IMG/VR virus record: IMGVR_UViG_3300010429_000418
Coordinates: 1 to 41,412 of that record
Reading direction: 5' to 3' (one strand)
Length of the DNA stretch: 41,412 nt
Origin: a virus
Shown here: positions 1 to 41,412 of the stretch, piece after piece
Numbering within the stretch: the first letter of the stretch is position 1
How the letters are laid out: the number at the start of each line of letters is the position of its first letter
The notes under the pieces: model-generated
What the model saw: the letters and a program-made list of their open reading frames with translations, nothing else
Database searches by the model: none
What the model was told of the DNA's origin: nothing
Program-made: the position numbers and the translations under genes

Positions 1-127
1 AGCCAATGGACTTGGAGATAGAAGAATAGATGGAATGCTTCTTATTCTTGTCAGGTATAGTAGTCGGGTTATGGCTTGCTTACGTTATAATAGTAATCCT
101 TGAGAGGAGAAACAGGGTAGATGCTAA
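1..127. repeat. Terminal direct repeat, copy 1 (identical to 41286..41412). It marks circular closure or terminal redundancy of a 41,285-bp genome.
   Basis: Read directly: agccaatggacttggagatag...aacagggtagatgctaa at 1-127 recurs base for base at 41286-41412 (offset 41285). Confidence 0.95.
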
Positions 128-170
128 TAGACGAAAAGGGAAGGTTGTTCGGGAAGATAAATATTGTTGA
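30..170 (+). CDS. Small single-pass membrane peptide (46 aa)
   Basis: Not in the ORF track (<60 aa). The ATG at 30 (=41315) abuts the TAG of the preceding ORF (TAGATG). MECFLFLSGIVVGLWLAYVIIVIL forms one hydrophobic helix, followed by a basic tail RRNRVDANRRKGK. It overlaps 121..459 by 50 nt in another frame. Confidence 0.35.
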   Translation: MECFLFLSGIVVGLWLAYVIIVILERRNRVDANRRKGKVVREDKYC

Positions 171-459
171 CTTTGCTTTCATTATCTTACTTATAGCCCT
201 TGTAGTGGGTTTATCAAATGGCTGTAATAAGATAGCAGGCATAGACAAGTCTGTATATGATAAGATTAGGTATGATGTTAAAGAAGAAGAGATTAAGAGA
301 GTAAATAGTGAGTTAGCTGAAACAAGAGCTAATACTAATAAGAGAGACAAGATGGCTGAAGATATGCTCAATAACCAAAGAGTATGGTATGAGGGATTTA
401 AAGAAGGATTTTCTGCTAGCTACTCAACTGCTATCAAAGAAAAGGGCGGGGCTTTTTAG
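121..459 (+). CDS. Membrane-anchored or lipobox-like coiled-coil protein (spanin-like candidate); last gene of the rightward arm
   Basis: ORF track. Hydrophobic helix IVDFAFIILLIALVVGL is followed by SNGC (lipobox-like), then a charged helical region KEEEIKRVNSELAETRANTNKRDKMAEDML. Confidence 0.55.
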   Translation: MLIDEKGRLFGKINIVDFAFIILLIALVVGLSNGCNKIAGIDKSVYDKIRYDVKEEEIKRVNSELAETRANTNKRDKMAEDMLNNQRVWYEGFKEGFSASYSTAIKEKGGAF

Positions 460-513
460 TAAGTTAGTGTCAGCTCTCACGTTCCATAGAGCCCTTGTAA
501 TAATGCCCCGCCC
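444..513. terminator. Candidate terminator at the convergence point of the two arms (9-bp GC inverted repeat)
   Basis: GGGCGGGGC at 444-452 and GCCCCGCCC at 505-513 are perfect inverted repeats. On the minus strand the second arm is followed by TTTTCTTT; on the plus strand the first arm is followed by TTTTT. The 52-nt loop is atypically long. Confidence 0.3.
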
Positions 514-556
514 GTATCTCCTTGTGTTAGAACCTATAGACTGGTCAGGTCTATTG

Positions 557-793
557 TTAGTAAATACGCTCTATTGTCTTACCTTCATCATTAAGAAGGT
601 ATGCTTCACCCTGTATTTCTATTTCATCAAATACCGTTCTGTTTTTAGTGATAATCAATGTTGTTATCATCTCACTTATTTGAGGTGGATTACTGACTGG
701 CATATTAGGATTTTTTGGAGTTTTTACAATCTCGCATCCATCTATACCATCAATAAGCACCCAATTTCTTCCATTAAACCACTTTACTATCAT
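557..793 (-). CDS. Hypothetical protein (78 aa); last gene of the leftward arm
   Basis: ORF track; same strand as the whole late arm; AGGTAGG-like RBS a few nt upstream of the ATG. Confidence 0.5.
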   Translation of the reverse strand: MIVKWFNGRNWVLIDGIDGCEIVKTPKNPNMPVSNPPQISEMITTLIITKNRTVFDEIEIQGEAYLLNDEGKTIERIY

Positions 794-834
794 CTGCCTA
801 CCTGCCTTTCTATCTACCTGACCAGTCTATATAT

Positions 835-1563
835 TTAAAACCTATACGTCCCGCCTGCCATTATTGCTGTCTGGTCTACTAACTTAACTCCTATACCAAG
901 GTTGAGGTTGGCTATCGGCTCATAACCTATGCCAAGACGTAAACCGAGGTTATCCTCTGCCTTAATGTCCTCCCTTAACTCCACAACAGAGAGGTTGGCA
1001 TCTATGTTGCCCCTTAGGTCAGAGTAGACGATACCTATGTAGGGTTTTAAGGGTATGCCTGTCAGTTCTGTCAAGTCCTTTGAACCCTTAATGCCGATTT
1101 CCCATTCGTGGGTAGTTAAGATAGTCTCTATAGGGTTATCTATGACTATCCCACCCAAGTCAACCTCGTCCACGTCATTACGGGAGAACCTATAGGAACC
1201 TACAAGCGAGAGGTCAACATACTTAGTTTCCAATGCCTTGCTCTCGGCGTCTATGCCTATATTGAATCCCACCCCACCATTGAGTTCGGTATTGCCTACA
1301 AATGGCACGTCAGTTTCGATGCCAAAGGTCTGTATACCGACTTTGGGACTTAACTTGATTATATCCCCCAAAGGCACGTCTACCTTGACATCATAATACT
1401 GGGCTGTCAACTCACCCTCAAGTCCCGTATTATCTCCCTTAATGTCCCTACCAAGGTTGAACTCGGTATCAACGCCTGCTGTGAGGTCTATGGCAAATAC
1501 AGGTGTCGCCACGACCAATAAAACCGCCAACAGCCACAAACACTTGCCCTTTTTCTTACCCAT
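835..1563 (-). CDS. Outer-membrane beta-barrel protein (OMP_b-brl / Ail-Lom-like class)
   Basis: Sec signal MGKKKGKCLWLLAVLLVVATPVFA|IDL. Alternating hydrophobic beta-strand pattern rich in G, Y and aromatic residues. The C-terminus ...AGGTYRF ends in Phe, as in BAM substrates. RBS GGAGGTAG lies upstream. Confidence 0.7.
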   Translation of the reverse strand: MGKKKGKCLWLLAVLLVVATPVFAIDLTAGVDTEFNLGRDIKGDNTGLEGELTAQYYDVKVDVPLGDIIKLSPKVGIQTFGIETDVPFVGNTELNGGVGFNIGIDAESKALETKYVDLSLVGSYRFSRNDVDEVDLGGIVIDNPIETILTTHEWEIGIKGSKDLTELTGIPLKPYIGIVYSDLRGNIDANLSVVELREDIKAEDNLGLRLGIGYEPIANLNLGIGVKLVDQTAIMAGGTYRF

Positions 1564-1575
1564 TGCTACCTCCTT

Positions 1576-1902
1576 TTAGTCAATAACCTTCTTCTGTTTG
1601 AGCGATACCACTATCGCCTCTATTAAAGCCCGTAGCACGCTGTCCTTTAAGTTTATCTTAATGCTTCGGGCATAATCAAATACCGCCTTGAACTTATCCT
1701 CATTAGACAGGTTGCTCTCGGCTACTTCGATTACCTTGCTCTTTATGGCTTCGAGTTGTGCCTTGCCTATCTGGTATAGGACATTGAGGAATACCGACTG
1801 CATATCACCCATCAGGTCGACATACCACTTCGGCGCTTCAATGCTCTGTATCTTGTCGATTATCTTCTGAAGCCACTTGACGCTTGAGGTCATCTTCGCC
1901 AT
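1576..1902 (-). CDS. Hypothetical protein; the C-terminus weakly resembles the soluble tail of LLH-type phage holin family proteins
   Basis: Start trimmed to MAKMTSS (ATG 1902), just after the stop of the 1904..2215 ORF. The segment EDKFKAVFDYARS...LRALIEAIV is recalled from LLH-holin-like proteins (recollection only). Confidence 0.5.
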   Translation of the reverse strand: MAKMTSSVKWLQKIIDKIQSIEAPKWYVDLMGDMQSVFLNVLYQIGKAQLEAIKSKVIEVAESNLSNEDKFKAVFDYARSIKINLKDSVLRALIEAIVVSLKQKKVID

Positions 1903-1903
1903 C

Positions 1904-2215
1904 TCAATTATCCTTTCTCGGGTTCTTGACTCCCAGTTTATACGCCTTGCCCTTCCACTCGGTAAACTTCTGCTCGATAAATGCCACAAATGCCTCGGCG
2001 TTCTCTATCCAGTTGACGGCTTTGTCCTTGCTGCGGTCCGTCTCGAAGATATTGCACAATCCGACTGCGAGCTTTAAGAGCTGGATCAACACCGAAGCAA
2101 CGAACTCCAGTATCAGCTCGATAACGCCTATCGCCAGCCCGGCGTTTTTAAGCGCCCACTTGATCGCTGGCAGACCCGTCAGGAACCGCGCCACTATCCC
2201 AAGTATCCACCACAT
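1904..2215 (-). CDS. Small membrane protein (holin-like candidate)
   Basis: ORF track. The N-terminal half is hydrophobic or amphipathic (WWILGIVARFLTGLPAI, AGLAIGVIELILEFVASVLIQLL), with a charged C-terminal tail. Confidence 0.5.
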   Translation of the reverse strand: MWWILGIVARFLTGLPAIKWALKNAGLAIGVIELILEFVASVLIQLLKLAVGLCNIFETDRSKDKAVNWIENAEAFVAFIEQKFTEWKGKAYKLGVKNPRKDN

Positions 2216-2216
2216 G

Positions 2217-2351
2217 TTATGCTCCTTTCTTTTTTCTTGTAATCGCGGCCAGGAACCCCGCGAATATCGCCGTATATAAAAGCATGCCCGGAGTCAGTTC
2301 TTTGCCGAGTGCCAATGCCAGTATCACGAGTCCTACGATCGCCGGTATCAT
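2217..2351 (-). CDS. Two-helix micro membrane protein (44 aa; holin/antiholin-like candidate)
   Basis: Not in the ORF track. MIPAIVGLVILALALGKELTPGMLLYTAIFAGFLAAITRKKKGA. Its ATG overlaps the TGA of the upstream ORF (ATGA at 2348-2351), and its TAA lies 1 nt before the next ATG. Confidence 0.45.
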   Translation of the reverse strand: MIPAIVGLVILALALGKELTPGMLLYTAIFAGFLAAITRKKKGA

Positions 2352-2560
2352 TTTTCGCCTATCCTTTGCAATATATCGAACGTGTTCTGCCTAACATACC
2401 TGTGCGCCTGTTCTTTTTCCTCTTGCGTCATGTCCTTGATATCAACGAGGACGTTGCCCTTGTATATGCCGGCAACGGCAAGGTCTTTCTTGCGGATACA
2501 CACATTGCCGTATACCGCGTAATCATCAAACGGCGCTTGTCCGTTTTCATTGCTCATCAT
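2348..2560 (-). CDS. Hypothetical soluble protein (70 aa)
   Basis: ORF track; start and stop overlap the neighbouring genes (translational coupling). Confidence 0.5.
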   Translation of the reverse strand: MMSNENGQAPFDDYAVYGNVCIRKKDLAVAGIYKGNVLVDIKDMTQEEKEQAHRYVRQNTFDILQRIGEK

Positions 2561-2805
2561 CGCACCGATATTTTAAGTATCTGGTCGAGCTTCTTGTCTA
2601 TCGTGTCGAATTTCTCTGTGAGCGTCTTATCCACCTGCTTGAGCACCGCGATATCGGTCGTATTGGCGCAGGACGCGGCATAAGCGTTCTCGGCGGTCTG
2701 ATAGGTCTTGACGAATATCAGCGTCAGGAGAATCGAGACGATCGCCGTCATTACCGTATAGGTCAGCTTCTGCCCGATATCGTTCCTGCGGTCCTCAGAT
2801 GGCAT
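2557..2805 (-). CDS. Type-II membrane protein with a short coiled-coil ectodomain (i-spanin-like candidate)
   Basis: Single N-terminal TM VMTAIVSILLTLIFV after a charged N-terminus, followed by a helical region LKQVDKTLTEKFDTIDKKLDQIL. Confidence 0.5.
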   Translation of the reverse strand: MPSEDRRNDIGQKLTYTVMTAIVSILLTLIFVKTYQTAENAYAASCANTTDIAVLKQVDKTLTEKFDTIDKKLDQILKISVR

Positions 2806-3102
2806 CTATTCCCCCTTGATGTTTTCCTCGGTTGCCTCAACCTTCGCCTTTATACCTGCCTTTTCTGCGTCCACGAGCAGTTTCTCCCATTCGGCTATTG
2901 AGCCGTCCAAGAGGTTCAGGTTATTCTGTTGCCCGTCCCTTTCGGACTTGAGAGAATTTATGCGGCTCTGTATGTCCTCGTAGGTATAGGTCTTTTCCTG
3001 TGTCGTGGTTATCTTGACAGTGTTAGCGTCTACCTTTTCAAGGGTGTCGGCGAATACAGGCGAAATACTTATTAGTGCGATAATGGTAATTAAGGTTTTC
3101 AT
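2806..3102 (-). CDS. Secreted coiled-coil protein (98 aa precursor)
   Basis: Start trimmed to MKTLITIIALISISPVFA|DT (AGGAGA RBS 7 nt upstream of ATG 3102). Classical Sec signal with no Cys, so not a lipoprotein. Confidence 0.55.
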   Translation of the reverse strand: MKTLITIIALISISPVFADTLEKVDANTVKITTTQEKTYTYEDIQSRINSLKSERDGQQNNLNLLDGSIAEWEKLLVDAEKAGIKAKVEATEENIKGE

Positions 3103-3112
3103 TTTGGTTCTC

Positions 3113-6100
3113 CTATTTGGTTGCCTGTTCCAGTTTGTCAAGCCTTGCCTTCAAGGTGTCTATTTCTTTTTGCTGTTCGTTTATAGCATTGATGAGCGTC
3201 GCAATTATCGGTCTGTCTTGTAATCCTAAATATCCTTCCTCATTCGCCATCACCGCTTCAGGTATATTCTTCTGAACATTTTGAGCGGACAGACCTGCGT
3301 AAACGTGTTCGGTATCGTAGCCAGTTTCAGGTTTCCACTTATAAAATATAGGGCTTATATCTTTGAGGTCTTTAAGTCCACGGGTAAAATTACCTTGAAT
3401 ATCCTTTTGGCGTTCATCGGAAGTAGCAACAATATTTCCCGAAGCGTCAGTTGTCAAGGCACCTGCTCCATAGGCGTTCATCTGAATAGTTTGTGTTCCA
3501 CCTGCACCGTGAACGGTAAGAGCCGCATTGTAAGAATCACCGTCATAAGTCTTGAGAACTATATCGTTGTAATTTTGTATGGTATCTACATCTAATATTT
3601 TAGGGTAGACCGTAACTGTTGTCCCATTGGGAGCAAGAATCAAATTTCCAGAAGAAGTTACGATTTGCCCACTCGTATCATTGTGATATACCTGAATGTT
3701 CTTGTCGTCGCCTAAAGAATTTGCCTGTAGTTTCCCTGCGTCAGGGACTATAAAATCCTTCGTTTTTCCTGTTTTATTCCCATAGACCAGAGGATTATAT
3801 GTTCCTGAACCGCCTGCCGTTACAGGGGTCGTGCAGGCGTCAAAGTTATTCCCACTAACAATAGGGTTATAACAAGAAGCATCCGAAATATCGACTCCCG
3901 TGGCAAAGTTAATAAAGGTGTTGTCGCTAATGTTAGATACGTTGCTATTCCCGACATATACGCCCTTCATCGAATTATCGTCCTGCCCTTGGAAGGTGTT
4001 ACCCGAAACAATAAAGTTGGCGAGCTGGCCTGTTCCCGTGTTGTGAATTATTGAAGTGCCATCGCTGAATTGGAAGACGTTGCCCTCGATTACCATACGA
4101 TTGATTATTGTAGTGCCGCCACCGCCGATATCTATAGCATATTTATCGCCCGTCTCATTAAAGATATTATCGGAGATAACATAGTTATTGGTATTTGTCC
4201 CACCCGTGGTAGAGTTAATCTTTAATATGGTATAGGTATTTGCCGTCCTTACTGCCGCAGAAGCGTCGGTCATATTGCTCTTGAATATAAGGTTGGAGCA
4301 CCACAGGTCAAAGTTGTTAAAAGCGTCCGAGGTATTTATATAATTACCTTCAATAATCAACCTCGTGCTTCTATCTGTTCCGTCCTGTATGACAGACGGA
4401 TAAAAGCAATCTTTTATCCAGCCAGTCGTAGGGGCATGGCTATTAACGTGTTCAAGATGTATCGCATAGGTGTCGTTATGTTCAAACACGCACCTGAAAA
4501 TATGCCAGTCCCAATACTGCTGTAAGTCAATGCAGTAGCCCTTCCAAGAGTCGAACCATATATCATACAGGGTAAGGTCTACAGCGCTTCCCTCATTCTG
4601 GTCGATAGCTTTGGTAGCGACTGTTTGATTTGCCTTATTGCCATCAAGCATAAGGTGTTCAAATCGTGTCAACTGGTAGTGAGTAGTCGAAGCACCTACG
4701 GCAGGAACAAGGTCAAACATATCGCAGTCTGCGGCATTGGCAAGGACGAGTTTTGTTCCACCGCCCTTATCGCCCGATTGCTGTCCTGTTATCGTAATGC
4801 GTTTATCAATGGTTATTACTGCCGCAATAGTATATGTTCCTTCGAGTAAACATATCGTCCCACCCTCGACCCCAAGGGCGTCTATCGCCGCCTGTATCTG
4901 GACTTCATCATTTGTTCCATCACAGACGTAATCCGCAGCGTCTTTACCTCTCGAAGTAGACGAGGCAATAACTATCGTAGCGGTTGGTTTAACAGCAACG
5001 GCATCCGACGTTAAAGACATCTTCCCGTTCGTGTCCAGCGTCGCAACATTCGCCTCATCGCTATCCCTGCCTACAAAGATGTTGGTTGAACCGTCATTGG
5101 TAGAACCTTTGACCACTAACTTGCCTGTGGCGGGAGTGCCGTCATCATCAGTTGTCCCCACGAGAAGGTTTCCACTTGCCGAAAACCTTCCTAACTCATT
5201 CCATCCCCCACTGTCATTTACAAATCTCATAGGGTCGCCATTCTTCCAGAGAATAAAAGGATTAGGGTCGCTTTGTCTCCCAGGAAATAACCTTATAAAA
5301 TGACTATAATCGGAATTGCTGATGCTGAAATCGCTATCTACATCAACCCCATCGGAACGTAAATCAATTTTATATGTAGGAGTAGTATTTATCCCGATTT
5401 TCTTATTCGTTGTATCAAAGGTTACCCAATCCGTTCCATCTGCTTGGGCGATGTTAATTGCCGTTGTAGAATCAGAGGTCGGGCGAATATCCTGTCCTGT
5501 CTTAAATAAGAGATTGCCTGAACCATCTATGGCGAATTGTTTCGTCGTCCCATCACTTGCCAACACCTGTAAAATATCATTGACCTGCGGGTTATTGGCT
5601 TTGACCTTGAGTTGGACGGTATCGGCGGAACCTGTGATGTTTACGGAGGAACCGCTATCAAGCCCCCCGCTGAAGTTCGGCGCACCGCCTGTTACGGTCT
5701 GGGGAGTAGACTGGTCGAGTTTGAGATAATCAGTCGCAACTGCATAATATGTGCCGTGCTGTCCGTCCAAGAGGTCAGCATTCAGGTTGGTATTCAAAGT
5801 ATTGGACGTGCACGCATACGGGGACGTGCCCAAGGAGGCGGTAGAGATGAAATTCGTTGCTTTTACCCCACTTGAGGCCGTCAGGGTCATCTCGTTCGCC
5901 CCGCTTCTGTGAATAGAGGTGTCCTGCCCTAATCCTAAGTAAATCTTTCCGGCATCCCCGATATACAGATTAAGCCATTCCTTGTCGGCAGAGCCGAGGC
6001 TGTCGGTATCGGCAGTGTCGGACAGGAGAGATGTATTGATAGCACAGGAAGCGATATTATCAAGGGCTTTGGTAGCAGATAGGGGGTCGCTCTCGGAATG

Positions 6101-7042
6101 AATGACATTTGATAGATTCTGCCCGTCGCCATTAGGGGCTAAAAAGACCGTTCCCGCGTCAGTAGTATAAACGCCGTTAGTAACTGTCCCGGCATTCCCT
6201 GATACGTTGCCAGTAACATTGCCCGTTAATGGCCCTGAAAACCCTGTTGCCGTCAACAATCCAGATGAAGGATTAAAACTCAATTTTGTTGACGATACTT
6301 TTTGTGGGAGGTTGCCCGTATTGGCAGTTACCCACGTCGGATACATTATAGCATTAGTAGTCGTATCGTCGGTAATTGCGGTATTTGCGGCGTTAGTCGC
6401 TGACGCGGCACTGGAGGCGGAAGTCGCAGTTGAAGCATTCCCTGATACGTTGCCGGTTACGTTACCCGTCAGGTCTCCTGTGATATTTGTGGCAGTAAGG
6501 GTAGACGTAGCCGGATTCCAGGAGAGTCCTGTGCCGTAACTAAAATCGTCCGTCGTAGCATTGGTATACGGGATTTGACCCGCAGAGCCAAAAGATACAG
6601 AAGAACCGCCGCCTCCGCCGACAAGACTCTCGGAACCGCCGGAAGTAAGTTGATATAACTTGTCATCGTTCTTGAAATATAACCTATTTGAACCAGCAGG
6701 AGGATTAGCTGGCGTAGCAATTTGAGTGAAGTCTATGGCTGAGCTGAAATTCGGCGCCCCGCCTGTGATGGTCTGTGGGGTGGTCTGGTCGAGTTTAAGG
6801 TAAAGCCCCCCAAAGTCTGCTGAAGTAGTTCCGTCTCCATTATCAGTTAAAGAACCATTAGGGAACTTTAACTTCCACGGCCACGTATCGGGAGAATTAT
6901 CCTCTTCGGTTATCCATAACGGTCCAGTCGGCCCAGCAGACCCTCCTGTTGAGCCAGTTCCTATTGCACCCTCATCTGCTATTGCTGATGAGAATAGTAA
7001 GATAGTCAATACTGGTATAAGAAGCCATCTCATTCTGCTCAT
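3113..7042 (-). CDS. Tail fibre/tailspike-like protein: beta-helix region plus C-terminal peptidase-S74 intramolecular chaperone domain
   Basis: The C-terminus ...SDERQKDIQGNF...YAGLSAQNVQKNIPEAV...LINAINEQQKEIDTLKARLDKLE matches the S-D-x-R-x-K autoproteolysis/chaperone signature. Repeated NxxISxN / GNxF rungs (ISDNIF, IEGNVF, VSGNTF, ISDNTF, VSGNNF) fit a right-handed beta helix. TGNVTGNVSGNA fibre repeats are present. Start trimmed to MSRMRW (ATG 7042), 4 nt after the upstream stop. Confidence 0.85.
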   Translation of the reverse strand: MSRMRWLLIPVLTILLFSSAIADEGAIGTGSTGGSAGPTGPLWITEEDNSPDTWPWKLKFPNGSLTDNGDGTTSADFGGLYLKLDQTTPQTITGGAPNFSSAIDFTQIATPANPPAGSNRLYFKNDDKLYQLTSGGSESLVGGGGGSSVSFGSAGQIPYTNATTDDFSYGTGLSWNPATSTLTATNITGDLTGNVTGNVSGNASTATSASSAASATNAANTAITDDTTTNAIMYPTWVTANTGNLPQKVSSTKLSFNPSSGLLTATGFSGPLTGNVTGNVSGNAGTVTNGVYTTDAGTVFLAPNGDGQNLSNVIHSESDPLSATKALDNIASCAINTSLLSDTADTDSLGSADKEWLNLYIGDAGKIYLGLGQDTSIHRSGANEMTLTASSGVKATNFISTASLGTSPYACTSNTLNTNLNADLLDGQHGTYYAVATDYLKLDQSTPQTVTGGAPNFSGGLDSGSSVNITGSADTVQLKVKANNPQVNDILQVLASDGTTKQFAIDGSGNLLFKTGQDIRPTSDSTTAINIAQADGTDWVTFDTTNKKIGINTTPTYKIDLRSDGVDVDSDFSISNSDYSHFIRLFPGRQSDPNPFILWKNGDPMRFVNDSGGWNELGRFSASGNLLVGTTDDDGTPATGKLVVKGSTNDGSTNIFVGRDSDEANVATLDTNGKMSLTSDAVAVKPTATIVIASSTSRGKDAADYVCDGTNDEVQIQAAIDALGVEGGTICLLEGTYTIAAVITIDKRITITGQQSGDKGGGTKLVLANAADCDMFDLVPAVGASTTHYQLTRFEHLMLDGNKANQTVATKAIDQNEGSAVDLTLYDIWFDSWKGYCIDLQQYWDWHIFRCVFEHNDTYAIHLEHVNSHAPTTGWIKDCFYPSVIQDGTDRSTRLIIEGNYINTSDAFNNFDLWCSNLIFKSNMTDASAAVRTANTYTILKINSTTGGTNTNNYVISDNIFNETGDKYAIDIGGGGTTIINRMVIEGNVFQFSDGTSIIHNTGTGQLANFIVSGNTFQGQDDNSMKGVYVGNSNVSNISDNTFINFATGVDISDASCYNPIVSGNNFDACTTPVTAGGSGTYNPLVYGNKTGKTKDFIVPDAGKLQANSLGDDKNIQVYHNDTSGQIVTSSGNLILAPNGTTVTVYPKILDVDTIQNYNDIVLKTYDGDSYNAALTVHGAGGTQTIQMNAYGAGALTTDASGNIVATSDERQKDIQGNFTRGLKDLKDISPIFYKWKPETGYDTEHVYAGLSAQNVQKNIPEAVMANEEGYLGLQDRPIIATLINAINEQQKEIDTLKARLDKLEQATK

Positions 7043-7046
7043 AATC

Positions 7047-7364
7047 TTACCTTTCAAAGGAAACTCTAAATACGCCAGAAGTTGCACCTGTCCTTATTGC
7101 CTTGAAGTTCTTTAGATTAAGTATGCCAGTAATAGTCAAGTAAGAACCAGGAGTCATATAATGTCCCTCGGTATCAGTAGGGTCTGTGCCGTCATACCTG
7201 TATCTTACTGGGGCAGTCTCAAGAGTAATATATACCCTCTTTGGCTGTGGCTTCGTAGTCAATTTAGCAGTAGTAAGCCCAATAGCAGTATCTGCTACTG
7301 TAATCTTCTCATAATCATAACCTACGTGCTTACCTACTTGTGCTCCTCTTGCGTCAAATGACAT
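7047..7364 (-). CDS. Hypothetical virion-module protein (105 aa)
   Basis: ORF track; abuts the fibre gene; beta-rich sequence. Confidence 0.5.
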   Translation of the reverse strand: MSFDARGAQVGKHVGYDYEKITVADTAIGLTTAKLTTKPQPKRVYITLETAPVRYRYDGTDPTDTEGHYMTPGSYLTITGILNLKNFKAIRTGATSGVFRVSFER

Positions 7365-8788
7365 TAGGGGTTCCTCGCTTTAAGGGATATAGGCTTCTTT
7401 GGTTCTTCGCTTAATCTGCCAAATGTTCTTAAATATCCCCTATATCCTGCCCGTATAGGTGCTCTTACCATACTAAATGGATATACAGAACTAAATGTAG
7501 GTGTTTCATAGTATTTAGCAAGAGAGTAATTAGTCAAATCGTTTATGAATGGAGTAGCTTCAGGATTTGATTTTATCAACTCACTCTCTAAGAGAGATAA
7601 CTTCTCTTTCTGTTTAGCAGATAGATTTTCCCATCTCTTTAAGTATGCTTCTCCTGTTTCTCCAAATACTCTCTTATTTTCAGATAACATATTCTGTAAA
7701 GAAGTCCATTCCTCATCTGCTTTGGCAAGTTCTGTATTCTTGTGCAAGACCTCATTGATAGACTTCCTTACATTCATAGCAAACTTACTTTGTATCTTCT
7801 GTCCCTTTGCAGTAAAGATGACCTCATCGAGAGAACGCCTCAAGTCTAACATATCTCCAAGAGTATTGACTTCAAGATTAGGGTCTGTTAAACCATCGAA
7901 GATAGACTGGTCAAGTTGTCTTGTAATACTTTTAAAGGGATTCCTCTTAATGTCAAGTGATAGAGGCTGAACCTTCTCAAGGATTAGATTATAATCAAAA
8001 GGTTGAGTCCTTAAGATGGCAGTTTGCTCATTAAACTTATTTCCTGCTACTTCCTTCAACCTCTCTATATTATTATCTATACTCTCTACTATCTTCTCTG
8101 GAACTTTAGTATCATAGTATCTCTTCTGTAAGACATTCCTGAATCCTTGCTGACGGGTTTCATTCAAGATTTTAGGTTCTATTCCAGCTATTGCCCCACC
8201 TACTCTTTCAACTCCCCTCGCTGTCTTCCTTACTGGAACTTTAAGCAATTCACTTGCCTTAGCAAATGGCTTGATTATATTCTCTTTAGTTATGGGTGTA
8301 GTTGCCACTGCCTTAAGAGACTTTCCTACTTTAGTAGCACCTATAGCAGCACCTACTTTAGACAACCCAGTAATATCCCTTACTGGCTTCGCACCAGTCA
8401 TTAAGCCAATAACATCAGCAGGATTAGTTAGAATATCTCCTGCCATACCAGCAGCTGATACTCCAAATCCACCTATAGTCTTCAATGCTGAAGGTTTACC
8501 TTCTCCATAATACTTTTTAAGTGCGCTCTCTTGAAATGTGGGAACTTCAGTAGGATTTACCGCTCCCTCTACATATCCTTTACCAGTAAGAGCAGACCTT
8601 ATTGCAGCTCCAGGGCGCTCAAAGATGGCTCCTGCTATGTTTCTTTCACCTCTCTGGTAATCTTCTTCAGGAACAGAACCAAAGATACCTTTGCGTAGAG
8701 ATTTGCCTTTAGGCTGAGCAAACAATTCCTCTGTCGATATAGTTTTCTTCTGTGTTCCTAATAATTCTTCAGTAGATATAGTAGGCAT
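7364..8788 (-). CDS. Internal virion / ejection-protein candidate (474 aa)
   Basis: Positional call: it lies between the nozzle-like gene and the fibre, as T7 gp14-16 do. The N-terminal tandem TISTEEL is repeated twice. No recognisable enzymatic motif. Confidence 0.45.
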   Translation of the reverse strand: MPTISTEELLGTQKKTISTEELFAQPKGKSLRKGIFGSVPEEDYQRGERNIAGAIFERPGAAIRSALTGKGYVEGAVNPTEVPTFQESALKKYYGEGKPSALKTIGGFGVSAAGMAGDILTNPADVIGLMTGAKPVRDITGLSKVGAAIGATKVGKSLKAVATTPITKENIIKPFAKASELLKVPVRKTARGVERVGGAIAGIEPKILNETRQQGFRNVLQKRYYDTKVPEKIVESIDNNIERLKEVAGNKFNEQTAILRTQPFDYNLILEKVQPLSLDIKRNPFKSITRQLDQSIFDGLTDPNLEVNTLGDMLDLRRSLDEVIFTAKGQKIQSKFAMNVRKSINEVLHKNTELAKADEEWTSLQNMLSENKRVFGETGEAYLKRWENLSAKQKEKLSLLESELIKSNPEATPFINDLTNYSLAKYYETPTFSSVYPFSMVRAPIRAGYRGYLRTFGRLSEEPKKPISLKARNP

Positions 8789-9885
8789 TAGTAATCCCAG
8801 TCCTTGCCATTAAAGGTATATGTTATGCCGTTCTTAGTTATAGTATCACCGACTTTATATTGACCTTGAGTTTGCTGCCCCTTAAGGCTAACTCCCTTCC
8901 CTTTAGTCTCAGCAATAACATTCTCAAAAGGTGTAATATAATCTCCATCAGGACTTAAACTATATCTTCCTTGCTCAATCATTTGCTTTCTTGTATTAAG
9001 GGCATTTTCGATATAGTCAAAACTTGACTTTCTTATCTTAGATGATTGACCTGGCTTCCACAACAGTGGAAGTGCTCTTGCTTCAGCATCAGCATCAGAT
9101 AACCTCGTATCTCCAGTTAAAGCACGATACAGGGATACTGCCATAGCAGGTCTTTGCATAAGATACTGGTAATGTTCTGTAGCCCAACCGCCACCACTTA
9201 TTGCTGCTGCTGTTCCTTGGGCTATTCGACTTCCTGGATAAGTCCCTATCTTTTCAGCAAGTGAGCGCATATCTTTGATATTAGATATTTGCTGATTTAC
9301 TTTATCAAGGTCATTTTTCTGTTGAACAGTAGGAACTTTTGACTTTATCTCAGTCTGCATTTCTAATTTAGCCGCCTCATCAGCAAGTTGTTTCTTTAAA
9401 GTCGGCTGTATCTTTGTTTCAATTCTTTTACTACCAAATGGAGTTTCTGTTACTCCAATGGGAACTTCCTCATATCCTTCCATTATGTCTTTAGCAGGAG
9501 CCTTGACCTCACCAGAGCCTAAAGATGGAGTAGTAATTATTTGTGATGGAGTAGTAGTTTCTTTACCACCTAATACACTACTAACATCTATTCCTAAAGC
9601 AGTATTAGGGTCTAATCCAGCATCATAAGCCGCTTTTGCCGCAGTTGCTATCTTACCTCTTTCAACAACATCCTCTAAAGGCGACCTATTCTCTTTTTCC
9701 GCCTTTGCCTTGTAGTCAATTAAAGTCTTCTGGCTCTCTAACTCCTGTTTAATTGCCTTATCCTGATTAAGAGTGTCCACAAGGACTTTAAGGGCAGAAC
9801 CTACGCCAGAGAGGCGACCACCTGCTCTTTGCCCCATTTCAAACCACTGCCCTGCGTTAGCTCCTAAATTAGCCGTATTCATCAT
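8788..9885 (-). CDS. Internal virion / ejection-protein candidate (365 aa)
   Basis: Positional call; start and stop overlap the neighbours. Confidence 0.45.
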   Translation of the reverse strand: MMNTANLGANAGQWFEMGQRAGGRLSGVGSALKVLVDTLNQDKAIKQELESQKTLIDYKAKAEKENRSPLEDVVERGKIATAAKAAYDAGLDPNTALGIDVSSVLGGKETTTPSQIITTPSLGSGEVKAPAKDIMEGYEEVPIGVTETPFGSKRIETKIQPTLKKQLADEAAKLEMQTEIKSKVPTVQQKNDLDKVNQQISNIKDMRSLAEKIGTYPGSRIAQGTAAAISGGGWATEHYQYLMQRPAMAVSLYRALTGDTRLSDADAEARALPLLWKPGQSSKIRKSSFDYIENALNTRKQMIEQGRYSLSPDGDYITPFENVIAETKGKGVSLKGQQTQGQYKVGDTITKNGITYTFNGKDWDY

Positions 9886-9891
9886 ATACTC

Positions 9892-11289
9892 CTATTGAGT
9901 AACACCGAGACCTTTAAGACCGCTTGAGAGCATTGTGCCACCTGCTGTGCCGAGTATCTGCCTTAAAGCTGTTATATCTGCGGCATCTGCTCCGTATTTA
10001 GCCGCAGCTATTTGCACATCAAGGTTAGTAAGTCCCAACAAGTCATTCATTGTCTGTTCATCTATCTGCGCTGATAGCAATTCTTCAGCATCTGCCTTCT
10101 TGGTCGCTAACTTTGCAACAGCGTCCCTATACTCTCCGCTATCTAACATACCTGCCTGATTATAGATAGTATCAAGTTCTTCACGTGCATCAGTATAGCC
10201 CTCTTCAAGAGACCTTCTTGCCCTCATATAAAGAGCAGGTGAAGAACCTTTAGTCGCTATCTCGTTCCTTAATTGTTCTAAAGAAGAAACATTCTCAAAC
10301 TCGGCGTTCTTCGGCAGTGCTGAAGCCCCCGTTGTAAGTAAGCCAACACCTGTCTGTATAGCAGGGGAAGCTAAAGTGCCTGCAAGACTGCCAAGACCTG
10401 ACTTCGCTACTCCTTGTGCGGCTACCCCTACGGGAGGAGTATAACCTTCAGCTTTCAAGTCAGTAATGTTAGGGACTTGAGTAGTAGGGGTTTGCGTAGC
10501 AGGAGCTGTGGGAGCAGAAGGCAACGTAACTGGCTTCATACCAGCATTGAGAGCTGCTTGTGCTGCTGCCGACCCAACTAAATTAGTAGGAACCTGCGAC
10601 AAGTAGTTGTATCCAAGCTTTGATTGGGCTTCTGTTACTGGACCAGCAAGACCTGAACCAGTTGTCCCAAGTCCTGAAGTCGTGCCAGTAGTCCCTGCTC
10701 CACCAAATCCCAGTGCTTTACTTATCATTGGATTAAGACCATACCTACTTAAGCCCTCTGACGCACCCTTAAGTATTCCTGTGCCTTCCATAGCACCTTG
10801 CACACCGCCCTTGACTGCTTCACCAACATTACCAAGACCGTAGCCCTGTAATGCACCAAGCAAGCCGCCCTTTACACCACCGCCGTGAGTCGCCCCTTGC
10901 CAAGCACCATAACCAGTGGCGAGAGCTGGACCAATTCCAGGAACAGCACCTAAACCTATGTTAGCAACAGTAGGAAGGACATTGCCAAAGATAGTCCCCT
11001 TCTGGCTTGCCCCTGTCCCCGTAAGTGCCCTAAAAGGCTTACCCCACTTCTTCCATCTGTATCCGTTGGCATCTTCGTGATATGACTGGCTTGAAGTCAA
11101 CTCATCTATCTCGTGTAGAATAGTTGCTTCGTCTATATCTGAAACTCCTGTCTGCCTAATGAATGCTTCACCTGTATCTGGGTCAGAGAAACCAAGACTG
11201 TCTTCCAAGTCTTCTTTCGAGACATTGTGCTTCATATGAAGTTTAAGATAATCTCCATCATCAAGTATGTTAATCTTTAACTTTGCCAT
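9892..11289 (-). CDS. Gly/Ala-rich internal virion-protein candidate (465 aa)
   Basis: Positional call. A long low-complexity G/A/T-rich core (GLGAVPGIGPALATGYGAWQGATHGGGVKGGLLGALQGYGLG...) is typical of ejected core proteins. Confidence 0.45.
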   Translation of the reverse strand: MAKLKINILDDGDYLKLHMKHNVSKEDLEDSLGFSDPDTGEAFIRQTGVSDIDEATILHEIDELTSSQSYHEDANGYRWKKWGKPFRALTGTGASQKGTIFGNVLPTVANIGLGAVPGIGPALATGYGAWQGATHGGGVKGGLLGALQGYGLGNVGEAVKGGVQGAMEGTGILKGASEGLSRYGLNPMISKALGFGGAGTTGTTSGLGTTGSGLAGPVTEAQSKLGYNYLSQVPTNLVGSAAAQAALNAGMKPVTLPSAPTAPATQTPTTQVPNITDLKAEGYTPPVGVAAQGVAKSGLGSLAGTLASPAIQTGVGLLTTGASALPKNAEFENVSSLEQLRNEIATKGSSPALYMRARRSLEEGYTDAREELDTIYNQAGMLDSGEYRDAVAKLATKKADAEELLSAQIDEQTMNDLLGLTNLDVQIAAAKYGADAADITALRQILGTAGGTMLSSGLKGLGVTQ

Positions 11290-11746
11290 TTACTTCTCCT
11301 TTTGTTTTAAGTTCCTTGATATATGAATACATTGCCCCGTTCTTTCCTCTGTTCCAATGTATATATTCTACATTACTAAAGTTATCTCTGATGTGGTTCC
11401 TGAACTTATGCCATACTTTCAAGGGGCTAACGACCTTTCCGTTAGAGAACGCTTGGGCTACATAACATATCTTACCATCAGCATTATCATCTAACACGGC
11501 AAATGGGTCTGCTTCAATGAACGGAGTATCATCATTAGTAATATAGAAAGATAGAAGCCCTGCCACTTTTCCATTACTTATTATTGGAAGTAGCCTGTTC
11601 TTCTCCATCATCTTCTTATAGTAAGTGCTATGTAAACGCAACATATCTCCACCCATTTGAGGCATAAACATATAACCTGTATACTCCACCACTTGATACA
11701 AAAACTGCCTCTCCTTCTTCTCCTGTCCACGTAGGATAGCCGTCAA
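11270..11746 (-). CDS. Hypothetical protein; start uncertain
   Basis: ORF track. The 5' 119 nt overlap 11628..11861 in another frame, so internal ATGs at 11644 or 11611 are plausible true starts. Confidence 0.45.
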   Translation of the reverse strand: MTAILRGQEKKERQFLYQVVEYTGYMFMPQMGGDMLRLHSTYYKKMMEKNRLLPIISNGKVAGLLSFYITNDDTPFIEADPFAVLDDNADGKICYVAQAFSNGKVVSPLKVWHKFRNHIRDNFSNVEYIHWNRGKNGAMYSYIKELKTKGEVNGKVKD

Positions 11747-11861
11747 GGACTCTCATCTGGTATCTGCCATTATTGATAATGTCCTTGATATTAGTTATTA
11801 CTTCCCTTAACTCAATATCCTTGTTAAGAGTAGGAGAAAATTGATAATCTTCGAGCTTCAA
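11628..11861 (-). CDS. Hypothetical small virion-module protein (77 aa)
   Basis: ORF track; same strand, immediately after the nozzle-like gene. Confidence 0.5.
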   Translation of the reverse strand: MKLEDYQFSPTLNKDIELREVITNIKDIINNGRYQMRVLDGYPTWTGEEGEAVFVSSGGVYRLYVYASNGWRYVAFT

Positions 11862-11876
11862 ATTGTATTCTCCTCA

Positions 11877-14603
11877 TTATGCAGTAGCTCTATCCTTAAC
11901 ATTCACGCCCAATGGCTCTCCATATAACTCTAACCCATATAAAGTAGGCGCAGGATTCGAGCCATCGCATACTATCTTTGTCTGGAACATATTATGTATA
12001 GTCCTCACATCGAACATACTTACCTTGCCAAACTCATATTCATCTGCCCTATTGTAAGCAAAGTTCTGTGCTGTTGTCCACGCCGCATTCTGGTCTAACC
12101 TGAACTGGAATGACATATTTGCAGTAGTAAGTGAGTATGCTTCCTTGTATCTTACTCCAAGAAGCAAACCCTTTGACATAAGCCCTAACGCTTCTGGCTT
12201 GAACTTACCTGATACCCAGTATGCTCTTATATCAGAGCCGTCATCATCATTACCGCTCTCTGTAAGGTAAGCATACCCGCTATACCCTGCCGTGTATAAT
12301 AGTTTCTCCTTGTTAGTTGACACTACTATAGCCGAAGAAGCAAATGGTTGGTTATCGTAAGGGAATAACCCACCTGTCTTATAGTCAAAGATAAACGCAT
12401 ACCCAATGGTAGTATCAGTATTAAGGACTACATAGAGTATATACTCATTAGTTTTCTTGTTGACCTGTGCGTGAAAGAGGTCTGAATACATCATATTGCA
12501 GTCAGACAAAGCAATAGGTTGGTCATCAGCCGCTTGGAACAAATCATTAGTTTTCTCTATTGACGTATCATTGACATACTCAAGGTCATATCCGTTAAAT
12601 ACAGCAAGTTTCTTATCTGCCGTAAAGAAGCAAAGAACTGTCCCGACATCACCGCCCATATCTATTTCTTTAATTGAGTAGTGAGAGGGTGTGCCTACGC
12701 CAATGATAGGGTCAACTTGGAAAGTAGGATTTGAACCTACATAACTTACTCTATGGATAGAGAACCTCTTGAAGACATAGAGACGTCCTCTCAACTCTCT
12801 TATGCCAGTTATTATATCTCCATCATTAGTATGTATAGTAAGTGAGTTTGCAGAAGCCCAAGTTGTATAGTCATTAAGGGCAGAATATCTTATCTCATTA
12901 GGAGAACCTCGTAATCCTGCTATAAAGACATAGTTCTTGAATATAGTCATAAACCTGCCGATAGGAGCGGCTCCTACAGTGCCAAGATTACCTGTCCCTG
13001 TATAAGTATATAGTCCTATATCTGAATTAAGCAACATACGCCCTGATTTCCAGTCAGCAAATGTCCAGTTTCTTCCATAGGATATATCTATTGTGCCTTT
13101 TGAATAAGCCGATGTAGGAGGAGTAAAATTAGCAGTCCATCTCGCTACACCTTTACATACTCTTAATTCATCTATCCATCCATTAACATATAAAGTTCCT
13201 GCACCATATCTGCCTATAATAAGAGCAGAAGCACCAATACTTGATAGAGTGCCGAATGTTGTTAAAGTAGTTAAAGCTGTAGAAACACCATCAATAAATA
13301 GATAAGCATTTGAACCATTTCTTACAAATGCAATATGATACCAAGTATCATCTGATGGAGACCAATTACTTGTAGCAGTATATGCTGCTTTTGCGACACC
13401 TCCTACTATCCATACAAATATCCATTTATGTTTATGTGTAGCATCGTCTTTCATAAGATACCATCTATTATTTGCATCTACATATTGCCCGATAACAACT
13501 TGACCTTCAGTGGAAGAAGCATATCTTATCCAGAAGTCAATCGTGAAATCTCCTTCTCCAAAGTCCCAATCATCACTATCAGGGATAGTCACATAGTCGC
13601 TATTACCATCGAGGAGTAAAGAAGATGCTCCGAACTTCTTCTGTGCTGTATCGAGTTGAGCTGTTCCACCAAAAGTAACTGTTCTTGCCCCGTCATCTTC
13701 TGTAGTATAGGCAGTTGCCGCATCTGCACCATCCCAATGGACTATTAACTTTGTGTAAGAATCCCAAGAAGAACCACCACCAAGAGCATCCCAAGTGCCA
13801 TCAGGAGTCCCAGCATTGGTCTTATCCATTTTATATACAGTAGTTCCCCAAATGCCCATTACCATACGCTTGGAATTGAAGTCCCATAAAGCATAGCCAT
13901 CATTTCCAAGGACACCACCTGTAATATAGACCTCAAAGACTGCATCATATGCGGTATCTACTACCCAAGTAGCACCATCATAGTAAGACATTGAGCCGTT
14001 AGGATAGATTACATCATAGTCATCAATGCCCCATTTGATATAGTTAGTCCCGTCTACATTAAAGTCGCCTACCAAGACTATATGGTATTGAGTGCCTGCT
14101 ACAAGGACAGGATTTGTAGTAAAAGTAAACTCTATCCAAGAATAAGAACTTGTTATAGTGTCTGATATATCAACATCATCTGAAGTTCCATTAGCAACAG
14201 GAGTTCCTGAAGGCACACCAGAAGCATCTGTCTGTATTTCAATATGGACTGTATCTGTTCCTGCGGGAGTTCCTTCTGACTTGAGCCATAACCTGACTTT
14301 AGTAACATCAGCAGAAGTAGAGGGCTTAAATCCCTGTGAAATCTCGGTATGAGTAGCAGTATCCATTAGGTTGTAATCAGTCGTCTGATAGCCAGGAGGA
14401 TAGGCAACATCAAGACCAGCAGAGGGAATTGCTCCAGAGTTTAATTTGGCATAGCCACCCCTAACAACGAGCCTCTCCTTCATTCCTGCACAATGCCAGT
14501 TTCGCATATTAGGAGATTTAGACGAGGGCATAGCCAAGAGCGGAGTCTTTGTATCCTGCCCGCCCCCAAAATCACTAATGACTATTGCTGACTGCCTAAT
14601 CAC
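11877..14603 (-). CDS. Tail nozzle / tail-tubular-B-like structural protein with an inserted LamG (concanavalin-A-like lectin) domain
   Basis: A 908-aa ORF in the position of the podovirus nozzle gene. The central segment LLLDGNSDYVTIPDSDDWDFGEGDFTIDFWIRY...WYHIAFVRNGSNAYLFIDGV...GWIDELRVCKGVARW is a textbook Laminin_G_3 pattern. Confidence 0.6.
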   Translation of the reverse strand: MIRQSAIVISDFGGGQDTKTPLLAMPSSKSPNMRNWHCAGMKERLVVRGGYAKLNSGAIPSAGLDVAYPPGYQTTDYNLMDTATHTEISQGFKPSTSADVTKVRLWLKSEGTPAGTDTVHIEIQTDASGVPSGTPVANGTSDDVDISDTITSSYSWIEFTFTTNPVLVAGTQYHIVLVGDFNVDGTNYIKWGIDDYDVIYPNGSMSYYDGATWVVDTAYDAVFEVYITGGVLGNDGYALWDFNSKRMVMGIWGTTVYKMDKTNAGTPDGTWDALGGGSSWDSYTKLIVHWDGADAATAYTTEDDGARTVTFGGTAQLDTAQKKFGASSLLLDGNSDYVTIPDSDDWDFGEGDFTIDFWIRYASSTEGQVVIGQYVDANNRWYLMKDDATHKHKWIFVWIVGGVAKAAYTATSNWSPSDDTWYHIAFVRNGSNAYLFIDGVSTALTTLTTFGTLSSIGASALIIGRYGAGTLYVNGWIDELRVCKGVARWTANFTPPTSAYSKGTIDISYGRNWTFADWKSGRMLLNSDIGLYTYTGTGNLGTVGAAPIGRFMTIFKNYVFIAGLRGSPNEIRYSALNDYTTWASANSLTIHTNDGDIITGIRELRGRLYVFKRFSIHRVSYVGSNPTFQVDPIIGVGTPSHYSIKEIDMGGDVGTVLCFFTADKKLAVFNGYDLEYVNDTSIEKTNDLFQAADDQPIALSDCNMMYSDLFHAQVNKKTNEYILYVVLNTDTTIGYAFIFDYKTGGLFPYDNQPFASSAIVVSTNKEKLLYTAGYSGYAYLTESGNDDDGSDIRAYWVSGKFKPEALGLMSKGLLLGVRYKEAYSLTTANMSFQFRLDQNAAWTTAQNFAYNRADEYEFGKVSMFDVRTIHNMFQTKIVCDGSNPAPTLYGLELYGEPLGVNVKDRATA

Positions 14604-15319
14604 GAGTTATAATCTCTCCCTCTTGAAACCCTGCCATTGACTCCGTGTAAGATGCCGTATGCAGGCTTGATAGTAGAACCCTTGCCCTTGAAGTTAATGT
14701 CATTACTGAAATACTTGTTTAACTCCTTCATACCTTTTTGTTCCCATATGCCTACACCAGTAGCGTCTCCTTGAGAAGCGCATAACTCTGCTACAGCGTA
14801 GTAGACAAGAGCCATCTGGCTATTAGTATTGGGGATTTCAGGGACATCGGTGTCACCAGACAACTCTGTAGGCTTCTTGTCATAGTCTACGTAGATAGTA
14901 GTATATAGTGATACAAATGAAGAAGAGGGCTTGGGAGAGACATAGAATAACTCGGTTCCTGTCTTAACGGAGAATATACATACAGTAGGGTCTCCCTCGT
15001 TCTGCGTATCCTCATTATCAGACCATTCATCTTCAGTAACTATCCTGATAGGTTGCCTTATCCCATTGCTTATGTAGTAAACTTCAACAGGGTAGTTATA
15101 GCCAGTTAGACCTGCTATAGAGTAAGACTGTGTTCCTGCAACAGGAGTAATAGTGCCTGTCCTTCTTAAGGCAGTCCACCTACGTTCTGAAGCAAGCCTG
15201 CGAAGAGCGTCATTGACTGCCACTTTCGCTTTAGTATCAGAACCGACTATATTCTTGATACTGGCATAATCTTGGACACGACCATAGATTTCACTGAACT
15301 CTAACCCATAGGTAGCCAC
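14600..15319 (-). CDS. Head-to-tail adaptor / tail-tubular-A-like protein (positional)
   Basis: A 239-aa ORF directly upstream of, and overlapping, the nozzle-like gene. No motif recognised. Confidence 0.4.
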   Translation of the reverse strand: MATYGLEFSEIYGRVQDYASIKNIVGSDTKAKVAVNDALRRLASERRWTALRRTGTITPVAGTQSYSIAGLTGYNYPVEVYYISNGIRQPIRIVTEDEWSDNEDTQNEGDPTVCIFSVKTGTELFYVSPKPSSSFVSLYTTIYVDYDKKPTELSGDTDVPEIPNTNSQMALVYYAVAELCASQGDATGVGIWEQKGMKELNKYFSNDINFKGKGSTIKPAYGILHGVNGRVSRGRDYNS

Positions 15320-15775
15320 TTATTCCTCCAACATCTCCTTAATCTTCTTTACTATATTATCCAACTTAATCTTCAATGCCTTATTGTCTCTTGCTTCTAT
15401 GTCAAGGTTAGCTCTCATACCTTTATTGGACTTAATGAGGGATTCTGCCTCGGCTTTAAGTGCTTTGGCTTCCTCTAACTTAGCATTGGAATCAGCAGTC
15501 TTCTTATTCGCATCGTCTTCCTGTGCCTTTACCTTGACATAGAGTTCAGATGCCTTATCTTTAATCTTATCTGCTTCTTCCTTAGCTTCTGATATAATCT
15601 GTTCTCTCTCACTCTTTGCTTTCTCTGCCTGTTCCTTTAAGATAGGTATCTGCTCTTCAAGTTCCTGCTTCTCTGTCTTGAGTTTAGACACATAAGGTCT
15701 TAACCTCTTTAATTCTTCTTGTGTCTCAAGCAATTCTTTCTCATCGGGAACTAAATTACCCCTTCTATCTGCCAT
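15320..15775 (-). CDS. Lys/Glu-rich coiled-coil protein (151 aa)
   Basis: ORF track; almost entirely heptad-like charged helix (EELKRLRPYVSKLKTEKQELEEQIPILKEQAEKAKSEREQ...). Confidence 0.5.
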   Translation of the reverse strand: MADRRGNLVPDEKELLETQEELKRLRPYVSKLKTEKQELEEQIPILKEQAEKAKSEREQIISEAKEEADKIKDKASELYVKVKAQEDDANKKTADSNAKLEEAKALKAEAESLIKSNKGMRANLDIEARDNKALKIKLDNIVKKIKEMLEE

Positions 15776-16080
15776 TACTTCTTCTCCTTCCTTGGACGAC
15801 CTACAGGTTTCTTATGGACTGGAGTTGCTTTAAGTTCAATTTCCGAATTTTCAGATTCTTCCTTGACAGGTTGTCCTATCTTATGGACTTGTTCAGGTAT
15901 AGTCAACGGGACTACCTTATACTTGCCAAGCATTAGCAATTCTCTTGCAAGCAATTCAGGAACATCAAGAGTGAACTCATTATCTTTGCTAAAGACATAT
16001 GTTTTCCTTGCCCAATTTGACTTAACCTTTGACATACTTCCAGTATACTGTATCCTAATCATTTCCATTCGCCACCTCAC
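15775..16080 (-). CDS. Hypothetical protein with a basic AT-hook-like tail (GRPRKEKK)
   Basis: ORF track (GTG start). An internal ATG at 16062 has a better-spaced GAGGTGG RBS. Confidence 0.45.
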   Translation of the reverse strand: MRWRMEMIRIQYTGSMSKVKSNWARKTYVFSKDNEFTLDVPELLARELLMLGKYKVVPLTIPEQVHKIGQPVKEESENSEIELKATPVHKKPVGRPRKEKK

Positions 16081-17185
16081 CTTTCATTAAGAACGCTGAT
16101 AGACCTGCCAACATTACTATTGACGTGAACGCCAAACGAGGGAAATCTAAGAAAGACTGGCTTAACCCGCAGAGTGCCAGTATGACCACTGAAGCAAACA
16201 AGCACTCGAATGGTTTACTTACCTTAGACTTCCTATATCTGATTATTCTATCTATGAAGAAGTAGGATAGTGTTATAATACCTACTATTCCAAGATAGTA
16301 ATATATTGTTAAATATATGGAATAAGTTGTTGTGCTATTTCCTATTGTAGGTATAGCAGAGGAAAAAGAACCTAACTTGTGTCCGAAGAAACTGAAATCT
16401 ATGCTTTGGAGCCAGACTTGAGAACGTATAGATAACTTATAGATAAGACCTTTATAGAGATATATAAGGTATAAGCCAAGACCACCATAAATACCGAGCA
16501 TAGGGATAGATAACAGGTTATTGCGCCTTAACAAGAACATCATACCGATTAAGGATGCAACCAAAGGAACTATTGAACTTGACAATAGCAACCCTATAAT
16601 CGGGATAAGAACAAGCCAAGGAGAAAGCATATAGACCATAGGTATAGAGATTGCTTGATAGAGAGCCATATGATTTGATATGAACATTGCTCCATCGCAT
16701 CTTATTGTGTTATAGACCAAGTATATGCCGAGTGCCTGCATAACAGCAAACACAGTATTCAAAGCCGAAACTATAAGCATAGGATAAGCGATAGTCCTTA
16801 CATCTTTAATGTAGCACACTATGAGGTAATAAAGTAAGAAACCCAGTAATACGAACGGGAATACCTTAATGCCTATAGGATGTAACATCAAGTTAAGCAA
16901 AACAAGAATGAATAGTAATGAGATGGGCTTATCCTTGAACCCTCTATGCTGATTAGACAAAGTAGCGACTACAAGCAAGATTACCACAGCCAACTCAAAG
17001 AACAGCAACTGGATAGACGGAATATCCATTATATTGAGCATATTGAATTGATAATACTGATAAGATGCCACCCATCCATTTAGGCGTGGTATATTCCACG
17101 GGACAAAGACTATTGGTGTAAGCACCAGTAGTATGCCAAGGACTATATCAAATATCCTATCTTTCACATTACTATTCATACTCAA
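16055..17185 (-). CDS. Polytopic membrane protein, O-antigen ligase/polymerase-like (Wzy_C / WaaL / PglL class)
   Basis: About 12 predicted TM helices. One larger loop after roughly TM9 carries R and H (RSQVWLQSIDFSFFGHKLGSF), resembling the R..W......G.G.G.F loop recalled for Wzy_C proteins. The gene is visibly more AT-rich than its flanks. Its start overlaps the upstream exported-protein gene by 14 nt. Confidence 0.5.
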   Translation of the reverse strand: MSMNSNVKDRIFDIVLGILLVLTPIVFVPWNIPRLNGWVASYQYYQFNMLNIMDIPSIQLLFFELAVVILLVVATLSNQHRGFKDKPISLLFILVLLNLMLHPIGIKVFPFVLLGFLLYYLIVCYIKDVRTIAYPMLIVSALNTVFAVMQALGIYLVYNTIRCDGAMFISNHMALYQAISIPMVYMLSPWLVLIPIIGLLLSSSIVPLVASLIGMMFLLRRNNLLSIPMLGIYGGLGLYLIYLYKGLIYKLSIRSQVWLQSIDFSFFGHKLGSFSSAIPTIGNSTTTYSIYLTIYYYLGIVGIITLSYFFIDRIIRYRKSKVSKPFECLFASVVILALCGLSQSFLDFPRLAFTSIVMLAGLSAFLMKGEVANGND

Positions 17186-17534
17186 CTAATACTTTCATAT
17201 TCGATATGTCAAGATAAGCGCCTGTGGAGAACTCAACGGGATTGTCAGAGAAATCAATCGTCTTGCCATTGCCAGAGGTCGCTTCTGAACCCTCAATCTT
17301 TATTGTAGTATTACTTTCCCCTGCTGTTCCTACAGAATCATAGATACCAAAGAAGGCAGTATTAGCAGTCGCTTGAAAAGTAACCTTGTATATCTTAACA
17401 TCTTCAGGCGAACTTATACCCTTAATCTGCCCGCTTGCTACAAATCCCTTTATAGTATGCTGGTCTTTATACGCCCCGTGAGCCAACGGGCATATAAGAG
17501 CCATTACTATCAATACCGATATTAACCTTCTCAT
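17172..17534 (-). CDS. Sec-exported small beta-rich protein, paralog B
   Basis: Start trimmed to MRRLISVLIVMALICPLAHG|AYKD (GGAG RBS 6 nt upstream). By eye the mature part aligns with the product of 17593..17958 at about 35-40 percent identity (IYKVTFQATANTAFFGIYDS...IKIEGSEAT vs VYKLFFWASAASSYFALYDC...VKMEGGEAT). Confidence 0.6.
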   Translation of the reverse strand: MRRLISVLIVMALICPLAHGAYKDQHTIKGFVASGQIKGISSPEDVKIYKVTFQATANTAFFGIYDSVGTAGESNTTIKIEGSEATSGNGKTIDFSDNPVEFSTGAYLDISNMKVLVEYE

Positions 17535-17550
17535 ACTAATCTCCATTGGG

Positions 17551-17585
17551 TTAGGGGGGCAAGCCTTGAAGACCTACCCCCCTGA
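17551..17585 (-). other. G6/C6 stem-loop in the spacer between the two exported paralogs
   Basis: TTAGGGGGG (17551-59) pairs with CCCCCCTGA (17577-85) around a 17-nt loop. No T-run follows on the coding strand, so it is not a canonical terminator. Confidence 0.4.
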
Positions 17586-17592
17586 CTTCATT

Positions 17593-17958
17593 CTACTGGT
17601 AAAGTATGGTTACGTATCCACCTGTGGTGATAACAGCCGTTACACCAGTCTGGAATACAATACCATCTTCGCCAAAGTCATACCAATTACCGTCATACTG
17701 CGTCGCCTCTCCACCTTCCATCTTTACTTTGTCATTGGAGTTAGTATCACCAACTGTAGCACAATCGTAAAGAGCAAAGTAAGAAGATGCAGCCGAAGCC
17801 CAGAAGAATAACTTGTATACTGTGGCTCCGTGTCCGACCATTACGCCAGTCGCTATAACAGTCTTAGAAGATAACGGGCTATCCCTGTCTATCTTCGCAA
17901 ACGCTACACCCGATACCATCAACCCTATTACTACAAGAAGAGCAATAAGTCTTTTCAT
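17593..17958 (-). CDS. Sec-exported small beta-rich protein, paralog A
   Basis: Signal peptide MKRLIALLVVIGLMVSGVAFA|KIDR; paralogous to 17172..17534; immediately downstream of the capsid gene. Confidence 0.6.
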   Translation of the reverse strand: MKRLIALLVVIGLMVSGVAFAKIDRDSPLSSKTVIATGVMVGHGATVYKLFFWASAASSYFALYDCATVGDTNSNDKVKMEGGEATQYDGNWYDFGEDGIVFQTGVTAVITTGGYVTILYQ

Positions 17959-17970
17959 ATTAAGCCCTCC

Positions 17971-19290
17971 TTATATAGTGCCAGGATTATTGGCATAGGA
18001 TTTACAGAGCAAGTAGTTCTTCGCTACACTTGCCGTGTTCTTTATAGCAACCTGACCAAAGATGGCTTCTATACCGATACCATTCTCGAAGCCATAGTCA
18101 TACAACTGGGTAATCGGGCTGGGTTTCATACCCCAACCACGCACAGCGACTTCAGCGCCGAAACCTATCTGCGTGGAAACGTCCCTAAGCGTTACTAAAT
18201 CGCCAGCAGTATGGATAGCACCAGTCGTGCCATTCGCACCACGAGCGGATATGGTAAAGCCATAGACCGACTTCGCAGTATAGGTCAACTCTTCCGTGCC
18301 TATCTTCAACGTGCCTGTAGCGGGGAAGAACTTGGTAAAGTTCGTCTTGCCCGAAGCGCCGAGAGTTACATAGTTAGCGCCTGTCGTTGAAGCATCTATC
18401 GTGGAATAGAGCCTACCTTCAGGGCGAAGCGGGCTACCAAGGACATTGTTAGCCGACTTTACCGAGCGGTTGACATAGACTATACAGCCATTCCACATAC
18501 CGATAGCACCCGTGAAGAGCGGATTACCCGTGCCCCTGTCAGCGGCATAGAACTGGGCTTTCTTCCAGTCCTCATCACCCTTGAGCCAGTATTCGTCAAC
18601 TTCAGATATGACGATACCAAAAGCCTCAAGTTCCTCACCACTTGACATCTTCGAGGATATAGGCAACGCACCTTTCCTCTGGAGAGCCAACTTGATACGG
18701 TCTATCTCTTCGACACCGAACGTATCATTAGCACCAAGGCTGGCTTCTGTCGTAGCATCACCGGCATAGAGAGTATCAGGGGATTCAGTCGTGATTAACT
18801 GGTAGAACATCCCCTCATCTATGTAGCGGGACATCCAATCAGATAACCTCTGGCGTGCCACCTGAACTATGTCAAAGTTGACCCTGCGCTGGACGTTCTT
18901 TGTAAACGCTACCGCATTACGTATCCAGTCAACCGTAAGGTCGAACTGCGCCATAGCCAGTTTATCTTCACTACCCATCAATGATGTCTCACCCGTTACG
19001 CCTGAGGAGAAGAGGTCTGAAAGAACCTGGAAGTGAATGACATCTCCCGGCCCTTTCTCCAAATCGTCCTTGACTATAATGGGTTTACTGCTACCTTCCG
19101 CACCTTCAAAGCGTGAGCCCCAGAATGCCTTGCGTATACCGTCATTGTAGAGCCTCTTATTCCACAATGTGGGTATGGCGTAATCCAACTCGCCAGCACC
19201 TGAATTATAGGTCATAGTATTGAGTGTTGCCATACCTGACCTATGCTCAAACTTAAAGCAACGGAGGGTAGACCAAAGTTTGCGAAACAT
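17971..19290 (-). CDS. Major capsid protein (N4-gp56-type HK97 fold)
   Basis: A 439-aa ORF after the scaffold-like gene. The N-terminal region ...YAIPTLWNKRLYNDGIRKAFWGSRFEG...PIIVKDDLEKGPGDVIHFQVLSDL...GETSLMGSEDKLAMAQFDLTVDWIRNAV matches my recollection of the N4-gp56 capsid family. AGGAGG lies 9 nt upstream of ATG 19290; the alternative start MATLNTM is at 19233. Confidence 0.8.
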   Translation of the reverse strand: MFRKLWSTLRCFKFEHRSGMATLNTMTYNSGAGELDYAIPTLWNKRLYNDGIRKAFWGSRFEGAEGSSKPIIVKDDLEKGPGDVIHFQVLSDLFSSGVTGETSLMGSEDKLAMAQFDLTVDWIRNAVAFTKNVQRRVNFDIVQVARQRLSDWMSRYIDEGMFYQLITTESPDTLYAGDATTEASLGANDTFGVEEIDRIKLALQRKGALPISSKMSSGEELEAFGIVISEVDEYWLKGDEDWKKAQFYAADRGTGNPLFTGAIGMWNGCIVYVNRSVKSANNVLGSPLRPEGRLYSTIDASTTGANYVTLGASGKTNFTKFFPATGTLKIGTEELTYTAKSVYGFTISARGANGTTGAIHTAGDLVTLRDVSTQIGFGAEVAVRGWGMKPSPITQLYDYGFENGIGIEAIFGQVAIKNTASVAKNYLLCKSYANNPGTI

Positions 19291-19296
19291 TAGAAA

Positions 19297-20070
19297 CTAC
19301 CTCCTGTTGTTAATTTTCTGTTGAACCGTCCACGCATCATATGCGTCTTTCTGTTCATCAGACAACTTGTTATATGTTTCCTCGGTTAAGACCCCTGTTG
19401 GAGTATAACCGCCTGTAGCACGACCTGATACTGAAGTTGCCTGACCTTTCTTCGCTACTATTGCCTGCTTGTTAGGAGCCTGCTTGGATAACTGAGCATA
19501 AGCGGCGTCTACAGCAATTCTGTAAGCATAAGGCGTAGCAAGGATAAGCACTCCGCTATCATCTCTCGTTGCTAAACCACGCTCAAAGAGTATCTTATCC
19601 GCTAACTGGAATAACTCTGACTGCTGATTGTTCAAGTCAGGGTATTCCTTCAAGGTTTCTGCCCAGCAATCAGCGACTTGCTTTTGGTAAGCCGATTCTG
19701 ATTTCTGGGACTGGGCAAACTCATTCAAGTGATTCCTAATATACCACTTGATGGCAGCATCAGTTTCCTTATCAAAGAAGTCCTCATATCCACCCTTGTT
19801 AGGAGAAGGTTGAACAGGGGTTGCCCTATTCTGACCTTGGATACTCTGAACTATCTCCTGAAGTCTCTTAACTTCTGCCGCTAACCTCTTGCCCTCATTA
19901 CTGGACTCGCCATACAAACGCTCAAGTTCTTTGGGGTCTGATGTGCGACCAGCATAGAGATAAGGTTCTACCTGACCTTGTGCTTGTCCTGCTCCCTCCT
20001 GCCCTGCTACACCTGTGGCTTCCAGAGGTTCCTGTTCGGGAGTTGTCTGGGTTGCGCCATTAGGTTCCAT
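19297..20070 (-). CDS. Scaffolding protein candidate
   Basis: Lies between the portal and capsid genes. Low-complexity acidic/Gln-rich N-terminus and helical content. No protease motif. Confidence 0.55.
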   Translation of the reverse strand: MEPNGATQTTPEQEPLEATGVAGQEGAGQAQGQVEPYLYAGRTSDPKELERLYGESSNEGKRLAAEVKRLQEIVQSIQGQNRATPVQPSPNKGGYEDFFDKETDAAIKWYIRNHLNEFAQSQKSESAYQKQVADCWAETLKEYPDLNNQQSELFQLADKILFERGLATRDDSGVLILATPYAYRIAVDAAYAQLSKQAPNKQAIVAKKGQATSVSGRATGGYTPTGVLTEETYNKLSDEQKDAYDAWTVQQKINNRR

Positions 20071-20119
20071 TTACTGCTCCTTTGTATAGATAAGAGTGAA
20101 GTCCTGCGTGTTTGCAGGG

Positions 20120-20446
20120 TTATTCCTCGTTATCATATATCATTGACTTCTCTTCTACATCTTGTCTGTCTATCTTGTCCTTCTCTTCATCCGTCATCTT
20201 GTCATACTCGCCCTCATCTATCTCAGTAGTTGGTTCACACCCTCTTAATTCTACTTCATATCTTGCCCCTTCCTTCTCTTGACTAATACTTCTTAAGATA
20301 CCTATTACCTTGAGGGCAACTTTAGAGCCAATCTTCTTCTTGTCTAACTCAGGTATCTCATCTGAAGTCAAAGACATTGAAGGGTAATACATCTCAGATG
20401 ATTTAGCTACCGAAGTTTCTCCCATCTTCCTGCCTAACTTATACAT
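20120..20446 (-). CDS. Hypothetical head-module protein with an acidic tail
   Basis: ORF track; the C-terminus is highly acidic (EIDEGEYDKMTDEEKDKIDRQDVEE). Confidence 0.5.
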   Translation of the reverse strand: MYKLGRKMGETSVAKSSEMYYPSMSLTSDEIPELDKKKIGSKVALKVIGILRSISQEKEGARYEVELRGCEPTTEIDEGEYDKMTDEEKDKIDRQDVEEKSMIYDNEE

Positions 20447-20457
20447 ATCTCTCTCCT

Positions 20458-20706
20458 TTACTTTGTCCTTGACCTTATTTCCATCTGTTTGGGTAAATCA
20501 TATGCTAACTTCAAACCCTTTTTAATCAACTGAAGGCGCTTAAGCCCATCACCATCTATATTATCATTATCCATATCAACTTCATATGAAGTAATAATCT
20601 TCTTTAACTCTTCTGCATATGCTTTCCAGCCAGGAGTATTAGAGATGCGATACCATTCTGCATATGCCTCCCTTATCTTCTCATTAGCCATTAGGAAGAG
20701 CCCCAC
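20458..20706 (-). CDS. Hypothetical head-module protein (82 aa)
   Basis: ORF track; overlaps the portal 3' end; the probable true start is MANEKIRE at 20691. Confidence 0.5.
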   Translation of the reverse strand: MGLFLMANEKIREAYAEWYRISNTPGWKAYAEELKKIITSYEVDMDNDNIDGDGLKRLQLIKKGLKLAYDLPKQMEIRSRTK

Positions 20707-22636
20707 TTTCTACTGCTTTGACTTGCGGTTGAGATTCAAGAGGACGCTGTTCTTTAGGAGTCTGCTGGACTTGTTTTGCCTGCATCTCCTGCAAGGTCAA
20801 TGCCAGTTGTTCCCTCTGCTTGGCTTCCACTTCCTCTATCGTAGGCAACTTCACATTCCGCATATCAATAGAACGGAAGAAGTTCTGCGTTACTACCCTC
20901 ATCACATTGTTGTCTATAAAAGGATTCTTTTGGTAAGAGTTCATAGCAGTAGTATAGGCATCACTGGCACGTTTCTGCTCTACCTCTCTATTGATATTGA
21001 CTGAATTACCTACTGCCTCAAAATCAAACGCCCCGCCCCACTTGCTTTGGCTAATCTTCTTGAACGGGTTAGAGGTCTGCTCTGTCAAGTAATAGATGAA
21101 ATCATCAGTCATATAGTCAGCATTCAAGTCTACAATGAACTCGTATAACTCCTCGTTAACATCCTGTAACGCCCTAATCATATCATCGAACTTGACATTA
21201 CCCTCGCCTATGATTGAAAGGATACCAGTCGCTGTCCTCTGGTTGCCTGTATCTTGCCCTAACGAGTAATCAGATACCCCAAATAACTTCTGAACCATAC
21301 CAAGCAGGAACTCCATCTTGGAGAACTCCATCTGCTCGCTCTTCGGAAGTTCAAGAACACCAAACCCGTCAGGATTATCAGTAGGCAACTTGCACCCTGG
21401 ACCAAACGGGTTCTCGTCGGCATCATAGTTAAGGGGAACCTTGATAGGCGGGTTATTAGTAATTGAACCCCTGTCTATCATCTGGTTGAATATAGCGTCC
21501 ACAAGGTTGCGGATACCAATAAGGAACTCTGGGACACCTTTGCCATAGAATGACCCCTCCATAGGTATAATCTGGTAATGGAAGAACGGTCTCTTAGGAT
21601 ACGGAGTAATCATCCATCCAAGTAACTTGTCATTCTTATAATCTGTCTCGACATTATTGACAAAAGGACGTGCCAAGAATGCTACTATCTCTTCTTCTAA
21701 CCCGTCTCCATTTATATCATATCCCCCGTGCCATTCAGAGATTAAGACTTTGGCAAACTGGGACTTATCTGTTCCAACCGCTTTCCCTTGCACATCTTGT
21801 TCAAGTTCCGTTATTACCGCCTCATTGAACTTACCCTCTGCGGGGTCGCCTATACGTTTCTTAAGCCAGTCTATAGTCCTTAAGTATTCATCATCTACCC
21901 AATCAAGGTCTTGAATGTCGGCAGTATCAGCATCTTTAGGTATAATGAAGTTCTTGAGAGAACGAGGATAGATGCGAGGGCTGTCATATATTTTGACCTG
22001 CTCACTTGTAATCTCCTTTGATACCTGATAGACATTACCCATCTCATCAGGCTGAGGCTGGAACTCTTTATCTACCTCTAACGGCTCCCCTGTCTCTGGA
22101 TTAGGAACTTTCTGCCCTGTCATAGGGTCTACCAAGAAATACTTGGTCTTATTGACTACTTTGTAGTCCTCTTCCCATACACACTTGGCAATCCCATCCC
22201 CATTCATAGCAGTAGACTTAAAGACCAGTTTCATAGACCTGTATATATGCATCTTTGTTGATACTTGGAAGTTGAGGGCATCTTGGACTTGTTCGGCATC
22301 AACTAAATCACTCTCTCCCCTGCCTCTTACCCAAACAATAGGCTTGGCTCCATAGCAGACTTTAAGGAATCTTGGTAGAAGCCCCTCAATAGTGAATGCC
22401 TCTAAGGGTATGCCAATATCAGAGCAATCGTCCCACGGCTCATTCTTAGGAGCTGACTTGGCATCGTCTCCCCAACCCATAAGACCAGAGATGCTTCTCT
22501 TTGCCTCGTATCTCTTGACAAAGCCATCTACTTTATCAAAGTGAGACGCCCACTTCCTCTTGCCGTCGTCTATCCACTTGGCAATAGAGTCCTTCATCTT
22601 TACTTCATCTAACTGAAATATCTTGTCCTCTGCCAT
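20684..22636 (-). CDS. Portal protein
   Basis: A 650-aa ORF downstream of the terminase genes and upstream of scaffold and capsid. The segment PWDDCSDIGIPLEAFTIEGLLPRF resembles the conserved N-terminal portal motif of T7/N4-type connectors (recollection only). Confidence 0.7.
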   Translation of the reverse strand: MAEDKIFQLDEVKMKDSIAKWIDDGKRKWASHFDKVDGFVKRYEAKRSISGLMGWGDDAKSAPKNEPWDDCSDIGIPLEAFTIEGLLPRFLKVCYGAKPIVWVRGRGESDLVDAEQVQDALNFQVSTKMHIYRSMKLVFKSTAMNGDGIAKCVWEEDYKVVNKTKYFLVDPMTGQKVPNPETGEPLEVDKEFQPQPDEMGNVYQVSKEITSEQVKIYDSPRIYPRSLKNFIIPKDADTADIQDLDWVDDEYLRTIDWLKKRIGDPAEGKFNEAVITELEQDVQGKAVGTDKSQFAKVLISEWHGGYDINGDGLEEEIVAFLARPFVNNVETDYKNDKLLGWMITPYPKRPFFHYQIIPMEGSFYGKGVPEFLIGIRNLVDAIFNQMIDRGSITNNPPIKVPLNYDADENPFGPGCKLPTDNPDGFGVLELPKSEQMEFSKMEFLLGMVQKLFGVSDYSLGQDTGNQRTATGILSIIGEGNVKFDDMIRALQDVNEELYEFIVDLNADYMTDDFIYYLTEQTSNPFKKISQSKWGGAFDFEAVGNSVNINREVEQKRASDAYTTAMNSYQKNPFIDNNVMRVVTQNFFRSIDMRNVKLPTIEEVEAKQREQLALTLQEMQAKQVQQTPKEQRPLESQPQVKAVESGALPNG

Positions 22637-22637
22637 C

Positions 22638-22763
22638 TTATCTCTTTCTTACCTGATTGGAGCCAAGTCCTGCTTCACTCATACCAATAGCAATCGCCTG
22701 TTGCCTATTCTTTACTATGTCCCCTGAACCTGAATGGAGTGTACCACGACTAAACTCCTTCAT
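22638..22763 (-). CDS. DUF6496-like small protein, apparently N-terminally truncated or frame-disrupted
   Basis: Not in the ORF track. MKEFSRGTLHSGSGDIVKNRQQAIAIGMSEAGLGSNQVRKR carries the ...EFK.G.L.SGSG..V..R.QAIAIG.SEA signature. The open frame continues upstream (NVLGAGAKARRHLSGQDKVHAV) without any start codon. Confidence 0.5.
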   Translation of the reverse strand: MKEFSRGTLHSGSGDIVKNRQQAIAIGMSEAGLGSNQVRKR

Positions 22764-22940
22764 TACAGCGTGAACTTTGTCTTGTCCACTAAGATGTCTC
22801 CTTGCCTTTGCCCCTGCTCCAAGAACATTTTGGGTGCTTCATAGCCCTATCTATCTTATCCATCATTATCCTCTGGTGGAAGCCTTTTTATTGGATTTAA
22901 CGTGCCAGCAGGATCTCCCTTAACCTGCCACGAGTATCCC

Positions 22941-23240
22941 TTAATGTTTCTTTCTCTTATTCAAGAAATTCCTTATGGAACCAAGCCCACTCGCTACTTG
23001 TATCTTCGGCTTCTCCTCATAATTAGTGTTCTTGACTATATCTTTGCAGTATTCGAGGATACCTACTGCCATCAATTTATTGTGGTAGAACTCAGGACAA
23101 GCATCTAACATTACCCTGCCGTCCCTAATCCAAATCTCTGCTATCTTATTGTCATTGGACTTTACAGGTTCAGAGGGTTCAGTTTTGGTTTCTGTCTTGA
23201 CTTCCTCTTTCTGCTCTTTCTGTCCTATTGTTTCTACCAT
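22941..23240 (-). CDS. Hypothetical protein (99 aa)
   Basis: ORF track; same strand; GAGGAGAAC RBS upstream. Confidence 0.5.
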   Translation of the reverse strand: MVETIGQKEQKEEVKTETKTEPSEPVKSNDNKIAEIWIRDGRVMLDACPEFYHNKLMAVGILEYCKDIVKNTNYEEKPKIQVASGLGSIRNFLNKRKKH

Positions 23241-23256
23241 TCAGTTCTCCTCTTGG

Positions 23257-24927
23257 TTAATATCCTGACAATCCCTTATGATGCTTCTTTACCACCCTCT
23301 TATATGACTTCTGCTTATACGGGTTCTCTCCCCTGACATAACAAGCAATAGCACAACTCATTACCAAGTCATCATTCTTGCCTTTCTCGGCTTCAGGCTG
23401 ACCCCTTTTAAGGTTATTGACAAAAGTATAACACTGGTTTACCAATTCCCTGTCATTAAGGGTTAAGTTATCCTCTGTAATCTCTTCTTTCATCTGCGAG
23501 AGTATCATTGGTCTTGTAACACTATTAGTATTAAACCCTATATCAAGCGTGGGCTCATTAAAGCCCTTCTTGGTCTTAACCTTCCTATAGACCCTGCCAT
23601 ACTTTCTGTATAGCCCCTGATTAACGCTGAATCCATAGCCCTTATTCTCGACTGCCAACAATGCCTCATTGTAGAAGTTCCCTAACTTGATTAAATCTTC
23701 CTCAAACTTATCAGGGGACACATTGTGGTTATATGTCGCTACCACACTATTAGTTCTCTTGTTAAGGAATACTGCCGCACATTTGTCCCTATTCTCGAGA
23801 CCTTCTGCACAATCACCAGCCCCGCAGTATTCTTCCAACCTCTTGGGGAACTCGTATATGTTAAATAAGCCAACAGGGTTTTCCCTGAAGATATACCTGC
23901 CGTCTTCCTTGACTATATTGCCTACCATTGGCTTGACTACTTGCTGTCTTCCAAGGGCTTCCTTGTCAAAGAAAAGGTCTCCTGTAGACACGAATGCTTC
24001 AATGTCAGTAATAGGATACTCTTGGGAGAACTGAAGTAGGGAGCCATTACAGTTGTTGACTATGCACCACCTACGCCAGTTAAGTTGCTCATCAGTAAGC
24101 CCATACTCTTTCTTAATCCTTCTCTCGTCCTCAAGGAACTTGTCTTTGCCATCTGCAGTAACGAACTTAATGCCTTCTATAGGATACCAGCCCATATTCA
24201 TAGGTCTGCTGTATTCCTCTACTTCAAACCAAGGAATGAATAGTGTTTCCCAGTCTGAGTTTCCTGCCTTGCACTCTACCCACTTGTCATAGAACTGGTT
24301 GCCAATGCCATTGGCCGTAGTCTCACCTATAATCATAGTCCCTGGAAGATTAGGAACGGCTTGATTTAATCCGAGGAGTAACTTCTCTAAGTCAGGATAG
24401 AACGCACACTCTGTCAAATGGGCTAACCTGAAGGTATAGGAACGCCCCGCTTCAACATTATCTGCCGTGTCTACGAGTATCTGTGAGTGTATAGAGGCAA
24501 ACTCTAACTTCTTCTCATTGGAGTGCTTGACCTGTGGCTTAAGGTGAGGAGCTAACTCCTCGTGGTATATCTTCTGCATACCAAAAGCATAGTTCGCCCC
24601 GTCTACATCCCTTGACATTACTAATGAGTTAGTAGCGGGCTTCTGGGAAGAATAAGCATACAAGATTGCTTCAATGAGTGTAGTGCATCCTGCTTGCCTC
24701 GCCTTGAGTATCCATAACCTTATGGGCTTACCCTTGGCAAGGAGTTCCTTAATCTTCGTAAGAATCTTCTTCTGGGTAGAATTAAGGGTAAGAGGAAGCA
24801 GCTGCCCTGCCTTTGTCCTGATAGTAAGCAGATTGTCCTCAACAATAAGCAAAGGATTGGTCTCGACGGCTATCTTATCGGCAACCAAGAGTTCCTTATC
24901 GCTTAATTGTTCTGCTACTGTCGGCAT
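23257..24927 (-). CDS. terL: Terminase large subunit
   Basis: A 556-aa ORF after the small terminase. The deviant P-loop KARQAGCT has the same spacing as lambda gpA KSARVGYS. The C-terminal nuclease-type GKNDDLVMSCAIA motif is present. Confidence 0.85.
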   Translation of the reverse strand: MPTVAEQLSDKELLVADKIAVETNPLLIVEDNLLTIRTKAGQLLPLTLNSTQKKILTKIKELLAKGKPIRLWILKARQAGCTTLIEAILYAYSSQKPATNSLVMSRDVDGANYAFGMQKIYHEELAPHLKPQVKHSNEKKLEFASIHSQILVDTADNVEAGRSYTFRLAHLTECAFYPDLEKLLLGLNQAVPNLPGTMIIGETTANGIGNQFYDKWVECKAGNSDWETLFIPWFEVEEYSRPMNMGWYPIEGIKFVTADGKDKFLEDERRIKKEYGLTDEQLNWRRWCIVNNCNGSLLQFSQEYPITDIEAFVSTGDLFFDKEALGRQQVVKPMVGNIVKEDGRYIFRENPVGLFNIYEFPKRLEEYCGAGDCAEGLENRDKCAAVFLNKRTNSVVATYNHNVSPDKFEEDLIKLGNFYNEALLAVENKGYGFSVNQGLYRKYGRVYRKVKTKKGFNEPTLDIGFNTNSVTRPMILSQMKEEITEDNLTLNDRELVNQCYTFVNNLKRGQPEAEKGKNDDLVMSCAIACYVRGENPYKQKSYKRVVKKHHKGLSGY

Positions 24928-25011
24928 ATTTGCTATAACCTTTTCTGCTTACTCTGCCACTACCTATGACACAAGTGCGTTTTAAAACGAGACAAAAATT
25001 ACTGTGGGGGC

Positions 25012-25581
25012 TTACCCCCCGTTTTCTTCCTTCTTGCCAATCCCCCCCTCCGCCCTCTCGTCTGCAATAGCACCAGTATCATTGCTGGGCTTGTCTGCTG
25101 TGCTATTAGCTGATAGTGTTGATGGAGTGGCTGAACTTGTTGAGGGCTGACTTACTGAAAGGTCATTGGACTTAATAGGCTTCGAGATATCAATGCCGAG
25201 TTGCTTCAACCTGTTAATGACTGCGTTCTTCTGCTCTATAGTTAATACTCCGACGGACTCAACCTTGCTTCTGTCGATGAACATTGCCTCGCAACGTCCT
25301 TCCATCTCGCAGAACCTTGCAAAGTTAGTATAATCACCCTTCTCAAATGTTCTGCGTTTACCAAGTTCGATGTCTTTACGAACACTACCTGGAGTCCAAG
25401 CAACTTCGCCTATCTCTGCCAATAACTCTTGCATGCCACGTTTCTCCACGATATTTTTTCCTGCATTTGTTGCAGTATTCTCGCTATAGCCTGCTTCCAA
25501 GGCCGCTCTATAGGCATTGCCGTGATTTCTAACGTAGGCAGATGCGAACTTCTTCTGTTTGTAACTTGGGCGCTTTTTCAT
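25012..25581 (-). CDS. terS: Terminase small subunit (Terminase_2 / P27 family)
   Basis: KQKKFASAYVRNHGNAYRAALEAGYSENTATNAGKNIVEKRGMQELL is the classic Terminase_2 N-terminal HTH signature. Start trimmed to MKKRPS (AGGA 9 nt upstream); the ORF-track start is 25617. Confidence 0.85.
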   Translation of the reverse strand: MKKRPSYKQKKFASAYVRNHGNAYRAALEAGYSENTATNAGKNIVEKRGMQELLAEIGEVAWTPGSVRKDIELGKRRTFEKGDYTNFARFCEMEGRCEAMFIDRSKVESVGVLTIEQKNAVINRLKQLGIDISKPIKSNDLSVSQPSTSSATPSTLSANSTADKPSNDTGAIADERAEGGIGKKEENGG

Positions 25582-25716
25582 CAAAATTATCCTAAGTGTC
25601 TGGTAATTATATGGCAATCCTGTATTGCTCTTGTTTCTTCACAAAGTAGACATTTCATATTTTGATATTATTTACCTTAATTATTCCTTACTAATAGCAA
25701 ATTAATCCCTATAGTC

Positions 25717-25911
25717 CTACGCCGCTATTCCCAGCCGTTTGCACTCCATATTCTTCCTTAACTTGCGTTCAAATGCCTCTTCTGCCTCTATTGAGAACTC
25801 GCCCTTATTGCCCAGATAATCGGCTGTCAGGCGGTCTGCTGTCTTTTTAGCGAACCTATGCCAGATAACTCCATAAGTAGTGAGGTAGCCGAAACGATTT
25901 AGTTTACCCAT
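25717..25911 (-). CDS. Hypothetical protein (64 aa); first gene of the leftward arm
   Basis: ORF track; begins about 16 nt downstream of the predicted leftward transcription start; no clear SD. Confidence 0.45.
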   Translation of the reverse strand: MGKLNRFGYLTTYGVIWHRFAKKTADRLTADYLGNKGEFSIEAEEAFERKLRKNMECKRLGIAA

Positions 25912-25933
25912 ATATATAGTTGCCTATAGTATA

Positions 25934-25962
25934 ATGATACACTATTAAGCCTCATTTGTCAA
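25934..25962 (-). promoter_or_regulatory. Leftward promoter (TTGACA-17-TATCAT), copy 1 of a conserved phage promoter motif
   Basis: The minus strand reads ctcTTGACAaatgaggcttaatagtgTATCATtatact. It shares CTCTTGACAAA and ATAGTGTATCATTA blocks, at identical spacing, with the site at 31074-31102. Confidence 0.6.
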
Positions 25963-26000
25963 GAGTATGTTGTTGTTGAGTAGTAATTTCTCGTTATAAA

Positions 26001-26031
26001 TGGGTATAAACAATTCATTAAATTATACCCA
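26001..26031. promoter_or_regulatory. 9-bp perfect palindrome arms (TGGGTATAA / TTATACCCA, 13-nt spacer) between the divergent promoters; operator candidate
   Basis: Read directly at 26001-26009 and 26023-26031. The stem is AT-rich and there is no convincing T-run, so an operator seems more likely than a terminator. Confidence 0.3.
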
Positions 26032-26051
26032 AAAATCATTAATTATTCTAC

Positions 26052-26079
26052 TTGACAATGGTGGTGGTGGTGGTATAAT
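26052..26079 (+). promoter_or_regulatory. Rightward consensus sigma70 promoter with extended -10
   Basis: TTGACA (26052-57), a 16-nt spacer, then TGgTATAAT (TATAAT at 26074-79). Both hexamers are perfect consensus. Confidence 0.7.
26059..26073. repeat. (TGG)5 microsatellite forming the promoter spacer
   Basis: tggtggtggtggtgg read directly between the -35 and -10 hexamers. Confidence 0.9.
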
Positions 26080-26151
26080 TAGGTCAAAGATAAGGAGGAT
26101 ATAACTGCTTATGAAAATCCAACAAAATCGCTATAATTCAATTAAAAACAC

Positions 26152-26180
26152 TTGCATTTTATTATTAAATAATATATAAT
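26152..26180 (+). promoter_or_regulatory. Second rightward sigma70-like promoter
   Basis: TTGCAT (26152-57), a 17-nt AT-rich spacer, then TATAAT (26175-80), 15 nt upstream of the ATG at 26195 with AAGGAG in between. Confidence 0.5.
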
Positions 26181-26194
26181 TAAGGAGTAATACT

Positions 26195-26347
26195 ATGAAA
26201 ATCACAAAAGTTACAAAAGAGTATTACGAAGTAGATGGGGAAAAGATTTACTTCTTTGAACCATTAGAGAAAGTTATCTCTATAAAGGATTTACAGAAAA
26301 TCTTAAATGCTTCTAAAGAAATTGTTAATAAACTAAAGGGAAAATAA
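26195..26347 (+). CDS. Hypothetical small protein (50 aa) preceding the C5 methyltransferase
   Basis: Not in the ORF track. AAGGAG RBS 7 nt upstream. MKITKVTKEYYEVDGEKIYFFEPLEKVISIKDLQKILNASKEIVNKLKGK. Its stop lies 2 nt before the next ATG. Confidence 0.5.
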   Translation: MKITKVTKEYYEVDGEKIYFFEPLEKVISIKDLQKILNASKEIVNKLKGK

Positions 26348-26349
26348 TT

Positions 26350-27276
26350 ATGAAAGTTTTGTCTTTGTTTGATGGAATATCTTGTGCAAGGGTTGCCCTT
26401 GAAAGAGCAGGGTTTGCTGTTGAATTATATTACGCAAGCGAGATAGATAGATATGCTAAACAAATATCAATTAAAAACTACCCAGATGTTTTGCAAATTG
26501 GAGATGTAAAAGAAATTCAATCTCACCTGATTACAGGAATAGACCTTTTAATTGGTGGAAGCCCTTGTCAGGATTTATCTATCGCAAAAAGAGACAGAAA
26601 AGGACTTGATGGCGAACGAAGTGGTTTGTTTTGGGAATATGTCAGAATACTCAAAGAAGTAAAACCGAAGTGGTTTATTTTGGAAAATGTCGCCTCAATG
26701 TCCAAAAATAATAGAGATATTATTTCAAAAACATTAGGGATTGAGCCGATAATGATTGATGCCTCTTTAGTGTCTGCACAAACTCGTAAACGATATTTTT
26801 GGACGAATATACCAAATGTTGAACTTCCTCAAGATAGGAATATTAGGTTAAAAGATATTTTGTTGCCTGATACATATACAGAATATGACAAATCATATCC
26901 GCTAACGGCTTCCTACAATGGTGCGGTATTGTGGAATAGTATAGACAAAAATCAAAGAACAATGGTTTGGAACAAGCCTATAAAAGTTGGACACTTCAAA
27001 AGTGGCGGTCAAGGTCAAAGAGTATATTCTATAGACGGAAAATCAGTAACGCTTTCTGCTCATGGTGGCGGTTGGGGGGCAAAGACGGGATTATATTTGA
27101 TAAAAGATTATGCTCGGAAATTAGAGCCGATTGAGTGTGAGAGATTACAGGGATTGCCAGATGACTATACGGCTGGTATTTCAAAAAATAAACGAAGAAA
27201 AGTATTGGGCAATGCTTTTAATGTAGATGTAATTGCTCATATTCTAAACGGAATAAAGAAATATGAAAATCTATAA
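26350..27276 (+). CDS. DNA (cytosine-5)-methyltransferase
   Basis: Motif I LSLFDGIS, motif IV GGSPCQDLS, motif VI ENV (FILENVASM), motif VIII QTRKRYF and motif X GNAFNVDV appear in canonical order. Confidence 0.9.
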   Translation: MKVLSLFDGISCARVALERAGFAVELYYASEIDRYAKQISIKNYPDVLQIGDVKEIQSHLITGIDLLIGGSPCQDLSIAKRDRKGLDGERSGLFWEYVRILKEVKPKWFILENVASMSKNNRDIISKTLGIEPIMIDASLVSAQTRKRYFWTNIPNVELPQDRNIRLKDILLPDTYTEYDKSYPLTASYNGAVLWNSIDKNQRTMVWNKPIKVGHFKSGGQGQRVYSIDGKSVTLSAHGGGWGAKTGLYLIKDYARKLEPIECERLQGLPDDYTAGISKNKRRKVLGNAFNVDVIAHILNGIKKYENL

Positions 27277-27880
27277 AATCACAGAGGCAAGCGAATATCT
27301 TGGCATAAGTATAAATTCATTAAAAACTTTAGCGAATAATGGTAAAATAAATTCTTTTAAGACAGATGGAAAACACAGGCGTTTCAGAGAAGATGACCTT
27401 GACGCTTATATGGGAGTCAAGAAAGAAAAGCAAGAACGGTTAACCGTAATTTACGCCAGATGTTCTACCGCCAAACAAAAAGAAAACCTTGAAAGACAGA
27501 AAGACAGATTGAGAAAACACGCCGAAGAAAAAGGGTATAAGTATTTGATGATAGATGAAATAGCAAGCGGAATAAACGAAAAACGCAAAGGAATACACAA
27601 GCTGATTAAGATGTGTTTTGAGGGAAAAGTTGAACGGATTTTGATTGAATATAAAGACAGACTTGCCCGATTTGGTTACGAGTATCTTGATGCCATTTTC
27701 AAAAATCTCGAAATTACGGTTGAGGTTGTTGAGACAAAAGAAAAGAAATATGAAGAAGAATTAGCAGAGGATATTATGAAAATTCTTACCTGTTATTCCG
27801 CTCGTTTTTATGGAAGGCGTGGCGGTAGAAAGAAGAAAAATACGGCTGAGAATGAGCCTATCGAATCTAATGGAATTTAA
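27263..27880 (+). CDS. IS607-type small serine recombinase (N-terminal MerR-like HTH plus resolvase catalytic domain)
   Basis: HTH region ITEASEYLGISINSLKTLANNGKI, then VIYARCSTAKQKENLERQKDRL (catalytic Ser region), SGINEKRKG, KDRLARFGYEYL and a C-terminal ...YSARFYGRRG. This domain order is the IS607 TnpA arrangement, not the Hin/Gin type. It overlaps the methyltransferase 3' end by 14 nt. Confidence 0.8.
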   Translation: MKIYKITEASEYLGISINSLKTLANNGKINSFKTDGKHRRFREDDLDAYMGVKKEKQERLTVIYARCSTAKQKENLERQKDRLRKHAEEKGYKYLMIDEIASGINEKRKGIHKLIKMCFEGKVERILIEYKDRLARFGYEYLDAIFKNLEITVEVVETKEKKYEEELAEDIMKILTCYSARFYGRRGGRKKKNTAENEPIESNGI

Positions 27881-27893
27881 AAAGGAGGATAAT

Positions 27894-28031
27894 ATGCCGT
27901 ATATTAAATGTCCGCATTGTGGTTATGAATGGGATTCAAGAATTAAAAAACCCAAGAAGTGCCCGAGATGTGCGAGAAGATTAGACTGGCCTCTAAAAGC
28001 AAAACAGGATAAATCCATTGGACAACTTTGA
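27894..28031 (+). CDS. Zinc-ribbon micro-protein (45 aa)
   Basis: AAGGAGG RBS 6 nt upstream of ATG 27894. CPHCGYEW...KCPRCARRL forms a CxxC...CxxC knuckle pair. Confidence 0.55.
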   Translation: MPYIKCPHCGYEWDSRIKKPKKCPRCARRLDWPLKAKQDKSIGQL

Positions 28032-28185
28032 CAAGTATTACATTCCGCACTCCAAGAGGGAGACGCTTGCCTACTTGGTAAGGCGGTATCCTAACGGGCA
28101 TTTCAGCGAGATGAAGGCGAAACAGTTATTGGCGATTTATATGAGGACACGGGAGAAGGACGAAAGGGAAATGGTGGGAAGATGA
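28018..28185 (+). CDS. Hypothetical small protein (55 aa, TTG start), or the 3' remnant of a disrupted gene
   Basis: Not in the ORF track. The open frame LDNFDKYYIPHSKRETLAYLVRRYPNGHFSEMKAKQLLAIYMRTREKDEREMVGR ends in an ATGA overlap with the next gene. AGGA lies 8 nt upstream of the TTG. Confidence 0.35.
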   Translation: MDNFDKYYIPHSKRETLAYLVRRYPNGHFSEMKAKQLLAIYMRTREKDEREMVGR

Positions 28186-28739
28186 AAGACTGGAAAGAAT
28201 ATAATGACGCAGAAAATTATCTCAAAGAAGCCTATGCTAAGGCTTATGAAATGGACGAGGCGAAACGGACGAGTCAGGTAGTCGGGGTTGCGTTGATATT
28301 TGTTTTTCTCGTCGCTATCTTTGCCGCAGTTATGGTGATCATTTTTTATCCTGCACCGGCACAAGCGGCGGAGTTGGTTGATATGCGGATTATCCAGCAT
28401 ATTGAGAGCAGAGGAAATGCAAAGGCTGTTTCTCCGGTTGGCGCTCGCGGCTTATACCAGATAATGCCGTGCGTCTTAAAAGAGTATAACCAATACCACA
28501 AGGTCAAATATTCCTGGGGGCAGATGTTTGACCCGCAGAAAAACACGCAAGTTGCTTACTGGTATCTTAATGTCCGTATCCCCGCATTGCTTAATTACTA
28601 CAAATTACCAATATCTACCAATTCGGTAATTAGGGCATACAACGCCGGGATTAGGTCAGTAGTAAAAGGATATACTCCAAGGGAGACAAGAATTTATTTG
28701 ACTAAGTATAACCGCATAAAGGAGGCGCGCCGTGGGTAA
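28182..28739 (+). CDS. Membrane-anchored lytic transglycosylase (SLT domain); endolysin or entry/assembly muralytic enzyme
   Basis: TM VVGVALIFVFLVAIFAAVMVIIFY, then IESRGNAKAVSPVGARGLYQIMP, the E-S...GxxGLxQxM SLT catalytic signature. Confidence 0.8.
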   Translation: MKDWKEYNDAENYLKEAYAKAYEMDEAKRTSQVVGVALIFVFLVAIFAAVMVIIFYPAPAQAAELVDMRIIQHIESRGNAKAVSPVGARGLYQIMPCVLKEYNQYHKVKYSWGQMFDPQKNTQVAYWYLNVRIPALLNYYKLPISTNSVIRAYNAGIRSVVKGYTPRETRIYLTKYNRIKEARRG

Positions 28740-29163
28740 GCTGAAGATTACATCTGGGAAGTGGAAAGTCTCAGATTGTATAGAATACCAGGTGAGCGTA
28801 GTTTCTCCGTGGAGTAGTTTAGTTAAACCTGGCTGTATTTCTCCTTTTGGAGACTATCGCGGCGCACAAATATGTATAGCAGAGTATAACTGCGGCGTGC
28901 CAACCAAAAAACAAGCGATTGCTAATGCACGATTCATTGCCGAAGCCGGAACCGTCGCCAACGAAACCGGACTTATGCCGCGGAAGATGAAGAATCAGAG
29001 AGATAGGTTATTGGAGGCGTGCAAACAATTCAATGAAGCAATCAAAAAAATGCGTTCAAGCAATATTGACGAACATTTACAAGGTATAGATTTGCTCTAT
29101 CAAATAGTTCAACCCAAAATTCAACAAGCCATCGCCAAAGCGGAGGGAAAGGAAAGTAGATGA
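28732..29163 (+). CDS. Hypothetical phage protein (143 aa)
   Basis: GTG start with AAGGAGG 6 nt upstream. It contains the ANARFIAEAG segment common in uncharacterised phage proteins (recollection only). Confidence 0.55.
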   Translation: MGKLKITSGKWKVSDCIEYQVSVVSPWSSLVKPGCISPFGDYRGAQICIAEYNCGVPTKKQAIANARFIAEAGTVANETGLMPRKMKNQRDRLLEACKQFNEAIKKMRSSNIDEHLQGIDLLYQIVQPKIQQAIAKAEGKESR

Positions 29164-29284
29164 ACATCAAAATATTCATAATAGACCTATTTTTAGGAGT
29201 ATACATTTTATGTTTTCTATTTGTGCCTACATTTCATCCAAAACCTTGGTGGTGCGTATTAACAGCCATTCTAAAGGAGCCATA

Positions 29285-29485
29285 ATGTTCAACAAGATAT
29301 TTGAAAGCATAGCCCAGTTCTCAAAGTCAGCAAGTGAAACAATGTCAGCACTCACAAATTCAGTATCTACGCTTACCAACATAGTAGAAGCACAGGATAA
29401 GAGAATTAGGGAATTGGAAGAGAATGTAAGGGCACTTGATGAAGCAATCACGTCAGTGAGGGATAAAGCCAATGAGAACCTATAA
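29285..29485 (+). CDS. Small coiled-coil protein (66 aa)
   Basis: Start trimmed to MFNKIFES (AAAGGAG RBS). Helical region AQDKRIRELEENVRALDEAITSV. Confidence 0.5.
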   Translation: MFNKIFESIAQFSKSASETMSALTNSVSTLTNIVEAQDKRIRELEENVRALDEAITSVRDKANENL

Positions 29486-29759
29486 AGGCGACCACACGTT
29501 GCAAATGACCTTCGGAGGCAAGGCGATTGAGGTTGAAGTGGAGATAACGCAAGACGAATGGACAGATGACGGTCAGAACGGAGCAGGAACGGGTAGGCTT
29601 ACGTATAGCAGGGAGTATGATATACTTTCCATAAGGGATAGAGAGGGCAACTTGCTATGGCATAAGGGCAATGGAAAGCCACAGGTAGGCAGTATAAGCC
29701 CCGAATTGAGGAAGGCGATAGAGGATGAGGCGGATAAAGTGGAGGTGTTGTATGAATAG
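29472..29759 (+). CDS. Hypothetical protein (95 aa)
   Basis: ORF track; overlaps its neighbours at both ends. Confidence 0.5.
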   Translation: MRTYKGDHTLQMTFGGKAIEVEVEITQDEWTDDGQNGAGTGRLTYSREYDILSIRDREGNLLWHKGNGKPQVGSISPELRKAIEDEADKVEVLYE

Positions 29760-30132
29760 ACAGCAGAAGTTGCTGATGGTAGCAGGAATTGCTTACTTTG
29801 TGATACTGATGTCGGTGCTGTTTAATGGGTGTGGGGCGGAGGAAGTAGATATTGATAGGTTGGCAGATGCCATATATAAAGCAGAGAACAGCAAGGCATA
29901 CCCTTATGGCATAAAATCTGTCAATACTTTTGGCAATGAGATTGTCGCAAGGAAGATTTGCATAAACACAATAAAGAATAACATTAAGAGGTTCCATAGG
30001 CAGACGAAGTATACTGATTATATCACATTTCTTGGCAGTAGATATTGTCCACCTACGGCACATAGATTGAATAGGCGCTGGGTTGCTAATGTTAAGCACT
30101 GGTATCATAAACTTGGAAAGGGAAAGGAGTAG
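29752..30132 (+). CDS. Putative lipoprotein (126 aa)
   Basis: Start trimmed to MNRQQKLLMVAGIAYFVILMSVLFNGC|GAEE, a signal with the lipobox-like LFNGC (the same N-G-C ending as in 121..459). Confidence 0.5.
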   Translation: MNRQQKLLMVAGIAYFVILMSVLFNGCGAEEVDIDRLADAIYKAENSKAYPYGIKSVNTFGNEIVARKICINTIKNNIKRFHRQTKYTDYITFLGSRYCPPTAHRLNRRWVANVKHWYHKLGKGKE

Positions 30133-30136
30133 AAAA

Positions 30137-30334
30137 ATGATTGAGGTAAAAATATCCACTTATAAGCCCTGTGATATTGAAAATCCAAAGTTTGATGAAG
30201 CAACAAGGGTTCACGATTGGAGAAATCACATTTCTGATGATTTCAAAAAAATATGGAAGGAACTTCCATTAGTTGCAAGGTTCGCTCTTGTAATAATGGC
30301 AGAAGAAGAGGCAGATAGAGAGGAGTGGGATTAA
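30137..30334 (+). CDS. Hypothetical small acidic protein (65 aa)
   Basis: Start trimmed to MIEVKIST with an AAAGGAG RBS. Confidence 0.5.
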   Translation: MIEVKISTYKPCDIENPKFDEATRVHDWRNHISDDFKKIWKELPLVARFALVIMAEEEADREEWD

Positions 30335-30526
30335 ATGAATACCAAATCAATGTCCATCACCGACCTATTCAGAGCAAGAGATAGCATACAGCAGTTGAAG
30401 GATATAGGGTTAGAGTGCGAGCATACAAGGCAATGGGCGACAGAGGTGCAAGCAGAGATTAACAGGCGGTCTGGGGTGGATGAGTATGACTATAAGACAG
30501 AGGCAGATATGAAAGGAGAGGATTAA
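30335..30526 (+). CDS. Hypothetical small protein (63 aa)
   Basis: ORF track; tightly packed, same strand. Confidence 0.5.
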   Translation: MNTKSMSITDLFRARDSIQQLKDIGLECEHTRQWATEVQAEINRRSGVDEYDYKTEADMKGED

Positions 30527-30527
30527 G

Positions 30528-30722
30528 ATGATTATATCAGGGGCAATAACAATAACTACAAAAGACGTAGGAATAACCGAGGATAAAAGGATACATTTGT
30601 ATCTCGGCGAGGTATCGCTTAATATGACGGCAGAAGAAGCACAGAAGATTGTCGGGTTGCTCAATGGGGTGATACAGGAAATTGACTTAATAGAAAAGGA
30701 GAACAATGATGCGCTCAAATAA
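30528..30722 (+). CDS. Hypothetical small protein (64 aa)
   Basis: ORF track; tightly packed, same strand. Confidence 0.5.
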   Translation: MIISGAITITTKDVGITEDKRIHLYLGEVSLNMTAEEAQKIVGLLNGVIQEIDLIEKENNDALK

Positions 30723-31038
30723 AGGGATAGACTTAAGACACTTTCCTGTGCAGTTGACCAAGTATCTTGGGGAGGACGAGATATTGCCGTTCATTGAGCC
30801 GTTCAGGGCAGAGAATAGGTTTGCCTATGGTAGAACTTATGTGGTCAAGAGCAAGATGGTTAAGTGGCAGGGCAAGATGGTCAAGAGGTATGCGATACAT
30901 ATACCAGAGAGAAGGCAGAACCCAAGAGAAGAGATTAGAATACCCAAGATGGATATGGGGGATTTGATTATGAAGGGAATAGCGAGGAAGAAGGAGGGAA
31001 TCAGCATACTCAAGACAATAAGTTTAGTATTGTTCTAA
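30706..31038 (+). CDS. Hypothetical basic protein (110 aa)
   Basis: ORF track; last gene before the internal promoter. Confidence 0.5.
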   Translation: MMRSNKGIDLRHFPVQLTKYLGEDEILPFIEPFRAENRFAYGRTYVVKSKMVKWQGKMVKRYAIHIPERRQNPREEIRIPKMDMGDLIMKGIARKKEGISILKTISLVLF

Positions 31039-31073
31039 AGGTTTCTCCGATAGAGAGCATATGCATTGCCCTC

Positions 31074-31102
31074 TTGACAAACAACATTTCATAGTGTATC
31101 AT
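31074..31102 (+). promoter_or_regulatory. Rightward promoter (TTGACA-17-TATCAT), copy 2 of the conserved phage promoter motif
   Basis: ctcTTGACAaacaacatttcatagtgTATCATtaactc in the only sizeable gap of this arm, 20 nt upstream of the nuclease gene. Confidence 0.6.
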
Positions 31103-31121
31103 TAACTCATACTCACAGCAC

Positions 31122-32015
31122 TTGCTAAATGGAAAGGGGGAGACCTTGCCGTTAGTTATTGATAATAGTCAGTTGTCTTGTTTTCAGTCCTGCCCGATGA
31201 AATATTACCTTACCTATGTATTAAACCTGCGTAAAAGAAAAGTTGACCTATCCGAAATAGATAAAGAGTTCGGACAAAGAGTCCATTCCTGCCTTGATTG
31301 CTACTACAGGGGAGAGGCACTTGACTATGACAAGTTATGGCAAGGATTTGAGGACTTGCCAGAAGAGGTAGAAGTAGAGAAGACAAGGGCTAATGGCATA
31401 CGGCTTATGGAAGAATATGTCAAGGAATATCAAGCAAGGGATAAGCAGAGCATAGAGGTTCTTGGGGTTGAGGAGATATACAAGTATCCTATCAGTGAGG
31501 ATATAATATGGTTAGTTAAAATAGATACGGCTATAAGGCAGAATGATAATGTGTATTCGCTTGAGCATAAGACAACGAAGGCATTAAGATATGATTACTT
31601 TTACCAGTTTAGTCCTAATCAGCAGATAACAGGACAGGTATTTGCCCTTAATCAGGAGTTTAGGCAATGCTCTGGTGTAATAATTGATGCTATGGAAGTT
31701 GGGTTTAGGAAGAGAGCATATAAGGGTGAGCCAGCAGGATTTCATTGTAAGTTCCAGAGGGAAATAATCAATAGGAATAAGGAACAAATAGAGGATTTTA
31801 AGCAGAATGTGATTAAGTCAGTTAGAAGGTTAGAAAGGACGAAAGCAGATGGATTATGGGAGAAAAACGAGGGAGCGTGCCATTCTTACAGAGGTTGCCA
31901 GTTTAAGGAAATATGCTTGACATCGATAGGGTTGAAGTTGGATGAGGAAATTAAAGAGGTGTTGTATGAGGTAAGAGATAACAAGGAATATCTAAAAGGA
32001 AAGGAAGGTGAGTGA
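31122..32015 (+). CDS. PD-(D/E)XK exonuclease with a Cas4/AddB-type four-Cys cluster
   Basis: N-terminal Cys (SCFQSCPMKYY), catalytic IDTAI...LEHKT (D...ExK) and C-terminal CHSYRGCQFKEIC. Confidence 0.7.
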   Translation: MLNGKGETLPLVIDNSQLSCFQSCPMKYYLTYVLNLRKRKVDLSEIDKEFGQRVHSCLDCYYRGEALDYDKLWQGFEDLPEEVEVEKTRANGIRLMEEYVKEYQARDKQSIEVLGVEEIYKYPISEDIIWLVKIDTAIRQNDNVYSLEHKTTKALRYDYFYQFSPNQQITGQVFALNQEFRQCSGVIIDAMEVGFRKRAYKGEPAGFHCKFQREIINRNKEQIEDFKQNVIKSVRRLERTKADGLWEKNEGACHSYRGCQFKEICLTSIGLKLDEEIKEVLYEVRDNKEYLKGKEGE

Positions 32016-32781
32016 GGTGTTTACGTTAGAACAGATTAAGAAAGGCGACAGAAAAGTTAATATCAAGGGTTGTCTTGTTGGGACGTATGGTTCAGGGAAA
32101 ACTTATGCCGCATCCACGTTCCCTAAGGCTTATTTTGCCTTCACGTCAATAGGAGAAGAGAACACTATTGTCAACAATAAGGAGTTGCATAAGAACATAG
32201 TCGGATGGGATTTCTTTGTTCCTGAAAGTCCTACTGATACCAAGAGAGTATTTGAGGAATTGGATAAGAAGTGCATTGAGGCAAAGGAGATGGCAAAGAA
32301 AGGAGAGATAGAGACCTTTGTCCTTGATAATCTGACTTATCTTGCAGAGAACAGGTGGTTGTATATCAGCCAGTATGAGAAGTTAGTGTCGAGGTCTGGG
32401 GAGGTTGATACGAGGGGTATGTATGGTAATCTGGGTAGGTGGTTGTATGAGTTCGTGTATACCAAAGTGGTATCGATACCCTGTAATGTAATTATATGTA
32501 TACACGAGGACTTGGAGTCAGACGAAGCAATGATGAAGAAGGTAGATAAGACATTACCCATAGTGCCTGCTATATTGGGAGGGTTTAGGGATAAGATAGG
32601 GGGGATGGTAGACTTTGTGTTGTATCTGACTAAAGTCGAGAAGCAAGGCAAGTATGAGTATTGGGCAAGGACTAACTTAGGAAATGGAAGGAATGCCAAG
32701 TCGAGGTTTAACCTACCTACTGTATTGCAGAACTTTAACTATGAGACGTTAAGGAGTAGTATAGAGAGTTCACTTAAGTAA
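32008..32781 (+). CDS. Sak4-like RecA-fold ATPase (AAA_24)
   Basis: Walker A GTYGSGKT, Walker B FVLDNLT. Size and position next to the nuclease are typical of Sak4-type recombination modules. Confidence 0.65.
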   Translation: MSEVFTLEQIKKGDRKVNIKGCLVGTYGSGKTYAASTFPKAYFAFTSIGEENTIVNNKELHKNIVGWDFFVPESPTDTKRVFEELDKKCIEAKEMAKKGEIETFVLDNLTYLAENRWLYISQYEKLVSRSGEVDTRGMYGNLGRWLYEFVYTKVVSIPCNVIICIHEDLESDEAMMKKVDKTLPIVPAILGGFRDKIGGMVDFVLYLTKVEKQGKYEYWARTNLGNGRNAKSRFNLPTVLQNFNYETLRSSIESSLK

Positions 32782-32798
32782 ACAAAGGAGGAAGGAAG

Positions 32799-33377
32799 AT
32801 GGATGAGGTAAAGGAGAAGTTGGAAAGGGCAGGGTTTAACGTGATGGACGAGGTAGAGATAGGAGACCTTTCTGATGTCAGGGAAGAGAAAGGTGTGTTG
32901 CCACCGGCGAAGGCAGTCAAGTTGGCAATAAGGAAAGCAACTAATCAGCAGAATGACAAGGGGACATTTAGGCAGTTAAATATGTCAATGGAGTTAGTGG
33001 ATGGTATCGAGGTATCGGGAGAAGTTAAATTCAAGGGCAAGGTAATATGGGCAAGGATACCTTACTATGCCGACTCCATCGCATACAACTCAGATTACTT
33101 TAAGAAGAAACAGCACCTTGTAGAGTTCAAGAAGTTGGCATTGGCTTTAGGCAAGGACATAACAGCTATTAAGGTCAATGATGACTTTCTGGCAGAGTTG
33201 ACAGGTAAAGTGATTACGGCTGATATATGGCAGAAGACAGAGAAGTATGTGATAAGGTCAGGAAAGAGGATTACGGTAAATAAGAAGAGTCCTGCCAATG
33301 AGGGTGAGGAGGTATACTCTGAACCTGTCAATGAGGTAAGCAACTTTAAGGCAGTATCAACAGAAGGACAGGTTTAA
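32799..33377 (+). CDS. Hypothetical protein; its position suggests a DUF669-like ssDNA-binding partner of Sak4
   Basis: Strong RBS AAAGGAGGAAGGAAG. The functional call is positional only. Confidence 0.35.
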   Translation: MDEVKEKLERAGFNVMDEVEIGDLSDVREEKGVLPPAKAVKLAIRKATNQQNDKGTFRQLNMSMELVDGIEVSGEVKFKGKVIWARIPYYADSIAYNSDYFKKKQHLVEFKKLALALGKDITAIKVNDDFLAELTGKVITADIWQKTEKYVIRSGKRITVNKKSPANEGEEVYSEPVNEVSNFKAVSTEGQV

Positions 33378-33586
33378 GGGTAATGGGGAGCACTCGTCTA
33401 AATGAACAGGACACTATCTCTGCCCTTACCGAAGGCAATAAGGTGGATAGAGGTTTGAGTGCGAGGCTCAAGTATAGGGGGCATATCAAGGTCATCTCCC
33501 CGACCGAGCAGGTGGTATGCCCTCACCTTTAGAATGACTTCTTTTTTGCGTTTAAATGCCGATTTCTGGCACAAATAGGAGTTTAG

Positions 33587-33970
33587 ATGGCATATTCCTT
33601 TAAGATACCCTGCTTGCCCCCTTCTATGAACCAGATTTACCAGATTATATATTCCCATAAGATAGTCCAGTTAAGCCCTGAAGCAAGGGCATTTAAGACA
33701 GCGGCAAAGACATATATGCCACCTATGGAGTTCCCTAAAGAGGCAAGGTTCAAAATAGAAGTGGAGGTTCATAGGGATTGGTATCTTAAATCGGATAGGA
33801 CGAAATTAAGGAAGCAGGACTTGTCTAACTTAGAGAAGTTGCTGTTTGATGCCATATTCGAGCATATGGGTAGGGATGACAAGGCACTTATGGTATATTC
33901 CTTGTGTAAGGTTCAGGATGATAAAGAGTTCTTGAAAGTGGAGATACAGGACTTGAATGAACCCGAATAA
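33587..33970 (+). CDS. rusA: RusA-family Holliday-junction resolvase
   Basis: PPSMNQIY near the N-terminus, the acidic motif KQDLSNLEKLLFDAI (the D-x-D-N-x-x-K-x-x-x-D region) and GRDDKALMVYSLCKV. The size is right. Confidence 0.65.
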   Translation: MAYSFKIPCLPPSMNQIYQIIYSHKIVQLSPEARAFKTAAKTYMPPMEFPKEARFKIEVEVHRDWYLKSDRTKLRKQDLSNLEKLLFDAIFEHMGRDDKALMVYSLCKVQDDKEFLKVEIQDLNEPE

Positions 33971-34940
33971 TATATCTCTTGCCCTTACTGGGGATAAGTT
34001 AATTGAAGCGATTACTACCGCCAAGAAGAAGAGAGCACCTATAGCGGAGGGGTTGCTATATGAGCAGACTATACTTATGATTGCCGCAGACCCAGGAGTG
34101 GGTAAGTCAACTATAAGCACACAAGTAGCGGTAGAATTATCCTCTGGCTTGCCCATATTTGGCGTATTTCAGCCCCCAAGGGCTATGAAGGTGCTATATG
34201 TGCAGACAGAACGTAGTATTATTGAGCTGATAGAGAGACTTGAGGTTATTAATAAGACCATACCTATAAGCAAGGACAATCTCGTGATTACATCAGAGTA
34301 TCAGATGCTTAACTTGCTTAATTATGAGCATCTTATAGTCTTTATACAGTGCATTAAGAGGGATTGCCCACAGGTAGATGTTATATTCATAGACCCTATA
34401 TACTGTATGGTAAGTGGAGGGTTAAGCAAGGATGAGCCTGCAAGTGCGTTTACTAAGGCTATGAGTCTACTACAGAAGGAAACAGGGGCTACATTATGGT
34501 ATAACCACCATACCGTCAAACCCTCATATGACAATTCTGGTAGTAAAATAGAGAAAACAGACCCTTTCTATGGGAGCCAATGGCTTAAGGCGCACGTGAC
34601 TGGTAGCTACTATATGAAGGAACGCAAGGATGAGGGAGTGTCCCTACTGAAGAAAAAGGATAACTATAACCTAATGCCCCACCAGATAGACCTTGAGTAT
34701 AACCCAGAGACAGGGCTGTGTATGGCAGTGGGTGATGCCCTGCCAGCACTGTCCAAGGTTAAAAACTACCTAAATATGCGTAAAATTGACCAAAAAGAGT
34801 TCACTTTCAAAGATATTCAAGCTCAAACCCAGTTGTGCACTCGAATACTAAGAGAGTGTTTAGTGCACAGCGATATTAAATGTGATTTAATAAGTGTAAA
34901 TGGTAGTTATAACAAGAAGTTATATAAAATTAAGGTTTGA
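33957..34940 (+). CDS. RepA/DnaB-like RecA-fold ATPase (AAA_25); probable replicative helicase or initiator
   Basis: MIAADPGVGKSTISTQVAVELSSGLPIFG (Walker A), VLYVQTERS and VIFIDPIY (Walker B-like). Confidence 0.65.
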   Translation: MNPNNISLALTGDKLIEAITTAKKKRAPIAEGLLYEQTILMIAADPGVGKSTISTQVAVELSSGLPIFGVFQPPRAMKVLYVQTERSIIELIERLEVINKTIPISKDNLVITSEYQMLNLLNYEHLIVFIQCIKRDCPQVDVIFIDPIYCMVSGGLSKDEPASAFTKAMSLLQKETGATLWYNHHTVKPSYDNSGSKIEKTDPFYGSQWLKAHVTGSYYMKERKDEGVSLLKKKDNYNLMPHQIDLEYNPETGLCMAVGDALPALSKVKNYLNMRKIDQKEFTFKDIQAQTQLCTRILRECLVHSDIKCDLISVNGSYNKKLYKIKV

Positions 34941-34998
34941 AAATACAGTTGTGCTGTGCACAGGCTCGATCTATATATACTATAATACACAAGTGCAC
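34832..34998. promoter_or_regulatory. Cluster of four GTGCAC-core repeats around a TATAAT box (operator or origin-iteron candidate)
   Basis: GTGCAC at 34835-40, 34863-68, 34956-61 and 34993-98. Sites 1 and 4 are inverted copies of GTGCACAACT; sites 2 and 3 share GTGCACAG. TATAAT lies at 34981-86. Confidence 0.45.
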
Positions 34999-35040
34999 AA
35001 CTACTACAGAGTAGATAAGGGGGATAAGAAAGGAGATGAT

Positions 35041-35133
35041 ATGGTTAAGGCGATTAGGAAGCATAATAACAAGGTTAGGCAGAGAAAGCAGAGGCTAATT
35101 AGAAAACTAAAAAGAATGAGGGTAATCCTATGA
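35041..35133 (+). CDS. Highly basic micro-protein (30 aa)
   Basis: AAAGGAG RBS 6 nt upstream. MVKAIRKHNNKVRQRKQRLIRKLKRMRVIL. ATGA overlap with the next gene. Confidence 0.4.
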   Translation: MVKAIRKHNNKVRQRKQRLIRKLKRMRVIL

Positions 35134-35654
35134 GCAATACGATAGTCATTAAGGTATCTAATAAATGGCTTCAAAAGAGATTTATGTGCTCCTACGATTA
35201 TATTACTAAAGAGTGTAAGGGTGGGTGCTGTCAGGGTAGTTCTCGCCTACTAATATCCCTTCTCCCCAAAGAAGAGGAATGGTTTATGCAAAACGGGCGA
35301 AGAGTAGAGAATCACCTATTATGCGGAAATAGTAGGGGATTATGCCCAGAGAAATCTAACGAGGGTCTCTGCAATTTGCACAGAACGGATAAGAAGCCAT
35401 TTGGGTGCATAGTATCTCCATTTACTATAAACAGGAACAATACCCTTATAATTCGCTATCGTTATTCCAGATTAAAGTGCTTTGGGAAAGGGCAACCAGC
35501 TTATAAAGTATTTAAGACATCTTTAGATTTACTCTTTGGGAACGAGATAAGCAACGAGATTGCTACAAAATTAGACAATAACGAGGAGAACATTATGGCT
35601 TTAATAAGTAAAGAACACTATAACAATTTAATTTACCTTGATGGTGTAAAATGA
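35130..35654 (+). CDS. YkgJ/UPF0153-type Cys-cluster (zinc/iron-chelating) protein
   Basis: ECKGGCC followed by GLCPEKSNEGLCNLHRTDKKPFGCIVSPF, matching the CxxCxxCC ... C..h...RP..C..fP pattern. ATGA-coupled to the downstream methyltransferase. Confidence 0.55.
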   Translation: MSNTIVIKVSNKWLQKRFMCSYDYITKECKGGCCQGSSRLLISLLPKEEEWFMQNGRRVENHLLCGNSRGLCPEKSNEGLCNLHRTDKKPFGCIVSPFTINRNNTLIIRYRYSRLKCFGKGQPAYKVFKTSLDLLFGNEISNEIATKLDNNEENIMALISKEHYNNLIYLDGVK

Positions 35655-36502
35655 CAGATATACTTAATAAGAACCTTGATAACGTTCAGAGTGATACTGA
35701 CTTATTTGGTGTTAAGATAGAGAAACTCAGTATGAGGGATAGAATAGGTTTTCTACCTATTAGTATATGGGAACCAAACTGGAACATTGTCAAGGAACTT
35801 AAACCTATTGTTGGAGATGATGGAAGTAGTCGTGAATTAGTAGGCGGCAAAATGGCTCTACCAGGAAGTAAGTATACTACGAGTATATTTAACCCACATC
35901 TCGCTCAAATGATATTGAGCGCTTATTGCCCCACTAAAGCAAAAATATATGACCCCTTTGCCGGTGGTGGAACGAGAGGTTTTATTGCTACTGCTATGGG
36001 ACATACATATTCAGGAATAGAAATTAGGAAGGAAGAAGTGGATAGGATTAAAGAACAACAGACGATACTAAGTAAAAGTTTTGAAATAAAGATAGGAGAT
36101 AGCCAAAATAGATATTACGATAACAATTCTTTTGACTTCTGCTATACCTGTCCTCCTTATTATAATTTAGAGGTATATAGTAAGTTGGAAGATGATTTAA
36201 GTAATGCACCCACATACAACGACTTCCTATGTATGATGCTTAAAGTAATGAGAACTACATACGAGTTAATGAGAGTTGATACTTTAACTATATTTGTAGT
36301 AGGAAACTTCAGAAATAAAGAAGGAGAGCTTCTACATTTCAATGGAGATATAGTATCGATAGCAAAAAATGTGGGATATAAATTGCACGATGAACTTATA
36401 TTCTGGGGAGCGAGTAAATGTGCAAGTCAGAGATGTGGACAATTTGAGGCTAATCGCAAAAGTGTTAGGGTTCACGAGTATATTATTGTTTTAAGGAAAT
36501 AG
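35651..36502 (+). CDS. DNA N4-cytosine/N6-adenine methyltransferase
   Basis: AdoMet motif IYDPFAGGGTRG and catalytic CYTCPPYYN ((S/D/N)PPY-type motif IV). Confidence 0.75.
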   Translation: MTDILNKNLDNVQSDTDLFGVKIEKLSMRDRIGFLPISIWEPNWNIVKELKPIVGDDGSSRELVGGKMALPGSKYTTSIFNPHLAQMILSAYCPTKAKIYDPFAGGGTRGFIATAMGHTYSGIEIRKEEVDRIKEQQTILSKSFEIKIGDSQNRYYDNNSFDFCYTCPPYYNLEVYSKLEDDLSNAPTYNDFLCMMLKVMRTTYELMRVDTLTIFVVGNFRNKEGELLHFNGDIVSIAKNVGYKLHDELIFWGASKCASQRCGQFEANRKSVRVHEYIIVLRK

Positions 36503-36507
36503 AACTC

Positions 36508-36582
36508 TCCACCCTCGTCTAATGGGAAGGACACGAGGCCTTGAACCTCGCAATCAACGTTCGAGCCGTTGGGGTGGAACCA
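36508..36582 (+). tRNA. tRNA with anticodon UUG (Gln-type; U1-A72) and a non-canonical C at position 33; CCA encoded
   Basis: Manual cloverleaf:
- acceptor 36508-14 TCCACCC / 36572-78 GGGTGGA;
- U8;
- D stem 36517-20 / 36529-32 with loop AATGGGAA (G18 G19);
- anticodon stem 36534-38 CGAGG / 36546-50 CCTCG with loop CCTTGAA;
- 4-nt variable loop;
- T stem 36555-59 CAACG / 36567-71 CGTTG with loop TTCGAGC;
- discriminator A;
- CCA at 36580-82. Confidence 0.85.
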
Positions 36583-36598
36583 GAAAGGGAGGGAGAAG

Positions 36599-37249
36599 AT
36601 GAAGATAATACTTGAAGCGATAGTAGGTTCTACTGCCTATGGATTGTCTAATGAAAATAGCGATATAGATAAAATAGGCATATACGTCGCACCTACTAAA
36701 GATATTTTGAGTTTACATAAACCCAAAGAAACTATTGTATATAATAAACCAGATATAACTTATCACGAAGTAGAGAAGTATGTGCGATTGGCAATGAATT
36801 GTAATCCTACCATACTTGAGTTATTGTTTATGGATAAGTATGAGATAATTACAGAAGAAGGGCAAATGCTTATAGATATTCGCAAGGCATTTCTCAATAC
36901 TACAATTTATAATTCTTATGGTGGGTATGCTATACAACAAGCAAGGAAATTAAATCGCAGGGGACATAGTTTTGATTCGAGCGTAAAGAACAGACACGAG
37001 AAGCACGCACGGCATTGTTTCAGACTTTTGATACAGGGAACTCAATTACTAAAAGAGCATAATTTGTCAGTAAGGGTTTTAGACCCACGGGCAATTATGG
37101 ATTTTGGGGAATTGGATGTTGAAGAAATGGTTAACCGTTTTGAGGAAGAATACAAGATATTTAGAGCGATACAGACAAATCTGCCAAAAGAACCAGATTA
37201 TAAAACGATAAACAATGTGTTATTAAAAATACGAGAGATAAATGTATAA
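36599..37249 (+). CDS. RlaP-type (PF10127-like) Pol-beta-fold nucleotidyltransferase
   Basis: Start trimmed to MKIILEAIVGSTAYGLSNENSDIDKIGIYVAP (the GS..YG....SD.D signature) with RBS GGGAGGGAG; the ORF-track TTG start would lie inside the tRNA. NCNPTILELLF follows, as in the family. Confidence 0.65.
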   Translation: MKIILEAIVGSTAYGLSNENSDIDKIGIYVAPTKDILSLHKPKETIVYNKPDITYHEVEKYVRLAMNCNPTILELLFMDKYEIITEEGQMLIDIRKAFLNTTIYNSYGGYAIQQARKLNRRGHSFDSSVKNRHEKHARHCFRLLIQGTQLLKEHNLSVRVLDPRAIMDFGELDVEEMVNRFEEEYKIFRAIQTNLPKEPDYKTINNVLLKIREINV

Positions 37250-38240
37250 CAAAGTCAGAGAAATCATAGAGCCATTATATCAAGTAGGTGGAAGTGTTAG
37301 AGATGAATTACTTGAAATGCCTATAAAGGATTATGACTTCTGCACTCCACTAACTCCTGATGAAATTGAGCAAAAGATAAGACAGGCAGGAAAACACCCT
37401 TATATCGTAGGAAAGAGATTCGGAACGATAGGTATGAAAATAGACGGACAATTAGTAGAAATAACTACATTCAGAAATGAAGTCTATTCTTTAGGAAGCC
37501 GTAAACCCCAAGTAGAGTTTGTAAAAGATATTACTGCGGATTTAAGCAGGAGAGATTTTACTGTAAATGCTATGGCAAAAAGAGACGGAAGGATAATTGA
37601 CCCGTTTGGAGGTAAGTTAGATTTGTTGAGTAGAATAATAAAGTGTGTCAATAATCCTAAAGAAAGATTTAAGGAAGATGCTTTACGTATGTTAAGAGCC
37701 GCAAGGTTTGCTTCTCAATTAGAATTTGATATAGACCCTAACCTTGAGGGAACTACGAAGAATATGAACCATAGGATATTGTTTATCAGCCGTGAAAGAT
37801 GGAATATGGAAATGGATAAATTACTTCTTACTGATAAGCCAAGTGTAGGGTTAGATTTTTTAGCAAGAACAAGGTTATTAAACTTTATGTTCCCTGAATT
37901 ATCTTTACAGGTAGGATTTAATCAAGACTCCCCGCATCACGATTTTGATTTATGGACACATACAAAAAAGGTTGTAGATAATTCTCAAAAGAGTATAGAA
38001 ATCAGGTGGGCGGCATTATTACACGATATAGCAAAGCCATTCGTTAAGGTTAAGAAGAAGGAATATAGCAATTATATAAAACACGACCTATTAGGAAAAG
38101 AATTAGTTATAAAAGTTGCTGACTATCTTAAATGGTCGAATGATAGAAAAGAAGAAGTATCAGAATTAGTATTGCACCATTTAGACCAAGACAGTCCTTT
38201 AAAGAAAGCAGATAATATGTCAAAGGTAGAATTATCTTGA
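37242..38240 (+). CDS. cca: tRNA nucleotidyltransferase (CCA-adding enzyme class II) with an HD domain
   Basis: GGSVRDELL, RRDFTVNAM, EDALRMLRAARFASQL (PolyA_pol head and neck), then HHDFDLWTHT...LLHDIAKP (HD). It overlaps the upstream nucleotidyltransferase by 8 nt. Confidence 0.85.
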   Translation: MYNKVREIIEPLYQVGGSVRDELLEMPIKDYDFCTPLTPDEIEQKIRQAGKHPYIVGKRFGTIGMKIDGQLVEITTFRNEVYSLGSRKPQVEFVKDITADLSRRDFTVNAMAKRDGRIIDPFGGKLDLLSRIIKCVNNPKERFKEDALRMLRAARFASQLEFDIDPNLEGTTKNMNHRILFISRERWNMEMDKLLLTDKPSVGLDFLARTRLLNFMFPELSLQVGFNQDSPHHDFDLWTHTKKVVDNSQKSIEIRWAALLHDIAKPFVKVKKKEYSNYIKHDLLGKELVIKVADYLKWSNDRKEEVSELVLHHLDQDSPLKKADNMSKVELS

Positions 38241-38276
38241 CATCCCCTATTTCCCCGTCGAGGATATGAAAAGTTT

Positions 38277-38477
38277 ATGGGCAGATATTGGGAATGTTTC
38301 ATCAACAGGAATAATCGCAACCACCCCATATTACTAAAAGTAGTGAAAGAACTCGGAAAGAAATCTTGGGGAAGATGCGCTGAACTTAAAATAGTAGAGA
38401 TACCTAATGGCATAGAATATGAAATTGACAACTATGATGGAGTAGAAACCGTCCACGAAAAACACAGAAGTTGGTAA
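38277..38477 (+). CDS. Hypothetical small protein (66 aa)
   Basis: ORF track. The C-terminal IVEIPNGIEYEIDNYDGVETVHEKHRSW pattern recurs in small phage proteins (recollection only). Confidence 0.5.
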   Translation: MGRYWECFINRNNRNHPILLKVVKELGKKSWGRCAELKIVEIPNGIEYEIDNYDGVETVHEKHRSW

Positions 38478-38489
38478 AGGACTCCTCTA

Positions 38490-38627
38490 ATGGCTAAAAA
38501 GAAGAAGTGTAAACACATATACGATTGGGAAGAACCTTGCCCTTATTGTGGTTACCAAGAAGGAGTATGCAAGAAATGTAAACGATATGTTTGCCGTCAA
38601 GGAAACAGGAAAGTGGAGGAACTCTAA
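38490..38627 (+). CDS. Zinc-ribbon micro-protein (45 aa)
   Basis: Not in the ORF track. MAKKKKCKHIYDWEEPCPYCGYQEGVCKKCKRYVCRQGNRKVEEL. Its stop abuts the next ATG. Confidence 0.45.
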   Translation: MAKKKKCKHIYDWEEPCPYCGYQEGVCKKCKRYVCRQGNRKVEEL

Positions 38628-39011
38628 ATGACAAATAAGCACGTGGTATCGCTTGAACCAGCGAAGAAGTTGAAGGAAGCGGGATATCCACAGGAAGGTA
38701 GGTTTTGGTGGTTTTACGATAAATTCGACCACAAATGGAAAATTAAAACTTATCCTGCTCGCACAAAAAGAACAGGAACTTTTGTCGCCCCTCTCGCCTC
38801 GGAGTTGATGGAGAGGTTGCCCGAAGAAATTATCACAAAACATACCTATTCATTAAACATTGGAAAATGGAATGATAGATACAACGTAACATATAATTGG
38901 GAGGAAGGTAATGATTCGGGAAGTTTAGAGGGTGCTTTTCAATCTGATAATAACCTCTGTGATGCTTTGGCTCTAATGTGGCTCTATCTCAAACAGAAAG
39001 GATTACTCTAA
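38628..39011 (+). CDS. Hypothetical protein (127 aa)
   Basis: ORF track; TAATG junction with the next gene. Confidence 0.55.
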   Translation: MTNKHVVSLEPAKKLKEAGYPQEGRFWWFYDKFDHKWKIKTYPARTKRTGTFVAPLASELMERLPEEIITKHTYSLNIGKWNDRYNVTYNWEEGNDSGSLEGAFQSDNNLCDALALMWLYLKQKGLL

Positions 39012-39598
39012 TGCTCCCCTCAATAAAGGATGTAAAGGAAGCGGTAGCAATTAAGATAAGACAAGAGATGGCAGAAGGAGAGTATCCTACTTCCAAACAA
39101 ATATCTGATTCAGATAATACACTTGTTTGTTTAGCCCAATCCTACCTCACCGGCGAGATAGGGGTGTTGGCGAGCGAGGAGGAGATAAAAGGAATTATTT
39201 CTAAAATGCGTTCCGATAAATGTAGAGGATGCGAAAATGAATTTGATAGAAATTCTTGCTTCATACGACAAATTAGAAGAGACGAGCGATGCACAAAAGG
39301 CGTTAATGATGAAGATATAGCCCACGCCTTACACGGAAAGGTGGGAAAGGGAGAGGAGATGAGCAGGGAGGAGATAGAAAACATTCTTGATATATGGGTT
39401 CACGAAAATGGATTAGGTGATTACGATAAAATCCCCAAATTCGAAGAATATAAAAAACTCGTTGATGCCCTTGTAGGTAAGGTAGCCAAGACCGAAGGGA
39501 TAAAGTTTCCGAAGAACCCCTACAATCCAGAATATGACCAACCAAAATGGATAGGTTATAACCAAGCCCTCAAAGAGATTGAGGGTCTGAACAGGTGA
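39011..39598 (+). CDS. Hypothetical protein (195 aa)
   Basis: Start trimmed to MLPSIKDV at the TAATG junction. Confidence 0.55.
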   Translation: MLPSIKDVKEAVAIKIRQEMAEGEYPTSKQISDSDNTLVCLAQSYLTGEIGVLASEEEIKGIISKMRSDKCRGCENEFDRNSCFIRQIRRDERCTKGVNDEDIAHALHGKVGKGEEMSREEIENILDIWVHENGLGDYDKIPKFEEYKKLVDALVGKVAKTEGIKFPKNPYNPEYDQPKWIGYNQALKEIEGLNR

Positions 39599-39729
39599 AA
39601 TATAGGGCAAGTGTAATAACTAAATGGCTCAAGCGGTTGCCGAAACTGCAGATAGGCAAAGAGGAGATGCCAAAGTGTCCCGAAAGGGTAGCCCTGCTAA
39701 GTAAACCAATGAACAGGAGGGAGAAGTGA
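39595..39729 (+). CDS. Hypothetical micro-protein (44 aa, GTG start)
   Basis: Not in the ORF track. GTGA overlaps at both ends suggest coupling. Weak call. Confidence 0.3.
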   Translation: MKYRASVITKWLKRLPKLQIGKEEMPKCPERVALLSKPMNRREK

Positions 39730-40013
39730 GAGATATATTATTAAGGTGTAAATGCGGAGTGTTCTTTACTGCTAACGAGCATAGGGATTATTATCAGACA
39801 GCCGAGGAATGGCTCGTAGATAGGATAAGAGACCAAGAAGAGATAGATAAGTTCGATAAAGAAATATGGGGAGAAATGATAAAGAGGGATACGATTTATT
39901 CCCTTCAATTCTATCCTGACACACCCGTGGGATTTTATATAATTTATCACTATGACTATGATGAATTATTAAAGAAAGCCAAAAATATATTATATGCCGA
40001 TAAACAAGTCTAA
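39726..40013 (+). CDS. Hypothetical protein (95 aa)
   Basis: ORF track (GTG start). Confidence 0.5.
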   Translation: MRDILLRCKCGVFFTANEHRDYYQTAEEWLVDRIRDQEEIDKFDKEIWGEMIKRDTIYSLQFYPDTPVGFYIIYHYDYDELLKKAKNILYADKQV

Positions 40014-40033
40014 CCGATAAAAAGGAGGAGATA

Positions 40034-40213
40034 ATGAAAGTAGAGTTTGCAATAATGAGTTCGGAGCAAAAAGTATGTTTATCAATTATTCCAGAAACAG
40101 CTTTTGAGATAACATTTATAGATAGGGTATCTAACTATCTCCCCACACATCAAGTTTGCTGTTCTGAAAAACGTATAATCATTGAAACAAAGATGAGAGA
40201 TAACCTAAAATGA
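40034..40213 (+). CDS. Hypothetical small protein (59 aa)
   Basis: Not in the ORF track. AAAGGAGGAG RBS 4 nt upstream; ATGA overlap with the next gene. Confidence 0.5.
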   Translation: MKVEFAIMSSEQKVCLSIIPETAFEITFIDRVSNYLPTHQVCCSEKRIIIETKMRDNLK

Positions 40214-40428
40214 AAACCTGTAATGGCGGTGGATTTTGTTCATATAACATAATAAATGGGTGTTTAACGGAGTGCTCCTATGAAGGTTATTGCGACCATC
40301 AGCGTCCGATTGACAGCAGGCAACCAGATCCTATAGGTATTGAATTATCTTATTGTATCTGCGGTAGTCCCGCTACGACTGGCGGAAAATGTTCAGTATG
40401 TGGAAAAGACAAATACACGGGGAGATAA
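40210..40428 (+). CDS. Cys-rich small protein (72 aa; 11 Cys)
   Basis: ORF track. CNGGGFCSYNIINGCLTECSYEGYC ... CICGSPATTGGKCSVCG. Confidence 0.5.
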   Translation: MKTCNGGGFCSYNIINGCLTECSYEGYCDHQRPIDSRQPDPIGIELSYCICGSPATTGGKCSVCGKDKYTGR

Positions 40429-40488
40429 AATGAAACTCTTACTCACAATACTGGTATTCATCGGGTTGAAGGCGTGGGAGATTGGGAG

Positions 40489-41049
40489 ATGAAAATAGAA
40501 CGAGTGTGGGCGATGCCAAGCAAGTGGACTTTTACCATTAAACCTATTAAAGAATTATTGAGCAGGTATGTAAATAATGGTTATTGGTGTGACCCATTTG
40601 CGGGAGAAAACAGCCCTGCTCAAATTAAGAATGATTTATCAGGAAAAGTAGAGAGTAATTTAGATGCTCTCGAATTTCTCAAAAGTAGGGAAAATAACCA
40701 ATTTGATGGAGTATTATTTGATCCGCCCTATTCCATTACACAAGCAAAACAATGTTATGAAGGCAGGGGTATGGAGTTATTAGAGACCAAACCTACATCA
40801 ATGAAATATTGGGCAGAATGTAAAAATCAAATAGCTCGAATACTTAAGCCCGGAGGTATCGCGATTTGCTGTGGCTGGACAAGTATGGGTATTGGGAAGA
40901 ATAGAAATTTTGAGATGGTGGAAATACTACTTGTCCCGCACGGCGGAAGCAAAAACGACACTATTGTTACCGTAGAAATGAAAAGAAATAATGCTATGAA
41001 CCCATCAAACTGGCAGAAGGCAAACAGGATAACAGGGAGGGGAAGATGA
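40489..41049 (+). CDS. DNA N6-adenine methyltransferase (DPPY type)
   Basis: WCDPFAGENSPA (AdoMet region) and GVLFDPPYS (motif IV). Start trimmed to MKIERVWAMPSKWTF; the ORF-track GTG start is at 40474. Confidence 0.7.
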   Translation: MKIERVWAMPSKWTFTIKPIKELLSRYVNNGYWCDPFAGENSPAQIKNDLSGKVESNLDALEFLKSRENNQFDGVLFDPPYSITQAKQCYEGRGMELLETKPTSMKYWAECKNQIARILKPGGIAICCGWTSMGIGKNRNFEMVEILLVPHGGSKNDTIVTVEMKRNNAMNPSNWQKANRITGRGR

Positions 41050-41147
41050 AGTATTTTATACTACAAATCATAGGTGCTGTTTTGTGTCTTGTTGGGATAT
41101 GCTTACTATATGTCAGCAATAGATTATATGTAGGAAGTTTACACTAA
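41046..41147 (+). CDS. Single-pass membrane micro-peptide (33 aa)
   Basis: Not in the ORF track. ATGA overlap with the methyltransferase stop. MKYFILQIIGAVLCLVGICLLYV... Confidence 0.35.
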   Translation: MKYFILQIIGAVLCLVGICLLYVSNRLYVGSLH

Positions 41148-41314
41148 TGACCCTCATCGAGTTCGCCAGTAAAGCCGCAGATTTCGCACTCTCCCTCTCT
41201 GGCGTAATGATGCTATGGGCAGGGGTGTGCATAGTGTTTATCTTGTGGCAGGGGTTCAGGAAAGAGAATAAGCCCAAAGAAGACAAGCCAATGGACTTGG
41301 AGATAGAAGAATAG
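41147..41314 (+). CDS. Single-pass membrane peptide (55 aa; holin-like candidate)
   Basis: Not in the ORF track. TAATG junction. TM LSLSGVMMLWAGVCIVFILW, then a charged tail KENKPKEDKPMDLEIEE. It runs into the terminal repeat. Confidence 0.4.
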   Translation: MTLIEFASKAADFALSLSGVMMLWAGVCIVFILWQGFRKENKPKEDKPMDLEIEE

Positions 41315-41412
41315 ATGGAATGCTTCTTATTCTTGTCAGGTATAGTAGTCGGGTTATGGCTTGCTTACGTTATAATAGTAATCCTTGAGAGGAGAAACAG
41401 GGTAGATGCTAA
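41286..41412. repeat. Terminal direct repeat, copy 2 (identical to 1..127)
   Basis: Same 127 nt as the window start. The 41147..41314 ORF runs into it, and the ORF starting at 41315 continues as 30..170. Confidence 0.95.

What the first reader, a model, noticed from the sequence alone, without database searches (positions are those of the whole stretch)
16055..17958. Two Sec-exported paralogs plus a Wzy/WaaL-like 12-TM protein wedged between the capsid and tail genes
**Seen in the sequence**
- Directly after the major capsid gene come two paralogous genes of about 120 aa. Each product has a textbook Sec signal peptide (MKRLIALLVVIGLMVSGVAFA, MRRLISVLIVMALICPLAHG) and a beta-rich mature domain.
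- A G6/C6 hairpin separates the two genes.
- The second gene overlaps by 14 nt the start of a 376-aa polytopic membrane protein. Its one large loop carries an R...W......GHKLGSF motif reminiscent of O-antigen ligase/polymerase (Wzy_C) enzymes.
- The membrane-protein gene is visibly more AT-rich than the surrounding structural genes.

**Established knowledge**
- Virion proteins are not Sec substrates.
- wzy-type genes are typically AT-rich, horizontally mobile genes.
- Temperate phages such as D3 and the Shigella SfX class carry O-antigen modification genes.
- PglL/PilO-type Wzy_C enzymes glycosylate periplasmic proteins.

**Inference**
- This looks like a moron cassette that remodels the host envelope, either for serotype conversion or for superinfection exclusion.
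- More speculatively, the pair of exported proteins could be dedicated substrates or partners of an O-oligosaccharyltransferase-like enzyme.

The combination, and its location inside the head-tail operon, is unusual.
Basis: partly seen in the sequence, partly recalled or inferred. Interest (0 to 1): 0.7.

Follow-up and report, generated by a model that had tools for sequence, protein, structure and literature searches.

The report
Exported protein pair with glycan-ligase-like enzyme
An uncultivated groundwater phage, and every sampled relative but one, encodes two secreted small proteins and a sugar-ligase-like membrane enzyme inside its capsid-to-tail operon, so this is probably a built-in periplasmic sugar-attachment system rather than a recently acquired passenger gene.

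Summary
After the major capsid gene come two paralogs (33% identical) with Sec-type signal peptides and a confidently modelled jelly-roll domain. A GC-rich hairpin separates them. The second overlaps a 374-aa, about 12-helix membrane protein.

That protein has no Pfam hit itself. However, 53 of 77 relatives match Wzy_C, and its best structural match is the O-antigen ligase WaaL.

The "moron" reading fails:
- Almost every sampled relative (capsid identity down to 52%) carries the same block in the same place.
- Third-codon GC matches the neighbouring genes, so the AT-richness reflects hydrophobic amino acids.
- No integrase was found among the scanned ORFs and no prophage copy in reference genomes.
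- GenBank phages have no homolog of the membrane protein or of paralog B.

One relative keeps both small genes but has a different membrane protein with TPR repeats and two TMTC/PMT-clan motifs. This, plus the known adjacency of PglL/TfpO enzymes to their substrates, favours a dedicated protein-glycosylation pair (confidence about 0.35). Against it, the window enzyme has Tyr where WaaL/PglL have an essential His.

The main rival is envelope-glycan remodelling. The purpose of the module is unknown.

The parts
17971..19290 (-). Major capsid protein (439 aa). It is the upstream neighbour and anchors the conserved block.
   Evidence: Pfam Phage_capsid_3, E 2.1e-23. PHROG 334 major head protein, E 5.5e-39.
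17593..17958 (-). Paralog A (121 aa): a Sec-type signal peptide (cleavage predicted after AFA, residue 21) followed by a jelly-roll domain. It starts 12 nt after the capsid stop codon and has an AGGAGG ribosome-binding site.
   Evidence: AlphaFold2 model pLDDT 92.2. Fold matches. It is the fastest-evolving gene of the block, 29-36% identity where the capsid protein is 54-85%.
17550..17586 (-). GC-rich stem-loop between A and B. It is probably a leaky terminator or an mRNA-stabilising hairpin that sets expression of A above that of B and the enzyme.
   Evidence: -26.3 kcal/mol, z -2.3. A hairpin at the same position with a different sequence occurs in 10 of 12 relatives examined. The L008 copy is followed by a T-run.
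17172..17534 (-). Paralog B (120 aa): a Sec-type signal peptide (cleavage predicted after AHG) followed by a jelly-roll domain carrying the invariant EGSEATSGNG loop.
   Evidence: The database gene call P0014 is 120 aa.
16055..17179 (-). Wzy_C/WaaL-like polytopic membrane protein (374 aa, about 12 helices). Its start overlaps the stop of B by 8 nt. The predicted periplasmic loop 241-286 carries R252, W256 and GHKLGSF. Y286 sits where ligases have the catalytic His.
15775..16068 (-). Small conserved protein (about 97 aa, MEMIRIQYTG..., basic C-terminal tail). It overlaps the end of the membrane gene and is co-conserved with the block. Its function is unknown.
   Evidence: Orthologs occupy the same position in L001, L002, L005, L006, L008, L010, L027 and L029. 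No Pfam or PHROG hit.
15320..15775 (-). Coiled-coil, highly charged protein (151 aa) just before the adaptor gene. It is conserved in most relatives but absent from L029.
14600..15319 (-). Head-to-tail adaptor. It is the downstream anchor of the block.
   Evidence: Pfam SU10_adaptor, E 1.4e-17.

Best explanation
This is a conserved, late-expressed periplasmic glycan-transfer module, not a passenger gene.

**Shown**
- A and B are transcribed with the capsid gene.
- Both carry Sec-type signal peptides with a conserved cleavage site.
- Both fold as small jelly rolls.
- The next gene is translationally coupled to B and encodes a WaaL/PglL-like (Wzy_C) membrane protein.

**Predicted from topology (positive-inside rule) and by analogy with WaaL**
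- The conserved loop of that protein faces the periplasm.

**Inferred**
- The enzyme takes a host undecaprenyl-pyrophosphate-linked glycan and transfers it onto A and/or B.
- This would be a dedicated oligosaccharyltransferase-substrate pair, like PilA-TfpO or ComP-PglL.
- The hairpin and the weakening ribosome-binding sites would give more substrate than enzyme.

**Not known**
- What the modified exported proteins then do.
For: **Obligate linkage**
- In all 20 loci first retrieved, the membrane gene is preceded by exactly two genes of the small-protein family.
- 20 of 21 informative loci chosen by capsid protein alone have the trio.
- 28 of 29 informative loci chosen by the B-type protein alone have it.
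- The B stop and the enzyme start overlap.

**Enzyme identity**
- 3 of 12 close relatives and 53 of 77 distant relatives match Pfam Wzy_C, best E 1.3e-17.
- The only meaningful Foldseek hit is WaaL 7TPG: probability 1.0, TM 0.51/0.48, all other hits below 0.25.
- R252 is nearly invariant across the 77-sequence family and aligns with WaaL R288.

**Export**
- Signal peptides are conserved in 65 of 67 family members, with an A|D-x-R cleavage site.

**Replacement in one relative**
- L029 keeps A and B, but the Wzy_C-like gene is replaced by an unrelated polytopic protein.
- That protein has C-terminal TPR repeats, a DD pair right after its first helix, and AERYLY before a late helix.
- These match motifs M1 and M7 of the TMTC/PMT protein O-mannosyltransferase clan (PMC7801869).

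**Precedent**
- 21 of 31 pglL homologs lie next to their target protein gene. Such pairs are often in the same orientation (PMC3643930).

**Wider pattern**
- More distant phage Wzy_C-like genes also sit beside small signal-peptide proteins in structural modules (L024, L025, L027).
Against: **Catalytic residues**
- The window protein has Tyr (Y286) where WaaL has H338 and PglL has H349.
- It probably has Ser where the wider family has Lys and WaaL has R215. Both residues are reported as important (PMC3643930).
- The enzyme may therefore work differently or not be catalytic.

**Weak direct evidence for family membership**
- The window protein has no direct Pfam hit.
- The profile of its 12-member family, and the closer-to-Wzy_C relative P0010, gave no PDB sequence hit.
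- Its structural model is only moderate, pLDDT 62.6.

**Substrates unlike known ones**
- A and B are folded jelly rolls, not pilins or low-complexity Ser-rich segments.
- No PglL-specific domain was detected.

**The L029 replacement is thin evidence**
- It is a single contig.
- The glycosyltransferase nature of its membrane part rests on two short motifs and overall architecture, with no HMM support.

**Other gaps**
- No glycan or glycoprotein has been observed.
- The benefit to a phage of glycosylating exported proteins minutes before lysis is unexplained.
Confidence: 0.35

Rival explanations
1. Envelope-glycan remodelling. The Wzy_C-like protein would act as a polymerase or ligase on host O-antigen, capsule or a similar glycan late in infection. 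The two periplasmic jelly-roll proteins would be glycan-binding accessory factors. The benefit would be to mask or alter receptors on the dying cell and its debris, so that progeny are not wasted or late superinfection is blocked.
For: - Wzy_C membership and a WaaL-like fold.
- Polymerases of this superfamily do not need the ligase His (my recollection). This would fit Y286.
- The jelly-roll fold also matches lectin and receptor-binding-protein domains, for example the BC2L-C lectin and the CDHS-1 receptor-binding protein, though weakly.
- The block evolves much faster than the capsid and portal proteins, as host-surface-specific functions do.
- The phage also encodes a large fibre with an endosialidase-chaperone domain and an outer-membrane barrel protein.
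- Phage Wzy_C enzymes that change O-antigen are known, such as D3 Wzy-beta (PMC9658991).
Against: - Known phage O-antigen converters are lysogen-expressed morons near the integrase with patchy distribution. This block is a universal late-operon component.
- Late expression leaves little time for new LPS to reach the surface.
- No known Wzy or WaaL needs secreted jelly-roll partners.
- The L029 replacement carries TPR repeats, typical of protein-binding domains. However, ArnT-type lipid A modifiers belong to the same clan.
Confidence: 0.27
2. Capsid decoration proteins. A and B would be virion components, as the gene position just after the capsid gene suggests. Either the hydrophobic N-termini are not used for export, or the proteins are exported, possibly modified, and bind capsids only once holin action or lysis mixes the compartments. 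The membrane protein would be unrelated, or would be their modifier.
For: - Cultured phages with a related capsid protein have a roughly 110-150-aa protein annotated "virion structural protein" or "structural protein" directly after the capsid gene, for example PEp14/Bcep22-type phages and KLEP18-1 gp12.
- A lies upstream of the conserved hairpin, in the same expression unit as the capsid gene.
- The best fold matches are 91-103-aa uncharacterised phage proteins (TM up to 0.87, rmsd about 2 Å) and small viral jelly-roll coat proteins.
- In a distant phage (L025), a signal-peptide protein right after the capsid gene has a sub-threshold Phage_cement_2 match, E 0.0028, and a Wzy_C gene lies two genes downstream.
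Against: - A cleavable signal peptide is conserved in essentially every family member. Tailed-phage capsids assemble in the cytoplasm.
- No sequence homology to any known decoration family, nor to the structural proteins of the cultured relatives.
- GC3 of A (0.41) is ordinary, unlike the capsid gene (0.53), so codon usage does not mark A as a very highly expressed gene.
- By itself this reading does not explain the obligate membrane enzyme.
Confidence: 0.15
3. Recently acquired moron for lysogenic conversion (serotype conversion or superinfection exclusion).
For: - Lower raw GC of the membrane gene.
- Wzy-type genes are often mobile.
- Temperate phages such as D3 and VarioGold carry Wzy_C genes.
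Against: - The block is present at the same position in almost every sampled relative, down to 52% capsid identity.
- GC3 equals that of the neighbours.
- The genes are overlapping or tightly spaced, with no internal promoter-like enrichment.
- No integrase was found among the scanned ORFs, only a small IS607-like serine recombinase.
- No relative was found in 185,579 reference genomes, within the limits of a pattern scan.
- The membrane protein has no match in GenBank phages.
Confidence: 0.04
4. Lysis helper. A catalytically altered Wzy_C-like protein, with periplasmic partners, would sequester undecaprenyl-linked precursors or disturb the outer membrane, and so assist or time lysis.
For: - Late expression.
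- Canonical ligase residues are replaced.
- No spanin pair was identified in the window. The only lysis-type gene recognised is an SLT-domain protein at 28182-28739.
Against: - There is no precedent for this.
- Distant homologs keep the full catalytic triad.
- It does not explain two fast-evolving secreted jelly-roll paralogs, nor the TPR-bearing replacement in L029.
Confidence: 0.06

Closest known systems
Dedicated O-oligosaccharyltransferase-substrate gene pairs (P. aeruginosa PilA-TfpO/PilO; Acinetobacter ComP-PglL; pglL homologs next to pilin genes)
   Same: - A Wzy_C-type polytopic enzyme is encoded directly downstream of, and co-oriented with, genes for Sec-exported proteins.
- The layout implies more substrate than enzyme.
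- The Arg equivalent to WaaL R288 is conserved.
   Different: - The candidate substrates are jelly-roll proteins, not pilins.
- The catalytic His is Tyr.
- No PglL-specific motif was found.
- The system is encoded by a virulent-looking phage inside its capsid-to-tail operon.
- There are two (sometimes three) paralogous candidate substrates.
Serotype-converting Wzy_C genes of temperate phages (D3 Wzy-beta with Iap and Oac; VarioGold VG_p25 with neighbouring signal-peptide or membrane proteins)
   Same: - A phage-borne Wzy_C superfamily membrane protein accompanied by small exported or membrane proteins.
   Different: - Those genes are morons near the integrase, expressed in lysogens, with patchy distribution.
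- This block is a universal, late-operon, translationally coupled component.
- The membrane protein gave no tblastn match in GenBank phages.
WaaL O-antigen ligase (PDB 7TPG; E. coli K-12 WaaL)
   Same: - It is the best and only meaningful structural match.
- About 12 helices, with the conserved loop after helix 9.
- The R-x3-W ... G-x-G-x-G-x-F motif.
   Different: - The loop is much shorter (46 residues).
- The H338 equivalent is Tyr, and the R215 equivalent is probably Ser.
- No sequence-level hit to any solved structure.
- Not located in an LPS locus.
Virion structural (presumed decoration) proteins encoded just after the capsid gene in cultured relatives (Bcep22/PEp14-type 152-aa protein; KLEP18-1 gp12)
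   Same: - Same gene position.
- Small, beta-rich proteins.
   Different: - Those proteins have no signal peptide and no detectable sequence similarity to A or B.
- No membrane enzyme follows them.
TMTC/PMT-clan protein O-mannosyltransferases (GT-C with TPR domain)
   Same: - The gene that replaces the Wzy_C-like gene in relative L029 shares their architecture: many helices followed by TPR repeats.
- It also has the DD (M1) and ERxxY (M7) motifs.
- TMTC enzymes O-mannosylate cadherins and protocadherins (PMC7801869), whose extracellular domains are beta-sandwiches (my recollection). This fits A and B as acceptors.
   Different: - Only two of seven motifs match.
- There is no HMM or structural support.
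- It is a single contig, and it is not the window's own gene.

Membership tests
Wzy_C superfamily (Pfam PF04932: WaaL / PglL / Wzy) | A direct match of the protein to the Wzy_C model above Pfam's gathering score | tested here: not met
   The window protein has no Pfam hit at E <= 0.1. The closest relatives that hit reach at most 27.8 bits, against a cutoff of 31.7.
Wzy_C superfamily (Pfam PF04932: WaaL / PglL / Wzy) | Homology traceable through intermediate sequences | tested here: met
   A profile of 12 homologs finds 651 proteins at E <= 1e-3. Of 77 aligned, 53 match Wzy_C, best E 1.3e-17. The matches cover the full model at the equivalent region, residues about 178-300.
Wzy_C superfamily (Pfam PF04932: WaaL / PglL / Wzy) | About 12 membrane helices with the conserved periplasmic loop after helix 9, and a WaaL-like fold | tested here: met
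   Hydropathy with the positive-inside rule, and the AlphaFold2 helices. Foldseek top hit is WaaL 7TPG, TM 0.51/0.48, with the next hits below 0.25. Caveat: model pLDDT is 62.6.
WaaL/PglL-type ligases (catalytically canonical) | An Arg equivalent to E. coli WaaL R288 / PglL R298 | tested here: met
   R252 is nearly invariant across 77 relatives and aligns with R288. Its importance is stated in PMC3643930.
WaaL/PglL-type ligases (catalytically canonical) | A His equivalent to WaaL H338 / PglL H349 | tested here: not met
   The window has Y286-S287 where distant relatives and WaaL have H-N. In the 14 closest relatives aligned, the position is Tyr in 12, Cys in one and Gln in one. The hhalign probability is low, but the register agrees with the motifs.
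WaaL/PglL-type ligases (catalytically canonical) | A basic residue equivalent to WaaL R215 / PglL R224 | tested here: inconclusive
   The wider family has S-K-S, the window has S-S-S and its closest relatives have S-G-S. The equivalence to T-Q-T-R215 of WaaL was judged by eye, not from a scored alignment.
PglL/TfpO-type dedicated O-oligosaccharyltransferase systems | The enzyme gene is adjacent to and co-oriented with the gene of an exported target protein | tested here: met
   The precedent is in PMC3643930.
PglL/TfpO-type dedicated O-oligosaccharyltransferase systems | PglL-specific flanking motifs, and pilin-like or low-complexity Ser acceptor sites | tested here: not met
   No PglL-type Pfam domain appeared in any scan. 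A and B are jelly rolls with no pilin features.
PglL/TfpO-type dedicated O-oligosaccharyltransferase systems | Demonstrated glycan on the target protein | not testable with these tools
   This needs expression followed by mass spectrometry or glycan staining.
Phage serotype-conversion morons (D3 Wzy-beta type) | Patchy distribution, own regulation or expression in the lysogen, a location near the integrase, and atypical composition | tested here: not met
   The block is near-universal in the clade. It lies in the late operon with overlapping genes. No integrase was found among the ORFs scanned. GC3 equals that of the neighbours. The membrane protein gave no tblastn match in GenBank phages.
Capsid decoration / cement proteins | A small beta-rich protein encoded directly after the major capsid gene | tested here: met
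   The same position is occupied by a virion structural protein in cultured relatives.
Capsid decoration / cement proteins | A cytoplasmic protein (no signal peptide) with homology to a known decoration family | tested here: not met
   The signal peptide is conserved in 65 of 67 members. No Pfam or PHROG hit. hhalign to the KLEP18-1 and Mwe-JY25 proteins is negative.
Capsid decoration / cement proteins | Presence on purified virions | not testable with these tools
   No cultured member of the clade exists. This needs proteomics or cryo-EM.

The most novel reading that the evidence does not exclude
A and B are capsid decoration proteins that take a detour through the periplasm. They are exported and receive a host-derived glycan from the phage's own Wzy_C-like transferase (a TMTC-like one in L029). 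They bind the finished capsids only when holin action or lysis mixes the compartments. The result would be a tailed-phage virion coated with glycan made by a periplasmic, lipid-linked glycosylation route.
Probability: 0.12. Interest if true: 0.9.

Novelty: new variant of a known kind. Interest (0 to 1): 0.68.

Why it matters
- Tailed phages are not known to keep a periplasm-facing glycan transferase and secreted proteins as a fixed part of their structural operon. Known phage Wzy_C genes are optional lysogenic-conversion cargo.
- If the trio is a dedicated protein-glycosylation system, it would be the first phage-encoded one of the periplasmic, lipid-linked type.
- It would also be a compact enzyme-plus-substrate pair of possible use in glycoengineering.
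- It would raise the question of what exported glycoproteins do for a lytic phage. Candidate roles are receptor masking, debris decoys and post-lysis virion coating.
- The block also defines and marks a sizeable uncultivated clade of roughly 40-kb podophages. Contig names point to groundwater sources, and GenBank phages lack homologs of the membrane protein and of paralog B.

Tried and rejected
**Searches that found nothing**
- Direct Pfam, PHROG and NCBIfam scans of the three window proteins.
- Sequence searches against PDB with the 12-member family profile and with relative P0010.
- blastn of the region, and tblastn of the membrane protein and mature B, against 50,697 GenBank phages.
- A word-based homolog search with paralog A alone found only itself. 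An alignment of syntenic orthologs was needed.
- Pattern scans of 185,579 reference genomes for the membrane protein and the capsid protein found no relative, so the host remains unknown. These scans depend on exact short peptide patterns and can miss distant relatives.

**Comparisons that were negative**
- hhalign of the small-protein family against the post-capsid proteins of KLEP18-1 and Mwe-JY25.

**Attempts to classify the membrane part of the L029 replacement protein (all failed)**
- Pfam found TPR repeats only. NCBIfam, PDB sequence search and the Wzy_C-like profiles found nothing.
- No further copies were found in IMG/VR.
- Its TMTC/PMT-like assignment therefore rests on architecture and two motifs.

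**Ideas considered and dropped**
- That the N-terminal D-R-N-x-S/T of many B-type proteins is a PglB-type N-glycosylation sequon. The Asn is present in only about 42% of members, and the enzyme type does not fit.
- A Bacteroidota-style D-S/T-A O-glycosylation motif, because it is not conserved among orthologs.
- That the coiled-coil protein is an i-spanin. It has no membrane segment.

**Limits reached**


Full report
**What is there**

All genes of the region are on the minus strand. The order, reading along that strand, is:
- portal (20684-22636);
- a probable scaffold (19297-20070);
- major capsid protein (17971-19290; Phage_capsid_3);
- paralog A (17593-17958);
- a GC-rich hairpin (17550-17586);
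- paralog B (17172-17534);
- a 374-aa membrane protein (16055-17179);
- a protein of about 97 aa (15775-16068);
- a 151-aa coiled-coil protein (15320-15775);
- an SU10-type adaptor (14600-15319);
- a nozzle-like protein (11877-14603).

The genes are tightly packed. A starts 12 nt after the capsid stop, behind an AGGAGG site. B's stop overlaps the ATG of the membrane gene by 8 nt, or by 14 nt if the TTG start is used. The next gene overlaps the end of the membrane gene.

**The small proteins**

- A and B are paralogs: 33% identity, E 2e-16.
- Word-based searching with A alone found nothing but itself. A profile built from syntenic orthologs recovered 67 proteins of 105-145 aa, none with a Pfam domain.
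- 65 of the 67 have a basic N-terminus and a strongly hydrophobic core. The remaining two look N-terminally truncated.
- The family consensus around the predicted cleavage site is x-F-A|D-x-R, with Ala 90% at position -1 and Arg 94% a few residues later. Such conservation in a family that otherwise diverges fast argues for real Sec export and signal-peptidase I cleavage. SignalP itself could not be run.
- The AlphaFold2 model of A is confident (pLDDT 92.2). It shows an N-terminal helix followed by nine strands.
- Foldseek places the fold among small jelly rolls. PDB matches are weak: satellite virus coats, nucleoplasmin and a lectin.
- Matches to predicted viral structures are strong. They are uncharacterised phage proteins of 91-103 aa, about the size of the mature domain, with TM up to 0.87 and rmsd about 2 Å.
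- The most conserved parts are loops: E81-G82-x-E84-A85-T86 (T86 99%), T55 and S103-T104-G105.

**The membrane protein**

- It has no direct Pfam, PHROG or NCBIfam hit. A profile of its family, and relative P0010, gave no PDB sequence hit.
- Three of its 12 nearest homologs give sub-threshold Wzy_C matches that span the whole model at the equivalent region.
- An exhaustive profile search found 651 relatives. Of 77 aligned, 53 match Wzy_C, best E 1.3e-17.
- The AlphaFold2 model is moderate (pLDDT 62.6). Its only meaningful structural match is the O-antigen ligase WaaL (7TPG, TM 0.51/0.48, all others below 0.25).
- Hydropathy and the positive-inside rule place the loop 241-286 in the periplasm. 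This loop carries R252, W256 and F-G-H-K-L-G-S-F.

The active site is not canonical.
- In the 77-sequence alignment, distant members have W-x-H-N-E-Y-L...E-x-G. The window's subfamily has Y286-S287 instead.
- The S-K-S motif of the wider family is S-S-S in the window.
- Aligning the family profile to E. coli K-12 WaaL puts R252 on R288, and Y286-S287 on H338-N339. The probability is low, but the register agrees with the motifs.
- R215, R288 and H338 are the residues reported as important in WaaL and conserved in PglL (PMC3643930).
- So the protein belongs to the superfamily but fails one defining feature of the canonical ligases, and probably a second.

**Not a moron**

- Homologs of the membrane protein all lie in the same context: capsid gene, two small genes, membrane gene, a gene of about 95 aa, a gene of about 150 aa, then the SU10 adaptor. 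This holds even at 35% identity and in genomes of 38-43 kb.
- In all 20 loci first collected, the membrane gene is preceded by exactly two genes of the small-protein family.
- A survey chosen only by capsid similarity (28 IMG/VR loci, 52-99% identity) found the small genes wherever any downstream DNA exists. The Wzy_C-like gene was present in 20 of the 21 loci with enough sequence. Three loci have three paralogs.
- A survey chosen only by the B-type protein (35 metagenome loci) found the enzyme gene in 28 of 29 informative loci.
- The lower GC of the membrane gene (0.375) comes from first and second codon positions. GC3 (0.405) equals that of A, B, the coiled-coil gene and the adaptor.
- No promoter-like enrichment occurs inside the block.
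- The scanned ORFs include no integrase, only a small IS607-like serine recombinase. The scans covered the larger ORFs, not every ORF.
- No relative of the membrane or capsid protein was found in 185,579 reference genomes, within the limits of the pattern scans.
- GenBank phages contain nothing similar to the region's DNA, the membrane protein or mature paralog B.
- Known phage Wzy_C genes, such as D3 Wzy-beta and VarioGold VG_p25, are lysogen-expressed cargo near the integrase (PMC9658991).

**Other features of the block**

- A GC-rich hairpin follows gene A in 10 of 12 relatives examined, each with a different sequence. One copy is followed by a T-run. In the other two the extracted spacer was too short to judge.
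- This suggests a leaky terminator or stabiliser that keeps A in the capsid gene's expression unit and lowers expression of B and the enzyme.
- The block evolves faster than its neighbours. Against L005, the capsid protein is 85% identical, but A is 29%, B 63% and the enzyme 46%.
- More distant phage Wzy_C-like genes show related arrangements:
  - L027 has the full A-B-enzyme-small-coiled-coil block.
  - L024 has a capsid-like gene, one signal-peptide beta-protein, then the enzyme.
  - L025 has a signal-peptide protein with a sub-threshold Phage_cement_2 match directly after the capsid gene, and a canonical (His-bearing) Wzy_C gene two genes downstream, followed by another signal-peptide protein.
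  - L026 has the gene just upstream of the terminase genes.

**The one exception**

- In L029 (capsid 73% identical), A and B are retained. The Wzy_C-like gene is replaced by a 487-aa polytopic protein unrelated to it. The same contig was retrieved again as L055 and L094.
- That protein has clear C-terminal TPR repeats, a DD pair immediately after the first helix, and A-E-R-Y-L-Y just before a late helix.
- DD in the first outer loop and ERxxY before helix 10 are motifs M1 and M7 of the TMTC/PMT clan of lipid-linked-sugar-dependent protein O-mannosyltransferases. TMTCs also carry TPR domains (PMC7801869).
- No HMM supports this assignment, and it is a single contig.
- If the assignment is right, two unrelated periplasm-facing glycosyltransferase types occupy the same slot next to the same exported proteins. 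That is easiest to explain if the exported proteins are the acceptors.

**Most likely mechanism**

Shown:
- late co-expression with the capsid gene;
- conserved Sec-type signal peptides on two jelly-roll paralogs;
- a translationally coupled Wzy_C/WaaL-like membrane protein, whose conserved loop is predicted from topology to face the periplasm;
- near-obligate linkage of the three genes.

Inferred:
- the enzyme transfers a host undecaprenyl-linked glycan to A and/or B;
- this mirrors the dedicated PilA-TfpO and ComP-PglL pairs, whose genes are also adjacent and co-oriented (PMC3643930).

I put this at about 0.35. The His-to-Tyr change, the unusual substrates and the absence of any observed glycan all weigh against it.

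Rivals:
- Late remodelling of a host envelope glycan, with A and B as glycan-binding helpers (about 0.27). This fits the missing ligase His and the fast evolution of the block. It fits the TPR-bearing replacement less well, and no known Wzy or WaaL needs secreted partners.
- A and B as capsid decoration proteins (about 0.15). Support comes from gene position, the hairpin, the fold matches, the cement-like protein in L025, and virion structural proteins at the same position in cultured relatives. The conserved cleavable signal peptide contradicts a simple version.
- The two leading ideas can be combined into the most novel reading: exported, glycosylated decoration proteins that coat capsids at lysis (about 0.12).
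- A lysis-helper role (about 0.06).
- The original moron reading (about 0.04).

**Verdict**

- The enzyme assignment is right at superfamily level.
- The moron interpretation is wrong.
- The block is a new variant of known parts (a phage-borne Wzy_C enzyme next to candidate substrate genes) in an unprecedented setting: a fixed late-operon module of an uncultivated phage clade whose contig names point to groundwater sources.
- Its purpose is unresolved, but it can be tested directly by co-expression and mass spectrometry.

Noticed in passing
window 835-1563 (-): A 242-aa protein with a signal peptide (MGKKKGKCLWLLAVLLVVATPVFA) and a C-terminal ...GGTYRF. It has a sub-threshold OMP_b-brl match (E 7.4e-6). 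It looks like a phage-encoded outer-membrane beta-barrel at the end of the tail-fibre region. It implies a diderm host and is a second envelope-directed product.
   Followed up: partly
L029 9241-10704 (same contig as L055 and L094): In one relative, the Wzy_C-like gene is replaced by a 487-aa polytopic protein with C-terminal TPR repeats, DD after its first helix and an AERYLY motif (TMTC/PMT-like). A 63-aa hydrophobic ORF (9080-9271) overlapping the stop of B may be a relic of the displaced gene. The coiled-coil gene is missing in this contig.
   Followed up: partly
L040, L042, L043 (downstream of the capsid gene): These relatives carry three small signal-peptide paralogs before the membrane gene instead of two, so copy number varies.
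   Followed up: no
L025 4236-4763 and 7172-7483: In a distant phage, a 175-aa signal-peptide protein directly after the capsid gene has a sub-threshold Phage_cement_2 match (E 0.0028). A second signal-peptide protein follows a canonical His-bearing Wzy_C gene.
   Followed up: partly
window 26350-27880 (+): A C5 cytosine DNA methylase overlaps a 205-aa serine recombinase with an N-terminal MerR/HTH_17 domain. This is the IS607-TnpA-like domain order, and it is not a large serine integrase.
   Followed up: no
window 36508-38240 (+): A tRNA-Gln(TTG) gene is followed by an RlaP-family nucleotidyltransferase and a poly(A) polymerase/CCA-adding-type enzyme with an HD domain. This looks like a tRNA repair or maintenance cluster.
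   Followed up: no
window 17971-19290 (-) and 11877-14603 (-): The capsid protein (439 aa) is about 70 aa longer than in cultured relatives (about 365 aa). Its Pfam and PHROG capsid matches stop near residue 280 (PHROG), and the Pfam best stretch is 65-172. The nozzle-like protein carries a Laminin_G_3 (concanavalin-like) insertion. Both are possible glycan-binding surfaces on the virion.
   Followed up: no
L074, L090, L096, L091, L098 (contig names): Related contigs carry names such as Hain-H43-01um and C687J35021. The names suggest groundwater samples, and one a 0.1-µm filter fraction, but I could not check sample metadata. The host is unidentified.
   Followed up: no
window 28182-28739 (+): An SLT-domain transglycosylase is the only recognisable lysis-type gene. 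No holin or spanin pair was identified in the scans made.
   Followed up: no
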